The notes under the pieces: model-generated | The model's input: only the letters and a program-made list of their open reading frames with translations | Databases searched by the model: none | What the model was told of the DNA's origin: nothing | In this document: piece after piece, positions 1 through 64,000 of the stretch | Numbering within the stretch: position 1 is the first letter of the stretch | Layout of the letters: the number at the start of each line of letters is the position of its first letter | Source: Rhizophagus irregularis | Lineage: Eukaryota | Reading direction: 5' to 3' | DNA length: 64,000 nt | NCBI RefSeq assembly: GCF_026210795.1 | Contig: NC_089429.1 | Span: 4,216,001 to 4,280,000 of the forward strand | Translations under genes and position numbers: made by a program

Positions 1-640
1 CGTTTATTTGATAAATAAAAAGGACCATCACTTAAAATATTTACATTATTTATTAATTCATCTAGAGTTTTCTTTTCTGTAAATCAAAATTTTAATTAGT
101 TACTTACCATATTAGTTTTACCATTACATTATTTACATATAATATATTTATACTTAACATACCTGTTCTCTTTGTTACACTTGATATAAAAATTTCAGGT
201 CTGTCAGGTATCATATCTTGGCGAAAATTTGTATCCGTTGCATTCAATTTATTATCAGTATCTTCATGGCCATCATTTTCAAATTTATTTTCGTAATCAT
301 CACGATCATCATAATCAAGTTGTGTAAGTGGTGTAAGCTCTCTTGTAGGATGTATATTAAGTACACTACTTTCAGTAAAAGAATTTTTCATTACTGGTGC
401 AAGTGGAGGAGTATTTGTGGTATTTTTATTTATTTGACAACTCGTAGTAAGTATATTATCATCAGGAGTTATAGATTCGCTAGATATATTACTATTAGTA
501 TTAGTAATAGAAGAATTTTTTGTTTGACGTTTTTTAATAGGCATATTGGAAGTTAAAGAAGCATTGTCAGCATTTTTAGTATTTCTAGTTATAGGTCGTC
601 TTCCAGTAAAACCTTTTTTAATTCCTTTACCACGAGGCAT
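1..640 (-). CDS. Hypothetical protein, truncated by the window edge; basic, low-complexity N-terminus; divergent partner of the transposase
   Basis: ATG at 640 (MPRGKGIKKGF). Intron 162-77 (GTATGT...CAG) restores the frame (EKKTLDELIINV...), which runs off the window start. Confidence 0.55.
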
Positions 641-837
641 ATTTGGTTTTAAAAAAAAGAATTTTTTTTAAGAAAAAGTCAATTATTAGTTTAATTTGAT
701 GAAGTTAAATACCGATCAATAAATCAATTGTTACACTAATATAGAATTTTATAGTGTATTTAATCATTAGATCTATAAAATTCTCATCTTTTTTTTATCA
801 AAATTCAAGATTAACGTTAAAATTTAGTTATAGAATA

Positions 838-3800
838 ATGTTTTTAAAAAAAATTAGAGCTAATAAAAAACAACATAAAAAATCCAACTTTCGTTTGCGT
901 AAATCTAGAGATACTCATTCAAATAATAATTCATCTATATCTAATCATACTATCATTTTAGATAAACAACAAAATATTTGTGAAAATAATACTTCATCAC
1001 AATCAAATACGAATAATTTTTATTATAAAATTAATGAAAGTATTAATAATAATCATGATACTAGCAAAAATAATAAAGATTCTTATCACAATTTTAATGA
1101 CTTTAACGAAGATCTTATTGATGATGATTTTACAGAAATTTATGATACTGGTGAAGAATTTAACAATATTGATGAAAATGTAAATGGAAATAGTGATATT
1201 TATGGAGAATTTAATTATATTGACGAAGATTTTACAGAAAATTGTGATACAAATGGGAAATTTAATGGACGAGAATATGATAATAATAAAAAACAAAATT
1301 GTTATTCTGGAGATGCAGGACCATATTTTCCAAATTTTACTATATTTTTATTATTTTTATGGGTTATAAAACATCAAATAGGTATATGTTTTTATCTATA
1401 AAATTACAGTACTACTTTTTATATTTTTATACTAATCATATATATTTTTAAAATTAGGTTTTGAAGCATATAAGGATTTTGCAAATATTGTTAAACATCC
1501 CAAATTTAATGCAAATGATGTTCCATTTTCACTCGCAACTGTTAAAAAGTATCGAAATGGGTTACCTCTCCTTCCATTTAAAGGATATACTGTTTCTCTT
1601 AACAATCATAATACACCATCTACCTCTAAACCTACTACTTAAGCTTTTATTTTTCCCTTAAAAAATATTCTTTGCCATATATTATCAAATCCACAGCTGC
1701 ATGAACATATGTACTTTGGTCCAGGTATATATTGTGAAAACAAACAGGAAATATGGCATGGAGTTCTCTGGCACAAATCTCCATTGTTTGGTACTGAACA
1801 CATTAAATTAAATGAAACAATTTATAATCTTGGTGATTTCATCAAATACTACAATATACATACAATCAATCAATTATGTTATGGTCGAATTATATCAATC
1901 TTACATATTAATGATTCTCATGATATTTGTATTAGAATTGAAAATATTATTGAATATAATTCATTGCCTTTTCAACTCAAATCACAGCAAAGAAGAAATG
2001 CTTCTTATGATGGATGTCTATGGATGACTGATTATACAATAATTATTAATCCTATAAATATTGTGTCAAAAGTAGATATTTGGTTAACAGATATTGGTGA
2101 ACTCAGCAATTTTCAATATTTTATAAATGAAATTGTATATTGTATCAATGGGCAGTGAAGCACAAGACCAATTGATTTACGACATCATCATCCAGTTGAA
2201 TATATAACTACACAAAATACTCCATCTAATTTACCAATTTACAAATTTTTTTTAGATATCTACATTGATAAGTTTGGTCCATTTCGTAATGCATACCATG
2301 GTATTGGTGGTATTTATTTGCAGATCGGAAATATGCCACAGATTTTACGTCAAAAACTAAAAAATCATTTTCTTATTGGCTTTATTCCTTTTTCAGCTTC
2401 ATGTGATGAGGTGTTACAGCCACTAATTAATGATATCCAAGATCTTGAACATGGTTATGAATTGGAAATTAGTAACCAAACTGTTTGGGTTACTGGTGGA
2501 TTGGGTGTCATAACAAGTGATTTACCTGAAGGTAATGAACAATCAGGAATCAAGAATCATAATGCACATTATGGATGCCGAAATTGTATGATCCATCATA
2601 ATAATTTGCATGATATTACTTTTGATATTGTTAAATATGCGTGTTACCATCACATAACTACATCTCATTTTGAAGATATAAGTAATGCTAAAACTCAAGC
2701 TGAACGTGAAATACTTTCTACTCAATATGGAATTCGTGAGAAACCTTCTAGTTTTGATAGTATTTCACGTGATAGACATATTCAATGTCCACATGATGCA
2801 TTTCATTGTATAGGTGGACTTGCAAAAGAAATGTTGCAATCAACATTTGGAATATTAAATTCAATAGGAGAGAATAAATTTTTAAATGTATGGCGTAATT
2901 TTGAATATCCATCAGTTTGGTCTCGTTAACAAAATCCTATTTCTCATTTAAACTCATATTTTTTTTCTGATTATCTTCGTTTAAGTATGATCATGCCATT
3001 TCTTATTAATAGATCATTAATATCCACTTCAATGCTAAATAGAACAATTGTTGAATTTTTAATTGAAGAAAGCAAATTTACAAAACGTCAAATAATAGAT
3101 CAATTTCTTAGTTTATGGGCATCTTTTTCTAAAATGGCATCATTAATATTTTGCAAAGAGTTTTCTGAAGATAATTACAATGATTTACAACAAAATATAA
3201 TACATTGGTCTGAAAAAGTTGGAAAGGTCTGTATCTAATTGATTTATAAGAGAATTTGTAAAAATTTGTCAATTACTTATTATTTTTTATAAATAAATTC
3301 ACAGTTTTTTCCTAGAATTACTCAATTACCAAACTTCCATATATTATGTCATTTTACTATGCATGCACGAAATTTTGCAACTCTGGTAAATGTTGCAGTT
3401 CCTACAAAAGAAATGATGCATAGACTATTCAAGGCAATGATTCCTCATTCTAATAAGAAAAATATAGAGATGGATTTTGTACAACGTGATAATTGTCTAC
3501 AAACTCTAAGATTTTTGTTGGATGGTGGTGTTGATAAAAGATATGATACAGAAAGACAATTAAATTTCAACATGTTATCAAAAGATCAATGTGTACGTGC
3601 ACTTCTTAGTTCATGGTACATTTTGCCATCTAAGTTTGATTTAGAACAAGATGATGATAATACATCTTTGCAAATAACATGTATGGACGAAAATTACATT
3701 AATATAAAAGTTCAAGGACTATATACTAAACACGATTTGCAAACTAATAACCTTGAGAAAAATCTTGATGACAACTTGTTTGCTGAACTTGGTCGTTCAT

Positions 3801-4282
3801 ATAATGAAGAGCTTGATTGTACTGAACATCTTACATCACGAAAAGTAAAATATTATAAAAGTATTAGTTATACTATAGTTGATGGTAATAATCAATCCAA
3901 TATAAGGCTTTGTGTTGGTGATGTCATAAATGTTTTAGAAGATATATCAGATGATAGAGAAACTGAACTTAAAACAATAACTTCTTATGCACAAATTCGG
4001 GCAATTTTTCTCCACACAAAAGATCAGTTACAAATTCCTTTTTTATTGTTAAACTGGTTTATTTCACTGGGTATTAATGATTCAAAATTAGGTTGTCCCC
4101 GATATAGACTTCAGCAACTATCAGATCAAACTTGGCGTCGAATTTATGCAATTAAATGGATAGATCACCAACCTAATAACCATTTTATACATCAGTGTCG
4201 AAAAACAGGTTGTGAAAATGGAAATCATGATAAAACCAATGTATATTATTTGCATAATATCTTTTATTATACTGCTATATAA
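838..4282 (+). pseudogene. Decayed DDE transposase of CMC(EnSpm)/Plavaka-like type with BAH-like segments
   Basis: Introns 1382-1457 and 3227-3304 join the ORF pieces in one frame. In-frame stops at 1640 (TAA), 2156 (TGA) and 2927 (TAA). Motifs YFGPG..WHG..W..SPLFG, LDIYIDKFGPFRN, DLPEGN...GCRNC, HDAFH, PNFH. Family assignment is from motif recognition only. Confidence 0.6.
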
Positions 4283-5105
4283 TATATTTAAATATTTGAT
4301 CAGCAATTAAATTTAAGTTGCATTATAATTTTTAAACTTTCTTTTATTTTATTACAGTCATTTGTCATTTTAAATAAAAAAGTTTTATTATTTTTAATTT
4401 CATTATAAATTTAATATAATAACTTGATTCAGACTGCTAAAATTCAAAGACAAAAAGTTTTGGCATTTACTATACTCTAGTTTAAATTTGTTCTTTAGGT
4501 ATGTCTTTTGAGAAAATCATTAACGATAGTTGTCATGTGTATATTTACTTATATAGATTTGGGAATTAGCAGTTTCTTTCAATAATTTTAACAAAAAAGT
4601 TTTTATTTGAAAAACTGCAAGATATATTAAGTGCAAAGAATAGACAACCAATTCTACTGCGTATATAATAATTTTAGATATACAGTATTATAATTATATT
4701 TTAATTAAGATAAAAATATATGTATTACGATACAATAGTATACTGTATACGATCAACTAACCTTAAAAGTCTAATCGATACTATAAATTACCTACTAACA
4801 TGTGATCGGCATAATAGGCACAGAAGCTACATAAGCATAAATATTTAATCTTGAAGTAAACATCGAATGAATTTTTCTTTCTTCCAGATCTATATCTCTT
4901 TATTATTTTTATTATTAAACTTTCTTATAAATTCTTCTAAATATTTATTATTTATTGCACAAATTTTGGTGATTTATGTTTTATGAAAAAAAAAACTTCC
5001 ACTCTTGTTTAAGAATTTCTTTGCCTTGTAGTGATTTTTAAACTGTTTTCACTTGAAATATACTAAAAACTTCAACACTAAAAAATTTGTAAAAGTTTGT
5101 TTGCG

Positions 5106-5500
5106 AAATGGATTACAAGGTAAAGCTAGAAAAGAAATATTTTTTTTTTATTTATTTTGTTAAGAACGTTTACTAACGTTCTTTTCTTTATATTTTATTT
5201 TTTAGAAAATGGTTTTTCAGAACTAATGGACGCAAGGTAAAACTGAAAAAAAATTTTTTTATTTATTTCATTAAAAATGTTTATTTACGTTCTTTACATT
5301 TTTATTTTTTTAGAAAATGGATCCTTGGATCTTTTAAGATAAAATGGACGTAAGGTAAAGCCAGAAAAAAATTTTTATTATTTATTTCGTTAAAAAATGT
5401 TTACTAACATTCTTTATATTTTTTAGTTTTATTTTGTTATTTTATTTCGTTAAGAACGTTGACTAACGTTCTTCTTTAAATTTTTTTTAGAAAATGGCTC
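5106..5500 (+). repeat. Tandem micro-exon/intron units (3)
   Basis: Introns 5120-5205, 5237-5313 and 5355-5490 (AAG|GTAAA...TACTAAC...TTTTAG|AAAATGG) with 31-41 nt exons similar to one another. Confidence 0.65.
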
Positions 5501-5997
5501 GCTTCCTAAGCAATGGCACCTTCGGAATTTGTATTTAGCAAAAATTTTTAAAAATTTTATTAGATGGTTTGATGCCAGAACGGGATTGAAAGCACGACAA
5601 GAATGAGATAAATGGCAATTGGTCAGGGACTAACTAACGAAAAGATGGAGTGTATTGGAGTCTTCTATAAAGAGTTTGTTCTCTAATCATTATTTCTTGG
5701 CCCTTTGTTTAATTTTATCTGTATGGCCTTGTTGTTCTTCTGCTTGTTCTAGCTTATAACGTATTTAGGTAAAGACCTTAATAAAGAATTTCCAAATAAT
5801 CTATTTTCTAAGAAGAAATTCCAGTACTTCTACCTTGGCCGGAGGGGTTGAAGCAGGATCTCTTGGAATTAAAGAGAACAAGTGAATATGAATTTTTGAA
5901 AAAACCCCAGACAGAATATACTGCAGCTTTCATTAAATTCATCAGGATCACGCAAAATTGAAAAGTGATCGGATACTTTAGTGATTCAAAAATAATG

Positions 5998-6197
5998 CAC
6001 AGGTCGAAATGCTAAAAATTGGCAAAAAAAATGGCGCGAAAAGCAGTGGCTATTCTTGGCTATTCTTGGCTATTCTTGGCTGTTTTTGGCTATTTACGAA
6101 TTAACCTATACTATTTGTAAATAGTTTATACAAATTTGCGAATAGTTTATGCAATTTGCGCCATTTTTTTTGCCTATTTTTGATCATTTGACGTGTG
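5998..6197. mobile_element. CACTA/CMC-like MITE, 200 bp
   Basis: Ends CACAGGTCGAAATG / CATTTGACGTGTG with inverted GGCAAAAAAAATGGCGC; 3-bp TSD ATG (5995-5997, 6198-6200); internal (GGCTATTCTT)n. Confidence 0.75.
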
Positions 6198-7254
6198 ATG
6201 GAAAATACAGTGCAGGCTTTCATGCAGAAAAATGATTTGAAGAAAGTATGGATGGTAAGGAATTTCAAAACAGTATATAGAGATGGGAAACGTAATAAGG
6301 ATAAGAAGAGAATAGAGGACAAGAGAGCTGCAAACTCTTTGCACAGTAAGGTAAATGATATTCTTATGCCACAAACGCCTCCAGAAAGGATTTACATGGG
6401 ACTATCAAATATGGTGACAAGGAATAAACAAAATTTATTACCCACAGAAATGATTATTGCAGAAATGAATCAAGGTCTAGGTGATTACAAGAAAAGGAGA
6501 ACGTAGATAGTGGCAGTGATGGAAACGATGATGATGATATAGGAATAGGTAATTTGGAAGAGTTAGCTAGCAAACCTTTAAAATGAGATAATGTAGCGCT
6601 GAACAAAGTTGTTGAGATTATAAAAAATTATTAAACAAACGAAAAGATAAAGTATATTTCATATCAAGCATCGTCAACAAATGCGCCTGCCAATGTTAAG
6701 GAAAGGTTAAATGGAAGAAATAAAAGGGATTTTTGATCAGAACTCCAACATGATGGAATGGAAAAAATTAACGTGGAAGTGGTGAGTGTAATATGAGCAG
6801 AGTATGATATAGTCAGGTCCTTAAAAGATTGGGTGCTTAAAGAAAATAATTTCTTTTTTTTGAGCCAAAAGTCATCAGTATGACGAAACAAAATAAAATA
6901 TTCCAGAAATATAACCACCCTTAACAATGATTTCAAAAAAAGGTTGAAAGAAGAAAATTGGAGGACCGATAAAGTAGAAGTAGGAGAAAAACAAGTATTG
7001 GTAGAGTCACCATCAAGAAGTGAATCTGAGAAAGCGAAGGTGAAGGTGAAGAAAAGAAGAAAAGAAGAAAATAGGAGATAGATAGGAATAGGAATGAAGA
7101 TTAATCGAAGTCACGTAATTTTACGTAAAAAAAATTTTTTTTTTTTCTGATAACAAAGTTTTGAAAAGATGCTAGTATAAAATTAAATTTTGAAGAAAGG
7201 TTCAACCGCCAGGAACTTCTCTTAAATTGCAGAAACCTTTCGGACACTTTGGAA

Positions 7255-8760
7255 CTGATGGAAGGTACTTAAAGTTACTTTTTTTAATTAGGAACATTAG
7301 TAAACATTACTAATATTCCATTTATTTTTCTTATTGTAGGAATTTTCAAGACGCTTCAGAACCAATGAAATGCCTTGAAAGGTAATTAAAAAAGGATCGG
7401 GGTCTTTTTTAAAATTAGGAACAGTAGTAAATATTACTAATGCTCCATTTTTTTATAGAAACCAACCTTTGACTTTTTCGGTTAAACAGATCAGAATCTG
7501 CATATCATGTGATTTAAAGCACAAAATACTAAAATTAAGCGCCAACTTTTCATTTTATTTAACAATTCTAGGAATATTTAATGATAAGAGAAGAAATTGA
7601 GTGTTGAAGATGAAAAATGAAGACTTGTGAGTTATTTGGACGCTAATCTTGGGATTACCATAAGAACAATGGATATGATCTTCAATGTAACAAGAAATTG
7701 AAATACTGGCGTTAGCTGATCCCATGAAAGGTTGGAATCTTCAAGATTATTGAATGGATCGTATTCTCTTACATCACACAGCCCATGATTGTTGATAAAT
7801 TTCATTGGCTACAGAAAAGACAAATAAGATGAACGTGACGATACTAATTTTATGATTGAAGTGGTCAACTTGACTGATCGTGAATAGAGAATAAGTTATA
7901 TATATATTTAGGATTAATTGTTGTTACATATATATTATATAAAAAAGCAATTACAAATGTTTAATAAATAAGCTACAAATATATTAATAACTAATTATAA
8001 AGTAATTATATACTGAATTAAAATACATTTTAAATATATTTTTATAAAGCATTCATAATATCTTTGATGTATTTGTAAATGATTATAAATATATTATAAA
8101 ATAGTTACAACATATATTTAACATCAATTATAAATTAATTGCATATTTAATTGAATACAATTACAAAACAATTTTAAAAGTATTATAAAATGATTTGATA
8201 TGAAATTACAATTATAGATAACATCATTTGTGATAGTTTCAAAATTATAATGTAATAAATATAAAATAAATTATAGCAAAATGATTTCAAATACATATCA
8301 AAAAAACTATAATTTTTAGTAAAGTATGTCTTTTAAACAGTTACTAATTTCTTTTTTTTCGTTATTCTTCAGCTCTTTAGATGTAAAATTTGGCAAAAAT
8401 ATTATATTCTTTTGACAAAATATTTTAGACTTTGAGTCTTTCAGTGAAATTAATTTTCATTTTTTATTTTTTTTAATGAACTATTTTTAACAGTTCAATT
8501 TTTCTTTTATAAATGGACTTGGTTATTTGAATATTAGATATATGAAAATTTGGTAATAAGGAATTACTTTTAATAATTAAAAGAATAATACTAATAGTAT
8601 TTTTAATTCTCTTCTATAGATATTAACTTTGAACTTGAATATTGCTTGAGATTGGATATTTTGACATGAAATCAGGTACATATATTTAAAGAAATTTCTT
8701 TGATTTTGTTTTTATTCAAAGATATTAATGATGCTCTTTTTATTTTTTTTTTATAGATAT
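7255..8760 (+). repeat. Further short intron/micro-exon units
   Basis: Candidate introns 7265-7339, 7382-7458, 8324-8372, 8553-8619 and 8676-8756 with similar short flanking exons; no long ORF. Confidence 0.45.
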
Positions 8761-9131
8761 TCAATTTTGGGCTTTAAATACGGAGTCAGTACCAAAATTT
8801 GATGCAACTAATAGGAGTTGTAATAATAATTTTAAAATTAATAGAATTAGACAGGTTTTAATATTTAATTATTGAAGCTATTTTTATTTAATACTTTTGA
8901 TTAATTAGCTTTAAAAAGAATATATAATAATATATAGAACATAATAAATAAATGTATTAATAATAATAAATAAAATATAATAAATAAAATTAATAAATTA
9001 AATAATATAATAATAGACAAATATAAATAAAAAATACTTTAAGGATTCCTTATTAGCGAATTTAGAGTCCTTAAGGATTCTATAAAAATTTTATGATAGG
9101 GAATCCTTGCTAGTGGGAAAGGTTTATTAGA

Positions 9132-12100
9132 CATCACGAAGTTAAACTAAGCATTTACCAACCATTTATTAAATGCTTTAAGAATATTTAATTTAAGTGC
9201 TTATTAAACAAGTTTCAACGCAGCTTGTATTCGATAAGCATTATTTTTTTATTGCTAATTGATTAATAGAAATTAATATAATTAAATTACTTAAATTAAT
9301 TATATAATAAACACCATTTTAGTATTGATATTTTATTATGGCATAATTTATATTTTATTATTATATTTTATACATTTTTCTATTATATTACATATAATAT
9401 ATAGTATCTTTATATTATGACTAATTTACTTTTTCAGACCTTACTACTATTTAAATTAGAAATTTGCGAAATTCCATATATAATAAGATATTATATTCAG
9501 TAACAGCCAAAAAGAAACAAAATTAAATAATGCATTCTCTGGTTGTAGCAGAAAGTGCGGTATAAAAAAACTGAAGGCAGAACAGACCACCACAAGCCAC
9601 AGATCATCACTACATATAGAGACCAGGTCGTCTAAAAAAAAGAAAAATTGAAACGTTAATAAAAACGTTCCGCTAAAAGAAATATATTCAAAAAAAATTC
9701 TCCTTACCAAAATTCTATGCGTCCAAAGATCTGAGCGTCTAGAAAAAAGATAAATCAAAGCGTTAATAAAGCATTTCGTTAAAAAGAAATAAATCAAAGA
9801 AAAATTCTAATACCAATTAAAATCTACGCATCCAATAATCTGATCGCCTAAAAAAAGAAGGATTGAAACGTCAGTGAGAACATTTTGCTAAAAGAAATAA
9901 ATTCAAAAAAATATTTTTGATTTTTCCTACCGATATTCCATACCAAAGGCCCGACCATCTAAATAAAAAAATTGAAACGTTAAAAACGCTTCATTCATTT
10001 CGTTTAAACAAATAATAAAGTAAAATAATAGCCCACCAAATCTAACATGTTCAGACCTGAAGAGCAAACTGACTAAAAAAAAGAAAGAAATGAATATGAT
10101 TAGTAATCTTCGTTAAAAGAAATAAATTAAATATAAAAAAACTTACGAATTCGTGCCTAGGAAATTTTGAAGTTGACTAAAAAAAGAATAATAAATAAAG
10201 CGTTAATAAACATTTTGTTAAAATAAATAAAAGAAAAAGTTACTTACCGAAATGTCACATCCAAAGAAAACTCGCCTAAAAAAAAATGAAAAAACGAAAT
10301 TGTTAGATTAACATTTCATTATAATAAAAAAATTTAAGAAACAAAAATATATACCGTAATCCACGTGTTCAAAGACTTAAAAAAAAGAAGCTGTCTAAAA
10401 AAGAGCAAGAAAACGAAACATTAGTAAATGTTTCATTAAAGAATAATTAAAAAATAGCCCCTCTCCTACCAAATTCAAGTATTCAAAAATCCAAGCCGTC
10501 CAAACTCCAGAAACCAGAAAGATCTGCCTAAAAAAGAAAAAGAAACGAACTGTTAGTATGGTTCATTAAAAATAAAAAAATTAGTAAAAAAAAATTAAGA
10601 CTTACCGAATTCCCAAGCCATCATCAATTTATTTTATTTTTAGTTAAGCTAAAAAAGAAAAAAAAGTGAATTGTTAATAACAGTTTGTTAAAGTAGTTAA
10701 ATTAAGAAAAATAAAAAAAACGTACTTAAGACTCACGTGTCAAAGAAACCAAGAGTCTAAGTGAAGTTGTTCCTAAAGAAAAAGAAAAGAAATGTTAGTG
10801 ATATTCCCAAAATACACAATTCCAACTCCTTCAATTTACAACTTACCTTTCATCAAGTTTCCTAGCCGAAGTCTGAGTCCAGGTGTTGTCTCTATAGAAA
10901 AGAATGAAATGAACATTAACATTAGTAACATTCTTAAATAAAAGAAAAAGTTCCAGCTTCACACATCCCTTCCCTTAACTTACCATAAAGTTCCTTGCCG
11001 AAATCCAAGCTCAGGAAAAAGGAAGAAATAGTAAAGTTTCATAATGAAACTTACCATTATTGAGATTTAATATTACTGCCCGATATTTCAAAAAAAACCT
11101 ACAAAAAAAAAATAGCAAAAGAAACGTTATTTAGCGTTTCTATTGAAAAAAAAGGAAAAAATGATAAGTTTCACTATGAAACTTACCATTTACACTTTAC
11201 AGAAATCCCGCGTCCAAAAAATTATTTCTTGAACTTACACTGGTTTAACATTTTCTTTACCGGTTAGACTATTTTTTTGTAGGTTTCAGTTTTAACTAGT
11301 TTCGAAGTGGTTTTCTACAAAATAATAAAAATGAAGTAAATGAAATCTAATAAAAAAAACAAAATTAGAACCAAAGAAATGAAAAACGATAATAAAAAAA
11401 ATCAATCAACTTACCAACCAGGAATATTCCTAAAGAAAAAAATTGATTAACTTTTGTCATTTCACTTGAACATGAAAGGTTTTATAAAAATGTTTTTTTT
11501 TACAATTTCATTGAATTAGCTTTTAGCTTTTTAACATTTTATACGTGATAGTAAATTTTTTCTAACGAATTTCTATATAAAAAAGATTATCAATTGAATC
11601 AGATCGATAATCATAACCGATACTGGAACTAAAAAAAAAAATAAAATTTTTTTAGTTTAAATAGACCAAATAGACCGAAATTGTATATATATAGTATATA
11701 TATATATTGAATATGATCATGATCTATAAATGTTAGAACTATATGTATATCATATGATATACTACAGCGAAATATCAAAACAGTTTTGCAGGTTTTGACA
11801 GTTTTGCAGTTTCGCATTTTATGATTTTACGAAACTAATTTTGGTAGTTTTGCATATATTACACCGCAAAACCCCTACATTTTTAGTTTAAAAAAAGAAT
11901 TTTTGGTTTTTTTTATGGGTGATTTTAACTTTTAAACAGAAGGGGAAAGGATAAAAAAGAGGAAAGAACAAAGGAAAAGAATAAAGGAAATGGAAATGGA
12001 GAGAGTGAAAGGAAGGAAGAAAAATAGAAGAGTGAAAAAAGTGAAGCTTCGTTGAAAAAAAAATTTGTAAAAAAAAGATTAATCTATATCACGTGATACG

Positions 12101-12501
12101 CGTAATACTAATTTTGGGACATGATTTTTTTTTAACAAGTTTATATTATTACATCAAAGGTAAGCCCCTAAGACTTAATATAAAAATAACAAAATCTAAA
12201 TGCTTATATTCTATGTTTTTTTAATAATAAATTCAAATGTTTAATTGATATTTTTTTTTCATAGCAATTAATAAGTATTAATTTAAAATATTTTTTAAGT
12301 GTTTTGTTAAAGTAGCAATTATGAAGTATTTAATAATTAATATTTAATTTGTAATTTATTACAATGATAAATAAATGCTTATTTTAAATACAAATAGATG
12401 TTCATGAAACATTAAGCATTCAGTAAATATAAAATTTAAGCATTTATTAAATAATTTGTGTTTGATGAATACAAGTCTAACATTTGATCAACTTCGTGAT
12501 G
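9132..12501. mobile_element. Non-autonomous TIR element (CMC-like), 3.37 kb
   Basis: Perfect 12-bp TIR CATCACGAAGTT (9132-9143) / AACTTCGTGATG (12490-12501); possible 2-bp TSD GA; AAGCATT/AATGCTT subterminal repeats at both ends. Confidence 0.7.
9632..11414 (-). ncRNA. Putative multi-intron non-coding transcript: about 15 tandem intron + micro-exon units
   Basis: Minus-strand GT...TAG introns at 9632-9707, 9739-9813, 9848-9930, 9959-10036, 10073-10146, 10177-10247, 10276-10354, 10395-10469, 10528-10605, 10649-10725, 10773-10846, 10892-10983, 11099-11186 and 11315-11414. Exons are mostly 28-58 nt. Splicing exon 10394-10355 to exon 10275-10248 gives stops in all three frames. Transcription is not shown. 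Confidence 0.55.
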
Positions 12502-12721
12502 GAGATCTTTACTAATTACAGGATTTTTGGAATCCCTAAGGATTTGCATCCCAAAAAATTTACTGATGTTTTCCAGTAATTTTCAAGGTGGATATACATT
12601 CAATTAAATAATGTATCATTATAATAATTATTAAAAAACTTGTAAAAATATCCAAATGAATGAAGGACTTTAAATAAATAAACCCTATCTTGTTGGAATA
12701 TATTTAATGGATACTTTATGC

Positions 12722-13119
12722 TAGTACTTTGATCTGGTTGATCTATTGATTAGCATCACAACATTTTTCTATTATTTTTGTCAAACTATAATTTTTGTCA
12801 GATTTAAAAAAATTATTCTTCTACAAATTTTATTAATTTTGGCCAAACTTATAGTTTCAACTATACATGCCACCCAAATTATTTTGGGCTGCCGTAATTA
12901 TAAGTAAAATCCCAAATTCAATTATGACATCCCAAATTATTTTAGCATTTTACATAGTAAATTATATATAAATTGAATGAATTACGACATCCCAAATTAT
13001 AATTATGGCATTCCAAAATAATTTGGGCAGCATGTATAGTTTCAACTCAAATAAACTGATGCCAAACTGTAGTAAACTACAGATTGATCTGTTAAAAACC
13101 CATCCAAATCAAAGTACTA
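12722..13119. mobile_element. hAT-type MITE
   Basis: TIR TAGTACTTTGATCTGG / CCAAATCAAAGTACTA; 8-bp TSD CTTTATGC (12714-12721, 13120-13127). Confidence 0.85.
12864..13036. mobile_element. Small TA-flanked MITE nested in the hAT MITE
   Basis: Inverted ends TACATGCCACCCAAATTATTTTGG / CCAAAATAATTTGGGCAGCATGTA flanked by TA; internal CCCAAATT repeats. Confidence 0.7.
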
Positions 13120-14751
13120 CTTTATGCAATGCACTTTAGAAAGTAATGATGAAAATTATAAGGAGATGATGCAATGAGATTAGTGAATCGTTGGAAATCA
13201 TGGGAGCAACCTTTACTTATCTTATCTTTCTTTTTTACATCCATTCTATAAATTATGATTTTTTACACCTAATGAAAAAATTTTTCACATTAATCTTAAT
13301 AAGTGAGCCCAATACTATTTCTTTAAATGATTTGGTAAAAACCAATTTCTATGATATAAGAATTATTAGCATATAAAGAAAATAAATTTCCATTTAATGA
13401 ATCTTCTTTACAAGAACTAGAAAAAATCCTTTAGATTATTGGTCATTTCTAAGTGATTCAGTGCCAGAATTATTACAATTAGCAACTAAATTATTTAGTA
13501 TATATGTAAATTCTGCTTCATGTGAGTGGCTATTTTCAACTATGGGATTTTTGCATACTAAAAGACGAAATAGATTGAATGCAAGTATTCTTTTTTTAAA
13601 TATTAGCAATATATTTTATATTTTATCGTCAGTTCATCACTAATTCTATTTTAATATTTAGTATTCTAAGGTTCTATGGATGGCACAAATTAGAGGTGAA
13701 CTTAAGAGACAAAAATTTATGAAAAATATTTCTATTGAAAATGAGCAAGCTAAAAATGACAGAATAGCTGTACGATGAAGTAGATTGGATATGGATAATG
13801 AAGAAGTATTTTATGATGAAAGTGATAAAGAAAATGATGAAAATGATGAGAATAATGAATGTGATGAATTTATAAGATCATGGTTAGAAATATTAGTAGA
13901 AGATACTAATAATGGAATTAATAATATTTCAGGTAATCAAATAGATGAAGATTCTTCCGAATTCAATGCATTACTTGAAAATCAAATTCATCCTGCAGAT
14001 AATGACGATGCAAAATGGGATTTAACAACTTTATTCAAATTTGGGTTAGAAGTACCTGGCTTTTTTTATGTGCTTCCTTAATTACATTAATTACATGTTA
14101 AAATCCAAATGTATATAAATAATATCAAATTATCAATAAAATAAATAAATTTCTTTTATAAAATTTTTAGTAATTCCAGTATTCCAAAATAAATTTTTGT
14201 ATTCCATTATTCCAAACTAAGTTCCAATATTCCAGTTTTCCATTGGAATTTTAGTAAATGCATTGAAATACTGGAATACAAAGACTGGAACACATGTTTC
14301 CGGTTCCAATATTCCAGTAAATGCCAACCCTGCGTGCACGTAGCTTAGCATATCGGTTAAATAGTATTTTGGCTTTAGGCCCTGTTCAAAGCTAGCCTTG
14401 GTGAAAGGTTGTGACACACTATACGAACTCGCACAGTTGTTATTCAATCGTGGCTGAGATTCGTTAGGTGTAATTACAAATCCTTTTATTATTGGAGTTT
14501 ATTGTTGAAATTTAACGTAGTTATTAGAACTTAAGATTATTTAATTAGCAATTTAATAGCCCCAATAACTCAATCTCAATAAACTAACATTTTTCAGAAG
14601 AGAGCGCACATCATCATTATAACACATAAATGTTGTTATAATTTTTAATTTTTTATTGATTATTATAAATTTCCTATTTTAAAGACTACTTAACATCAAA
14701 TCTAAACATAATACAATCTATTAATTATTAAATTAAAGATACAATTATAAA

Positions 14752-15727
14752 TTATAATTTTGCGGGTATTTTATTTTTTACATTAAGATCTTTTATAAAT
14801 TCATCATCAAATAACCTTTCAGCTAAATAAGTTCCTTCGACAAATTTCATTCCTTTTTGTCTTCTATCCTCTCTTTCTTCCTTTTTTTTTTCACTATCAT
14901 TCTTTAAATACCCACTACCTATAAATAATTCTTCGGGTCTGATCGTTTTACCGTTAGGTTCTTTAAATATACATTTTGATAATCCTAATGAAACAATTTT
15001 ATTCTCTTTATGAAGTCTAAAATAACTTACTAATATGAGCCATTTTTGATCCCATGTTAAAATTCTTGTATATACTGAGTAATTTGAAAATGGTGGAATT
15101 TCATGATTGAAAATCATTAAGACAGCTAGAGAAAAAAAAATGTGAAGAATTTTGAATGAATAAAAATAAATTAATGCTTTTACAAATATTAAAAAAAAAA
15201 ATTCCCACATTTTTGCATTATAACTACTTTATGATTCCACATATAGTTTGCAAATGATGCTGCAAAGAAATGTCCTCTTGCATGATCTAACACTTTGTTA
15301 TACGAACTAAAAAATAAAAAAATTTCAATTATGACGTAAAATCTCATATAAATATAATATAGCATATATAAATTACCTATTGTTCATATGCCTATTTGTA
15401 TCTAACTATTTTTGTAAAAAAAATAAAAATAAAAATAAAAATAAATAATACATAAAATAGCTTATTGTTTGTCTTTTCCCTAGTTTATACAATTATATAT
15501 ATGTATATTTCTCACAAGAAAAAACTTACATCATCAAATAAAACACTATATGTGCTTTCTGTAGCTTGAAATAAATCCCTATCTTCATTATTATTATTCC
15601 GATTTTTAAAAGTTTCTAAAATTAATGGAACGGTTCTGATATGATATGCTAACGGAAATGATTTTATATTCAGAAGGATTAATATAAAGAAAAAAGATTT
15701 TATTATTATTGGAACATTTGAGGCCAT
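14752..15727 (-). CDS. Hotdog-fold thioesterase-like protein (4HBT/THEM6-like) with N-terminal hydrophobic segment
   Basis: Exons 15727-15530, 15405-15377, 15306-15209 and 15125-14752 splice in frame to give ...FDDLDTNRHMNNSSYNKVLDHARG..., the D-x-D-x-N-x-H-M-N-N-x-x-Y motif. Confidence 0.8.
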
Positions 15728-17054
15728 CTTGATCCTTCTTTTTTTTTTATTATTCTCTTTCTTATTTATTTCTTGGTCAATTTATTTTTTTTTGTTTTTT
15801 AGAAAACAATTTTAAAGAGAAAACGTCAAGTAAATTTTTTAGTGAAGATAGCCTTTTATGCATGTCGGTTATCGGTTGGTAAATTTCCCGAATAATTAAA
15901 TCTATGAAGATCCTATTTAGGTCCAAATTACACAAACTTACCCGACATAGGTAATACATTTTTAATGAGATCCTACCGTACAGCATGAATGGGTAAATCA
16001 AATTTGGTTGGTTGATCTCGGGCTCTAATCTCGGGCCCGAGACAAATGATTCCCAATATAACAAGCTGCCTTTTTATTTTTAATTTTACTTCACAGAGAA
16101 ATACATTATCAGTAAGAACCACAGAAAATTAACATATTTGATACTGTAAAAAAGCCACCTGATGGGACTATCGTAGCTAAAAACCGCACTACTCGTATCG
16201 ATAAGGCACGCACCAGAGCTACCTTTAGTTATTCGGGAAGTGATTTATCCGGTATCATGTGATTTGAATATTGCCTGAATATATATATGTATATAATATG
16301 CCTGATACACGATTTATTATCGTAATTAGATAAGTAACATATAAAGACGTATGGACGTAATTTAAAAATGAGTTAAGTTTGCACCTCTAGTTGTTACATA
16401 CTAAACCCGCATGCACATGAGAAAGCGGGTCACGTGTAATGATAACATTACTATGTATGCAATGAGCCTTCAAAACGTAATCATTTTTAATTATAAAATA
16501 CCGGATAAACGAGAACGATTACATAATATTTTTATTAAAAGAAATTGGGCGTTCTTTTTTTTAAAAAATCTGCACTGCATTTCTTTAATAAACATATACC
16601 AAGGGTACTTATATTAATGTCGGAAATACCTAGACTCCTAGAGGCATGTAAAAAGCAACCTGGTTAAACCAGAAATGTACCTAATCGTGCAAATTTTCAA
16701 ATACAATAAATAATCCCATGAACCTAACTGTCACCATACTCGAATAAAGATGTAGTAAAAAATAATCGAAAATATATATGAAAAAAAAACACTAAAAACA
16801 AAACTACTCGAACCTAACAGATTAAAATCTAAACTATAACTGATCGTAAAATTACAGGTAATCTCCGTTAAACGGAAAATGGGTGTTCTAATCGGACCGT
16901 CAATTAGAACAGATTTAGAACAATATCGGTAAAAGTTTTATATTGATATTAATCTGAAGTGATTTCCAAAGATGATTATTTAATTCAATTTACAAGAATT
17001 CTTATTTAAATGAGATTATTTTATAATTACACCAAAATATTATTACTACTAATA

Positions 17055-20000
17055 TCATTCACCTAAAATTATATTACTAGTATCGTTCTCCCTCCTTTTT
17101 TCACCCTTCTTTTTCCTTAATATTCCGGTACTCCAAGTTCTCTTATTTAAATCTTTATTCCCCCATCTCCATCTAATATATTTCTTATATTCGGGATGTA
17201 TTATAACATCATCTTCACATTTACCAAATAATGGTACTCCCTTTCTAAGTCTACCATAAGTTTCAACGAGAACCAAAAATAATGAAAGCAAAGATGTTAT
17301 AACAACCAAATTTAATGAATTAACTTTACTTAATGGTAACAATAAACAAATTGTTCCAATTATGAACCTCAAGATAATTCGATAAGACTAAAGAAAAAAA
17401 AAACAATCGTGAATTTTTTTTGAAAAGAGGTAATTGATCAAAAAATATTAAATTTCGTGAAAGGTTTACCTTTGGAATTCTTAGATAATTATCTTCGTCT
17501 AATCCTTTATGTAATACTCCAATTATGCCCATACAATATAACGAAATTGCTAATGTAACACTATATAACCAAAATAATGGAGCATTATGAGGATCATATG
17601 AATCATTATGTGAATCAACTTCTGTTGGAGTACTTTCGGAAGGAGAGCTACTTTCAGCTACTAATGCATGAGAACCGACTTCATTTGTTGGAATGTTATG
17701 AGCACCAGGAAAATCACGAAGTTGTACAATTTTTCCTAATGACGCTCTATAAAAAAAACTTTTTTAATTTTTTTTGATATTAAAAATTCAAAATTCGATA
17801 TTTAATAAAAGAAATGTACCCAAATGCAATTAACGCCATATTCTACAATAAAAATATATTTCGTTAATATAAATAATTTTATTCATTTGTTTTTTTTTTA
17901 GTAATTTTTAAGATAAACTTACCAATGGAAAATGAATTACCCCAAATAAAAGACCGGTAACTATATGTCTTCTTAAAGCATGTTGAAATTGTTTACTACC
18001 GTCCACAATAAAATATATCCAATGTAGATTGTAAGCAATCAGTAATCCTAATATAGCCTATTAAATATTTTTAACCGATATATTATTAATTTATTTTGAT
18101 TAAAAAAAAACAATATTTATTCTGACCTTCCCAAGTTGACCATCGGGTCGTGGATTAAAACTGGTATATAAAACTCCAAGAACCTATCACCATAAATAAG
18201 TTTTTCTTAATAATCATTTTTAGAAAAACGCGTTAAAGACGTATTCATTTATCATATTTACTTACACCCTCTCCCAAAGCTATAATAGCGAATAATCCTA
18301 ATCTTTCACTATAATGTTCAATATTCATTGCGGGTCTATACTCTGACAACTCAAATATTGAGAATAAGTGTTTCCATTTCCATTGATATTCTGTACCACG
18401 AGTTCTCATTGCTTTATGTGGATGTGGTGAACGACTTGTGGTTGTCGAAGTTCGAGAAAATGGCGAAACTGGAGAAACTGGAGAAGTTGGAGAAGAAGGA
18501 TCATTTACAGGTGCTTTATTCTCACGTGTCGTATCAACAACTACTTCTTCTTTTGCATCTATTTTATGAAAAAGTCGTCTTCCAAATCGAACATATAATG
18601 GCATTAATCCAGACCATAAATTCTCTATTTACGATAAATAATTCGGTAATTGTAAAAAAAAAGAAATCACGCTTTTTTCCAAAAATATATATATATATAT
18701 ATTTAATTACCAAATGCGATTGCAGTCCACATTGCTATATTAGCCTTATTGCGTGGAACAAATATTGCTACAATCCAAATTATGCATGGAATGAAAACTC
18801 CCCATGCAGTATTCATAAATGATGTGCGAAATAATGGAATCCATGCCGCATGTAATATATGCAAAATCATGAATGTCAAGCGTGCAATAACGTATGACAC
18901 TAATTAAAATTTTTTTTTAAATATTAAAAAAAAAAAAGAAAAAGAAATATAATTTAAAAATATTAATTTTCGTATTTACCGAGATAAATCGTTACAGTAT
19001 TATCGAATATATCGAGTGCGTGTGTACCCATTATAATTACAAGCATCATCTCCTATATCAGTATATCAATCTTAATATAGAAACTTTTATAACATTTTAT
19101 AAAACAAATAAATAACTTTGGACTTACAAATAACAAGAAAAATTTCTCAAATAAGTCTTCTGTACTGTAAAAATTCATATAAACGGTCATATCCAGCCAT
19201 ATTTTATAAATAGGATAACTAGATGGAAATATTTCTTTAGTTTGCTGCGCCACATGAACATTTTCTTTGCGGAATCCGATAATTATAATACTCACAAAGT
19301 TAAAATAAATCTTTCAATGTTAGTACCAGAAATATCTTCAACTAAATCATGACCTAAATTTCCGATAACAGCTACAAATATCAAATCCCAAAATAATTCC
19401 GTAAAACTAACTCTTCTTTCTTCGGCTTCTCTATGTAAGTTTTTATTATGCCAATACTGTCTTATTTTAGGTTGTCTCATTATTCTATCATATTTATGTT
19501 CATCTTCGGATGAATCATCATCATCTTCTATTATTTCAAGATTATGCAATGGACCAAATGTATGTATTGTAGCATGAATTGTATGTTCTCCATTTTTTGA
19601 GTTGCTATTATGATGGCCTAGTCGTGATAATTCTCCTGCAAGTGTATCAAGTTGGTTTGATACAGAATCGGAACGTGCCAAAGCTTCTTCACGTTCTCGT
19701 TCTAATTGCTCAGAATGAGATTTCAATTCATTGATTTTTGCTTTCAATGCTGCTACCTATTAATACGAATGTATTGTACAGTGAATTAATTTGACGAATC
19801 ATGTAACATCCACCAACTTTAACTTACATGCTCGGGGCTTCCGAGTACACAACAATTAGGGGCTTCTCCACTTATTACATCCTCTTCTTTATCAACAATC
19901 AACAATTTTGTATTTCCGATTTGTAATTTCTTTGAAAATTCTGTTGATGGAACATTCTGATCTTCCTGTGTAACTACTATTTCTAAATCTCTATTTGACG

Positions 20001-20121
20001 TATTTGGAATTGTTTCCTTAATTTGATCGGTTTCCTTAGTTTGATCTCCATTTGAAATTGAGTTATCTATTTCATTTAATTCATTATTTTCATTATTGTT
20101 AATAATATTTTGGTCTGTCAT
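17055..20121 (-). CDS. LtrA (low temperature requirement A) family membrane protein, copy 1, multi-exon
   Basis: ERRVSFTELFWDLIFVAVI and EHYSERLGLFAIIALGE motifs, many transmembrane stretches, about 10 GT-AG introns; ATG at 20121, stop at 17055. Confidence 0.8.
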
Positions 20122-20728
20122 ATTTTTCAATAGACAAATTTCTCAAAGTTCTTTTTTAGGTTTATATATATAATTAATTTGAAGGCGTTTTGGTTCAACG
20201 TTACTCAACAATTTACAGTTTAGTGATAAGCAACATTTATTTCTCGATTTATAATGATTTATTTATTTCGCAGTAAAAAAACGAATTCAATCTAGTTTGT
20301 GCTTAATAATGGTATGATGTGCAACCCTAGATCATTATTAAGCATTAAGAAAATTGATCATGTGATTTCACAACGACTTACAAATTAATCGACGGGCTTC
20401 CTTTAAACTTGGACTACTTGTCCTGGACCTAGTCGAAAATTTTAATTGGGAAGCCGGTGTGTTTGATTTTTTGTATTATATATTTTCTTTCCTGTTTCTT
20501 AAGAACGTACATAAATCATCATTATTATCTCATTTATTTTTTTCTTTAAATAGAATTTTAGAATTTTAGAATTTTAGAATTATTAAATTATTATTATTGG
20601 ATTTGGTTAAGATACTGTATAATATTAGAACTGCTATTGTATATAAATATTTTTATTATATTTGTGATATCTGTGAGGATGAAAAATGATAATACTTCAT
20701 ATACAGATGTACTTTTTGACTTTGTTAA

Positions 20729-20917
20729 TGTTATGGAAAAAGTTCGGGTTGAGCGATTGAGTCGGTTCGTTCCATTCGGTTTGTACATCGGTTCTATATC
20801 GGGTTTGATAAATTTTGATAAGTACTGACTCGAATCTGGACTGAAGTGATAAAAACCGATTATGGAGCCGAACCGGTTTTTCGGGTTGACTCTGCTCAAC
20901 TCGAGTTTTCAATAGTA
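20729..20917. mobile_element. Degenerate MITE
   Basis: Imperfect inverted ends (GAAAAAGTTCGGGTTGAGC / GCTCAACTCGAGTTTTC) around a GC-richer CGGTT/AACCG core; no clear TSD. Confidence 0.4.
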
Positions 20918-22167
20918 TCGGTGCGAGTCATCACCGTCCCTCAGTAAAAATAAAACCAACATCTACAGGCTTTAATAAATATTGTGCCTTTTAAACAATT
21001 ACATTTTTAAAGTAAATATTGTTAATCACTGGATCGGCTTCTAACGTTTCACAGTCAGTTGGCAATAAATACAAACACTAAGCTTATTTACGGTATAGTA
21101 ATAAATCATACCATATATGCCTAGGGAAAACATGTTTATTATTGTAAAAAGGAGTACATTGTACGCGTATCAGATGTGCGTTTTTTTATAAGATTGGTAA
21201 GCACTAAAATTATTAAAACTTAATTATATATCATAAAATACACAGAAAAATAGAATAAGCAAAAAAGGTTGCACATTTGTTATGGTAAATAAGGAGTTGA
21301 CATTGTGTAATCATCAAATTTCGCGATATGCCGATTTTAAAAAGATTCGCGAATATGTTTTCTAGCACAAAACAATTTTATCCAATTAAATTCACTGAAG
21401 ATAAGAATCTGAACCGCCGGTGATCCACTGATACAGGATAAGGATGCTCTCACTCATCGATTTTTAAAATAAAACCTTCGTTTAAAGTTTTCTTTCACCC
21501 ATTCAGAGCACTTCCTGAAAATAATGCCAAAAAAAAAGATAATCACCGCGCACAAATATCAAATGTAATACATAGGAAATGTGGTATTGAAAAAAAAAAA
21601 TTTTTTTCTTTAATATTATAGTATGTATAGGTAGTACTGATCAGAATGGCACTTGCAATGATCATTGGCTAAACTGCGCACTGATCATTTGGTCTCGACT
21701 ATGATTCCGCATATACAATCATTTGGTAAAAACTAACGCTACGAAAAACTGGATTAATGGACTTTCTCTTCGTCTTTTCGTAAAATTAAAAATTTTGGTG
21801 AAATCTCACCGGCATGGAGAACTTCACATGTTAAAAGCCAAGTAACACGGAAAAGTATGTAAATATTTTTTTAGTGGCGTAAGTCGTACTGTCGTAGAAA
21901 AAAAAATCAGCATTTAAATAAACTGAGATATGTTCCAAATCGGATCTAGTCAGGTTTGGATTGAAATTAGCCTAGGAATATATGCATACCTTTATATAAC
22001 GATATAACGATTAATCCGTAACGGAATAATATTAACCACTTTATTATTAAAAGAAAAATAAACATATTATATATACATTTTTTTTTCTATTAACTAAACA
22101 TTAGGCAATTTTAGTCCAAGTTTTTTTTTTCATTATAATTTTTTTATACTTCACATTAAATTTATGA

Positions 22168-25167
22168 TTAACTCTCAAATATTAATTTATCATCCATCCC
22201 AATTTCTTTTTTGTTCTTTCTTTTTCTCAAAATTCCAGTACTCCAAGTTCCCTTATTTAAATCTTTATTCCCCCATCTCCATTTAATATATTTCTTATAT
22301 TCGGGATGTATTATAACATCATCTTCACATTTACCAAATAATGGTAATCCCTTTCTAAGTCTACCATAAGTTTCAACGATAATCAAAAATATTGAAAGCA
22401 TTGATGTTATAACAACCAAATTTAATGAATTAACTTTACTTAATGGTAACAATAAACAAATTGTTCCAATTATGAACCTCAAGATAATTCGATAAGACTA
22501 AATAAAAAAAAAACGATCGTGAATTTTTTTTTAAGAAAAAAAGGTAATTGATCAAAAAAATATCAATTTTGATGAAAAGTTTACCTTTGGAATTCTTAGA
22601 TAATTATCTTCGTCTAATCCTTTATGTAATACTCCAACTATGCCCATACAATATAACGAAATTGCTAATGTAGCACTATATAACCAAAATAATGGAGCAT
22701 TATGAGGATCATATGAATCATTATGTGAATCAACTTCTGTTGGAGTACTTTCGGAAGGAGAGTTACTTTCAGCTACTAATGCATGAGAACCGACTTCATT
22801 TGTTGGAATGCTATGAGCACCAGGAAAATCACGAAGTTGTACAATTTTTCCTAATGACGCTCTATAAAAAAAAACCTTTTAATTTTTTGATATTAAAAAT
22901 TTAAATTCGAAATTTAATAAAAGAAATGTACCCAAATGCAACCAACGCCATGTTCTAATAATAAAATAAAATTTGTTTTGTTAATAAAAATATTTTTTAC
23001 TTATTTTTTAAGTAAATCAAAAATAAATAAAAAAATAAAAAAATAAATTACCAAAGGAAAATGAGTCATTCCAAATAAAAGACCGGTAATAACATGTCTT
23101 CTTAAAGCATGTTGGAATTGTTTACTACCATCCACAATAAAATATATCCAATGTAGGTTATAAGTAATTAGCAATCCTAATATAGCCTATTAAACATTTT
23201 AAACCGATATTAATTATAAAAAATTCGAATCAAAATTTTTCAATAAACTTCAATTGTATTTTATTTCTGACCTTTCCAAGTTGACCATCAGGTTGTGGAT
23301 TATAACTGGTATATAAAACTCCAAGAACCTATTATAATAAATTAATTTACACAATTTATAAGCTCCGAAATAAATTATTCGCGTTATAATAATTAAGACT
23401 TATTCATTACTTACGCCTTCACCCAAAGCTATAATTGCGAATAATCCTAATCTTTCACTATAATGTTCAATATTTAAAGCAGGTCTATATTGATTTGTAT
23501 CAAATATTATGAATAAATCTTTCCATTTCCATTGATATTCTGTACCGCGAGTTCTCATTGCTTTATGTGGTGCACGACTTGTAATTGTTGAAGATGGCGA
23601 GATAGGCGAGGTAGGTGATGATGAAGTAGTTGGAGAAGTAGGTGAAGAAGGATCATTTGCAGGTGTATTCTCACGTGTTGTATCAACAACAATTTCATCT
23701 TGAGTTTTTGTTTTTCTTCCAAATCGAAGATATAATGGCATTATTTTAGTCCATAACATTTCTATTTTTAAAGAAATAAATGAGTATTTCATGAAATTTT
23801 CAAAGAAAAAAGAATCATAAAAAAAAAATATTCAATTACCAATCGCAATCGCGATCCACATTGCTATATTAACCCAATTACTTGGAACAAATATTGCTAC
23901 AATCCAAATTACACATGGAATAAAAACTCCCCACGCAATATTCATAAATGATGCGCGAAATAATGGAATCCATGTTGCATGTAATATATGTAAAAATACA
24001 AATACCATGCGCGCAATAATGAACGACACTTAAATGGTTTTAAAGAAATAAATATTAAAAAAATAGAGATACCATTTTAAATACAATTATAGTATAAATT
24101 TTCGTAATTACCGAGATAAATTGATACATTTTCATGGAATATATCCGTTGCATGTGTGCCCATTATAATTACAAGTATCATCTCCTATTCATTATTATGT
24201 AGTTTTTCTTTGTTTAACATTTAAAACATTTTTTAAAAGATATCGTAAAACAAATAACTTACAAATAAAAAGAAAAACTTCTCAAATATATCGTCTGAAC
24301 TATACCGATTCATGTACATAGCCATATCCAACCATATTTTGTAAATAGGATAACTAAAAAAAAAGGTTAATTTCTTTAGTTTAATGCTCTCCGTCACGTA
24401 AAACATTTTATATTATAATACTTACAAAGTTAAAATAAATCTTTCAATGTTAGTACCAGAAATATCTTCAACTAAATCATGACCTAAATTTCCGATAACA
24501 GCTACAAATATTAAATCCCAAAATAATTCCGTAAAACTGACTCTTCTTTCTTCGGCTTCTCTATGTAAGTTTCCATTATGCCAATACTGTCTTATTTTAG
24601 GTTGTCTCATTATTCTATCGTATTTATGTTCATCTTCGGATGAATCGTCGTCTTCTATTATTTCAAGATTTTGTTGTAATGGACCAAATGTATGTATTGT
24701 AGCATGAATTGTTTGTTCTCCATTTTTTGAAGTGTCATGATGACCTAATTGTGATAATTCTCCAACAAGTTTATCAAGTTGATTTGATACGGATTCTGAA
24801 CGTGCTAAAGCTTCTTTACGTTCTCGTTCCAATTGCTCAGAATGTGATTTCAATTCATCAATTTTTGCTTTCAATGCCGCTACCTATCAATAAAATAAAG
24901 AATTAACATTTTGAACATCATCCAATCGATATTTTAATTCAATTTACCAACATGTTCAGGGCTACCAAGTACGCAACAATTAGGAGCATTTCCACTTATT
25001 ATATTTTCTTCTTTATCGACAATCAACAATTTTGTACCTCCAATTTGAAATTTCTTTGAATATTCAAATGGAACATCCGGAATTTCCTGTGCAACCACTA
25101 CTTCTACATCGTTACTTTTGGGAATGTTTGAATTTCCCGATTCATTATTATTATCTTGTACTGTCAT
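22168..25167 (-). CDS. LtrA family membrane protein, copy 2 (tandem paralog)
   Basis: Same motifs and exon structure as 17055-20121. Confidence 0.8.
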
Positions 25168-25495
25168 AATGACAAAAAATTATTTTTTGATTATTTAGAA
25201 GCAATACGTACATATATATACGTATATTTAGTGTAATGGCGTTCTTGTTCAACCTTACTCAAATAACTTTAATTCAACGATGAACAACATTTATTTCTCG
25301 ATTTAGGTAATAAAAAAAAAATATATAAAACTTATTATAAATCCTATCGTACAAAAAAATTAATAAACAAATAACAGGATTTGTCATGTAAAATTTTATT
25401 AACCGAAAAAGTATAAAATGATTTTCGTTTCTTCGCGAAACGTGAATTTTTAATTTACAAAAAAATATGTCACCCATAGAAATATTATACAATCA

Positions 25496-26972
25496 TCATA
25501 TAAGTGACCATACAGTTGAAATATTCTTAATTTTAGTATTCCCAGAATTTATCAATTTCTCCCTAGCATTTTTAATACGTCTTGTGAATCTACTTTGTAT
25601 TCTTGCACAACCTCTAGGTCCAGACACGAACCAATCAGCATTAATTAAGACCAACTTATCCAAAATTCCTTGTACTCCACTTCCTTCTAATTCCCACTTA
25701 ATTTTTTCATCATAATCATTCTTTAAATCGTCCAAAGCATTTAAAGATATCCAAGTATTTAATTTAATAGTACTATTAAGTGTACGAATAGCTTGGTGAT
25801 GTTCTTCTCTAATATTATAAAAACTAGCAGATTGAGCTTTATCATAATTACCATGTAAAGGATAATCAGTAGCAAAATAAATATTATCTATTTTATGTTC
25901 TAAAGTAAAATTTTTTATCCAAGAAACCAAACTTGTTGAACATTTTGATAATAATTTAATATTACTATTTTCAATCCTCCAATGAATTGCCAAATAATTA
26001 TCAAGTTTTTTCATAATATTATTTTGAATATTAATTAAATTTTTTGAATAAGGTATAACAGGAAAATTTAATTAAAAGCATAGGTAAATTATGTTTAATT
26101 AATAATACTTTAGAATTAGTTTGTAATTCTTTTAACATAAAATTTTCAATTTTTGTATAATTTTCTGTAGGTGGATATAAAACATTTACACCTAAATAAA
26201 TTCTTTTAAATGTTATATTAGAATTTAATTTTAAATTAAACATTCACTATTATTTAAATAATTAATTTTAGGTTCTTCATTTTCAACAAAAAATGGTTTT
26301 CCTCTTGGTGCAATATGAGCATGAAATGTATCAGGTTTTTCTTCTAATTCTTTCGTCCATTTCATAAAATCTTGTTGAGTTATAAATTGTACTGTAGGAA
26401 AGATTTGTTGTAATCCATCTATATCATAATAAAATGAAAATGGGAATGGTCGACATACATGCATTCTTGATCCGCCAACATTTGGCAAGACTACCGTACG
26501 ATTTAAACGTTGGGCAATTTGTATGGATGATTCAAAATGCATATTCGCTTGAGTTTCTTGTTCTAATAAATGATAAGCCAAAAGGAATTTACATTCGTCT
26601 TTACCGCAATATTTTCGATTAATTAGACCATCACGTGATTCTTGAACAATTTTCGTGTCCTAATCAAAAAACCCTCAAATTTAAGTAACACTTTTTCAAA
26701 TGACTCTAATGAGACTCTAATGACTCTATCTAAAGAACTTTAATACTCACGTTATCATTTGATAAAATTGGTGTGGGAATGTTGCTGGGAGAAGTTTCAT
26801 TTTCTAATTTTAATTCACCAAATAAATTTTTTTGTCCATAAAATAAAATAAATAATAAATTCGATAATCCTAATATAAAGAATACTATGATTATAAATTT
26901 CTTCGTAAAAAAGTATGATGATGTGAACGAGATTTGATTTTGAGTAATCTTTATATTATTATTATCTACCAT
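25496..26972 (-). pseudogene. GDP-fucose protein O-fucosyltransferase-like type II membrane glycosyltransferase, with two apparent frameshifts
   Basis: N-terminal TM; intron 26750-26660; motifs EQE..AN.HF...A..LNRTVVLP, YLAIHWR.E, YFATD, LDKLVLINADWFVSGP. Frame breaks near 26240 and 26070. Confidence 0.7.
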
Positions 26973-27790
26973 ATTTTTTTTTTTACATATACAGTATGTA
27001 CGTGTGAGTACGTATAATGTATACGTGAAAAAAAAATGATCCTAAAGAGGTTAAAGAGGGTATAAAAGAAACAAAAACTTTTAAAAAAAAATTCTTTTTT
27101 TTTTCAAAAAAAAAAACAAAAACAAAAACAAAGTAATTAAATAAATAAGATTAACGAATTCGTGTTTATATATATTTAGGCATTCTTTATTGTAAAATAT
27201 ATTTAGATAATAACTTTATCCAATTATAGTCATTGTCCATCTTTGATGATGAAGAATAATAATTATAGTTACAAATTCCTTTGAAACGGAAAGAATAAAT
27301 AGAAGCATTTTATTATAATACATTTTAACTAAATTATTTTAGGTTTAACGTGTAGTGCCCCTAGACGATGATCGGCCTAAATTACTGGCCCATTTTTATT
27401 AATGTCTTAAGGGCGGTACCAGCACTTGTACCAACTATACTTTCTTTATATAGTAATTAATTATGATCCCCGGGCATAACAAATAAAGTATATGATTTCA
27501 TTGTATAACGGATGGTTACATATAAACTCCTTATCGTTTCGAAATTGCATTATAAAAGATAATTCACATGATTTGATTTTGTCATCGAAATTTCGTTGGT
27601 GTAATAATAAAAATAAAAAAAACATTCGCTCATGTGATATAAATAATTAAATTGTGTGACAAATGAGATCTCACGGGATGATAACGAGTGATGTATTGTT
27701 AATCATGTAATTTATTGCTAAAAAAAAAACCATACAAATATTTATTTATATAACATCCTACAAATTTACCCAACAATTTAGTCATAATAT

Positions 27791-29647
27791 TTAATATTCA
27801 TAAAAAGGATTAACAACATCTATAGGATCAGAAATCTCAGGTATCAATCTCATCAATTCTTCTAAATATATATAACCAGAATATTCTTTTGATTTCATAC
27901 CATCATAATAATTGTTACCATCATTATCATCATCATCATCATCATCATCACCATCATCATCATTATTATTATTACTACCACCACTATCAAGAAAATAATC
28001 ATCATTCAAATAATTACTATTAAAACTAAACTTTCTTAAAGATTTCTTTTTTTCAACATATTCTAATAATACTTTAAAATGTTGATTGGTTATCAATTCT
28101 TTATTATGAAAAGTTATTTCTTTCAATGAAGCCTCACAATTTTCCAATAAGAATTTTTTCAAATCTTTACTTGATATCAAAAGATCTAATTCCAATATCT
28201 TTAATGTTATAGGAATTTGTTTAACTAAATCCCAAATAATATTTTCATCAAAATAAATTTGTAATCTATCAATTGTAGTAGTAGTGACGATAGGAATATT
28301 TGAAGATTTTAATTTTAAATGATATAAATTTTGTAATTCTGAGAATAATTTTAAACAAGATATCAAATTATTATTATCTATTATCATTGATATATGAGTT
28401 ATATTTGGACAATTTAAAGAAATTGTTGGAATAAAATCGTTCGATAAAGAAAATATAGTAAGAGTTTCAACAGATTTGTTTGAATATTCCAATAAAGTTT
28501 GTAATACCTTACAAGAATCTTCAGATCTATGTGGATAACCTTCCTTTGGTAAGAAGAAAATATTTTTAAGATTAAATTTGATGATCGTATTCTTTGAAAC
28601 AGATTCAAAAGTGATTTTATCTTCTCTCGTTAAAATATTACTATTATTATCAACTAGAAAATCTTGATAAGGTACTACTGGTAATTCTATCGTATGCAAA
28701 CATTTTAATTCCAATATTAATAAAAAGAAATGATCAATAGTAATTTGAAATTCCAATCTCAAGAATGTTAAACTATTGGCTTGAGTGATTAAAGAAGGAT
28801 GAAATCTCTTATAAGTGAAAGTATCAGTTGAATCTGAAATATCCAATGTCTCCAAATTTTTTTGTTGTTCAATAACTTTTGTGAATAATTTCATAATCTC
28901 TTTAGAATCATTTGTTGGTATAAAAGGTTTATAATCTAAACATAAACATTTAATATTTTTATTATTTGATATAAGAGAATTTAATAAATTCTTTGTTAAA
29001 GAAATCAAATGATTTAATTCATTAAAATTAACAAAATCACTAAAATCAAATTGTTCAAAATGATATTCTATATCAAATTCTTGAACTTGTGATAATACTT
29101 CAATTGATCCACCATAACTTGTTATATCAACAAATTTAATATCTTCATCATTAATTAAATACATTGTATGATAATTAATATGAAAGAATATATTTTTCAT
29201 TTTATTAATTTGATTAAAAAATAAATTTCCAAATATTTCATTTGTAAGAATTTCTTGAGTTTCTGGTTTTTGATTATTATTTTCATCATACCAACAATTT
29301 ATTGAATATAAAATTCTTACATATTCAAAATCAATAAGAAATTTATGATATTCAATAGAAGATGATGTTGTTAAATAACTATTATCAGTAGTTATAATAT
29401 TTTCATTAAGTAAATAATTAATACGATCTTTTGGTAAACATTTTATATATGTTTTTATAATTGATGATAATTTATTTGTTGGAAGGGTAAAAGAAAAAGG
29501 ATTGCTCCATAATTTTGGTATAATTAAATGAAAGCAAAAATGATTTACAAATAAACATGAATATAATGTTATTCTATCTTCAACAAAATGAAATATATCA
29601 TTAATGCAGTCTGCTGGTAATTTTACAATAGGTTTATTATGTGACAT
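27791..29647 (-). CDS. F-box / LRR(RNI-like) protein
   Basis: 618-aa intronless ORF; LPADCINDIF...LYSCLFVN....IIPKLWSNPF; degenerate LxxLxL repeats; poly-Asp/Asn near the C-terminus. Confidence 0.8.
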   Translation of the reverse strand: MSHNKPIVKLPADCINDIFHFVEDRITLYSCLFVNHFCFHLIIPKLWSNPFSFTLPTNKLSSIIKTYIKCLPKDRINYLLNENIITTDNSYLTTSSSIEYHKFLIDFEYVRILYSINCWYDENNNQKPETQEILTNEIFGNLFFNQINKMKNIFFHINYHTMYLINDEDIKFVDITSYGGSIEVLSQVQEFDIEYHFEQFDFSDFVNFNELNHLISLTKNLLNSLISNNKNIKCLCLDYKPFIPTNDSKEIMKLFTKVIEQQKNLETLDISDSTDTFTYKRFHPSLITQANSLTFLRLEFQITIDHFFLLILELKCLHTIELPVVPYQDFLVDNNSNILTREDKITFESVSKNTIIKFNLKNIFFLPKEGYPHRSEDSCKVLQTLLEYSNKSVETLTIFSLSNDFIPTISLNCPNITHISMIIDNNNLISCLKLFSELQNLYHLKLKSSNIPIVTTTTIDRLQIYFDENIIWDLVKQIPITLKILELDLLISSKDLKKFLLENCEASLKEITFHNKELITNQHFKVLLEYVEKKKSLRKFSFNSNYLNDDYFLDSGGSNNNNDDDGDDDDDDDDNDGNNYYDGMKSKEYSGYIYLEELMRLIPEISDPIDVVNPFYEY

Positions 29648-30892
29648 TTTTTTTTAAAAAAAATCAAAAAAATGTTTCAGAAAGAGAGGGAAAATGAAGA
29701 ATTAATGTAACGTAGGCTATTTTTATTTATTTATATATTCGTAATCTTGTCGTAAGCTTACGCCACTGTCGGTCTGTCGGTACAATTTCGGAGTACCGTG
29801 TCAAGGTTACACAATTTGATGTGATTCATGCATATTAGCCGACATTTTTAGTAAAAAACCATTTGTTTTTTTAGAAGTAATAATATGTTATTTATTCCGA
29901 GATGGAAACCAAATAAGGAAAAATCGGAGCAATAACGCAGTTAATGTCGATACAAAAAGAATTTTTAGGTTTTCCAAAATTGAACTCATTAAATAGTAGT
30001 TTAAGTTTAGCCGTTTAGGCTATTATAAATTATTAAAAAATATGAATAATAATAATAATAAAAAGAAAATAGGTTAGATGATTTTCATTAAATTAAAAAT
30101 ATATATTAAAAATTTGATCTAAAAATATTTTGTTATTATTTAGTTAAGGTCTACAAATACCATTTTATCAACGATAATCGCTACTCATTTAAAGTTTGAG
30201 GTTTGCAACATTTTTAATATCCGGAAATTTAATAATTTTACTCCATCCAATAACTGAGGAATGCTGCGGTGACCAATAGGAATTAATGATACCTTAATAC
30301 CGATTTCAATATTAAAGATATCGGTATATTACTAATCGACTGAATAATAGCTATTTAATGTTGGAGTAACAATAGAATAATATTTATATATATAAAAATT
30401 TTTTTTTTTATTATACACGCAGTATAATACATATACTGTAATATTATGTGAGCGCTATTTTCAATATAAATCTTTACACTTCTAACTAAATGTGAAGAAC
30501 AATCGATCGTATGATCTCCAAAATAATAATTTTTGTGTAACAAAAATATGAGAGAGTGACGGAAGGGGTCAAATAATAAACAAATAAGAATGCATGCTAA
30601 TTTAAGTTAATTCCAATCATGATCTATTTTAAAGTATCCCTTATTTGCAATCAACCCCTGAGTGATGATGTCACATGATCCAATTATTGTTTTCGTACAC
30701 TCTAATAAATAATTTACTTACGAATCCCTGAATCCCTGCAGGTTCTAGAATCAAATTCATTAATCTTTTAACCGGATTGATCCGTATCTGGTGAAACGCT
30801 AAAATAATTGTACGAATGCATCATGAACATCTGGCTAAAAGTTCAAAAAGTTTAATAAATTTGATGATTGTGCAATGATCATCTTTGTAATT

Positions 30893-31078
30893 ATGATCCT
30901 AAATGAGGAAATTAGATTAGATTAAGTTCGACGCCTCAATCCAATCCATTCAAATTGTTCCAATTTGAGGCCAACGATAATAACCTTTTAATAATGTTTA
31001 TTAGTAAAGTTATACAAGGATCTCAATATGTAATTCAATCCAATTCAAAGTTGATCAGCAATCCAATCCAGGGATCAT
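30893..31078. mobile_element. Small MITE-like insertion in a decayed coding fragment
   Basis: ATGATCC/GGATCAT ends flanked by AATT; CAATCCAAT repeats. Removing it joins the minus-strand frame EYWEMEGLVN-YKDDHCTIIK. Confidence 0.4.
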
Positions 31079-32369
31079 AATTGACTAAACCTTCCATTTC
31101 CCAATATTCTATAAATGTTTTCTTCTGTTCTATTGCATTTCTATTTGGTTATTTATCCAATCGTTGTGATCATATTCTTCGTTCATTCTCATTATCACGT
31201 TATATTCTTGCATTATTGTTGGTGTGAAAACACGTTCTCTTTACTAAAGCGAATTCTGTTTATAATTTAGCATGATATTATACCGCTGGTATAAAGTGCC
31301 CCTAGCCAGGAATGTACTAAGATAAATTACCGAATAAAATGTTAGCAAATTTTATGGTTTTGATAAATTACCAAATTAAATAAATAACAGTTGTAATGTA
31401 TCAATATCAATAAGATTACATCCTGCCAATGGTATAATATTACCGAATAGTGGATATAATACCCCTCGTTCACATAGTTTTAAAATAAATCATTAATTTT
31501 ATGAATAGAATAAATGCACATATTTTATTTCCCATGAAACGAATATGATTCATCTTTACAAAATTGTATTTAGCGTCATGACATTGTAGAGGATTTTTCT
31601 TTTTCTTTATCATACATTATCATCGGCTATTGAAGACTCATGTAAAATGCTTATTAAATATTATGTAAAGATCTAATGCAAAATATTTTATTAAGAAATT
31701 CTCTGTACAAGGATTTATAATAAGGACAAGATTCAGCTGAAAATAAACAGAGTGGAGTAAAATTACCATACAATTTTATAGAAAATCCATGGGTCGAAAC
31801 ACGTAGTATACCCAGGTAATGATACGGCAAGTACTAGAGGATTTATTATATAAAATTATTATTAATGTTTAATCATGAACTAATTGGAGATTAGTATTAG
31901 ACAATGTGCTACATGGTAATTAAAATTTGGCATACATTTGCTTTATTACCAGAAGTCATTTTAGATCTTGAAATTTTGAATTGAGAAAACTAATGCACCA
32001 TTTTAGTTAAATTTGATACCTGTTATACCTGTTGTAGTCCAACCACTTTATCCTAAATTAAAATCTTCAATTTAGAGATATAATAAATGAATAACTGAAT
32101 ACCCATCAAGTTTGGAAAATTTGAAACTTACCACTATGAGTTTACTTACTCCAAATATATTTATGTTAATTTGATTGAAATATGATCCAGGTAAACCTGG
32201 CTATACCAAATTGACTTTATTCCAAAAACATTAATGCAGAAATGCAGATTTGGCTATTTTGGTTTACATACTTCCAAATATGTTCTCCTACATTAATATA
32301 TATAGTAAATAATAATAAAATATAAATTTTATTAATATAATAAATAAATAAATAATATATACAATATAT

Positions 32370-34088
32370 TTATATTAATCCATCAATATCTGATGGTCTA
32401 ATAATTAAATCATCATACATTTTCATTTTTACAATATTTTCAGTTTCTTTAATTAAATTTTTTAAATTATTAGAAAGAACAAATTGATTTGTAATTGCAT
32501 ATGTTAAATATTCTAAATTTTTCCCTTTAACAAATTCTTTAATAACATATAAAGTAGCTTTTAAATTATTTTTACTACTATTACAAATTAATAATTTTTT
32601 TAAATTATTAATATATTTACAATTTTCAAAAAAATGGGTTAAATTAATTGGATCAAGATCAAAATATAAATCTAAATATTCCAAATTAATAGGTAATGAT
32701 TGACCCAATTCTTTTAAAAAATTTTTACCAAGTTTTCCTTTAACTTCAAGAGTAAGATATCTTAAATTATTATTAAATAATTCCATTATTTGAAAAAATA
32801 AATTTTCATAATTATTAATTTCAGTTAAATAAAGAAATTCAATTTTTTCACAATATTGAATAATAAATTCATAAAAATCTTCAATAAAATATGGTTGATA
32901 AATTATTACTAAATATTTTAAATAAGGACCAATATTATGAAATAATAATTGAAAAGGAAAAATTGATTGAATAACATTATCATCAAGTATTAAGGTTTTA
33001 ATTTTTAATGGTATAGAAATATTTAAAAGGGATTGAATAAATAATTCTGGTCTTTCACAATATTTAAATTCTAAAGATTGAATATGTATTAAATGTTCAA
33101 TTTCATTTAATAATAACATATTCTCATTAAAAATAATAAAATGAAAACTAATTGAAGTTAAAGTATTTGAACAATATTTTAAAGATTCTGATAATGAACA
33201 AATTCTATTAAATAAAACTTTTGATAAAGTGATTTGTGATTTAAATAAATTTTTTATCTCTTGTAAAAATTTGTTATGAACTTCATGGGGAAAATTAAGT
33301 TCTATGTATTTAATAGAATTACAAATTAATGGTAAAGATGATAAAAAATTTTGTAATTTACGTATCGCTTCAAATTCAGGACATGATATTATTATACGAA
33401 AATCCTTAACTCTTGAAATAAATTTTGGAGTTTCTAAAATTAATTCATCAAGATTATAAAAATTTTTAGTGCTAAAAAAACGATCTTCTAATTGTAATTT
33501 ATATAATGATGCATCGTTTTTAATGAATATTTCAAATAATAAAAAATATGCTAAATTAATTTTAAGTATTAATGTTGTATCTGCTTTTTTATAAATAAAA
33601 TTTCGAAAATTTTCCATATTAGTTTTATTTGAAGCTTTGTATTGTATTTCAGTTAATGGACAATTAATCGTACAAGTATTTATATGACTAGAAGCTTTGA
33701 GTTCATTACTTAAAATTCTTGATTTATTCATCCAGACCATCAAATGCGAATCAATTAGAGAACTATTTACAGTTTTAAGAAAACTTGGATAATTAAATAA
33801 ATGAGGTTTTAATGATAATGAATCGATCATATTAAATCCATGATTTTTTAAAGTGTTTTTATTTACATCACTTAAATATAAAAAATAGATATCAAGAAAA
33901 TGTATAAATGTTTTATTACTTAAAGGAATTGAAAAAGGATCTTCCCAAAGTAATGGAATTGAAATACGACAAAATAATCGATTTACGAAAATACATGAGT
34001 AAAGTGACCTTAAATCATTTCGTAAATATTGTAAAATATAATCTATAATTTCTGGTATATCCCCAGAAAATATTTTGGAACATGCCAT
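32370..34088 (-). CDS. F-box / LRR(RNI-like) protein
   Basis: 572-aa intronless ORF; MACSKIFSGDIPEII..IL..L..DLRSLYSCIFVNRLFCRISIPLLWEDPF. Confidence 0.85.
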   Translation of the reverse strand: MACSKIFSGDIPEIIDYILQYLRNDLRSLYSCIFVNRLFCRISIPLLWEDPFSIPLSNKTFIHFLDIYFLYLSDVNKNTLKNHGFNMIDSLSLKPHLFNYPSFLKTVNSSLIDSHLMVWMNKSRILSNELKASSHINTCTINCPLTEIQYKASNKTNMENFRNFIYKKADTTLILKINLAYFLLFEIFIKNDASLYKLQLEDRFFSTKNFYNLDELILETPKFISRVKDFRIIISCPEFEAIRKLQNFLSSLPLICNSIKYIELNFPHEVHNKFLQEIKNLFKSQITLSKVLFNRICSLSESLKYCSNTLTSISFHFIIFNENMLLLNEIEHLIHIQSLEFKYCERPELFIQSLLNISIPLKIKTLILDDNVIQSIFPFQLLFHNIGPYLKYLVIIYQPYFIEDFYEFIIQYCEKIEFLYLTEINNYENLFFQIMELFNNNLRYLTLEVKGKLGKNFLKELGQSLPINLEYLDLYFDLDPINLTHFFENCKYINNLKKLLICNSSKNNLKATLYVIKEFVKGKNLEYLTYAITNQFVLSNNLKNLIKETENIVKMKMYDDLIIRPSDIDGLI

Positions 34089-36759
34089 GTTTTTTGAATA
34101 AATTAAAGGAGGGAAAAGACAAAAGGGGAATGAATTTATCCGTTGATCAGTTTTATTTATATGAAATTATTAACCGCAGTAGCCTCGGGAACTTTATGTT
34201 ACACCCGGTGCCCAGATGTAACTTTACTAGAGGATTTATAATTAGGGCGACTTTATTTATTTACTATTTGCATTTTTATTTGTTTTTTTTGTGACACAGA
34301 CTACGGCTGGTAGGGATTAAAAAAAAGCGACTAAATGATTACTAATTTGAAACATCTAACATCTTTGGAACTAATTATAGCTAGTATTAAAGTGTTAATA
34401 TATATTGACGCCTTATTCCTAGTAAGTCACCATTCCCCATAAATTGTGACATAGCTTATTAAGCATTCAGAAACTTGATAAAATTAAAAGTAAAAAAAAA
34501 GCCCCTTTTTTAAATGTAAAAAGGCCAACATATTTACAGTAGTAAATTTGAGAATTCTTTATTCAAATCTTTAAAAAATATTCCATTAAATAAATATCTA
34601 ATTTTAAGTGATAAAATGAATGAATAATTGTCCATTGCATATATAAAATTAGCAAAGACTACAATGATATTTGTTAGAAAATCTTATTGGAAAAAAAAGA
34701 TGAGAAGAGGCCAAAAATAATTAACAAAATTTTTATTATTTCCAGATGTGGATGGATAGATTTTTCGTTTTAATTATAATTAGCAATAATATTTTTTTGC
34801 TCATTTTATAAGTTTTTGTAATTAACGGAAAATTTTATTATATCAATTTTATCCCATATTCATATTATAATATTCATAAACTTTATAGTAAGTTTTATAC
34901 TATTTTATAAAATTTTATATTAAATTTTTTAAAATAGTTCTAAAGAGCAACTTTTTTTTGGCTGCACATTCTCTTTATTTGATTTTATGTTCCTCTGAAG
35001 TGAGCCAAATTTGCTATTTGTTCTCAGTTTTCTTGTTATCTTCATGATGGCTCCTTCATCCAACAAATCTAATATATCATAGCCAGAAGAAAACTCCTTT
35101 TGTTCATAGCAAGTAATGACAAGAGAACATCTCTTTCACCTAGGACAATAAATTATTCTAAGACTTTGACTACACATGCTAAAATGCAAGTTTTATAATC
35201 AAAGAAGGTACGATCTCCTCTTTGATTCCATGCACACTTGTTTATTATAAAAAAATCTAGGTGAAACTTTTCAATATTATTCATCATCCAGTGGTCAAAA
35301 TCTAGTAGTAATCAATCTTTGGCTTTTTTTTTCAAAATATTACAAATATTTGTTATTCATATATGAATATTTGAAATGAATATTTGAAATAAAATTAGAA
35401 TATTATTTGTGTTAAAATTTGGTGTTATTATTTATAAAAAAAAAATTATTCAAAATATTAATGAATAGGAAATAATATTAATATATAATCTGCGATTTTA
35501 CGATGAATAGTATAGATTTGATTAATAATGTTAAGGTGAATAAAACATTTTCGAATTTTTCCTCTTACTTGAGATGAATATTAATATTCAGCAACTATAC
35601 GAGCATAAGCATCTAAACTTAATCTCATTTCGCTAATCTCTTTATCAACTTCCATTAATTGAATAATAAAATCAACCAACTTTGTGTTTGTACATTTGCT
35701 CCGTGTATTTAAAAAATAGGTAGAGTTCATAAAAAAAATGTTTGTAAATTGGGCTTAAAAAATTCGCGTTATCCATTAGTGAAGAAAGTGTGGATATTCG
35801 GATTCCGGATATGTATTTTCCCAAGCACCTGACATACCTGCTTCGTGTAAAAAGTATAAAAAAAATCTAGTCATTCAATCGTATCAATGTCATCACTCAT
35901 CATTTTTTTGCAAGCTTTATTAAGTCGGACTACTATTAATGGCTTGTTATGATGATGAGAAAATCAATTTATCAGTAAGGTGACTTATTGTTGCGGGTAT
36001 GATACAAATATACAAATTTCAGATACCCCTGAGTTTTTGTTATATGACAATTTTTATTATTATTTAGATAACAAGATCGTTCAGAAAATGAGAGTTTGTT
36101 TTTGTAAGGTATTATAAATGAGGTACTGTAGCCCGCAAAATACGGTAATTATTTTTATTTACAGTCATTAATATAACTATGTCAACCCTTTATAGATTAT
36201 CTCCTTAACAATAACAATTCGCAAAAGAATTTATTGAAAAAATTGAGAATCTTCAGAAATTCGGATCGAATCCGCCGAGTTTGATTTGGCTTGCAGTATA
36301 CCAAATAAGTTGCATTGATTCTTTTATCGATGGTGGCGGAAGACTGATTCCTTGAAATAAACTAATTATAAGAAATTTTCAATTACCATCCAAATAATGA
36401 AAATTAATTAATCCAAACTTACTACAATTCAAATTAAACTTGCAATAATAAATATTTGCGAGTAGATATTAGAACATTTATTAACAAAAAACACAAAGAA
36501 CAAAGAAAAAGATTTTTGTCAAATTAATAAGGTGTAAACAATTAGGAATTAATCTGAATATGATAGTTACACTAATTAATACGTAAAAGAAAAAATTTAA
36601 AATAATGTCGATAAGAGTTATTCTCCCCCCATAAAAAATGGAATGTCATGTGATTCATTCGTACGCGTTTTTGAAACAGAATAACATGAATTTGCATACA
36701 ATGAACCAACTAAACTTCAATATAACCAATATAACTGGAGAAGTATACATAAAAAATAA

Positions 36760-38166
36760 TTAACTCAATTCAATTATTTGAACATTTTGAGAAGGTTGAA
36801 TTCGAAGGCGACCAGGATGACATAACGATGCTACAGGATAAAGCCTTGATGGTAAATCATTCCACACTAGTACGTCTGGATACCTTACGCCATTGACCGT
36901 AAAGGCGCAAGTTCCGCAATTCATATTTAAATGAACAGTAACTCTCGCACCATCTCCAAATTTATTACAATATTCGTTTTGCCAAATTCCGGAATTACAA
37001 CAATTGCCATTGGAACCCAATACCCATCCATTGGGTTGAGATCCTGCAAATTTTTCGTAATTTAAATCCCCTGGTCCGCATACTCCGACATAAACAATTT
37101 TACACTTTCTCTCAATAATGACGTCCCACTCATAGATTCCTTCATTTTCAAATGACATTCTACTTCTAATACTTTGAAGATGGTTACCATATGGCGATTC
37201 TACAACATTTCCATTTTCCTTAATAATAAGTCTCGATCCACATGCTAACTCATCCCAAGCGTAAGAAGATATTCCGCGAACATCGTTTAAATCAGAATCA
37301 TTCGACATTACTTTATATCGATAAACATCCATGATTACTTCTGATGGAATAATTCCCAATGGCTCAATAAATTTTGCTAATATTTGACCTTTAATTCTCT
37401 TGAAATCAATATATTCAATTAAAGGTTCTAATATTTCAGCAACTTTTTGACAATCGGTAAAATTATTTTCTACTTGGATCTGATTTTCTATTTGTTCTAA
37501 AACTGGTAACTGTTTAAAAAGAATTTCATATGCATCGTTGGATACTTTTTTTCCTGCTAGAATAACACTATATCTGAGAACTTCGTATTCCGGTGTTGCA
37601 AAGGGCTTTGCTTTCTCGTGTGTGTGAGACAAAAGACATTGAAGTGCTTCAAGTGATAATCGACCAAATTCAATTGCATTTAATGGAATAGTTGCTAGTT
37701 CTTCGACTAACAAGTTTACGAGAATATTATTTTCCGTAAATGGCATAGTTTTCACGACTTTCGACAAAAATTCTGGTAAATAATCTTCTGAGCGACTAAC
37801 TAGTAAGGCATTTTTTAAAATTCTCATGATAAATTCCTGGAGATTTGGTAATTGAAAATAATCTGCGGCGCTGAAGGCTTCAATTATATTTTCTTCGGTT
37901 ATTGATTCTTCTTTAATTGAACCTGTATAAGCATATTCCAACACAATTTCCATTACAAAAGAATTAATCGTTGGAAAAGAAATTTGATTCTCGTAGCTTT
38001 CTTTCATTCCATTATAAAGTAGCCCATCAAATACTTCTGATCTCGCTGCTAATATTGCCCTAGATGCATATAATCTTTTATTATCTTCACAAATAATTTC
38101 TATATCGCTATATTTTGGGTTATTTAATAATAATTTTAAATCTTGGTCTAGCGAATATCCTTTCAT
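36760..38166 (-). CDS. BTB/POZ-(BACK-like)-SPRY/B30.2 protein, copy 1
   Basis: 468 aa; BTB YSDIEIIC..RAILAARSEVF..LLYNGMKES; SPRY EWDVII..VGV..GWVL..VTVHL.M....CAFTVNG..LYPVASL. Confidence 0.9.
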   Translation of the reverse strand: MKGYSLDQDLKLLLNNPKYSDIEIICEDNKRLYASRAILAARSEVFDGLLYNGMKESYENQISFPTINSFVMEIVLEYAYTGSIKEESITEENIIEAFSAADYFQLPNLQEFIMRILKNALLVSRSEDYLPEFLSKVVKTMPFTENNILVNLLVEELATIPLNAIEFGRLSLEALQCLLSHTHEKAKPFATPEYEVLRYSVILAGKKVSNDAYEILFKQLPVLEQIENQIQVENNFTDCQKVAEILEPLIEYIDFKRIKGQILAKFIEPLGIIPSEVIMDVYRYKVMSNDSDLNDVRGISSYAWDELACGSRLIIKENGNVVESPYGNHLQSIRSRMSFENEGIYEWDVIIERKCKIVYVGVCGPGDLNYEKFAGSQPNGWVLGSNGNCCNSGIWQNEYCNKFGDGARVTVHLNMNCGTCAFTVNGVRYPDVLVWNDLPSRLYPVASLCHPGRLRIQPSQNVQIIELS

Positions 38167-38510
38167 ATTTGAAAATCAAATTTTTTAAATTTTTTTTATT
38201 TTTAAGAAACAGAAAGTGGGTTGTAAGCTTACATGAGACGATAAGCCAAATAAGCTAATATTTATATATTTTTTGCATCAGATTTTCAACAAATTAGGTG
38301 ATTTAAATATGAATCGGAGAAAATTTGGAATCAAACATTCTGATGTATTACCAAATAAGTATTTTAAACAACGCGTTTGTACTTAAAATCACATTCTTAT
38401 ACTTATACGCGTGATTAATTATAATAAATAAAATCGACGTGATTGTACCGTATAGGCGTATACACCGTGTACACTTGATTCACTTGATTCCTGATTTTAA
38501 AAATTTTATA

Positions 38511-38941
38511 TGGTGGCTGTCACCTATAAACAACAATAGTCCGAAATTTTGAAATTTATTTATTTATATTGTGTAACTTATGTTTTAAAGTACTTTGTCA
38601 AAATATTAATTGCCGCGTGAGCGGCAAAATTTTTTTTTTGCCATATTACATGGAATTCTTGTGGATTTCCATGGAATTTTTGTAAAATCCATAAAAATTA
38701 CATGAAAACTAGTCCGAAATTTTATATTTTTATTATTGCTACTTATTAAAATTATCCAACTTTAACCCATAATATTAATTAAAATTCTTATTAAATTCTA
38801 TAAAATAATCCGATAGAAATGTTCAGTACATGTTGCTATATCATTTTATCGGTTTAGTTTTTTCTTTTTACTATTCAATTTACAATTTATAAAAATTTGA
38901 AGTCACTTAATATTAGTGTGGTTTATAGGTGACAGCCACCA
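38511..38941. mobile_element. MITE with TA target
   Basis: TIR TGGTGGCTGTCACCTATAAAC / GTTTATAGGTGACAGCCACCA flanked by TA. Confidence 0.8.
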
Positions 38942-39253
38942 TAGTACTATAGTACTGACAATCCCAATAAAAATTAAAGAAATCTTCATATTATAATCCG
39001 TTATATTTGGGACGGGTATTATACCGTCGTATGACCTGTATTTTAGGCATATCGAGATCGAGGTATCGGCTCATTCAGGTGTATCGAGCGGATTATTTTA
39101 TCACGTAAAAAATATGTTAATTGTGTAAATCAGCATACAAAGTACTTTTTGTTTATTCATTTTTAGACTTCGATATATAATACAAATACATACTGTACGT
39201 CATTCGAATTAAAATTTTTTTCTTATTCATCTTCTATATTAACGACCTTTAAA

Positions 39254-40645
39254 TTATTTTCTATGATAAAATTGAATTCGATAGCGACCAGGATGGCGTA
39301 ATGTTACTAGAGGATAAAGCTTTGATGGTAAATTATTCCACCCCGATACTACCGGATACCTTTTACCATTGACTGTAAAAGCGCAAGTTCTTTTATTCAT
39401 ATCTACATGTGCAATGACTTTTGCGCCATTTCCAAATGGTTGGCAATAATTTGATCCTTTACCAGAATTAAAGCAATAACCAGTAGAACTTAATACCCAT
39501 ATAGTAGATTGAGCCTTCGACATAGTTTCAAAATTAATATGCTCTGATGAACATACTCCAACCCAAGCAGGTTTACAATCTTTCTCAATAACAAAATCAA
39601 ATTCAAAAATGCCATTATCTTCTAACGCCACTTTAGCTTTAATACCTTGGTATGAATTAACACCATTTGGCGCACTTACAACTTTTTTATTATTTTCAAT
39701 AATGAGTTTTGATCCACACGCTGAACTATCCCAAACATAATCAAAATCATAGGGTATTCCTCGAGTTCCATTAATATCATTGTTAAGCGATGTTACTTTT
39801 TGTCGATAAGCATTAAAAATTATTTCAGTCGAGATAATTTTCAATGGTTCAATAATATTAGTTAAAATTCTTCCTTTAATTTGACTAAAATCAATAAATT
39901 TAGCTAAAGGATCCAATTCTTCAGCAACTGTTTGATTGTCGGTAATAGATTCGTTTATTCCTTGAATTGGATTCTCTATTTGTTCCAAGGATGGCAACTG
40001 TTGCGTAAGAGCTTGAAATGCATTATCCGAAACTTGCTTTGCTGCTAGAATAGCACTATATCGAAAAACTTCATATTCTGGAGTTGCAAAGAACTTTTCT
40101 TTTTTATGTGTACAATATAAGAGATATTTAAGTCCTGTAGTTGATAATCGACCAAATTCGATAGTATTTAATGGAATAATTGCTACTGCTTCAACCAATA
40201 AATTGAGAAATGCATTATCCTCCGTTAATGGCATTAATTCCGCGGCTTTAGATAGTAACTCTGGTGAATAATCTGTTTCTAATTTATTTTTAATAATTTT
40301 CATAATAAAATCTTGAAGATCTGATAAATGAAAATACTCTGCAGCACAAAAAGCTTCTATTAAATTATTATTCGTTATTGATTCTTCTTTAATTGAACCT
40401 GTATAAGTATATTCCAACACAATTTCCATTACAAAAGAATTAATCGTTGGAAAAGAAATTTGGTTTTCATAACTTTCTTTCATCCCATTATAAAGTAATT
40501 TATCAAATACTTCGGACCTTGCAGCTAAAATTGCTCTACAGCCATATAGTTTCTTTTCATCTTCACATAAAATTTCTATATCACTATACTTTGGATTATT
40601 TACTAACAGTTTTAAGTCTTGTTCTAATGAACATCCTCTCGCCAT
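39254..40645 (-). CDS. BTB/POZ-SPRY protein, copy 2
   Basis: 463-aa intronless ORF colinear with copy 1. Confidence 0.9.
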   Translation of the reverse strand: MARGCSLEQDLKLLVNNPKYSDIEILCEDEKKLYGCRAILAARSEVFDKLLYNGMKESYENQISFPTINSFVMEIVLEYTYTGSIKEESITNNNLIEAFCAAEYFHLSDLQDFIMKIIKNKLETDYSPELLSKAAELMPLTEDNAFLNLLVEAVAIIPLNTIEFGRLSTTGLKYLLYCTHKKEKFFATPEYEVFRYSAILAAKQVSDNAFQALTQQLPSLEQIENPIQGINESITDNQTVAEELDPLAKFIDFSQIKGRILTNIIEPLKIISTEIIFNAYRQKVTSLNNDINGTRGIPYDFDYVWDSSACGSKLIIENNKKVVSAPNGVNSYQGIKAKVALEDNGIFEFDFVIEKDCKPAWVGVCSSEHINFETMSKAQSTIWVLSSTGYCFNSGKGSNYCQPFGNGAKVIAHVDMNKRTCAFTVNGKRYPVVSGWNNLPSKLYPLVTLRHPGRYRIQFYHRK

Positions 40646-41251
40646 TTTTTGAGAATTTTTTTTTTCAATTTCAATGATTCTATTTTAAGAATTTGACTTA
40701 TATATAAAAAAGTGGTTACACTATGTGCAATGCAGATCATCTCGATAATTAGTTAACAAAAAAAAAAAAAACTTTATTTTTTTGTTAAAAAAAATTAAAA
40801 TTTTTCATCAATTGAATTCTCAAATTAATTATATTTTTTGACTTAAGAGATACGAATTTAATTCTACTAGTTTTATATAAACGTATATTAACAAGATATG
40901 ATATGGTTATAGGTTTATGATAAGAGACCGGAAATAAATGATTGAATTTGAAGGCGACCAGAGTTATATAATGATACCATAGGACAAACCTTTGAAGATA
41001 AATAAATCTCAGCGAATATTTTTTACATTAATTGCAAACAACAATTTTTTTTTTATTATATCCGAATGTCTCAAATGAGGGACGATATCTGGATGATATC
41101 ATGTTAATTACCATAACACCTAATGTCCATATACTATTGAAAAATTACTATGCCGCAGGTAATTTGATCCAAACATGTGTGCATATTTTCTCTATAACAA
41201 TATCTCATTAAAAATACCTTTGTTTTCTAATGCTATTTTAACTCTCACACT

Positions 41252-41813
41252 TAAAGATGGTCAATGGTCCTACTTGGTCCTAATCGGTCCTACGTGATCG
41301 GTCTTTGGGACGGACCGGACCGCAGTCCTTAATACCCGGTCCTAAATAAAGACCGATCACGATGATGGGTAAAATCTATCACGTGACATTACACAAATCC
41401 AAAAAAGGAAATTTTTGTTCCCGTCACACTTGGATCCTGGGGAAAATCTTACCACACCACCCTCGGTTATACAGTGACATTTAGCGTCACATTGTCATGT
41501 GATATCCGCATTCGCATTTTTTATATTTATCTGAGGGACTTACTAGCCTGATCATTATTTGTCACAACCTCGGAAATCACACCCCCAACAAATATTTTGT
41601 GTAACCGAGGGTGGTGTGGTAAGACTACCCGGATCCTGGTTACACTACAATACAAAAAAGGAAATTTCTATGCCGATCATTTAATTCTGGCCGGAATTAT
41701 CATAAATTTCGAAATTTATAAAGACTGATGGAGGACTGCGTTCTATGTGGTCCGGTCTTTTTGCATGTAGGACCGGTCTTAACCATGGTCTTTAGGACCG
41801 TTGACCATCTTTA
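41252..41813. mobile_element. hAT-type MITE
   Basis: TIR TAAAGATGGTCAA / TTGACCATCTTTA; 8-bp TSD CTCACACT; GGTCC/GGACC subterminal repeats. Confidence 0.9.
41441..41630. mobile_element. MULE/Merlin-type MITE nested in the hAT MITE
   Basis: TIR core TCTTACCACACCACCCTCGGTTA / TAACCGAGGGTGGTGTGGTAAGA; TSD GGATCCTG(G), 8-9 bp. Confidence 0.85.
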
Positions 41814-42289
41814 CTCACACTCTGTTGTAAGTTACAATCAACTGGCATTTTGTACAACATCTCCATCATCCTCAATAATAAGTTTTGATCCACATACTGC
41901 TTTAATTGAATTCCTCATTAGAATTTTATACGTATTGTTAGAAATTTTTTTACCACAAGAATCGGCGCTGTATTGAAAAACTTCATATTCCGGAGTTGCA
42001 AAATGTATTTCTTTTTACATGTACAAAAGCTTTAATAGATAATCGACCAAATTCAATGGTATTTAATGGAGTAGTTGCCACTGTTTCAACCAGTTGATTA
42101 AGGAGAATATTATCTTCCGTCAATTATCATCGTATCTACAGCTTCAGATAATAATTCAGTTGAATAATTACTGTATCTTTGTAATTCTCCTCTAAATATT
42201 TTACCGGTTTTTTTTATGACGAAAATTTAAAGCCTCAATAATTGAGAATAATCCGCAGCAATAAATTTGTACTATATTATCTTTAGTTA

Positions 42290-42640
42290 GGGGATGGCCA
42301 GAAATGACGTAATTTAAATTTTAGGATTTTTGCCCCCCGCCTCGAACTTGTGATTCCACTCCACATGTTTCGTCACAGGGTATTCAGAAAACATTGGTTC
42401 CACTTAGAATTTCCACGATGGATCCATGTGGATTTCTCTGCAGATTTTGACCGGCAAAAACTTCCTGATGAACTTTATTAACCTCCCTATGTCATCATTC
42501 ATTTTAGGAAATGTAAAATTAAAACACAATTCTGACTAGAATTATATTAACTACAAGTGTCTAAAAATGGAAGGTGTGTAACATCATCATGGTCTTAACC
42601 CCCTCCCCCTTAGGAAATGACGTCATTTCTGGCCATCCCC
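42290..42640. mobile_element. PIF/Harbinger (Tourist-like) MITE
   Basis: Perfect TIR GGGGATGGCCAGAAATGACG / CGTCATTTCTGGCCATCCCC; TTA TSD. Confidence 0.9.
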
Positions 42641-43808
42641 TTATCCTTTAATTGAACCCGTATAAGAATATTCTAATATCCATTACAGTAGACTCAACAG
42701 TTAGAAGAGAGATTTGATTTTCATATATAGTAATCCGTCAAATAATTCTGACCTTGCAGCCAAAATTGCTTTAGATGCATATATTTTTTTTTTATCTTTA
42801 CATAAAATTCCTATATCGCCATATTTGAGTTATTTATCAACAATATTAAGTCTTATTTTCCTCTCTTCATTTTTTTTTTTATGTCCAAGAAACTTATAAA
42901 TAGTTTAAATTTAGATAAGTAGAGTGTGTTGCATAACAAAGATCAAAATTTAGATCGGATAGCAAATTGTCGATATACGTAATATTTATAATTATTCCTT
43001 GGTTGTAACTTAATTTAATATAAGCAGATAACTTATGGATTTTACAAAATAATATGAATAATGATTCTCAACGTCTATGAAAGAAGAAGAATACTATGAA
43101 AATGAATATGAAGATGAATGGGCCGAGAAGACGAATTAGAAGCTTATGTTTCACTCGATCTAGACTCGAAATTTTTACGAAGGGAAGAGAAATTGCGCAC
43201 TCAACAGTTCAATTCAAGTTTATAGCATTATATTCTAGACTTCGAGTGAGTCAAGTATTGATCTAATATCAATGATATAATATTTAGCGTATTTTGACGG
43301 TATATTGATCATTTCGTGATTATTGTCATTAAAATGATTTTTTTTTATTAATAAATATTGGTTTTTAAGAAATTATAATAATAAAATATCTAAAAAAAAA
43401 AATTGTTATAAATTAAATGAATAAATTAATCGGGTAACGTTTAACCTGCCTTACTGCTAAATTGTACGTATAATTTCAAATATAACACTACGTTTGCTTA
43501 TTAACAATCATTAGTCTTATTCTAACGAATATCCTCTTGTCATTTCTAATCACAGTTATAATGATATTCAAAGATTATAAAGAGTTGTATCTATACATTA
43601 TAGCTATGTGTGCAATGAAGATATGATGCTTTTAACAACTGGAAGTTTAATTGAAATTCATACGGCACATATAAATAATTTCATTCTACGCTAAATACAA
43701 AATTTTTTACTAATGAATTTCTCGACTAAATTATATTATCATCATGACTTTAAATAATATCCAATTTTATTTACTCTCGCATGTATTATAGAGGGTATAT
43801 ATGTAGAT

Positions 43809-45224
43809 TTATGATTTTTGATGAGGTTGAATTCGAAAGCGACCAGGATAATGAAATGATACTACGGGATAAAGCTTTGATGGCAAATTATTCCATGTTG
43901 ATACTACCGGATATTTTGTACCATCTACTGTAAAAGCACAAGTTCTTTTATTCATATCTAGATGAACAGTGATTCTTGCACCATTTATAAATTCAGGACA
44001 ATAATCAAGTTGCCAATTCCCGAAATTACAACACCTACCATCACTACACAATACCCATCCATAAGACACCCAACTTTCACTTTCAAAATTTTCCAATGTA
44101 CATACTCCAATATGAAAATAAACGCTGACTTTCTCAATAATGACATCCCATTCAAAAATGTTTTCATTCTCTAATGCAAGTTTTGCTCTAACACTTTGAT
44201 AATTATAAACATTTGCTGATTTAGTACGTACAACTTTTCCATTATCCTCAATAATAAGGTTTGATCCACATGCTGATTCATCCCAAACATAATCGGATTC
44301 ATTAAATTTGTAAATTGACGTTGGAATTCCTCGAATATCATTTAAGTCTGAACTATTCGATTTTGCTATATATCGATAAACATTTAAAATTATTTTGGTT
44401 GGGATAATTTCTAATGGATCAATGAGATCAGCAAATATTTGTCTTTTAATTCGTCTGAAATCAATAAATTCAACCAAAGGTTCCAATTCTTTAGTAACTT
44501 CTGATATTCGGTTATTGTCAATAAATTTAATTTCTATTTGGATCGAGTTATTCATTTGTTCTAAGGTAGGTAATCTCTCCATAAGAATTTTGTATGCACT
44601 ATTAGAGACTTGTTTTGCTGCCAGAATAACGGCATATCGAAAAACTTCATATTCTGGCGTTGCAAAGGGCGTTTCTTTATTATATGTATAAGATAGGAGA
44701 TGTTGAAGTGCCTTGATTGATAATCGACCAAACTCAACAGTATTTAGTGGAATAGTTGCTACAGATTCGACTAATAAATTTAAGAGAATATTATCTTCCG
44801 ATAGCGGAATTGTATTCACTACTTTAGATAATAATTCTGGTGAATAATTTTTTGCATAATTAGCACTTTTAATAGTTTCCATAATAAATTTCTGAAGGTC
44901 TAGTAATTGAAAATAGTCTGCAGCATAAAAAGCTTCGACTATATTTTCTTTATTTAAAGATTCTACTTTAATTGATCCCGAATAAATGTATTCTAATATA
45001 ATTTCCATTTCGGAAGAATTAATATTCGGGAAAGAAAAATGATTTTCATAACTTTCTTTCCTCCCATTATAAAGAAATTTATCAAATACTTCGGACCTTG
45101 CTGCTAAGATTGCTCTGCAACCGTGTAGTATTTGTTTATCCTTACATAAAATTTTTATATCACTATATTTTGGATTATTTATTAATAATCTCAAATCTTG
45201 TTCTAATGAATATCCTTTCGTCAT
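43809..45224 (-). CDS. BTB/POZ-SPRY protein, copy 4
   Basis: 471-aa intronless ORF colinear with the paralogs. Confidence 0.9.
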   Translation of the reverse strand: MTKGYSLEQDLRLLINNPKYSDIKILCKDKQILHGCRAILAARSEVFDKFLYNGRKESYENHFSFPNINSSEMEIILEYIYSGSIKVESLNKENIVEAFYAADYFQLLDLQKFIMETIKSANYAKNYSPELLSKVVNTIPLSEDNILLNLLVESVATIPLNTVEFGRLSIKALQHLLSYTYNKETPFATPEYEVFRYAVILAAKQVSNSAYKILMERLPTLEQMNNSIQIEIKFIDNNRISEVTKELEPLVEFIDFRRIKRQIFADLIDPLEIIPTKIILNVYRYIAKSNSSDLNDIRGIPTSIYKFNESDYVWDESACGSNLIIEDNGKVVRTKSANVYNYQSVRAKLALENENIFEWDVIIEKVSVYFHIGVCTLENFESESWVSYGWVLCSDGRCCNFGNWQLDYCPEFINGARITVHLDMNKRTCAFTVDGTKYPVVSTWNNLPSKLYPVVSFHYPGRFRIQPHQKS

Positions 45225-46090
45225 TATTGGATTTTTTTTTGTTGAGAAATTGAGAAAGAAGTTTTGTTATTCATCCCATTTCAGACCAAATTTATCGTTA
45301 TAGTAAGTGTAGATTTTTTACAAATTTAGATTCGTACCAAATTCAATTTGGAAAATCGAGTCACGTGTGCATGATATAACAATTTTTTTTACGATTAAAT
45401 AAAAAAATTATTACAAATTTTAAATCTTTTTTCGTTAACAACGCAATTTGCATGAAAATTAAAACATTTTTCATTTATCTGTTACATATTTATGTATAAT
45501 TGTTAATTAACATCTTTTTTCTACGTGTAGTTATAGTTTAAAATCTCCATACGGTCGCATCTCTAGTTGAGAATTACAAAATCGTGTAAATTTTGAATTA
45601 TCATTATAAAGTGAAAATTATGAAATGTTTGGATTAGTAATAACTTCAGAAAATAATACAAAATTAGAAGGAATTTATGTTAATGGCTTTATCCGATCGT
45701 AAGAAATATTGACATAACAAAATATTATATTTATGGGAAACAATGTTCTTAATTTATTGATATATCTATTCCATTAAATATTATTCATTTTTATTGATAA
45801 CCTTTCAATATCTTAAGCGCGTCAGACTGTCATAATTTATATCAATGTAGTAGAGCTAAATTACATAAGAAATAAAGATATTTTCTTAATTTCTTTATAC
45901 CGCTATTAACCAAAATATGTCCCTATAATTCTGGAACATGCTAATTTAAAAAATTGATCAATGTGTTACATTCAGTTATCGATCATGAACAAATGTTCAC
46001 GAAAAAAAATGGAAATAAAATTTTATAATATTACAATATAACATTGTCCGTTTATTAAATAAAAAAAAACATGTAATTGTCTAAATTTAT

Positions 46091-46426
46091 TGCACCCCGC
46101 GGTTTTATATGATCACGTGAAATTTATTTATACAGTTAAAGTAGGATCGGCATCGTGCATGAATTAGAAACCGCGCCCAGAAAACGGAGCTGCTTTTTTT
46201 TTTTTAACAATGAACAATTCTATAAAATAAAAACGTGTACAACATGTGCACAATGAGTCATCGTGTCACGATAACCATAAATCACATTATTTTGGTAATA
46301 TACAATAAATTTGCAGCTCCGTTTTCTGGGAGCGGTTTCTAATTCATGCACGATGCCGATCCTACTTTAACTGTATAAATAAATTTCACGTGATCATATA
46401 AAACCGCCCCAGAATCAGGGGGTGCA
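46091..46426. mobile_element. Foldback MITE with ~100-bp near-perfect inverted arms
   Basis: 46091-46193 is the reverse complement of 46313-46426, apart from one substitution and a short insertion near the right end. Confidence 0.8.
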
Positions 46427-46436
46427 AAAAAAAAAC

Positions 46437-46991
46437 ATAGTGATATAGAAATATTATGTGAAGATGAAAAGAAACTATATGGTTGTAGAGCAATTTTGGC
46501 TGCAAGGTCCGAAGTATTTGACAGATTACTCTATAATGGGATGAAAGAAAGTTATGAAAACCAAATTTCTTTCCAAAAATTAATTCCTCCGGGATGGAAA
46601 TTATATTGGAATATATTATACGGGATCAATTAAAGAATAATCTTTAACTAAAGAAAATATAGTTGAAGCTTTTAATGCTGAGTATTCAAGATTTTATCGT
46701 GAAAACTCTTAAAAATACTCTTAAAAAAAAATCACAAAAAATTTTTCACCAGAATTATTATCTAAAATTGCAGAAATAATGTCATTAACAGAAGATAATG
46801 TTCTTCTTAACTTATTGATTGAAACGGTGGCAATTATTCCATTGAATACTATTGAATTTGGTCGATTATCTATTGTAGGCCTCAAACATCTTTTATCTTA
46901 TACACAAGAAAAAGAAAAATTTTTTGTGACCCCAAAATTTAAAGTTTTTCGATATAGTGCAATTTTAGCAGCAAAACAAGTTTCTAATGAT
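46437..46991 (+). pseudogene. Truncated BTB/POZ(-SPRY) pseudogene
   Basis: SDIEILCEDEKKLYGCRAILAARSEVFD... to ...AAKQVSND; frameshift near 46572, TAA near 46638, internal deletion; 5' end abuts the foldback element; SPRY part absent. Confidence 0.85.
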
Positions 46992-47837
46992 ACACCCATG
47001 CATAGCAACATGCTGCTCCATAAATAATGCATAAAAAAACAAGTTTTACTTTACTCACTTTTGATATTGCTTCAGGCAAATTAGATGTTAAGATGAATAA
47101 AAGAGCTGATTAAACGAAAATAAGAGAGATGAAAGGGAAAGAAAAAGCAATCAAGAGAGGGAAGAGAAGAAAGAAAAGGAAGGATGAGAGACAACAAGAG
47201 TAGGAGAGAAAGAGTGAGGGAAGAAACAGAAAAGTGTAAGAGGAAAAAGGGTTTAAAAAAGAAGGCGGGAGAGAAGGAGAGAAAGGAGAGGAAACTGAAA
47301 AAAGAGTAATATAAGATTATTAAATATCTAATAAGAAAAATGATATGTCAAATACTTTTCGCGCAATGCGCAACAAAAAGTCACATGCAATTTGCGTAAA
47401 AACAAATCCAATTTGCGCTTCTAATACTGTATCTGCAAATCTAAGTTTTTAAATATAAAATTTTAAATTATAAGTTGCGCTATGCTCAAACTAGAATTAT
47501 GTATAATTTGCAGAAATTAAAAAGTAAGTTGCGCTCCGCAAATTCTGCAAATAGATTTCATACACTGAGTAAGATTGTATTGGAATAGTGGGAGTCTGTC
47601 TTTTTTCGATGTCTGCGCGGAAAATTCCATAAAGTGCGTATCTCCAAATTTTTTTTTATTTTAAGTTTGATAATTAAACTAGAAAATCATTAATTTCTCT
47701 TCTTTTCAATTTTTATACACGTGTTACTATCGCCTTATAAAGTAAATTATTGTTTAGTTCCTTGCATTAAATATTAATTTATGTTACTAAAATAGCATGC
47801 TGTGTCGCTGCGAAGCAAAGATTACCACAAGAATGAT

Positions 47838-48040
47838 TCAGATAAATAATTCTATAAAAATTGGAATTATAGCTTCACACCAAAGTTTATTAACTAACAA
47901 ACAAGAGAATAGAGTTTTTTTACACTTTTTATTGTTATTCATAAGCCCAATCAAATGATTTATACCAGATAGCGTCGTTGTATTTGAATATAATGAAAGT
48001 AGATTTATGAAAAGTTCATTTAAACCTTGAAAAATATGAT
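47838..48040 (-). pseudogene. F-box N-terminal fragment
   Basis: KKTLFSCLLVNKLWCEAIIPI matches the F-box motif of the genes at 27791-34088. Confidence 0.5.
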
Positions 48041-48064
48041 AAAAGAATATCATTATGAAATTGA

Positions 48065-48107
48065 ATATCAATGATTTTCACGGCGCAGCCGTGAAAATCA
48101 TTGATAT
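48065..48107. repeat. Perfect 20-bp hairpin with GCA loop
   Basis: ATATCAATGATTTTCACGGC-GCA-GCCGTGAAAATCATTGATAT. Confidence 0.9.
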
Positions 48108-48294
48108 CCACAGTTCCCCGTGAAATAACTATCACTTAATAGTTTGAATATGAACGTTTAAAGACTCTTTTTAGGTAATCGGAGATCCATGTGACAGTAA
48201 ATTTTTTCACCGTACACATGGTACTACAGCGTACAACCCAATTTATTATAAATCAAATTTAATCATTCACATAAACTCGTGTTAAAAAAAAGAA

Positions 48295-49677
48295 ATGACG
48301 AGAGGATATTCATTAGAACAAGATTTAAGTTTGTTAGTAAATAATACCAAATATAGTGATATAGAAATTTTATGTGAAGATGGAAAGAAACTATATGGTT
48401 GTAGAGCAATTTTGGCTGCAAGATCCGAATTATTTGACAGTTTACTTTACAATGGAATGAAAGAAAGTTTTGAAAATAAAATTTCTTTTCCAAAGATTAA
48501 TTCCTCTGGAATGAAAATTATATTGGAATATATTTATACAGGATTAATTAAAAAAGAATCTTTAAATAAAAATAATATAATTGAAGCATTTTATGCTGCA
48601 GATTTTTTTCAATTAACTGATCTTCAAGAAAATATTGTAAGAGTTGTTAATAATACACTGGAATCAGAAAATTATTCACCGGAATTATTATCTAATATTG
48701 TAGAAATAATGCCATTTATAGAAGATAATATTCTTCAAAATTTATTGGTTGAAAAAGTAGCAACTATTCCTTTAAATACAATTGAATTTGATCGATTATC
48801 TATCGCCGGACTTCAATGTCTTTTATCATTTACACATAAAAAAGCAAAGTCCTTTGCAACTCCTGAATATGAAGTTTTTCGATATAGTGCTATTCTAGCA
48901 GCAAAACAAGTTTCTAATGATGCTTTTAAAACTCTTATGAAATGTTTACCAACTTTGGAACAAATAAAGAATTCAATCCAAGTAGAAAATGAACCTATTA
49001 CCGATCACTGTAAAGTTACTAAAGAATTAGAACCTTTAATTGATTTCATTGATTTTAATCAAATTAAAGGAAAAATTTTGACAGATATTATCGAACCATT
49101 AGGAATTATTCCAGCTAAGACAATATTAGATGCTTATCGACAAAAAGCAAGATCACATAATACGGATTTTAATGAAATTCGAGGAACACAGTTTTGGGAT
49201 GAGTTAGCATGCGGATCAAAACTTTTTATTGAAGAAAATGGAAAAGTTGTAAGTGCATCAAACGATTGTCATACACATCAAGGTGTTAGAGCTAAAATTT
49301 TAATTGATAGTAAAGGTATTTTTGAATGGGATTTTATAATTGAGAAAGCTTGTAAATGGTTTTGGGTTGGAGTATGTGCACCAGGAAGTTTTAATAATGA
49401 TGAACCTATTGGATGGGCATTGAGTTCTGAAGGTCGTTACTATAATTCTGGAAATTATTTAGAAGATTATTGTCCTTCATTGGGTGATGGCACGAGAATT
49501 ACTGTTCATTTAGATATGAATAAAAAAACTTGCGCTTTCACAGTCGATGGTACAAGATATCCCGAAGTATTAAATTGTAATAATAATTTACCATCAAAGT
49601 TTTATCCTGTAGCATCATTATGTTATCCTGGTCGTTTTCGAATTCAATCCCATCAAAAGTTAGATGTAATAATTTAA
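48295..49677 (+). CDS. BTB/POZ-SPRY protein, copy 6 (inverted orientation)
   Basis: 460-aa intronless ORF colinear with the paralogs. Confidence 0.9.
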   Translation: MTRGYSLEQDLSLLVNNTKYSDIEILCEDGKKLYGCRAILAARSELFDSLLYNGMKESFENKISFPKINSSGMKIILEYIYTGLIKKESLNKNNIIEAFYAADFFQLTDLQENIVRVVNNTLESENYSPELLSNIVEIMPFIEDNILQNLLVEKVATIPLNTIEFDRLSIAGLQCLLSFTHKKAKSFATPEYEVFRYSAILAAKQVSNDAFKTLMKCLPTLEQIKNSIQVENEPITDHCKVTKELEPLIDFIDFNQIKGKILTDIIEPLGIIPAKTILDAYRQKARSHNTDFNEIRGTQFWDELACGSKLFIEENGKVVSASNDCHTHQGVRAKILIDSKGIFEWDFIIEKACKWFWVGVCAPGSFNNDEPIGWALSSEGRYYNSGNYLEDYCPSLGDGTRITVHLDMNKKTCAFTVDGTRYPEVLNCNNNLPSKFYPVASLCYPGRFRIQSHQKLDVII

Positions 49678-50489
49678 AAAAAAAAAAAGATTGGGTTATT
49701 TGTTGTGACTAACCACAACTATCGGTTCAGTTTAAAAATAGCTACTTGTTTTAATACCAAAAACTTTATATGACATTATATTCGTTATATAATTAAACAA
49801 TTAAGGAATTGTGAAATATCCTTTATATATTAAATACATAATCTTAATTTTTCGTATATTATGCGACTTTGAATGAAGCAAACCATCAAGAGTAGGATTC
49901 TTATTAAATACATTCAAGCATAGATGTGACATATGTTCTAATACCAATTATACTAATGACAGAATTGGACTTTAAAGTGAAAAGACAATATAAAAATCTC
50001 TTACTTCTTCAGTTGTATAAAATTAGAAGAATGTAAAGGAACAAATATATTAATTGTTATGATTAATTTTAATTTGTATCTGAATAAATCTTTAAAAATT
50101 TAAATATCGTATACAATATGTTCTTTGACGCAACTTTTTTTTATTTATCTTAGTATTTCTACAATCTTTCACGTAAATACTGAGAACGAAAGCGAAAATA
50201 TTATCTACAAAAAGATTACAATTGTGGCTAATATGAAAATAGAATCTAGTAATTTTTCAAAATTTATTCTTCGCCTTTTTCAATAATTTTTTAAACAAAG
50301 TTTGATTACTTATGAACTGTTAGATAAAAAAGTGGTCTTCGCTCTAAAGTTATCCTACACTCCAAGCTGCTATAATAAGAATTATTTAGAAATTACGAAT
50401 TGGAAAAAATCAAAGAATGAGAAACGTTGATAGAAGAACATACCGATCTCTTTTTTTTTCAGATGGTCCGGAATTGAAAGTTCCACCGT

Positions 50490-51135
50490 CAGTAGTTCCG
50501 TTTATAATAATGTTATTCCCTCCACTCTTGAGTATCGGTTGATAAATGTCGGCCGGTTTATGCTCCCTCAAAGAAAAATTTAGAAAGGTCTTGATTCCAT
50601 CCCGCCAGGCAGGATCGAGACTGAACATCAGATAAGCTCGATGGGTCATCTGTGTTCTGGCGGTAGTTCCGCTTATATTAACGTTATTCCCTCCATTTGT
50701 GAGTATCGGTTGATAAATGTCGGCCGGTTTATGCTCCCTCAAAGAAAAATTTAGAAAGTTACTATTATTCTTAAATATCATATTCATTTATTTCGCTTGA
50801 ATCCATCCCGCCAGGCAGGATCGAGACTGAACATCAGACAAGCTCGATGGGTCATCTATGTTCACGCCTCGAAGCTTAACATCAGACAAGCTCGATGGGT
50901 CATCTGTGTTCTGGAGGGGCTAGTGTCAGATCGGCTTGAAAGTATTGAATACAGATTTTCGCTTGATTCCATCCCGCCAGGCAGGATCGAGACTAAACAT
51001 CAGACAAGCTCGATGGGTCATCTGTGTCCACGGTTGCCTCGAAACTTAACATCAGACAAGCTCGATGGGTCACCTGTGTTCTGGCGGGTTGGCTTGAAAG
51101 ACTTGAACACAGACAAGCTCGAAGGGTCCTCATGC
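50490..51135. repeat. GC-rich modular direct-repeat region
   Basis: Core AACATCAGACAAGCTCGATGGGTCATCTGTGTT at 50624, 50830, 50878, 50996, 51048 and 51106 (variant); CCATCCCGCCAGGCAGGATCGAGACT x3; ~95-bp duplication 50492-50588 / 50663-50759. Confidence 0.85.
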
Positions 51136-52170
51136 CACTTATTCTTCTTTTTTACGCAGAAAGTAATTAAGTAAATACTTGCCTGCCTGTATTTGTTGCA
51201 CTTTTTTCTGTCTTCGACCTTCGACCTTCTTCTGTATTGGCGATATTCTCAAGGAAGGAAAGGTAGCAATTTACCTTTCGTCTAAATGGTTCGACATTGT
51301 ACTCACCAAGGAGTCCAGTAATACACCATTCGTTCAAAATATTCATGTATCTGTTTTTGACAGGAGGCCAAAGGGTCATTGGTGGGTCAAAAAAAAATGC
51401 AATAATCCGTATTAAACTTTCTTACCACTTTAGTACTAGATGTGAACGTTTTGTTTTGTGTTGTCTTTGCCTTTACCTTTAGGCGATGCCGACGCAAAGT
51501 GTGAAGTGACGGGAGACTTAAAAATTTACGTGGTCGAGCCGCCGGAGAATTTAAATTTACCATATTCTAACTTACTCTATAAAAGAGGTAACAATATTCA
51601 TTTTCTCAAGGTCGCGTCATTTTTACAGTTATTGCAAAAAAAACGTCATTTTTACTCCGAAGTCATACACAGTCATACCGGCGCACATGATCATAATTGA
51701 TTGCCGGCCAAGTTATAATTTTAACACATACGGGAATGTCGATCATTTCCATTTTTTTGCGAAAGCCAAAAAAAAACTAAATTCTGGCCAGAATTATAAA
51801 TTATGCCGATCAGTCATGCGTGTGAAGCTTCGAAACGAAAATAAATTGGGTGGTCCATTCTTTTGCAATTAGCTGTAAGGATTTAAGATGTCCAAATAAT
51901 TACTTTACACTAAATATTATTCTTAAAAATAAATAAATAAGGTAGGATATAATAATAATTTATTGGATACATTATATAACAAACTTTTAAAATTACAAAT
52001 TTTGCAAATATTACAACTTACTTTACAGCATAAACTTTAATAATACATTTGTACAATAATCGACTTCACTATTTCTATATCACTATATATACTATATTTA
52101 TAAGCCAAAAAAATAGACTTAATGATATGCCAATCTATTACACTGTACTCCATATACTATAAATCAAAAA

Positions 52171-53571
52171 TCAAACTTTTCTATAAGATTGAATCCGAAA
52201 GCGACCAGGATATATTAATCCTGCTACTGGATAAAGCTTTGATGGTAAATTATTCCACGTAGATACTTCAGGATACCTTATACCATTGACTGTAAAAGCG
52301 CAAGTTCTTTTATTCATATCTAAATGAACAGTAATTCTCGTTCCTTCTCCAAACGGAAGACAATAACGAATTTCTTTACGAGAATTCCAACATAAACCAT
52401 TAGAACCTAGTACCCATCCAGTAGTTTGATACCCTGCAAAGGCTAGGCAATTAAAATTTTCTGGCGCACAAACTCCAATCCAAGCATATTCACACAATTT
52501 TTCAATAATAACATCCCATTCAAAAATACCTTGATTTTCTAATGTTAAGTTAGCTTTAACACATGTTTGGAGATTACAATTACTTTTCGCACTAACAAGT
52601 TTTCCATTTTCTTCAATAAAAAGGCTTGAATCACATGACTCATCCCAAGTGTAATTAGACTCATTAATGTGTACTCCTCGAATTCCGTTTAAATCTGTCT
52701 TGTGTGATCTTGCTTTTTGTCGATAAGCATCTAGTATTATTTTAGGCGAGACTATTTCTAATGGTTCAATAATATCAGTCAAAATGTTTCCTTTAATTTG
52801 ATTAAAATCAATGTATTTAACTAAAGGTTCCAATTCTTTAGTAATTTTTTGATTATCAGTAATAAATTTATTTTCTGTTTGGAATAAATTCTCCACCCGC
52901 TCCAATGTTGGTAACCGCTCCATAATAGTTATAAAAGCATCATTAGAAACTTGTTTTGCTGCTAAAATAGCACTATATCGAAAAACTTCGTATTCTGGAG
53001 TTACAAAGGGTTTTTCTTTTTCATGTGTATATGATAAAAGATATTGAAGTCCTGCAATAGATAATCGACTAAATTCAATAGTATTTAATGGAATAATTGC
53101 TACCATTTCAATCAATAAATCAAGAAGTGCATTATCTTCCGCTAATGGCATCATTCCCGCAATTTTAGATAATAATTCCGGAAAATAATTTTCTGTTTCG
53201 AAAGTATTATTAACAATTTTTACAATATATTTTTGAAGATCTGTTATTTGAAGATAATCTGCAGCGTAAAACACTTCAATTATATTATCTTCTGTTAAAG
53301 TTCTTTCTTCAATTGATCCCGTATAAATAAATTCTAATACAATCTCCATTCCAGAAGAGCTAATTTTTGGAAAAGAAATTCGATTTTCATAGGTTTCTTT
53401 CATCCCATTATAAAGTAATTTGTCAAACATTTCAGACCTCGCGGCCAAAATTGCTCTACAACCATATAGTTTCTTTTCATCTTCGCATAAAATTTCTATA
53501 TCACTATACTTTGGGTTATTTATTAAAAATCTTAAATCTTGTTCTAATGGACATCCACAACCTCTCGTCAT
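52171..53571 (-). CDS. BTB/POZ-SPRY protein, copy 7
   Basis: Likely ATG at 53571 (MTRGCGCPLEQDL), matching paralog starts; intronless. Confidence 0.9.
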   Translation of the reverse strand: MTRGCGCPLEQDLRFLINNPKYSDIEILCEDEKKLYGCRAILAARSEMFDKLLYNGMKETYENRISFPKISSSGMEIVLEFIYTGSIEERTLTEDNIIEVFYAADYLQITDLQKYIVKIVNNTFETENYFPELLSKIAGMMPLAEDNALLDLLIEMVAIIPLNTIEFSRLSIAGLQYLLSYTHEKEKPFVTPEYEVFRYSAILAAKQVSNDAFITIMERLPTLERVENLFQTENKFITDNQKITKELEPLVKYIDFNQIKGNILTDIIEPLEIVSPKIILDAYRQKARSHKTDLNGIRGVHINESNYTWDESCDSSLFIEENGKLVSAKSNCNLQTCVKANLTLENQGIFEWDVIIEKLCEYAWIGVCAPENFNCLAFAGYQTTGWVLGSNGLCWNSRKEIRYCLPFGEGTRITVHLDMNKRTCAFTVNGIRYPEVSTWNNLPSKLYPVAGLIYPGRFRIQSYRKV

Positions 53572-55844
53572 TTCTGGAGGAAAAAAAAAAAAGTTTTTTT
53601 TTATTGAAGATTCCAATTCGAGGAATCGGTATTTATATAGTACACTGTAGTACCGTATGTACGACGGCGATCTTTAATCAATATTCCCTGTATATCTTCC
53701 AACTTTTTTTGGCCAGGATCATAATAGAATAATAGAACCAAACATGCTTAATTTCGAAATTTCATTAATTAATAAATATTACACAGTATTTTGGTTATAA
53801 AATTTATTTCTATGGTAAGTTATAAGTTATATAAGTTATTTATTTAATTTTATTATATTTGTAATAAAATATTTACATATAATTTAAGCTAGCTAAATTC
53901 ATATTCATTTTAAGGTTGGCAATCGTTTCGTAAGAACATCAAATTTTAAATGCAAACTTGTTTTACAACTAGAGTAGAGGTTACGAAGTAGTATTAATAA
54001 AAAATTATACGAATCTGTAAAGATATGCCCTTTCTTCTAAAACAAACTATTCTGTCTTCATAAAACTTCGCAAATCATAACATGATCGACAGAATTTCAA
54101 CAATATATATTGCAAGAAAAAAAAATCGAGACTGCTTATCAATTATTTACTGTCTATATCTATAATACCACATCTACAGTACTAACATTTTCTTGATAAC
54201 AACCTGCCTTATTACTAAAAAAAAAAGTCAAAAAGAATTTTCACTTGCCAATCCGGAATTTTTAAACTCCCATTTTATCATAACAAATATGCGCTTATTC
54301 TATTTTCTTATGTTTCTTGCATATGTGTTATGCATTTTATGCCATATAAATAAGTTTTAATAATTTTATTGCATACTAATCAGCATATTTGACACGCTTA
54401 CAATGTAAACTAATAAATAGTTTACATGCAATTTTTTTTTTAGCTTATTCAGGTTTTTTTGCATATATGACGTGTTTTAAATAAGGTTTTGTTTTTGTGT
54501 ATCTATTATTAAACGCTAAATTTCACCCCCGATTTTTTTAATACTGTATGCCGATCTTGGATCAATGATTAATTAATTGTTAAGAGCGTTACATTTTTAA
54601 ACCAAGTAAAAAATAAAAATTTTCCAAAAGCAAAGATTTAAAATGAGAAAAAAAATTGAAAATAAATATCATTTAATACGTATAGCTACCATATAGGTCG
54701 GGATTATGTCTCATTGGGTTTTAAGTTTTCGGGATTTCGTAGTGGATGAGTGTAATGAAGCCAAATGAGTCTACATATTACAAACTTGGTATATTGATAC
54801 GGATATTTTAAGTGGGGGATACTCTCAAAGGGGGTATCTTAGGCAGTGCGGTACGGTAATTGGTGGAGAATAGGTAATGATCATCAGGCTATTATAATAG
54901 TACAATCTACAGTATAAAGAATCAGTGAAGAATCGGGTTTGTGATTCTCCACTGACATACCATCATTCGATCTGTGATATAGTTGTAATGGATATGCCTA
55001 TTTTGGAGATATTTCCAAGGAGAAATGACCCAAGAAAAGAAATGTGTGAAATGCTATTGGAAAGTACCATGAATAGGAGGTACCACCGCCGCTAGCACTA
55101 TGAATGACTATTGTAGGAAATGATGCCCAAGAATCGTCATATTTGATGGCTATTATAAATCAAATTTAAAATTTCACATCTTAAATCCTTCTAGTACTTT
55201 CAGGATGGTAAACCAAATATTTTGTTTTAGACCCGGGGTATTTTAGGCAGTGCGGTACGGTAATGCCTAGATTCTGGACAACATCGGTAAACTGATACTT
55301 TTGAAGGATCGAATTTCCGATTATATACCTAAATTAGAATATCAGCGATCTGAAATTCACATATACAGTATTTCCGATGCCACAACGATTTTACATTAAT
55401 TTTTATATGTACAGTATTTCATTATTATATATTGAGGTATTGAAATTTTGAATAGTTGTTTGTTGGAATCGAACCAACTGGAACAAAATGTTCCAAACCA
55501 TTAACAACATGTACTATGCTCCAAAGCTTCCATGCCAGTATATTTTGAAAAATCACTTTTCCTGAAAAATCAAAAGAGATGTTACTAAAAAATCTTTGAT
55601 CCTACATTCCCATCTTAAAGATGAGTAAAGTTTTGAAATCATAAACTTAACAGCAAGGATTGCACTAACGTACATTTTGTACCACCTTATAACTATAAAA
55701 AAGGCAAAAATTTTTTTAAGGTTACACATTAATTTGACCAGAATTAAGATAATTTCGCCCAGCAAAATTTCTTAGCTATCAGTACTATAGTTGTATCAGT
55801 AATTGTTTTTAAAATTTCGTATTCCGAAATTACGTTACGTAAAT

Positions 55845-56058
55845 ATAATTACGGATTACTTAATTAGTTACGGATTACTTAATTAATTACGGGTTACTTA
55901 ATTAATTACGGGTCACTTAATTAATTACGGGTCACTTAATTAATTACGGGTCACTTAATTAATTACGGGTCACTTAATTAATTACGGGTCACTTAATTAA
56001 TTACGGGTTACTTAATTAATTACGGGTTACTTAATTAATTACGGGTTAATTAATTACG
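55845..56058. repeat. 19-bp minisatellite, about 11 copies
   Basis: (TTAATTAATTACGGGTYAC)n in the hAT subterminal region. Confidence 0.95.
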
Positions 56059-56295
56059 AGGTATTGATTATAAAGTAATAAAAGTATTCAAAACATTTTT
56101 TTAATTTTTATAAATAATTAAAATGTTCATAAAATATTTACACCTGTATAACTATATATTTATTAATTATTACTTAAAAAAGTTATAATATTATGATAAA
56201 TACTGTAAAATTCATAGTTATAACAAAATTATATTAAACTGAACTTTATTTTTTATTAAAGAAAAAATCATTTATGATATTACAAAAATACTAAT

Positions 56296-58870
56296 TTAAT
56301 TTTGATCAAATTCTTCTTGTAATAATGCATTTATATCAAAATCCTTTTCTCCATGATCAACTGGTTGTTTTCAATACGTACTTCTACAACTTGTACTTCA
56401 AGAAGTTGACGTAACTCTTCAGATGCCAAATTTAAGTATTCATCAATTCCATTATTATTATTATTTATATCGTTTTCATCTTCAACTTCACTTACATCTG
56501 AATCCTCATCTCCAAATTCTTCTTCTACTTCAATAGTATCATCATCAGCAAGATGTTCAGATAAATTTTTTTCAATTTCCTCATAAAATTTTTCTTCTTG
56601 CAAATCTTGGTATACATATTTTAATTCTGCTTTTGCATTGGTAATATAATAGGCATGTAATTTTGCCATATTTTGTATACGATCAATTCCTAATCTTTAA
56701 AATTATTAAATTATTAATTATTAGTTATATGGAATTTATATAATTCAAAATTATGATTTGCTACCTGGTTCTTCGTTTATTCATCATCCATCCTAATACT
56801 GAAAAAATTCGTTCACAACCAGCATTATGCGGCCTTATTGAAAAAATTTTAAAAGCTAAATCTTGAATGTAATTTTTTTCATCATTTTCTTCATATGTCA
56901 TACTCCACCAACTTTGAACTGTATATATTTCATCAATAAATTGATGATCATATGGAGCTTTTCTATTTCTGTAATTTGAAAACTGACCGATCAAAATCTG
57001 ACTAAAATTTTTTCCTCCACCCATTTTGAGCCATATTTCTCGAATGCCATATTCAATTACTTTGCGAAAAGTGCTTGTTTTCATTCCTTCACTTTAATAT
57101 AAATAAAATATAAATAGTTAAAAAAAGTAGATTAGTTTATTATTAAACCATTTTTTAAAAAAAATCAATTCATTAAAAAAAAAAAATTTAATTGCCACGA
57201 TATTTTGGATGTAATATAAATGCAAGCACATATAATTCAATATCAAATTGCTTCCAACGCTTATTAAAAATTTCAATGCATTCTTTATGAAATGATACTT
57301 GACGTGTTTCAGGTAAATCTTTAATAGCAGCATAAAGCTTAATTATTTCAATAAAACAATCGGCCAAGGTGGTAGATTTGAATTCAAGACATTTTAATGC
57401 TTTTTTAATTGGTTCAATAATTGATACCAATTCTTCTAAATCAACATAAAAATGCCGATTAGAAATAATTTTTTTAATATCATTGTTTAACGTATCAGCA
57501 TCTTGTACTGCAATCTGTTCATTATAATACATTAAAATTAGTAATAATTAATAAATAATAAAAATAAATAAATTAATTTATTTGATAAAGTAAAATTAGT
57601 ACTTAATACTTACATTTTTTAAAATGGTTTCACAAGATAAAATAGAATTTGCACAATCAAACGCTGTAGACTAGCGTGTTTTCACATATGATTTCAACCC
57701 TCCGCCTTTTACCATATTTTCCAATATTTCTGTACGCAAAGTCTCTCCAGCTTTGTGAGAAGTTTTAAAGAATCTGACAATCTTCATGCATTTTTTTAAA
57801 AGATCTTCTGCGAAAGGCAATTTACATATATCAGTGGTAATTAAATTAATTTGATGATCAATGCAACGAATTGGCATTATATTTTCATATTTTTCATTAA
57901 CGAGCTTTTTTGCTTTAACCATAGAAGATGCATTGTCAAATACAACCGCAGAAAATTTCCCTGCGCCCACTGATTCAATTACTTCAATTATTTTTTTGGC
58001 AATATATTGGCTGGTATGCGATTCTTTAGAAAGATTTTGAATTGAATGAATAAATTCTTTTCCGCTTTTAGTGAAAATGATGAATGCGTAGAATGATTGT
58101 CCTACTGGTGACGTCCAACTATCTAACCCTTTATTATTATATAAAATTAAATATTAAATATTAAGTAATTTTTTTAATATTATTTAAATAATAATTTATA
58201 TATTAAATATAAATACCCAACGTCAAACAAGTTTCATTTTCAAGTATCCCATTGATTTTTATTTGGATATGTGATATTTCCAAATTAAGCATATCTGCAG
58301 ACAATTGTTGCCGTAAAGGAAGTGAATATGTCGGGCATAATATCTTAATAAAATCTACGAAGAATGGATGTTGTACTAAATGAAATGGTATTCCACAACA
58401 AACAAATAATTTTATAAGAGCCTGATTGGCCATTTGTACTTTTGAATTAGCTATTTTAAGTGAATCATAATGTTCGTCAATTCGTTGTTGATTATCATGA
58501 TTGCTCTTTATTTTTTTTTTGAGGATCTTTCATTATCATTGATTGAATCATTTGAATGACCCAAATTTCCTCGATTTCGAATAATGTTCATGTATTTTTC
58601 TTTGATTTGATAATCAACTTTAATACACCGAAGACCAATATGAGTCTCAAGTTCATCCGTTTTTGCATTAGCCTTCTTTTCCCAACCACATACTTTACAC
58701 TTAGCACCACAATGACCTTGAACTCGTGCGCCAATTTCTATAAAAAAGGTCCAAACATCATTTTTCGGTCTTCCTGGCTTCCTCTTTTTAGATATCTCTG
58801 CATCATTTGTATCATCTTTATCATCAGTATTTGGCGCTAAAAGTTCTGCTGCTGCTTGTTCAGCTGTCAT
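56296..58870 (-). pseudogene. BED-finger hAT transposase, inactivated
   Basis: BED (VWTFF..CKVC..LETH...C), LDSWT, DNAS, CIDH..NL, KTR* (TAG at 57671 where W is expected), PHNAGCERIFS dimerisation motif; frameshift in the A-run near 58515; four short introns. Confidence 0.85.
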
Positions 58871-59144
58871 TTTACCTTTTAAAATGTTTTAAACGGTTAT
58901 TCACAAAATTTATTCTTTGTATTCTTTGTTCATGAAATATGTATTTATGGTAAGACGAATTTTTATTGGTGTTAATAAATTTCTTAATTTAGATATTAAT
59001 ATTTAACACCATTTTCTAGTGTAATCAGGTGATTATCGATCAATTATAAAAAAAAACCACACGAAAACAACCGAAACAATACCAAAACTTATTAAAATAA
59101 ATAAGAAATAATCTTATACAATAATAATTAAGTTTTATTTAATT

Positions 59145-60290
59145 TAAGTACCCTTTATTTGCTCAAATATCCTGAAATACCGATCGCTTACAAAAAAAGA
59201 AAACCAAAATAATTGGTAATTATTTCATTAGCCGGATAATACCGATGCTTTGATATTTTATTCACAAACGCTCAATTCAGTTTGCGATTGGTCAAAACAG
59301 GATGGTTCAATACAATACATTGATGTTTTCTAAAAAGTCGGAATGATGGGATGGGAAGATTATTTGAAATTGTTGACAGCTTTATAAAGGAAGGAGCGAA
59401 GTTTGGAAAAGAAATAATAATTCAAATTAAGTCCAAGGATCTATACCGGTAGTGAAAGTATTCTATAATTTATCAAATATATTGATCTCAAATAAATGAA
59501 TATTTAATTTGGATCTCAGTTATAATATCTTGAAAATCCCTTACCCATCCAAATATCGCGAATACCAGTTGTCTACAAAAAACATGAAATAATTAGTAAT
59601 TATTTCGTTAATAAAGAAATGAATCAAAAAAAATGAACCTTACTTACTCAAATATCCCGAATACCGATCGTCTATAAAGATGAAAAAAAAGAAACAATTA
59701 GTATTAAATTGTTTCGTTAAAGAATATTCAAAGAAATCCCCTCATCAATTACCATGAAATCAAGTATCCCGAAGTACCGATTGCCTACAAAAAAAAATAA
59801 AATAAAATAAACGAAACAATTAGTAATCGTTTTGTTAACAAAAGAAATATAAATTATTTTTAAAAAAAAACCCTCACCTAGTCAAGTATCCCGAAATATT
59901 GATCGTCTACAAAAAAGAAAATAAATGAAACAATTAATAATCATTTCGTTAACAAAGAATTCTTTAAAAAGAACTCACATCCATTCAAATATCCTTGCCC
60001 AAAGACTCGAAAATTCAGCCGTCTAAAAAAGAAATATCAGAACTTAGTAAATGTTCTGTTAAAATAAACAACTAAGGTAAAATAATAAATACCCTTACCA
60101 AAATTTCCACGCGCCTGTTCAGACCATCTAAAAAATGGAGGAAACGAATGTTAGTGTTCTTCGCTAAAAGAAACAAATTAAATTAAAAAAAAAATACTTA
60201 CAAAGGAGTTTGAAGAAATCAACTAAAAGAAAAATGAAACGTTTTATTAACGTTTCGTTAAAAATTATAAAAAATTCAAAGTTTTACCTT
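59145..60290 (-). repeat. Tandem intron/micro-exon array upstream of the hAT transposase
   Basis: Minus-strand introns at about 59573-59643, 59672-59752, 59785-59877, 59907-59978, 60023-60098, 60128-60201 and 60222-60287; exon consensus ACGATCGGTATTTCGGGATAYTTGA; a decayed unit near 59150-59230. Confidence 0.7.
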
Positions 60291-60834
60291 CGAAAACCTA
60301 TATAACCGGCCTGAAACTTGTATAACAAAATTTTTGAAATTTAAAACAGGTTCCGGGCTTGATAATATTGAAAGCTGTGACAATGGAGATTCGGAAATTT
60401 GTTGATAGGAAGCATTTATAGCAAAATCAGTTGATTTTCAGACGCAGTATTGTGGTTATCAGTGCTTCCGATTATCGATCTTGTAGTATCATGCAAGTTG
60501 ACTATCGGTTTACCTGTGTGAGTAAAACTACTATGCAAAATTCGTAATTAATTACATATTATAATCAAGTATTTTCCCGAAAAAAAAATCCGAATTTTTT
60601 GGAATTCTACACTTCTGAAGATAAAAAATTCGCTACTGAGAATTACCCTTTTAGGCTGATCTGTGGCTCGTACTTAAACTATCATAATCATGTGTTTTTC
60701 AGAAAGAATATTCCGAAGGTTTACCCTTATATTAACTATATCTGGTATATTATCATAGTTTACTTCTGGACGCTATTTTTAAATTTCAAACGGAAAGAAA
60801 AAAATATATTTTCAGCATTAATTTCATATAAACT

Positions 60835-61390
60835 AGAGTTTATGAGCAATTATAATGTGTGTACTTGGTTTCTGATATTTTTCGTGGACTTATAACTTGT
60901 GTATGACCTTTTATTTTAATTTATTTGATCTTAAAACAGGCCTTTTTATGGGCAATATTATGGTCTTTCGCGTTTAATGAGCAATTATAATTCATGTATA
61001 ACGGCCTTTTATTTTGATTTTTTAATGGGTAATTTTATTCATATTCTTATTTGATTTTAATACTTTTTCATGGACAATTTTAAATTTATGCGTTAGTGAT
61101 GGTTTTTCCATTTGATCTCTAATATTTTTCGTAGGAATTTTTAATTATGGTGATGGTCTGATCTCTAATGGGCAATTATAATTCATATATAGTGGTCTTC
61201 CTATTTGATCTTTAATATTTTTATGAGTAATTTTGATTTATGTATTGTGGCTTTCATATTTTGATCTTTAATACCTCACTTTCGTGAATTTAATTTATGT
61301 ATGATGGTCTTATTATTATTTGATCTTTAATATTTTTTTTGTGGGCGTGCGATAGTCTTTTCATTTAATTATTCACAGATTTTTAATTTA
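60835..61390. repeat. Degenerate ~60-bp tandem repeat inside the MULE
   Basis: Recurrent ATGGGCAATTATAATT..GTAT..GGTCTT..ATTTGATCTTTAATA motifs. Confidence 0.55.
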
Positions 61391-61645
61391 TATGTAATAG
61401 ATGCAATTTTTTTTGGAAAATATCATCTATTATATAAAAATATGAACAATTTAATATTTTACGTAGTTGAAAATAAAATGTTTATTTTGTATCAATAATA
61501 TCAAAATATACTATTCACCAACCTGATACATATATTATTTATAGTCTAAATTTTTATATTTTTCCTTTCTTTCCAATTCTTTATTAATCCAATTTTTAAT
61601 CGCTGTTAATGTTTTATCACATTTAGGTATATCAATATTATTGTA

Positions 61646-62935
61646 CAGTCACGTCCGAAAGTGACGCCCGATTTAAAATTAATGCCAAAAATGGCAAAAC
61701 TTTATTGATTTTCATTAAAATTCACATAAAAAATAATTACTAAAAATGGTTAATAATGTGTTGGCCCTCCCCTTGCTTCTAGTACTGCATTTATTCTTTG
61801 TGGCATTGAAGCAACAACCTCTTCAAAAATGGAGCAATCCAAATTTTCCCATTCTTCACTTAGTGCAACTTTAAGTTCATCCACAGTTCTTGGAAAGACT
61901 TTACAACTCTGGATATTGTCCTTTAACTGCTTCCAGATGTTTTCTATTGGATTTAGATCGGGAGAATTTGCCGGCCAATCAATAACCACAATTTTATTCT
62001 TCTTCAACCAATCCTTGGTTATTTTCGCGGTATGTATGGGTGCATTATCCTGTTGAAAAATTGCAGCCCTTCCTGTTAACTCATGAACTGTATGCTGAAA
62101 TGGATACAGATATGAATTTAGGATTCTAATGTAAGTATTTGAATTGATTTTTTCATTTCCTTCTTTATTTTCATCACAAAAAATTAATGGCCCTTTTATC
62201 CCTCCTGCAAAACATCCCCAAACCATGACTGATTTTCGACCACTTTTAAAGATAGATGTCAAGCATTCAGGTGTTAAACCTTTTCCCCTGTGTGTCTCCA
62301 AACTCTTATTTGTCGTGACTGCTTACCAATCTCAACACTTGATTCATCTGAGAAAATAACTTGTGCCCAATCATAAGCTGTTTTTTCTTTATATTTCTCA
62401 CACCAACTAATACGAGCTAATGCATGCTTTTCTGAGATAAAGGGTTTTTTTGCAGCAACATGGGAATAAATTCCAACACTATGTAATGCTCTTTTAGCAG
62501 TTGTAAGGCTGCAATTTAAATCTAATGTATTAATGACTTCATGTAAAGGTTCGCGTCGATCTTGTGTAACTTTGTTTATGAGTGCATTTTTCTCATTATT
62601 ATTGAGAGCAGGTGGACGCCCCGATCTAGGTAAATTTTCAGTTTTTCCTGTCTTCTTGTATCTGTCAATAATTCTTCTTATTGTGGTGGGGTCACGACCC
62701 ATTTTTCTTGCTATTTGTGCAGGGTTAAAATTCTCCATATATGCTAGTATTTTTCCTTTATCTTGAGAAGTTAACTCAGTTCTATGTGACATTATTTTTT
62801 TAACTTTGCAACGCGTTTATTAGGTTATGAAATTGTGAGAAAAACATTTAAAAATAAAAAAAGGGGGTATAAATAATGTAAATTTTGTGTATCGTAACAC
62901 TGTACAAAATCGGGCGTCACTTTCGGACCCGACTG
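61646..62935 (-). mobile_element. Tc1/mariner (DD34E) transposon, full length, 1290 bp
   Basis: TIR CAGTCACGTCCGAAAGTGACGCCCGATTT / AAATCGGGCGTCACTTTCGGACCCGACTG; TA TSD. Confidence 0.95.
61750..62792 (-). pseudogene. Tc1 transposase with one frameshift
   Basis: HTH-GRP N-terminus, VIFSDES, FQQDNAPIH, WPANSPDLNPIEN (34 residues between D and E); frame break near 62280. Confidence 0.9.
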
Positions 62936-64000
62936 TACATACGAGATACTATTGATTGATTAAAACTAATATCATCAAGTGAAATATCCCTTATTTCTTG
63001 AGCTATCCTATATTGACTTGGAACATCAAGGGTTTTCCTATAATCTAAAATTATTCTAAATTCTTTATCTTTGATTCTTTGCTTGTAAAAACTCGTGTTC
63101 TTTTAGGTTTCCATTGTTCATTTAATTTATTTAAGCTTTATTTGATTTATAAACAATGGATAAAATCGTTAAATTTGTTATTTTAACATGCTTCAAAATA
63201 TTAAAAAAGTTAATTTGTCATTTCATTTCGTCATACCTCCCTAAAATTCCCAAAATATCATTATCTTTTCTCACGATCTATCTTTTGAGCGATTAAATTA
63301 TCAAATTACTTGCATTAATAATAGTTTAACAAAAAAAATTCAATTGAAAAGAAAATTATTATTTTTTAATCGTTCTCTTATTACATATAATATCAGATTC
63401 TTATAAAATAACTGACAGTGATCTGCATCTTTCTCGTTATTATATAATATGCAGTATTTTTTATTGTCTAACACGTTATAGTTAAAAAGATAATTTTAGG
63501 GGTAAATTTTTTGAAGTGTAGAATTCTGAAGAATTCGGAATATTCTTTCGGAAAAACACATGATTATGGTTTAAGCACAAGCCACAGATCAGCCTAAAAG
63601 GGTAATTCTCGGTGGCGAATTTTTTTATCTTCGGAAGTGTAGAATTCCGAAAAATTCAGATTTTTTTTTCGGGAAAATACTTGATTATTTACATATTTCC
63701 GTAATTATTTACGCATTTCCGTAATTAATTACGTATTTCGTAAAATTGGACGAATATTCCGAAATATTTACAGCAATTAAGAAATACGTAATTCCTTATT
63801 ACGAAATTAATTTCGGCTACTATAATCGCCTATGCTAATTAAGTGATAATTTCAAATCTTATTCGTTACCATTGGTAACAGTTTTTTTGTCACGTGATAA
63901 TTTCGAATGGACTTGATTTTTAGCTGACTCACGTAGAAATTTCTTCTCCTTATTGTGTTGCTTTATTTCACTACTAACGATTTTCTTATGAGCCTCAAGT

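Follow-up and report, generated by a model that had tools for sequence, protein, structure and literature searches.

Tandem arrays of hairpin-bearing introns in Rhizophagus irregularis: a probable transposon-borne unit whose stems may be matched by DNA copying

Does a compensated hairpin over a splice signal report selection on RNA structure, or can the way in which DNA is copied produce it? The question is raised by a stretch of 64 kb from Rhizophagus irregularis (the window), which holds three tandem arrays (A, B and C) of approximately 75-nt GT-AG introns and approximately 30-nt non-coding exons. The original prediction proposed that the branch point of these introns is held in a conserved hairpin, that the stems change in sequence while pairing is kept, and that G-U wobbles on the spliced strand point to selection on the RNA fold. 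Our preferred reading, to which we give a probability of roughly 0.55, is that an exon-intron unit was amplified in DNA transposons and that the arms of its hairpins are re-matched by DNA copying and not by RNA selection. The arrays and their principal hairpins are located as follows.

5120-5490, further units at 7265-7458 and near 8463-8514, + strand: array B, GT-AG introns of hairpin type.
9632-11414, - strand: array A, 14 intron-like units with a period of about 107 nt at the 3' end and exons of 28-58 nt.
59188-60290, - strand: array C, 7 units and one decayed unit.
5162..5183, + strand: hairpin at the branch site of intron 5120-5205; stem of 9 bp, UACU in the loop, branch A (5176) paired within the 3' arm.
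11033..11054, - strand: donor-side hairpin, donor bases paired with the downstream intron.
11165..11186, - strand: second copy of the donor-side hairpin, donor bases likewise paired with the downstream intron.

All seven hairpin stretches quoted in the original prediction are present and fold as described, with minimum free energies of -2.3 to -9.0 kcal/mol, and both donor-side hairpins, which had been reported to pair the 5' splice site, were found. The branch-site hairpin is likewise real, but its description needs correction: the loop holds only (U)ACU, and the branch A lies paired in the 3' arm. The 9-bp Watson-Crick stem of the two focal introns was matched by only 9/500 and 5/500 dinucleotide shuffles. 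Equally frequent hairpins in ordinary introns would have spoken against the prediction, and in the window the frequencies are not equal. Twenty-seven array acceptors, picked by eye and with poor folders included, were compared with 27 acceptors of coding genes (20 LtrA, 4 hAT, 1 O-FucT and 2 of the left-hand ORF). A z of -2 or lower around the branch site was found in 15/27 array introns versus 0/27 coding-gene introns (Fisher p=4e-6), and the median z of the 47 nt before the acceptor was -2.1 versus +0.2. A covariance model was built from 112 units, 8 of these from the window. Of its best 25 window matches (E<=0.04, a rough value), all belong to the arrays or to the same + strand transcript region, apart from one antisense echo, whereas the best LtrA intron reached E=0.39 and no coding intron of the window scored at E<0.3. 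Specificity of the hairpin for array introns, as against ordinary coding introns in the window, is thus supported.

The units carry a GT donor, a YTRAY branch motif, a pyrimidine tract and an AG acceptor, as do U2 spliceosomal introns. Their splicing was checked with contigs and reads of sequencing runs over 4300-8950, that is at array B only; two of these runs, X6 and X7, are guessed to be RNA, none of the listed runs being recorded as such. The relevant features, all on the + strand, are given below.

4911..8000, + strand: span of a 2416-nt spliced X6 contig.
5120..5205, + strand: GT-AG intron of array B unit 1, missing from the RNA-like contigs of X6 and X7.
5206..5236, + strand: probable micro-exon of 31 nt, deduced from gap lengths that agree to the base in two contigs (gap letters unseen).
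5237..5313, + strand: GT-AG intron of array B unit 2.
5314..5354, + strand: probable micro-exon of 41 nt (36 nt with the alternative donor 5350), from the contig gap length.
5350..5490, + strand: array B unit 3, with donors 5350 and 5355 and hairpin-plus-acceptor ends at 5426 and 5490.
5452..5473, + strand: second hairpin copy, loop GACU, preceding the distal acceptor 5490; part of an exon in the X6 contig and of an intron in the X7 contig.

The X6 contig aligns in the blocks 4911-5117, 5312-5352, 5425-5994, 6198-6780, 6871-7262, 7338-7379 and 7457-8000. Its first gap is exactly as long as the 31-nt exon 5206-5236, and its joints fit GT-AG introns at 5355-5426, 6782-6871, 7265-7339 and 7382-7458 after 1-2 nt of AG/GT ambiguity, so that six GT-AG introns are absent from it. 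Intron 6782-6871 is without a hairpin, introns 7265-7339 and 7382-7458 are of hairpin type. The X7 contig has a gap of 69 nt, equal to AG plus 31 plus 36 nt, and its alignment restarts at 5491. This fits use of donor 5350 with the distal acceptor 5490 and would amount to removal of 5350-5490. Across the two contigs both acceptors (5426 and 5490) are used, base-exact. The DNA-type run X15 is unbroken over 6198-8258, that is across three downstream introns. Raw poly(A) reads of X21 show no joints, but their mean depth per direction does not exceed about 2 across the bulk of the unique stretch. The array units are therefore supported, from RNA-like contigs, as real U2-type introns that are exactly removed at array B, in agreement with what the original prediction had taken them to be. 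At 5120-5490 the introns are missing base-exactly from these contigs, so splicing is not blocked by the hairpins; assembled contigs report intron removal and not splicing efficiency. Segment 5995-6197 is a short inverted-repeat element that is missing from three runs including X15, and is hence an insertion polymorphism and not an intron. Its summed depth of up to 15,000 in X15 marks it as a high-copy polymorphic MITE inside the array B transcript.

The arrays are non-coding. Joined array A exons contain 13-17 stops per frame and joined array C exons 2-4, with all three frames hit. In the spliced array B transcript of X6 the longest ATG-started ORF has 102 amino acids, for which no homologue was found among longer proteins, in itself weak evidence. 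Schistosoma micro-exon genes consist of runs of tiny exons that are in frame and coding. The present arrays resemble them in their tiny-exon runs, but a coding micro-exon gene was rejected: among metagenome units (see below) exon lengths are mixed, with a median of 32 nt and only 54/216 multiples of 3, and stops occur in every frame. Gene prediction is nonetheless misled by the arrays. The public R. irregularis gene model P0002, which is a prediction and not splicing evidence, splices three array C exons onto the hAT ORF, and another model, P0012, reads one of these exons in a different frame.

Relatives of the units were sought in soil metagenome contigs by one pattern scan, which gave 41 loci. 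Three of them (L022, L040 and L030; 41% GC, single chance-like matches) and three overlapping pieces (L017, L025 and L033) were removed. The remaining 35 loci gave 224 profile matches in all, in addition to about 27 units in the window, and 32 of them hold at least three units. Pattern scans of viral contigs and prokaryote genomes gave 0 matches. The loci are mostly unplaced, AT-rich and alike, and only L006 has a taxonomically informative gene fragment. In this locus a phosphoglycerate mutase fragment, which may be a captured piece of a gene, lies downstream of hairpin-type introns; its best matches are in Glomus cerebriforme (82%) and Funneliformis geosporum (77%).

A second hairpin at the 5' splice site, in which the exon end pairs with the intron start and GT lies on top, is present in 103 distinct units. 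Its outer pair is T-A in 61 units and C-G in 30 units, and the strong donor motif GTRAG is found in only 20/103. Independent origins of the two donor-hairpin types were rejected, as type 2 often holds the type 1 stem with a dead GT. The YTRAY branch motif is kept in 102/112 aligned units and on one strand only, and RNA-level selection on splicing is for this reason likely to act on the units. In folds of three unit-containing stretches the local stems measure 9-11 bp and none spans the intron; a mirtron was rejected on the same folds, in which the two intron ends are not brought together by one hairpin. The downstream parts of L015 and L031 consist of runs of approximately 45-nt units with a pyrimidine tract and AG and without a donor, and form acceptor-only arrays of the same family.

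Besides the introns, tRNA-like mini elements of about 55 nt were observed, made up of a closing stem, a single arm and a T-arm whose loop is B-box-like, and without an anticodon arm; they are possibly a SINE head or a 3'-processing signal. Copies are found in the window (55453-55510, - strand, downstream of the hAT ORF), L027, L039, L032 and L007, and a second family in L009/L028, L031 and L036/L041. The window copy is 91-95% identical to those of L027 and L039, both of which are found in antisense orientation where arrays end; fold z values are -2.1, -0.5 and -2.0. A relaxed ARAGORN run returned only noise.

Do the two arms of the hairpins change together? The 237 profile matches were reduced to 186 with a core and to 162 distinct sequences. 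Conservation of the AA/TT columns is a circular argument, because the seed pattern fixed these columns, and the fair test is that of the central dinucleotides, which the pattern left free as Y/R. Here 27 compensated CpG doubles were observed versus 7.7 expected, while same-sequence doubles numbered 4 versus 6.8. Compensated doubles are in excess and same-sequence doubles are not; the arms therefore track each other as inverted and not as direct repeats. The lengths of A-runs and T-runs covary as well (p=7e-12). An alignment made from sequence only comprised 112 units, 4 of the window and 108 picked out of 179 so as to stay at <86% similarity. In it 84.7% of the cells pair, and 54 cells are changed on both sides versus 21.7 +/- 3.8; none of 500 shuffles reached 54 and all six slid registers were lower. 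A pair-counting measure of covariation in the same alignment was not significant (98/500). Among 69 sister pairs drawn from 139 units, with the tested sites masked, 20 differed by double and 14 by single changes and 35 were unchanged (p=2.5e-6); both members were perfect in 10/20 doubles. The commonest compensated state appears in 15 separate clades, an upper estimate given that a tree of short AT-rich units is poorly resolved. The compensatory changes that had been proposed from a few examples are hence borne out, far above shuffle and slide controls.

Such covariation is what one would look for if the folds were selected as RNA, with stems that present the donor or branch motif in the loop and tune splicing, be it for micro-exon order or as a delay tied to small-RNA silencing. 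Template switching would then be mutation supply only. We regard this account as possible, at clearly lower odds than our preferred reading. Besides the covariation across sister pairs, it is favoured by hairpins centred on both splice signals, by their absence from the 27 coding introns and by the weakness of the donors. Precedent comes from Cryptococcus, where transposon RNAs that splice poorly are a source of siRNA (Dumesic 2013, cited by the available part of PMC6004069), and 41% of R. irregularis small-RNA loci are given as unannotated in the accessible text of PMC8647823.

If selection acted on the RNA fold, G-U should be spared over A-C on the spliced strand. It is not, and on this test RNA-fold selection finds no support. 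Single changes to G-U and A-C stand at 12:13 in the donor stem (103 units) and at 8:11 in the inner branch stem (150 units), samples that are the cleanest and also small (19-25 single changes), so that a modest G-U excess would escape notice. At the outer pair (109 units) the ratio is 9:23 and over all 11 pairs 47:73, the A-C counts being raised in part because the register can shift by one base and because the pyrimidine tract tolerates C. CpG decay in unpaired exon sequence shows no strand bias (16:17 in 63 neighbour pairs). A control beside the element end described below counted 6 TG versus 1 CA; it is small and its copies are not independent, and its direction disfavours a G-to-A bias as the source of the A-C counts. 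The G-U examples of the original prediction are true as quoted. They are atypical, however: of the window units 11 have their better fold on the spliced strand and 14 have it on the antisense strand, and among metagenome units antisense leads by 77 to 43, to which flank composition may contribute. The step from G-U wobbles to selection on RNA structure consequently does not hold. Two further observations weigh against RNA-selected folds, namely that 12/27 window units fall short of z<=-2 and that unit 5426, with a weak fold on the spliced strand, is excised anyway.

In contrast, several features resemble those left by template switching, which the available part of PMC8794818 describes as a source of one-step compensation in hairpins; the authors there call the evidence for maintenance of short stems circumstantial. 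Loops that are the reverse complement of a commoner loop occur in 4/162 sequences. Two of the four need at least 2 substitutions from any common loop and the other two are only one substitution away. One of the four, array C loop 60236-60256, looks inverted in place. A matched stem centre is kept in 9/15 dead donors versus 59/81 live donors. Judged from sequence, strand symmetry, loop inversion and dead donors with matched centres appear as the footprints expected of template switching. There is a point against DNA copying: both hairpins sit exactly on splice signals, and descent from one founder explains this only once.

How did the units spread? In 7/35 loci, representing 6 distinct sites (L003, L012, L018, L034, L038 and L009/L028), the array is preceded by the same end word, CATCGGGAAA. 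This element end is a CATCGG terminal inverted repeat, and in several loci the arrays begin 300-450 nt inside it. Locus L005 closes with a matching right end that is a near-perfect reverse complement of the word (29/33 bases, by eye). In five loci there are 40-51 matches per 100 nt outside the element end versus 57-98 in the first 100 nt inside. L003, L012, L018 and L038 have the same first exons after the end; L001 and L014 share a subterminal region, without the end. The metagenome loci thus display the marks of a terminal-inverted-repeat transposon, namely a sharp common end, unrelated flanks and the opposite end on another contig; no locus spans both ends, and no target-site duplication was seen. 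Because the sharp end is shared, the flanks are unrelated and the first exons are the same, at least one array family has moved inside such an element. Pieces of hAT transposase were absent from the 36 metagenome loci searched, with flanks of up to 1.5 kb.

These findings can be set against the idea that the arrays are host non-coding genes, whose product is an excised intron RNA or small RNA (mirtron-like or snoRNA-host-like) and next to which transposons happen to insert. Introns are more alike than exons across arrays and the spliced transcript has no long ORF, as such genes would have it; about 24/35 loci show no element end within the available contig, and in L023 the element end lies inside an array. 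We nevertheless hold host genes to be very improbable, given the same first exons behind the same element end at unrelated sites, stems of 9-11 bp that do not span the intron, and the Rfam searches, which gave no match at gathering score in the window and in 20 loci 6 weak matches, all below their gathering scores.

Somewhat better placed, and still improbable, is a role of the inverted repeats at the DNA level, as subterminal binding sites or cruciforms for a transposase, with incidental splice signals. The position of the arrays just inside the terminal inverted repeat, the strand symmetry and CpG-rich cores (observed/expected 1.6 in the metagenome loci versus 1.0 in the window) agree with it. 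Pairing is kept while stem sequence varies, which a sequence-reading protein would not need; furthermore, the loops hold one-strand branch and donor motifs, the introns are spliced, and the elements have their own, different subterminal region beside the end.

In the window a transposase gene neighbours one array.

56334..58870, - strand: gene of a hAT-type transposase, decayed by a frameshift and a stop, on the downstream side of array C.

Array C ends approximately 320 nt upstream of the ATG of this BED/DUF659 transposase, whose BED finger was read by eye and whose relative P0008 has a hAT dimerisation domain; the piece is 96-97% identical to R. irregularis proteins. Candidate ends around array C and the hAT ORF, near 60514 and 55282, agree in 13/17 bases by eye. 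They were not reported by blastn, and no target-site duplication was seen at them. Under our preferred reading, the window's own arrays would have arrived by terminal-inverted-repeat elements of this sort; arrays A and B show no defined ends.

Other mobile and repeated sequences surround the arrays, the domains found in the window being BTB-SPRY, LtrA, DUF659 and Tc1. Directly upstream of array C, 60540-63816 is an element whose inverted ends are long and in which a Tc1-type transposon (61642-62939) is nested; the element's subterminal word also builds a 19-nt tandem at 55846-56056. At 13100-14335 (+ strand) the translation shows, by eye, the decayed end of a second hAT-like transposase; it has a right end of CAGGG type and stands back to back with array A. 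Left of array B, a broken long ORF at 745-4282 (+ strand) has 1039 family matches at E<=0.001; Pfam gave no match in 8 of its relatives, and it is likely an unnamed transposon protein. The region 36760-53673 contains five BTB-SPRY paralogues and fragments, and two tandem LtrA genes are found at about 17100-25200.

According to our preferred reading, the family would go back to a founder unit of approximately 100 nt, an exon plus intron with short inverted repeats over donor and branch site. Inside transcribed DNA transposons and elements derived from them, this unit would have multiplied head to tail to give non-coding arrays, and it would be spliced, as seen at array B only. Arm-to-arm DNA copying, by template switching or by conversion between short inverted repeats, may keep the stems matched. 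The spliceosome presumably opens each 9-11 bp stem from its exposed loop, and the folds should therefore at most slow splicing; excision at array B suggests that they do not gate it.

Several known systems resemble the arrays in part. In the available text of PMC8469720, fungal introner-like elements and the sister stwintrons of Hypoxylaceae are dispersed singly into genes and have 45-55 nt terminal inverted repeats that span the intron. In both cases fungal U2 introns have multiplied, are similar in sequence and show inverted-repeat symmetry; the present units differ in being tandem and non-coding, in their two local 9-11 bp hairpins, on account of which a sister stwintron was rejected, and in a mobile unit that is apparently a larger element. 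As in introners, there is a family of sequence-similar introns, but in the one window and the short contigs seen no single introns dispersed into coding genes were found. Hairpins maintained by template switching (PMC8794818, as far as its available text goes) share one-step compensatory changes, few intermediates and occasional loop inversion, and are known there for rRNA and miRNA stems; here they concern splice signals in a tandem repeat. The hAT and other terminal-inverted-repeat DNA transposons of arbuscular mycorrhizal fungi share short terminal inverted repeats and a subterminal region, and a BED/DUF659 transposase stands beside array C, but the available parts of PMC8647823 and PMC11952901 mention no internal intron array, and the CATCGG-ended element is known here as a terminal-inverted-repeat element only.

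A general literature search for branch-point hairpins found only unrelated work. Drosophila Adh intron 1, a single coding-gene intron, reportedly has a branch motif at a hairpin loop, compensatory changes and support from mutational tests. The branch-point hairpin is alike; in our case there are hundreds of paralogous units and no G-U excess.

In the model mycorrhizal fungus the arrays look abundant, and we found no description of such arrays in these fungi in the accessible full-text literature, although repeat libraries in supplements may include the elements unnamed. The accessible text of the genome papers PMC11952901, PMC10234402 and PMC8647823 does not mention them, and that of the latter two contains the word 'hairpin' 0 times. 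A bolder proposal, which we consider doubtful, is that transposons of Glomeraceae carry a splicing cassette of at least a dozen tandem introns, with donor and branch site caged in self-repairing hairpins and spliceosome dwell setting small-RNA silencing. If this is true, three arrays in 64 kb mean that the cassette could be a genome-wide unannotated RNA class. The arrays also warn that covariation alone is no proof of a functional RNA fold. Since one intron recurs in them hundreds of times, with stems that do and do not match, they make two questions directly testable: is selection or template switching the source of compensatory change in short hairpins, and does structure over splice signals connect transposon RNA with silencing?

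Follow-up and report, generated by a model that had tools for sequence, protein, structure and literature searches.

The window, by which we mean the whole 64,000-nucleotide stretch of Rhizophagus irregularis DNA analysed here, is AT-rich (17-37% GC per kb) and holds many transposon remnants and BTB-SPRY paralogues. The latter form a cluster at 36760-53673 on both strands and are 70-85% alike; for one of the encoded proteins, the nearest Atlas clusters are mostly from Mucoromycota. LtrA-like genes, tandemly duplicated about 5.1 kb apart, occupy 17055-24883 of the minus strand, while GC-richer repeats of 52-76 nt are found at 50585-51088 and short MITE-like inverted repeats at 5998-6197 and 12853-13047. 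In this region, crowded with transposon remnants, the minus strand of 9632-11414 presents donors, branch motifs, pyrimidine tracts and TAG acceptors at regular spacing (Table 1).

Raw RNA reads of runs X21 (480 reads) and X24 (151 reads), which belong to two studies and were mapped onto positions 9421-11635 of the window only, revealed that these signals are used: a minus-strand chain of 14 GT-AG introns of 71-163 nt is spliced in both. An earlier note, made from the sequence, had predicted an array of about 15 introns here and had named spliced reads as its test; the splice joints present in both runs confirm that the array is real. Each joint of the chain has 3-62 reads in X21 and 4-33 in X24. 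There are 20 joints in total, and 13 of the 15 listed have CT..AC ends, that is, GT..AG on the minus strand. The joint 10386-10470, with nine letters between, resolves to intron 7, and the joint 10651-10740 probably reflects the alternative donor of intron 5. Intron 3 contains an extra donor-like site at 10983, which is not among the listed joints. The evidence of splicing consists of RNA reads, for which an intron-less genomic copy could formally be an alternative source of joints. Since both mate directions are present in the libraries, the strand of the transcript was deduced from the GT-AG orientation.

The gene comprises 15 exons, of which the 13 internal ones measure 28-76 nt and are separated by introns, and the last, 3' of intron 14, is about 150-200 nt long. 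About four-fifths of the gene is intron and the spliced RNA measures about 0.9 kb, so that an RNA that is transcribed, spliced and longer than 200 nt, as lncRNAs are, is produced. This RNA seems self-contained, because few reads pass the ends of 9421-11635 (5 of 480 in X21 and 1 of 151 in X24); at the 3' side the reads end near 9430-9560, with no ORF downstream. Expression is, roughly, 39 (X21) and 24 (X24) reads per kb per million. Both RNA data sets derive from a different strain, which shows nine fixed or nearly fixed exonic differences from the window in each run and uses the same intron chain. Splicing is efficient in X24, where six introns with an informative position yielded 109 junction reads versus 12 intron-position reads (109/121, ~90% spliced). 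The same six introns gave 160 versus 134 in X21 (160/294), a spliced share of 0.54 that likely still includes paralogous reads. Indeed, clusters of variants absent from X24 mark many of the X21 intron reads, and loose ends run into other exon-like sequence; these intron reads probably derive from paralogous arrays, and the reads with variants or loose ends suggest that more paralogues are expressed.

The spliced RNA is non-coding, with no ORF beyond chance. Only 3 of the 13 internal exons have a length that is a multiple of three, and the joined exons hold 20-27 stops in each sense frame. In the sense direction, the greatest length free of stops is 60 codons (shuffle median 56), and no ATG frame of the spliced RNA exceeds 36 codons; insertion of the other strain's exonic differences gives the same result. 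The ORF list for 9040-12570 contains short or intron-spanning frames only, the longest of which (9456-9806) has no Pfam match. Among seven related arrays from the soil metagenomes described below, six have no frame exceeding phase-randomised controls. A frame of 133 codons in L023 (p 0.009) is not kept in its relatives L013 and L030, and a 128-codon frame in L001 was rejected as coding because stop-poor exons explain it. The earlier note's reading of the joined exons as non-coding, which a long conserved ORF in intact relatives would have overturned, thus stands: no ORF is shared among the related arrays. A micro-exon protein-coding gene was likewise rejected, as no conserved open frame results from splicing in the array or in the seven related ones. 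Gene callers probably mis-annotate such arrays as hypothetical proteins.

Table 1. Features of the array, its surroundings and its relatives in the window; reads are given for X21 and X24 in that order
Feature	Position	Strand	Evidence
Non-coding spliced transcript unit	9430..11630 (ends approximate)	-	Read depth in all 30 bins
Intron 1, 100 nt	11315..11414	-	3 and 9 reads
Intron 2, 140 nt	11099..11238	-	6 and 4 reads
Intron 3, 163 nt	10892..11054	-	14 and 6 reads
Intron 4, 74 nt, opens the run of 11 contiguous homologous units	10773..10846	-	27 and 11 reads
Intron 5, 77 nt; 10736 is probably a minor alternative donor	10649..10725	-	28 and 18 reads; alternative joint 5 and 1
Intron 6, 78 nt	10528..10605	-	20 and 20 reads
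Intron 7, 75 nt, intact branch-point stem-loop, folding z -4.4	10395..10469	-	26 and 9 reads, joint displaced by 9 letters
Intron 8, 79 nt	10276..10354	-	30 and 11 reads
Intron 9, 71 nt	10177..10247	-	29 and 13 reads
Intron 10, 74 nt	10073..10146	-	34 and 17 reads
Intron 11, 78 nt	9959..10036	-	25 and 19 reads
Intron 12, 83 nt	9848..9930	-	24 and 22 reads
Intron 13, 75 nt	9739..9813	-	47 and 26 reads
Intron 14, 76 nt	9632..9707	-	62 and 33 reads
Possible decayed left arm, candidate	9040..9330	+	12-nt word and GGATTCC-type repeats common to right arm
Transposon-end-like stretch facing the array; TAGGGG start, 9-nt subterminal-like repeats, end-like motif 11862-11877	11771..11877	-	No partner found
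CATC-type element end, possible right arm of an old enclosing element, weak	12300..12568	-	Resembles ends beside related arrays
Second array, 7 predicted introns and one decayed unit	59190..60300	-	7 profile matches at 59569-60272, E 2e-7 to 7.5e-3
Third, short predicted array, same branch-point hairpin type	5120..5491	+	Weaker profile match 5161-5491; 85% identity over 79 nt to L001

The array belongs to a dispersed family. A profile was built from the 11 short introns of the 9632-11414 array and searched across the window, where it retrieved the second array and, more weakly, the third; further weak matches lie at 7286-7454 and 8463-8507. The family pattern itself has two matches in the window versus none in 100 shuffles. 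A motif scan of soil-metagenome contigs gave 33 loci (handles beginning with L), 25 of which are arrays with at least two units on one strand; the remaining eight (L002, L005, L006, L011, L017, L020, L021 and L028) are not arrays and were left out. These relatives reach up to 19 profile matches and predicted chains of up to 16 introns, and one motif joins arrays whose exons are unrelated. Arrays are present in 18 of 26 non-redundant metagenome groups, a count that two further overlaps would reduce to 16. The GC content of the contigs, and a eukaryotic hAT transposase in L015, fit an origin in related fungi, while viral contigs gave no match to the family pattern. Within the window, intron-like clusters without ORFs were also noted at 7263-7570, 8319-8860 and 12160-12264 (all on the plus strand), and the pair 7279-7327 and 7406-7454 carries a different long hairpin over the branch motif.

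The units are related head to tail, as in a minisatellite, and nearly perfectly so in L013 and L023. The period of about 105 nt that the earlier note had assigned holds in the 3' half only (105-110 nt); across the last 11 units it is 99-133 nt. The repeats of L013, L023 and L030 comprise exon plus intron and are almost perfect, which shows duplication of whole units in tandem. In the 9632-11414 array, 2 of 45 exon pairs versus 23 of 55 intron-body pairs lie above z 3, a comparison that is biased by the shortness of the exons and by T-rich order. To judge by its sequence, this array is older than those of L013, L023 and L030.

Within the introns, an inverted repeat with the consensus arms AACGAAACGTT and AACGTTTCGTT surrounds the branch motif, the branch A lying mostly 20-27 nt from the intron end. 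We aligned 115 of the 146 parsed units, confined to introns of 66-90 nt and with one mis-parsed row of L026 remaining; L003 and L027, which duplicate L026 and L024, had been left out beforehand, as had five L030 units common to L013. In this alignment 77.7% of the hairpin cells are paired, and two-sided changes number 52 versus 30.4 in shuffles, with none of 500 shuffles reaching 52. Two of the five measures, namely the counts of pairs with two-sided changes and of pair types, show no excess over shuffles. Double mutants of the inner CpG are complementary in 18 of 21 cases, spread over five and six loci, and the outer CpG pair shows no covariation. Such covariation is predicted both by selection on RNA structure and by template-switch mutation, and the compensatory changes could also come from shared descent. 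A branch stem of at least seven pairs is present in 89 of 125 related units versus 2 of the 14 introns in the 9632-11414 array, and a second hairpin, enclosing the donor, in 67 of 125 versus 1 of 14. Hence the hairpin is largely eroded in this array, although splicing works. Among seven control introns of host genes or transposases, three form a stem of seven through A/T runs, and none has the motif.

None of the 44 GT/AG letters of the 11 contiguous units has changed, and all are used, as against a mean column identity of 0.73. The earlier note had claimed that splice signals persist here beyond other sequence and are used without a coding frame, a claim that would fall if the dinucleotides were no more conserved than their neighbours; these counts uphold it and fit selection on splicing. 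A search by the hairpin alone gave 152 units; in these, 16-36 nt downstream of the branch point, YAG persists in 127 and AAG in another 13, a retention of 140/152 compared with about 0.75 expected for two letters at the hairpin decay rate, itself inflated by CpG sites. Such retention would favour selection on splicing, an argument weakened by homogenisation and by ascertainment, the array having been chosen for its intact splice sites. Decayed arrays do exist, as in L019, the 5' units of L001 and donor-less repeats in L029. In positions 1-1000 of L029 (as also in L004, L009 and L033), acceptor-plus-exon tandem repeats without donors stand directly upstream of a normal array, perhaps as a derived state.

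The arrays also stand out in CpG composition. In eight array stretches the observed/expected CpG ratio is 1.25-2.3, with TpG and CpA depleted; elsewhere it is 0.25-0.9 (five transposase stretches), 0.25 and 0.57 (flanks) and 0.32-1.13 (eight host-gene stretches). Transposons of R. irregularis are CG-methylated (PMC8647823, in part). As a compositional signal, CpG retention fits an escape from methylation and equally a young CG-containing unit; the enrichment may reflect only such a unit, whether young or homogenised. For the idea of intron-rich self-marking, which the earlier note had raised as a hypothesis, this retention is a single and indirect sign.

The earlier note had also proposed a terminal-inverted-repeat element without a transposase as the carrier, a claim that gains partial support in relatives. 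No transposase lies inside 9040-12570, and inverted ends flank the arrays in two sets of relatives: the overlapping contigs L030 and L013 have a 32/32 inverted end on either side of the array, and in L015 the array sits between 13-nt inverted ends with an imperfect 8-nt match resembling a target-site duplication. A similar element end lies downstream of the array in L016, while most other relatives have no recognisable element end in the available flank. At the 9632-11414 locus itself the arms are weak and an enclosing element is not confirmed. An inverted-repeat scan of 1-17000 found no bracketing pair around the array; the best candidate arms, 9000-9420 versus 12150-12620, score 191 against a shuffle maximum of 164 under lenient scoring, and 50, level with ranks 6-8 of 532 window tiles, under standard scoring. 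Inspection of the flanks revealed no target-site duplication at the candidate ends. The single end-like motifs at 11862-11877, 12568 and 14317-14332 have no partner, and dedicated partner searches for the first and third were empty; those ending at 11877 and 12568 face the array unpaired. The stretch that contains the first of them is presumably hAT-like.

The second array in the window has a clearer setting. It lies inside a hAT element, on the transposase strand and about 300 nt upstream of the hAT start (a DUF659 gene), between the transposase and the subterminal repeats. Eleven copies of the 13-nt subterminal motif of this hAT lie at 55861-56047, with inverted copies at 60554, 63711 and 63731. 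The whole of 55790-63800 is a nest of elements, in which the hAT, with its array, encloses a MULE-like element (60561-63688), which in turn encloses a Tc1/mariner element (61642-62939). The MULE-like element has inverted arms of about 160 nt and a 9-nt target-site duplication, and splits the inverted motifs of the hAT.

Our leading interpretation, which we hold tentatively and at not quite an even chance, is that the locus encodes an lncRNA carried by a transposon, and that selection maintains its splicing, likely as a mark of self that counters silencing. The array is an efficiently spliced non-coding RNA gene built of tandem micro-exon-plus-intron units. Unequal crossing-over or slippage would multiply the units in whole-unit steps, so that the splice pattern is preserved, and transposons would disperse the arrays, a context seen for the second array and the two bracketed sets of relatives rather than for the 9632-11414 locus. 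The stem-loops would serve to present the branch point, and the donor site as well in younger subfamilies. The benefit, as a hypothetical step, would be escape from RNAi or CpG methylation: a locus marked as host-like would be kept transcribed and unmethylated. A broader version, possible but rather doubtful, is that DNA transposons of arbuscular mycorrhizal fungi carry a self-amplifying 'splicing cassette' of micro-exons and hairpin-tuned introns, whose sole job would be dense recruitment of the spliceosome, licensing the element as self. If true, this cassette would be a transposon counter-defence against RNAi and CpG methylation made of splice signals alone.

HUSH, from which introns protect, is a vertebrate system. 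In that protection (PMC8770142, in part), as in the RNAi driven by stalled spliceosomes in Cryptococcus (PMC6232588, in part), introns or efficient splicing tell self from non-self. These pathways of other organisms are a precedent for the self-mark logic, and neither source, in the part available, describes an element with a dedicated intron array (PMC8770142, PMC6232588). For these fungi, the literature consulted on the question shows no intron-sensing silencing pathway.

The strongest competitor is a neutral one, which we consider possible though on the whole unlikely: a spliceable minisatellite, amplified from one intron-exon unit by slippage behind a transposon promoter, would have no function, with duplication of whole units and homogenisation keeping the splice signals and template switching keeping the palindromes. 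The free drift of exon lengths and frames is as it would predict, as are the decayed and donor-less arrays and the erosion of the hairpin at 9632-11414; the surroundings are packed with transposon remnants, and ascertainment favours intact arrays. However, exon similarity has nearly gone in this array, yet all 11 contiguous units splice, and the same chain is used, at the expression given above, in a strain that has nine fixed exonic differences.

A host transcript for small structured RNAs, in the manner of a snoRNA host, appears improbable. Its product would be the excised hairpin introns or a structured terminal exon, in keeping with the non-coding, intron-dense layout, the conserved intron stem-loop and a conserved 58-nt tRNA-like element that ends several related arrays. 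Against it, Rfam and ARAGORN returned nothing at threshold, and the seven related loci gave six sub-threshold Rfam matches, none of snoRNA type, although uncurated families escape Rfam. Moreover, the tRNA-like element is antisense and does not occur beside the 9632-11414 array, and the hairpin overlaps the branch point and is eroded there. A polycistronic source of intron-derived RNAs, put forward in the earlier note, is disfavoured by the same want of Rfam matches to known RNAs.

Two further readings are each a shade less probable still. The first, also from the earlier note, is deliberate stalling of the spliceosome, which would feed siRNA production against the host transposon as in Cryptococcus. 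Stem-loops cover part of the branch sequence, and the donor too in many related units, and X21 has many intron-position reads. Yet X24 (109/121 spliced) argues against the inefficient splicing that stalling entails, many X21 intron reads look paralogous because their variants are absent from X24, and the arrays have kept their CpG instead of losing it. The second is an orphaned, intron-rich 5' leader of a transposase gene that has lost its coding part, a reading suggested by the position of the second array upstream of the hAT start and on its strand. By contrast, the reads of the present array end without an ORF to follow, the arrays of L013, L016, L023 and L026 have no transposase downstream in the available flank, and the transposase of L015 is on the opposite strand. 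Finally, the earlier note's nursery of introner-like elements, which would insert singly into genes, is hardly credible. Intron bodies do resemble one another more than exons do in the 9632-11414 array, and arrays whose exons are unrelated have a motif in common. Yet in young arrays intron and exon are duplicated together in tandem, the motif occurs in 0 of 7 host-gene or transposase introns (a small sample from the window only), and inspection by eye found no target-site duplication around individual introns.

Several known systems resemble the selected lncRNA that we favour in one respect or another. Pack-MULE, Pack-CACTA and MITE-like elements are non-autonomous elements with terminal inverted repeats whose cargo consists of captured gene fragments. 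L013 plus L030, and L015, are comparable in that a few kb without a transposase lie between inverted ends, but the cargo here is a self-amplified non-coding splice array, and the 9632-11414 locus has no demonstrable paired ends or target-site duplication. The snoRNA host genes of Neurospora and the vertebrate GAS5/UHG are likewise non-coding, with short exons and many introns. The introns of our array, however, are paralogous repeats of about 75 nt, and box C/D or H/ACA RNAs were not found in them, Rfam giving no match in the window and none of snoRNA type in the seven loci.

Introners, introner-like elements and sister stwintrons are similar spliceosomal introns with internal secondary structure; theirs, however, are single and at unrelated gene positions, whereas those of the array stand in tandem with exons in a non-coding RNA (PMC12403724, in part). 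The spliced, transposon-derived lncRNAs of Blumeria hordei are also fungal, non-coding and transposon-associated; they are mostly antisense to transposon genes and have a mean of 2.3 exons, with fewer than 1.9% exceeding five (PMC10648671, in part), while the array has 15 exons from a tandem unit and lacks an ORF on both strands. Glomhopper CryptonA elements, from the Glomeromycota and so likely from the group of the present fungus, include intron-rich copies as well, but their introns interrupt the recombinase ORF at inconsistent positions and form no periodic non-coding array (PMC13465315, in part).

While lncRNAs, tandem duplication and transposon cargo are known kinds, their combination appears undescribed. 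The literature searched, in which subscription journals are thinly covered and which included part of 10.1101/2022.10.19.511543, holds no description of such arrays, and the main texts of PMC8647823 and PMC11075540 contain neither 'intron' nor 'splic'. The curated repeat libraries in the supplements of these two papers may already contain the arrays as unclassified families. Unclassified repeats make up 24% of the Rhizophagus genome (PMC8647823, in part) and two-thirds of its transposable elements (PMC11075540, in part), a large fraction for which arrays of this kind may partly account. Furthermore, a natural case in which many introns are kept without coding constraint can test splicing itself as a selected function, and makes testable whether mobile DNA uses introns to appear as self. 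The family also offers one intron in dozens of natural variants, with stem-loops over branch point and donor, as a series for relating RNA structure to splice-site use.

The 58-nt tRNA-like element mentioned above lies at 55453-55510 (minus strand) of the window and recurs in L016 (1173-1230), L023 (3991-4047), L026 (1774-1831) and L027 (1009-1066), with a partial copy in L007 (1-19). It was not called by ARAGORN or Rfam. In several related arrays it stands in antisense orientation, within an exon located at the 3' end or close to it, and its G-U pairs favour the antisense strand. With a T-arm that has a B-box-like loop, an A-box-like word and a closing 6-bp stem, it is possibly the head of a tRNA-derived SINE, a small Pol III RNA or a TFIIIC boundary site.

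Follow-up and report, generated by a model that had tools for sequence, protein, structure and literature searches.

The locus considered here lies in Rhizophagus irregularis (NCBI RefSeq assembly GCF_026210795.1, contig NC_089429.1), within a stretch of 64,000 nucleotides which, taken at its full length, is described below as the window. All coordinates are those of the window. Present at the locus are a DNA transposon, two further elements nested within that transposon, and, just upstream of the transposase gene, an array of short introns separated by very short exons. The transposon and its larger parts are:

55786..63824, minus strand: hAT-like DNA transposon, a broken copy, with its left end at 63824, its right end at 55786, and subterminal repeats at both ends
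56331..58870, minus strand: transposase gene with four introns, ATG at 58870
60561..63688, no strand assigned: nested Mutator-like element (classed by its anatomy), with long terminal inverted repeats (I1, I2, I7) and a 9-bp target duplication
61646..62935, minus strand: Tc1/mariner element nested within the Mutator-like element, with DDE_3, HTH_Tnp_Tc3_2, inverted repeat I9, and TA flanks

The outer element displays subterminal repeats along with short terminal inverted repeats, as would a hAT element. Its left end (63824) matches the left end of a metagenome relative, L005, and is 3 nt shorter; its right end mirrors that same L005 end. Comparison of its flanks, on the other hand, revealed no matching 8-bp target site duplication, and it is for this reason that the element is filed here as ‘hAT-like’. 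The copy is broken in the sense that its left arm holds two nested insertions: the Mutator-like element, which sits in the left subterminal repeats upstream of the array, and, inside of that, the Tc1/mariner element, whose transposase (61646..62935) is frameshifted. With the nested insertions removed, the order becomes left end, array, short 5' region, and then transposase. Inside the Mutator-like element, at 60840-61340, there are as well degenerate repeats of 55-115 nt lacking an ORF.

The transposase gene of the hAT-like element carries DUF659 (Pfam, E=1.7e-21, above the cut-off) along with a below-cut-off match to Dimer_Tnp_hAT (E=0.0042), and a full-length relative, P0008, carries both DUF659 and the hAT dimerisation domain. 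The first exon has no Pfam match; by eye it displays a W, C, C, H, C spacing, making it a candidate BED zinc finger. Homologues of the middle exon are R. irregularis proteins which are 96-97% identical. Two breaks interrupt the window's own copy, namely a frameshift near 58511 and a stop near 57672. The possibility of a U12-type intron ahead of the transposase start was set aside, its 5' motif being mismatched.

The array and its presumptive flanking signals, all on the minus strand and given in the direction of transcription, consist of the following:

60470..60480, minus strand: promoter-like 11-mer GATCGATAATC, some 190 nt ahead of the first donor (putative role)
60420-60414, minus strand: TATA-like word, as read from the sequence
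60288..60420, minus strand: opening exon of the array RNA, with an approximate 5' end; joint 60222>60288 in run X20
60223..60287, minus strand: intron 1, 65 nt, with branch-site hairpin; skipped in one of three RNA-like runs (X20), CT..AC on the plus strand
60128..60201, minus strand: intron 2, 74 nt, following a 21-nt exon (60222-60202); skipped in 3/3 RNA-like runs
60023..60098, minus strand: intron 3, 76 nt, following a 29-nt exon; 76-nt skip in 3/3 RNA-like runs
59907..59978, minus strand: intron 4, 72 nt, following a 44-nt exon; skipped in 3/3 RNA-like runs, CT..AC
59785..59877, minus strand: intron 5, 93 nt, following a 29-nt exon; predicted from sequence, with no joint among those listed
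59672..59752, minus strand: intron 6, 81 nt, following a 32-nt exon; skipped in 3/3 RNA-like runs, CT..AC
59573..59647, minus strand: intron 7, 75 nt, following a 24-nt exon; skipped in 3/3 RNA-like runs
59463..59544, minus strand: intron 8, 82 nt, following a 28-nt exon; skipped in 3/3 RNA-like runs, CT..AC, with a repeat-type donor and an acceptor supplied by an insert
58966..59462, minus strand: last exon, true 3' end approximate, contigs stopping at 59196, 59182, and 58966
59031..59041, minus strand: the 11-mer again, 160 nt ahead of the ATG of the transposase

The array thus occupies 59463-60287, with eight introns of 65-93 nt and seven inner exons of 21-44 nt. Seven of these introns, running from 60287 to 59573 on what is also the transposase strand, are repeats, and they lie 0.7-1.4 kb 5' of the transposase ATG (58870) with their acceptors spaced 95, 105, 116, 122, 113, and 99 nt apart. 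The original prediction, i.e., of at least seven units of about 105 nt found on the transposase strand at this distance from the ATG, is in this respect borne out. The range which it assigned to the array, 59145..60290, stands only in part, however: the repeat introns are real, but 59145-59545 is not continuous array, as unrelated sequence of about 300 nt interrupts the eighth unit. The acceptor used by intron 8 (59544-59463) lies inside of that insert, with the old acceptor surviving as a relic at about 59230-59150, and the last exon consists in part of about 230 nt of insert together with the relic eighth unit (59230-59150). Read on the plus strand, the insert returned four matches from among 1.84 billion proteins, all of them to repetitive proteins with 14-32 residues aligned, and these were rejected as chance.

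The array introns are about 20% GC and display the motif TTAACGAAA...ACTAA...poly-T AG. These signals are retained in all seven repeat introns despite divergence, mean column identity being 59% over 20 units. Exons 5-8, along with the relic unit, are similar to one another. Tandem Repeats Finder does not pick out the array in its entirety. The 11-mer GATCGATAATC is found exactly three times in the 64 kb (60470-60480, 59031-59041, and 11602-11612), a count made after the motif had already been noticed; the last of these copies adjoins the 5' end of a second array, at 9.6-11.4 kb, and the 59031-59041 copy is likely part of the transposase's own promoter. A Sigma-70 promoter scan, a model inapplicable here, gave results equal to those of shuffles. 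The word AATAAA, which is the poly(A) signal (AAUAAA) described for R. irregularis (10.1101/2022.10.19.511543), occurs within the last exon at 59159, 59139, and 58967, and is a common word in DNA as AT-rich as this.

The concern, raised along with the original prediction, that the array might never be spliced is refuted by the skipping of seven of its eight introns, at or no more than 2 nt from their GT..AG ends, in RNA-like contigs from two studies. The runs in question are assembled contigs, with their ‘RNA’ label a guess, and they carry no information on start, end, strand, or level. Of 24 runs listed, 20, from eight studies, contain the stretch or part of it, with none of these recorded as RNA, and four of the six guessed to be RNA were compared. 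X18 and X19 represent one study and X20 another, with X15 serving as a DNA-like control. Introns 2, 3, 4, 6, 7, and 8 are skipped in all of X18, X19, and X20, and intron 1 in X20 alone. Exact CT..AC ends on the plus strand are seen for five of the seven joints, with the joints of introns 2 and 3 listed as 2 nt off because the RNA carries variant letters there. Intron 7 makes use of an alternative donor as well, 4 nt downstream, which gives a 71-nt form in X20. Intron 5 contains a poly-T tract which the alignment tool skipped as a repeat, and it has no joint among the 15 of 17 that were listed. In X15 there are no array joints, its contigs instead running unchanged through the introns.

The RNA-like runs which skip the array introns also skip introns belonging to the transposase itself, which supports these runs indeed being RNA. 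Six of the X20 joints share a single contig depth (714.7), as if found on one contig. Joint depths are about 110-1240 (36 for the alternative donor) versus 2.5-27 for transposase contigs, with contig depth being a quantity that cannot rank genes. Unspliced pieces of the array also occur in X18, X19, and X20. Between the RNA-like contigs and the window there is a difference of about 1-3%; these contigs mix variants of more than one sibling copy, and those of the transposase derive from siblings that lack the frameshift and stop. The array is confirmed, that is, as real and spliced, and it is sibling copies of the array which are expressed, the evidence concerning those siblings rather than this very locus.

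What the array RNA might encode is a separate issue. The inner exons, at 21, 29, 44, 29, 32, 24, and 28 nt, keep no phase, only two of the seven being multiples of 3, and the longest ATG frame of the spliced product (>200 nt) is, in the window's copy, 24 codons. The array RNA is, as judged from these frames, non-coding. Public automatic gene models nonetheless treat the array exons as coding, and do so in three incompatible ways. P0015, at 70 aa, is the sole stand-alone gene model made from array exons; it is a one-member cluster, no relatives of it were found, and its atlas scores are under 0.9. P0002 and P0012 instead fuse array exons to a truncated transposase, skipping the real transposase start and using different exon sets, as automatic chimeras do. 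All three models invent protein from array exons, which serves as a warning to annotators, and some of the orphan genes counted in these fungi may owe their existence to such arrays.

The repeat introns are not simply similar in sequence. Each of the seven forms a stem of 6-9 bp that encloses or adjoins its branch-like motif, and swapping of stem arms among these introns raises folding energies from a native -5.5 to -2.8 kcal/mol (p=0.007, 5040 permutations), with the units being hand-picked and the broken eighth unit omitted. With three arrays permuted within arrays the result is p=0.0003; separately, the 9.6-11.4 kb array gives p=0.03, with three of its eight units in the test not folding, and a cluster at 5.1 kb gives p=0.25 (four units). 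The arm-swap test needs no alignment, the stem register shifting between units, and it is because of that shifting that RNAalifold finds no consensus pair among the repeat introns. Mean folding z is -1.44 in the seven array introns versus +0.25 in nine transposase introns, with the cut misplaced by 2-3 nt at the acceptor in two of these nine controls and with some of the 17 windows taken from the second array not being true acceptors; z is below -1.5 in just two of the seven array introns.

Two branch-site candidates exist per intron, one being the motif in the loop, 20-35 nt from the AG, and the other an upstream TTAAC, at 35-50 nt. The hairpin's probable role is to promote use of the branch site, whether by displaying the motif in the loop or by drawing the upstream TTAAC nearer to the acceptor. 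Co-varying arms can also arise without selection, via template-switch repair of near-palindromes. The loop additionally resembles the nonamer of a rolling-circle origin; that reading was rejected, since the loop corresponds to the branch-site consensus and there is no Rep gene nearby. The co-varying branch-site hairpin is, in its own right, a small and testable splicing feature.

Arrays of this kind are not limited to the transposon. At 9600-11420 on the minus strand there is the second array, of about 13-15 units, with 66% identity over 251 columns to units 1-3 of the array described here. A profile of the seven introns finds seven matches within it, of 7.5-16.1 bits, five of which score above the best seen among 20 block-shuffled windows (7.6 bits). 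Exon comparisons between the two arrays reached p<0.05, uncorrected, in only one of eight cases, and these exons are not clearly related. That the two differ in exon consensus while possessing similar introns, as originally predicted, holds on both counts. What is conserved between the arrays, more specifically, is the 3' half of the intron, but not the exons. Around the second array no flanking inverted-repeat pair, no transposase, and no hAT match were found, so that nothing there bears out the original placement of the two arrays in different transposon superfamilies; that such arrays are shared between transposon families accordingly is no more than a possibility. Over the 64-kb window, profile matches above the shuffle level are found solely in clusters without coding frames, with none in coding genes. 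The intron pattern has no matches in viral contigs, and four isolated, single matches in prokaryote genomes were taken as chance.

Various other features of the window can be described alongside these. A third cluster, at 5100-5520 on the plus strand, has four intron-like units with the same hairpin type, including two units with a 9-bp stem and a loop of TACT or GACT. More intron-like units, lying between short, non-coding-looking exons, are seen at 7260-7460 and at 8330-8780 (both plus strand), with the branch motif of the 7290-7450 units seemingly inside of a longer stem. At 9586-9602, the 3' end of the second array, there is a word of some 15 nt, GATCTGTGGCTTGTG, which recurs at 63580-63595 and 60655-60670, which are in the Mutator-like terminal repeats, though possibly by chance. 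At 13400-14330 (plus strand) there is what by eye is left of the 3' part of a further hAT-like transposase, together with subterminal repeats, which went unmatched by the two hAT proteins used as queries. The fragmented long ORFs at 838-4282 (plus strand) have no Pfam match and are CpG depleted (0.53), and probably are another transposon. Lastly, 36760-53571 holds five related, intronless genes of 460-471 aa, BTB/POZ-like by eye, with relics between them.

Conservation of the intron rather than of the exon raises the issue of which of these is the product. If it were the introns, then the array would be a host gene that, much as with non-coding snoRNA hosts or with stable introns, releases several hairpin intron RNAs of 65-93 nt, with exons serving as spacers, and both the retention between arrays of the 3' intron half but not the exons and the co-variation of the hairpin arms would then make sense. 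Known guide RNAs, however, as one would look for in the introns of a snoRNA host, are absent, there being no Rfam matches at gathering score over the 64-kb window, though an unknown family is possible. The introns furthermore are only about 20% GC, the part shared between arrays coincides with splice signals, and a resemblance persists among exons 5-8 of the array. Introns as product consequently seems quite improbable.

Relatives of the transposon provide a view of the array's history. Seven metagenome loci (L001-L007) encode relatives of the transposase. Three of these (L001, L004, and L006) are cut too short upstream to be informative, and L003 and L007 are the same element, so that three distinct elements, i.e., L002, L005, and L003/L007, possess enough upstream DNA for comparison. 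In these the ATG follows about 220-420 nt after the left-end repeats, with neither array nor profile match in between, and over the gene their DNA is 78-79% identical to the window. Relatives at about 79% identity thus lack the array, which implies that the array was gained following the split from these elements. Upstream of the related hAT in L003 (1-3060) and L007 (1-2880) there directly lies, in the same orientation, a different hAT-like gene. Much closer copies exist as well, two of them in one public assembly on different scaffolds. The first matches the window transposase over the aligned exons, and the second is 95% identical, with a gene model that starts with array exons. This suggests, to the extent that automatic gene models can be relied upon, that the array has moved with the element at least once. 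Absence of the array from other copies of the element, which had been posed as a challenge to the original prediction, therefore is the case for three distinct, distant elements but not for the close ones, as represented by two gene models with 95%-identical transposases.

Such a history might nevertheless be that of a neutral passenger, that is, of a decayed, repeat-built gene or a self-expanding exon-intron minisatellite which the hAT happened to capture. An insertion has disrupted the last unit, the array is missing from relatives, an origin by tandem duplication requires no function, and the co-variation of hairpin arms may be mutational. A passenger would not, though, be expected to have kept its signals in all seven diverged repeat introns (59% mean column identity, 20 units) nor to persist in being spliced in two studies, and I view this explanation as having only a slim chance of being correct.

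If the array does function, then a crucial question is whether its RNA is the transposase's own 5' leader. As a leader it would contribute nine exons to the transposase mRNA, with splicing raising output and the upstream ATGs holding translation down. The array is, consistently, on the transposase strand; the X18 array contig runs to 58966, less than 100 nt from the ATG and into the ancestral transposase 5' region; P0002 and P0012 join array exons to transposase; and the X20 transposase contig has nine unaligned letters at its 5' end. A leader starting from about 60400, however, would be 912 nt long with eight upstream ATGs, versus a mean R. irregularis 5' UTR of 116 nt (10.1101/2022.10.19.511543). 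A second 11-mer, along with an ancestral short 5' region, is found before the ATG, with 59008-58976 aligning to the short 5' region of the array-less relatives L002 and L005. Relatives express the same transposase family from a 5' region of 300-400 nt that has no array. P0002 and P0012 look, as noted, like automatic chimeras, and neither an array-to-transposase joint nor a bridging contig is present among the 15 of 17 joints listed. Contigs of two studies stop within 14 nt of each other (59196 and 59182), at a point where X15 continues, which is a weak hint. Between array and transposase the listed contigs account in full for the binned depth. The intervals left uncovered by contigs, namely 58910-58965 (X18), 58878-58968 (X19), and 58950-59119 (X20), are holes that prove nothing. 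It is unlikely, in sum, that the array is a leader. Rather, it probably specifies a separate non-coding RNA, possibly with minor read-through, so that of the two roles originally offered it is the independent non-coding RNA module that fits better, with the leader running up against its eight upstream ATGs, the second 11-mer, and the array-less relatives.

Read-through might itself be the point, though, were the array RNA a built-in brake, with transcription from the distal promoter overrunning and thereby repressing a transposase promoter at about 59040. By analogy this would resemble the LUTI of yeast NDC80 (PMC5655139), from which the mechanism is known, as there too are found a distal same-strand transcript, upstream ATGs (eight here), and a coding gene with its own promoter. 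The X18 contig does cross the second 11-mer, and short upstream frames are many. A LUTI, however, holds the whole ORF that it represses (PMC5655139) and is not an intron array, two of the three runs stop about 150 nt short of the second 11-mer, the transposase itself is transcribed and spliced in those runs, and the intron repeats are left unexplained. A brake therefore has little probability of being what the array RNA is.

The separate non-coding RNA is better viewed as the product of a captured unit, that is, of a spliced, frame-less unit which grew in tandem, which makes its own RNA ending before the transposase, and which acts in cis. This overall scenario has about an even chance of being correct. 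The array would have grown by tandem duplication, from an intron type common to other arrays in the genome. A hAT subfamily likely picked up the array in its left arm, and the array would move with the hAT. Transcription would start from an array promoter near 60480-60400 and end at the AATAAA of 59159, 59139, or 58967, with the transposase being transcribed separately from a putative promoter near 59040. Acting in cis, the array RNA would let the element go on resembling a host gene that is active.

How it might do so is more of a guess, and one that is possible but doubtful: strong transcription combined with efficient splicing may spare the left arm much CpG methylation and keep it out of the RNAi pathway. 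This guess rests on CpG retention, on the lower methylation of expressed transposons, and on a splicing-RNAi link in Cryptococcus. Ratios of CpG observed to expected, which are descriptive, are 1.49 for the array versus 0.90 for the transposase, 0.60 for the Tc1 element, and 1.0 for the window; elsewhere they are 0.53-0.90 for coding parts of transposable elements and 0.77-1.13 for two BTB genes. This CpG retention points weakly to low methylation of the array. In R. irregularis, expressed transposable elements have lower mCG (PMC8647823), and in Cryptococcus poorly spliced transposon RNA triggers RNAi (PMC5851062). A well-spliced intron cassette is the predicted counter-move to RNAi that is triggered by poor splicing.

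Full-text searches of the literature, with subscription papers falling outside of these and with supplementary transposon libraries possibly holding the element, found no such arrays described in these fungi. By term look-up, in the text accessible, there likewise is no mention of such arrays in 10.1101/2022.10.19.511543, PMC8647823, PMC11952901, or PMC13465315 (Glomeromycota), the last of which describes introns within recombinase genes; in PMC11075540 the terms intron, exon, and splic are absent from the text accessible to the same look-up. The array thus apparently is undescribed in this fungal group, and can be viewed as a variant of a transposon-borne spliced lncRNA.

Among such lncRNAs the nearest likeness is to those of Blumeria hordei, which also are spliced non-coding RNAs found in transposons of a biotrophic fungus, with alternative splice sites, and for which a role in transposon control has been proposed (PMC10648671). 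The Blumeria lncRNAs, however, are mostly antisense, average 2.3 exons, with fewer than 1.9% having more than five, and have no tandem units described in the text available (PMC10648671). The array here is sense rather than antisense, its splice sites being on the transposase strand and upstream, and it possesses nine exons which are repeat-built. In Cryptococcus neoformans, the KDZ1 element likewise has non-coding RNAs within the ends of a DNA transposon, CNAG_12018 and CNAG_12019, the latter differing in being antisense over the transposase and in yielding small RNAs, with no repeat or intron structure described in the available text (PMC11343200). The lncRNA FIRRE shares non-coding exons which are repeated units (the exonic local repeat RRD), but is mammalian, with a large locus and a repeat that is largely confined to that locus, and which retains the RNA in the nucleus (PMC4820808). 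Here, instead, the units are about 108 nt and the conserved part is the intron, which is common to other loci.

Introners enter new gene positions one at a time and carry long terminal inverted repeats. The array introns by contrast are in tandem and come with related exons; none are in the window's coding genes, there are no single insertions at unrelated gene positions in the window, and their hairpins are of 6-9 bp, involving the branch region alone. Schistosoma micro-exon genes consist of runs of very short exons which keep frame and encode secreted peptides. Very short exons are seen with the array as well, but these keep no phase and supply no ORF. Introner-like elements and fungal (stw)introns are, like the array introns, families whose spliceosomal introns are nearly identical to one another and have internal symmetry (PMC8469720).

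What had been a DNA pattern has now become a splicing event, that is, a transposon that gives rise to an intron-dense RNA and no protein. As a more general possibility, and a long shot, arbuscular mycorrhizal fungi may possess portable splicing cassettes, each consisting of a promoter word, hairpin introns, and throw-away micro-exons, which transposons capture as a form of passport against CpG methylation and RNAi. If that is true, then some of the unclassified repeats of Rhizophagus, along with some of its orphan gene models, would be traceable to such cassettes.
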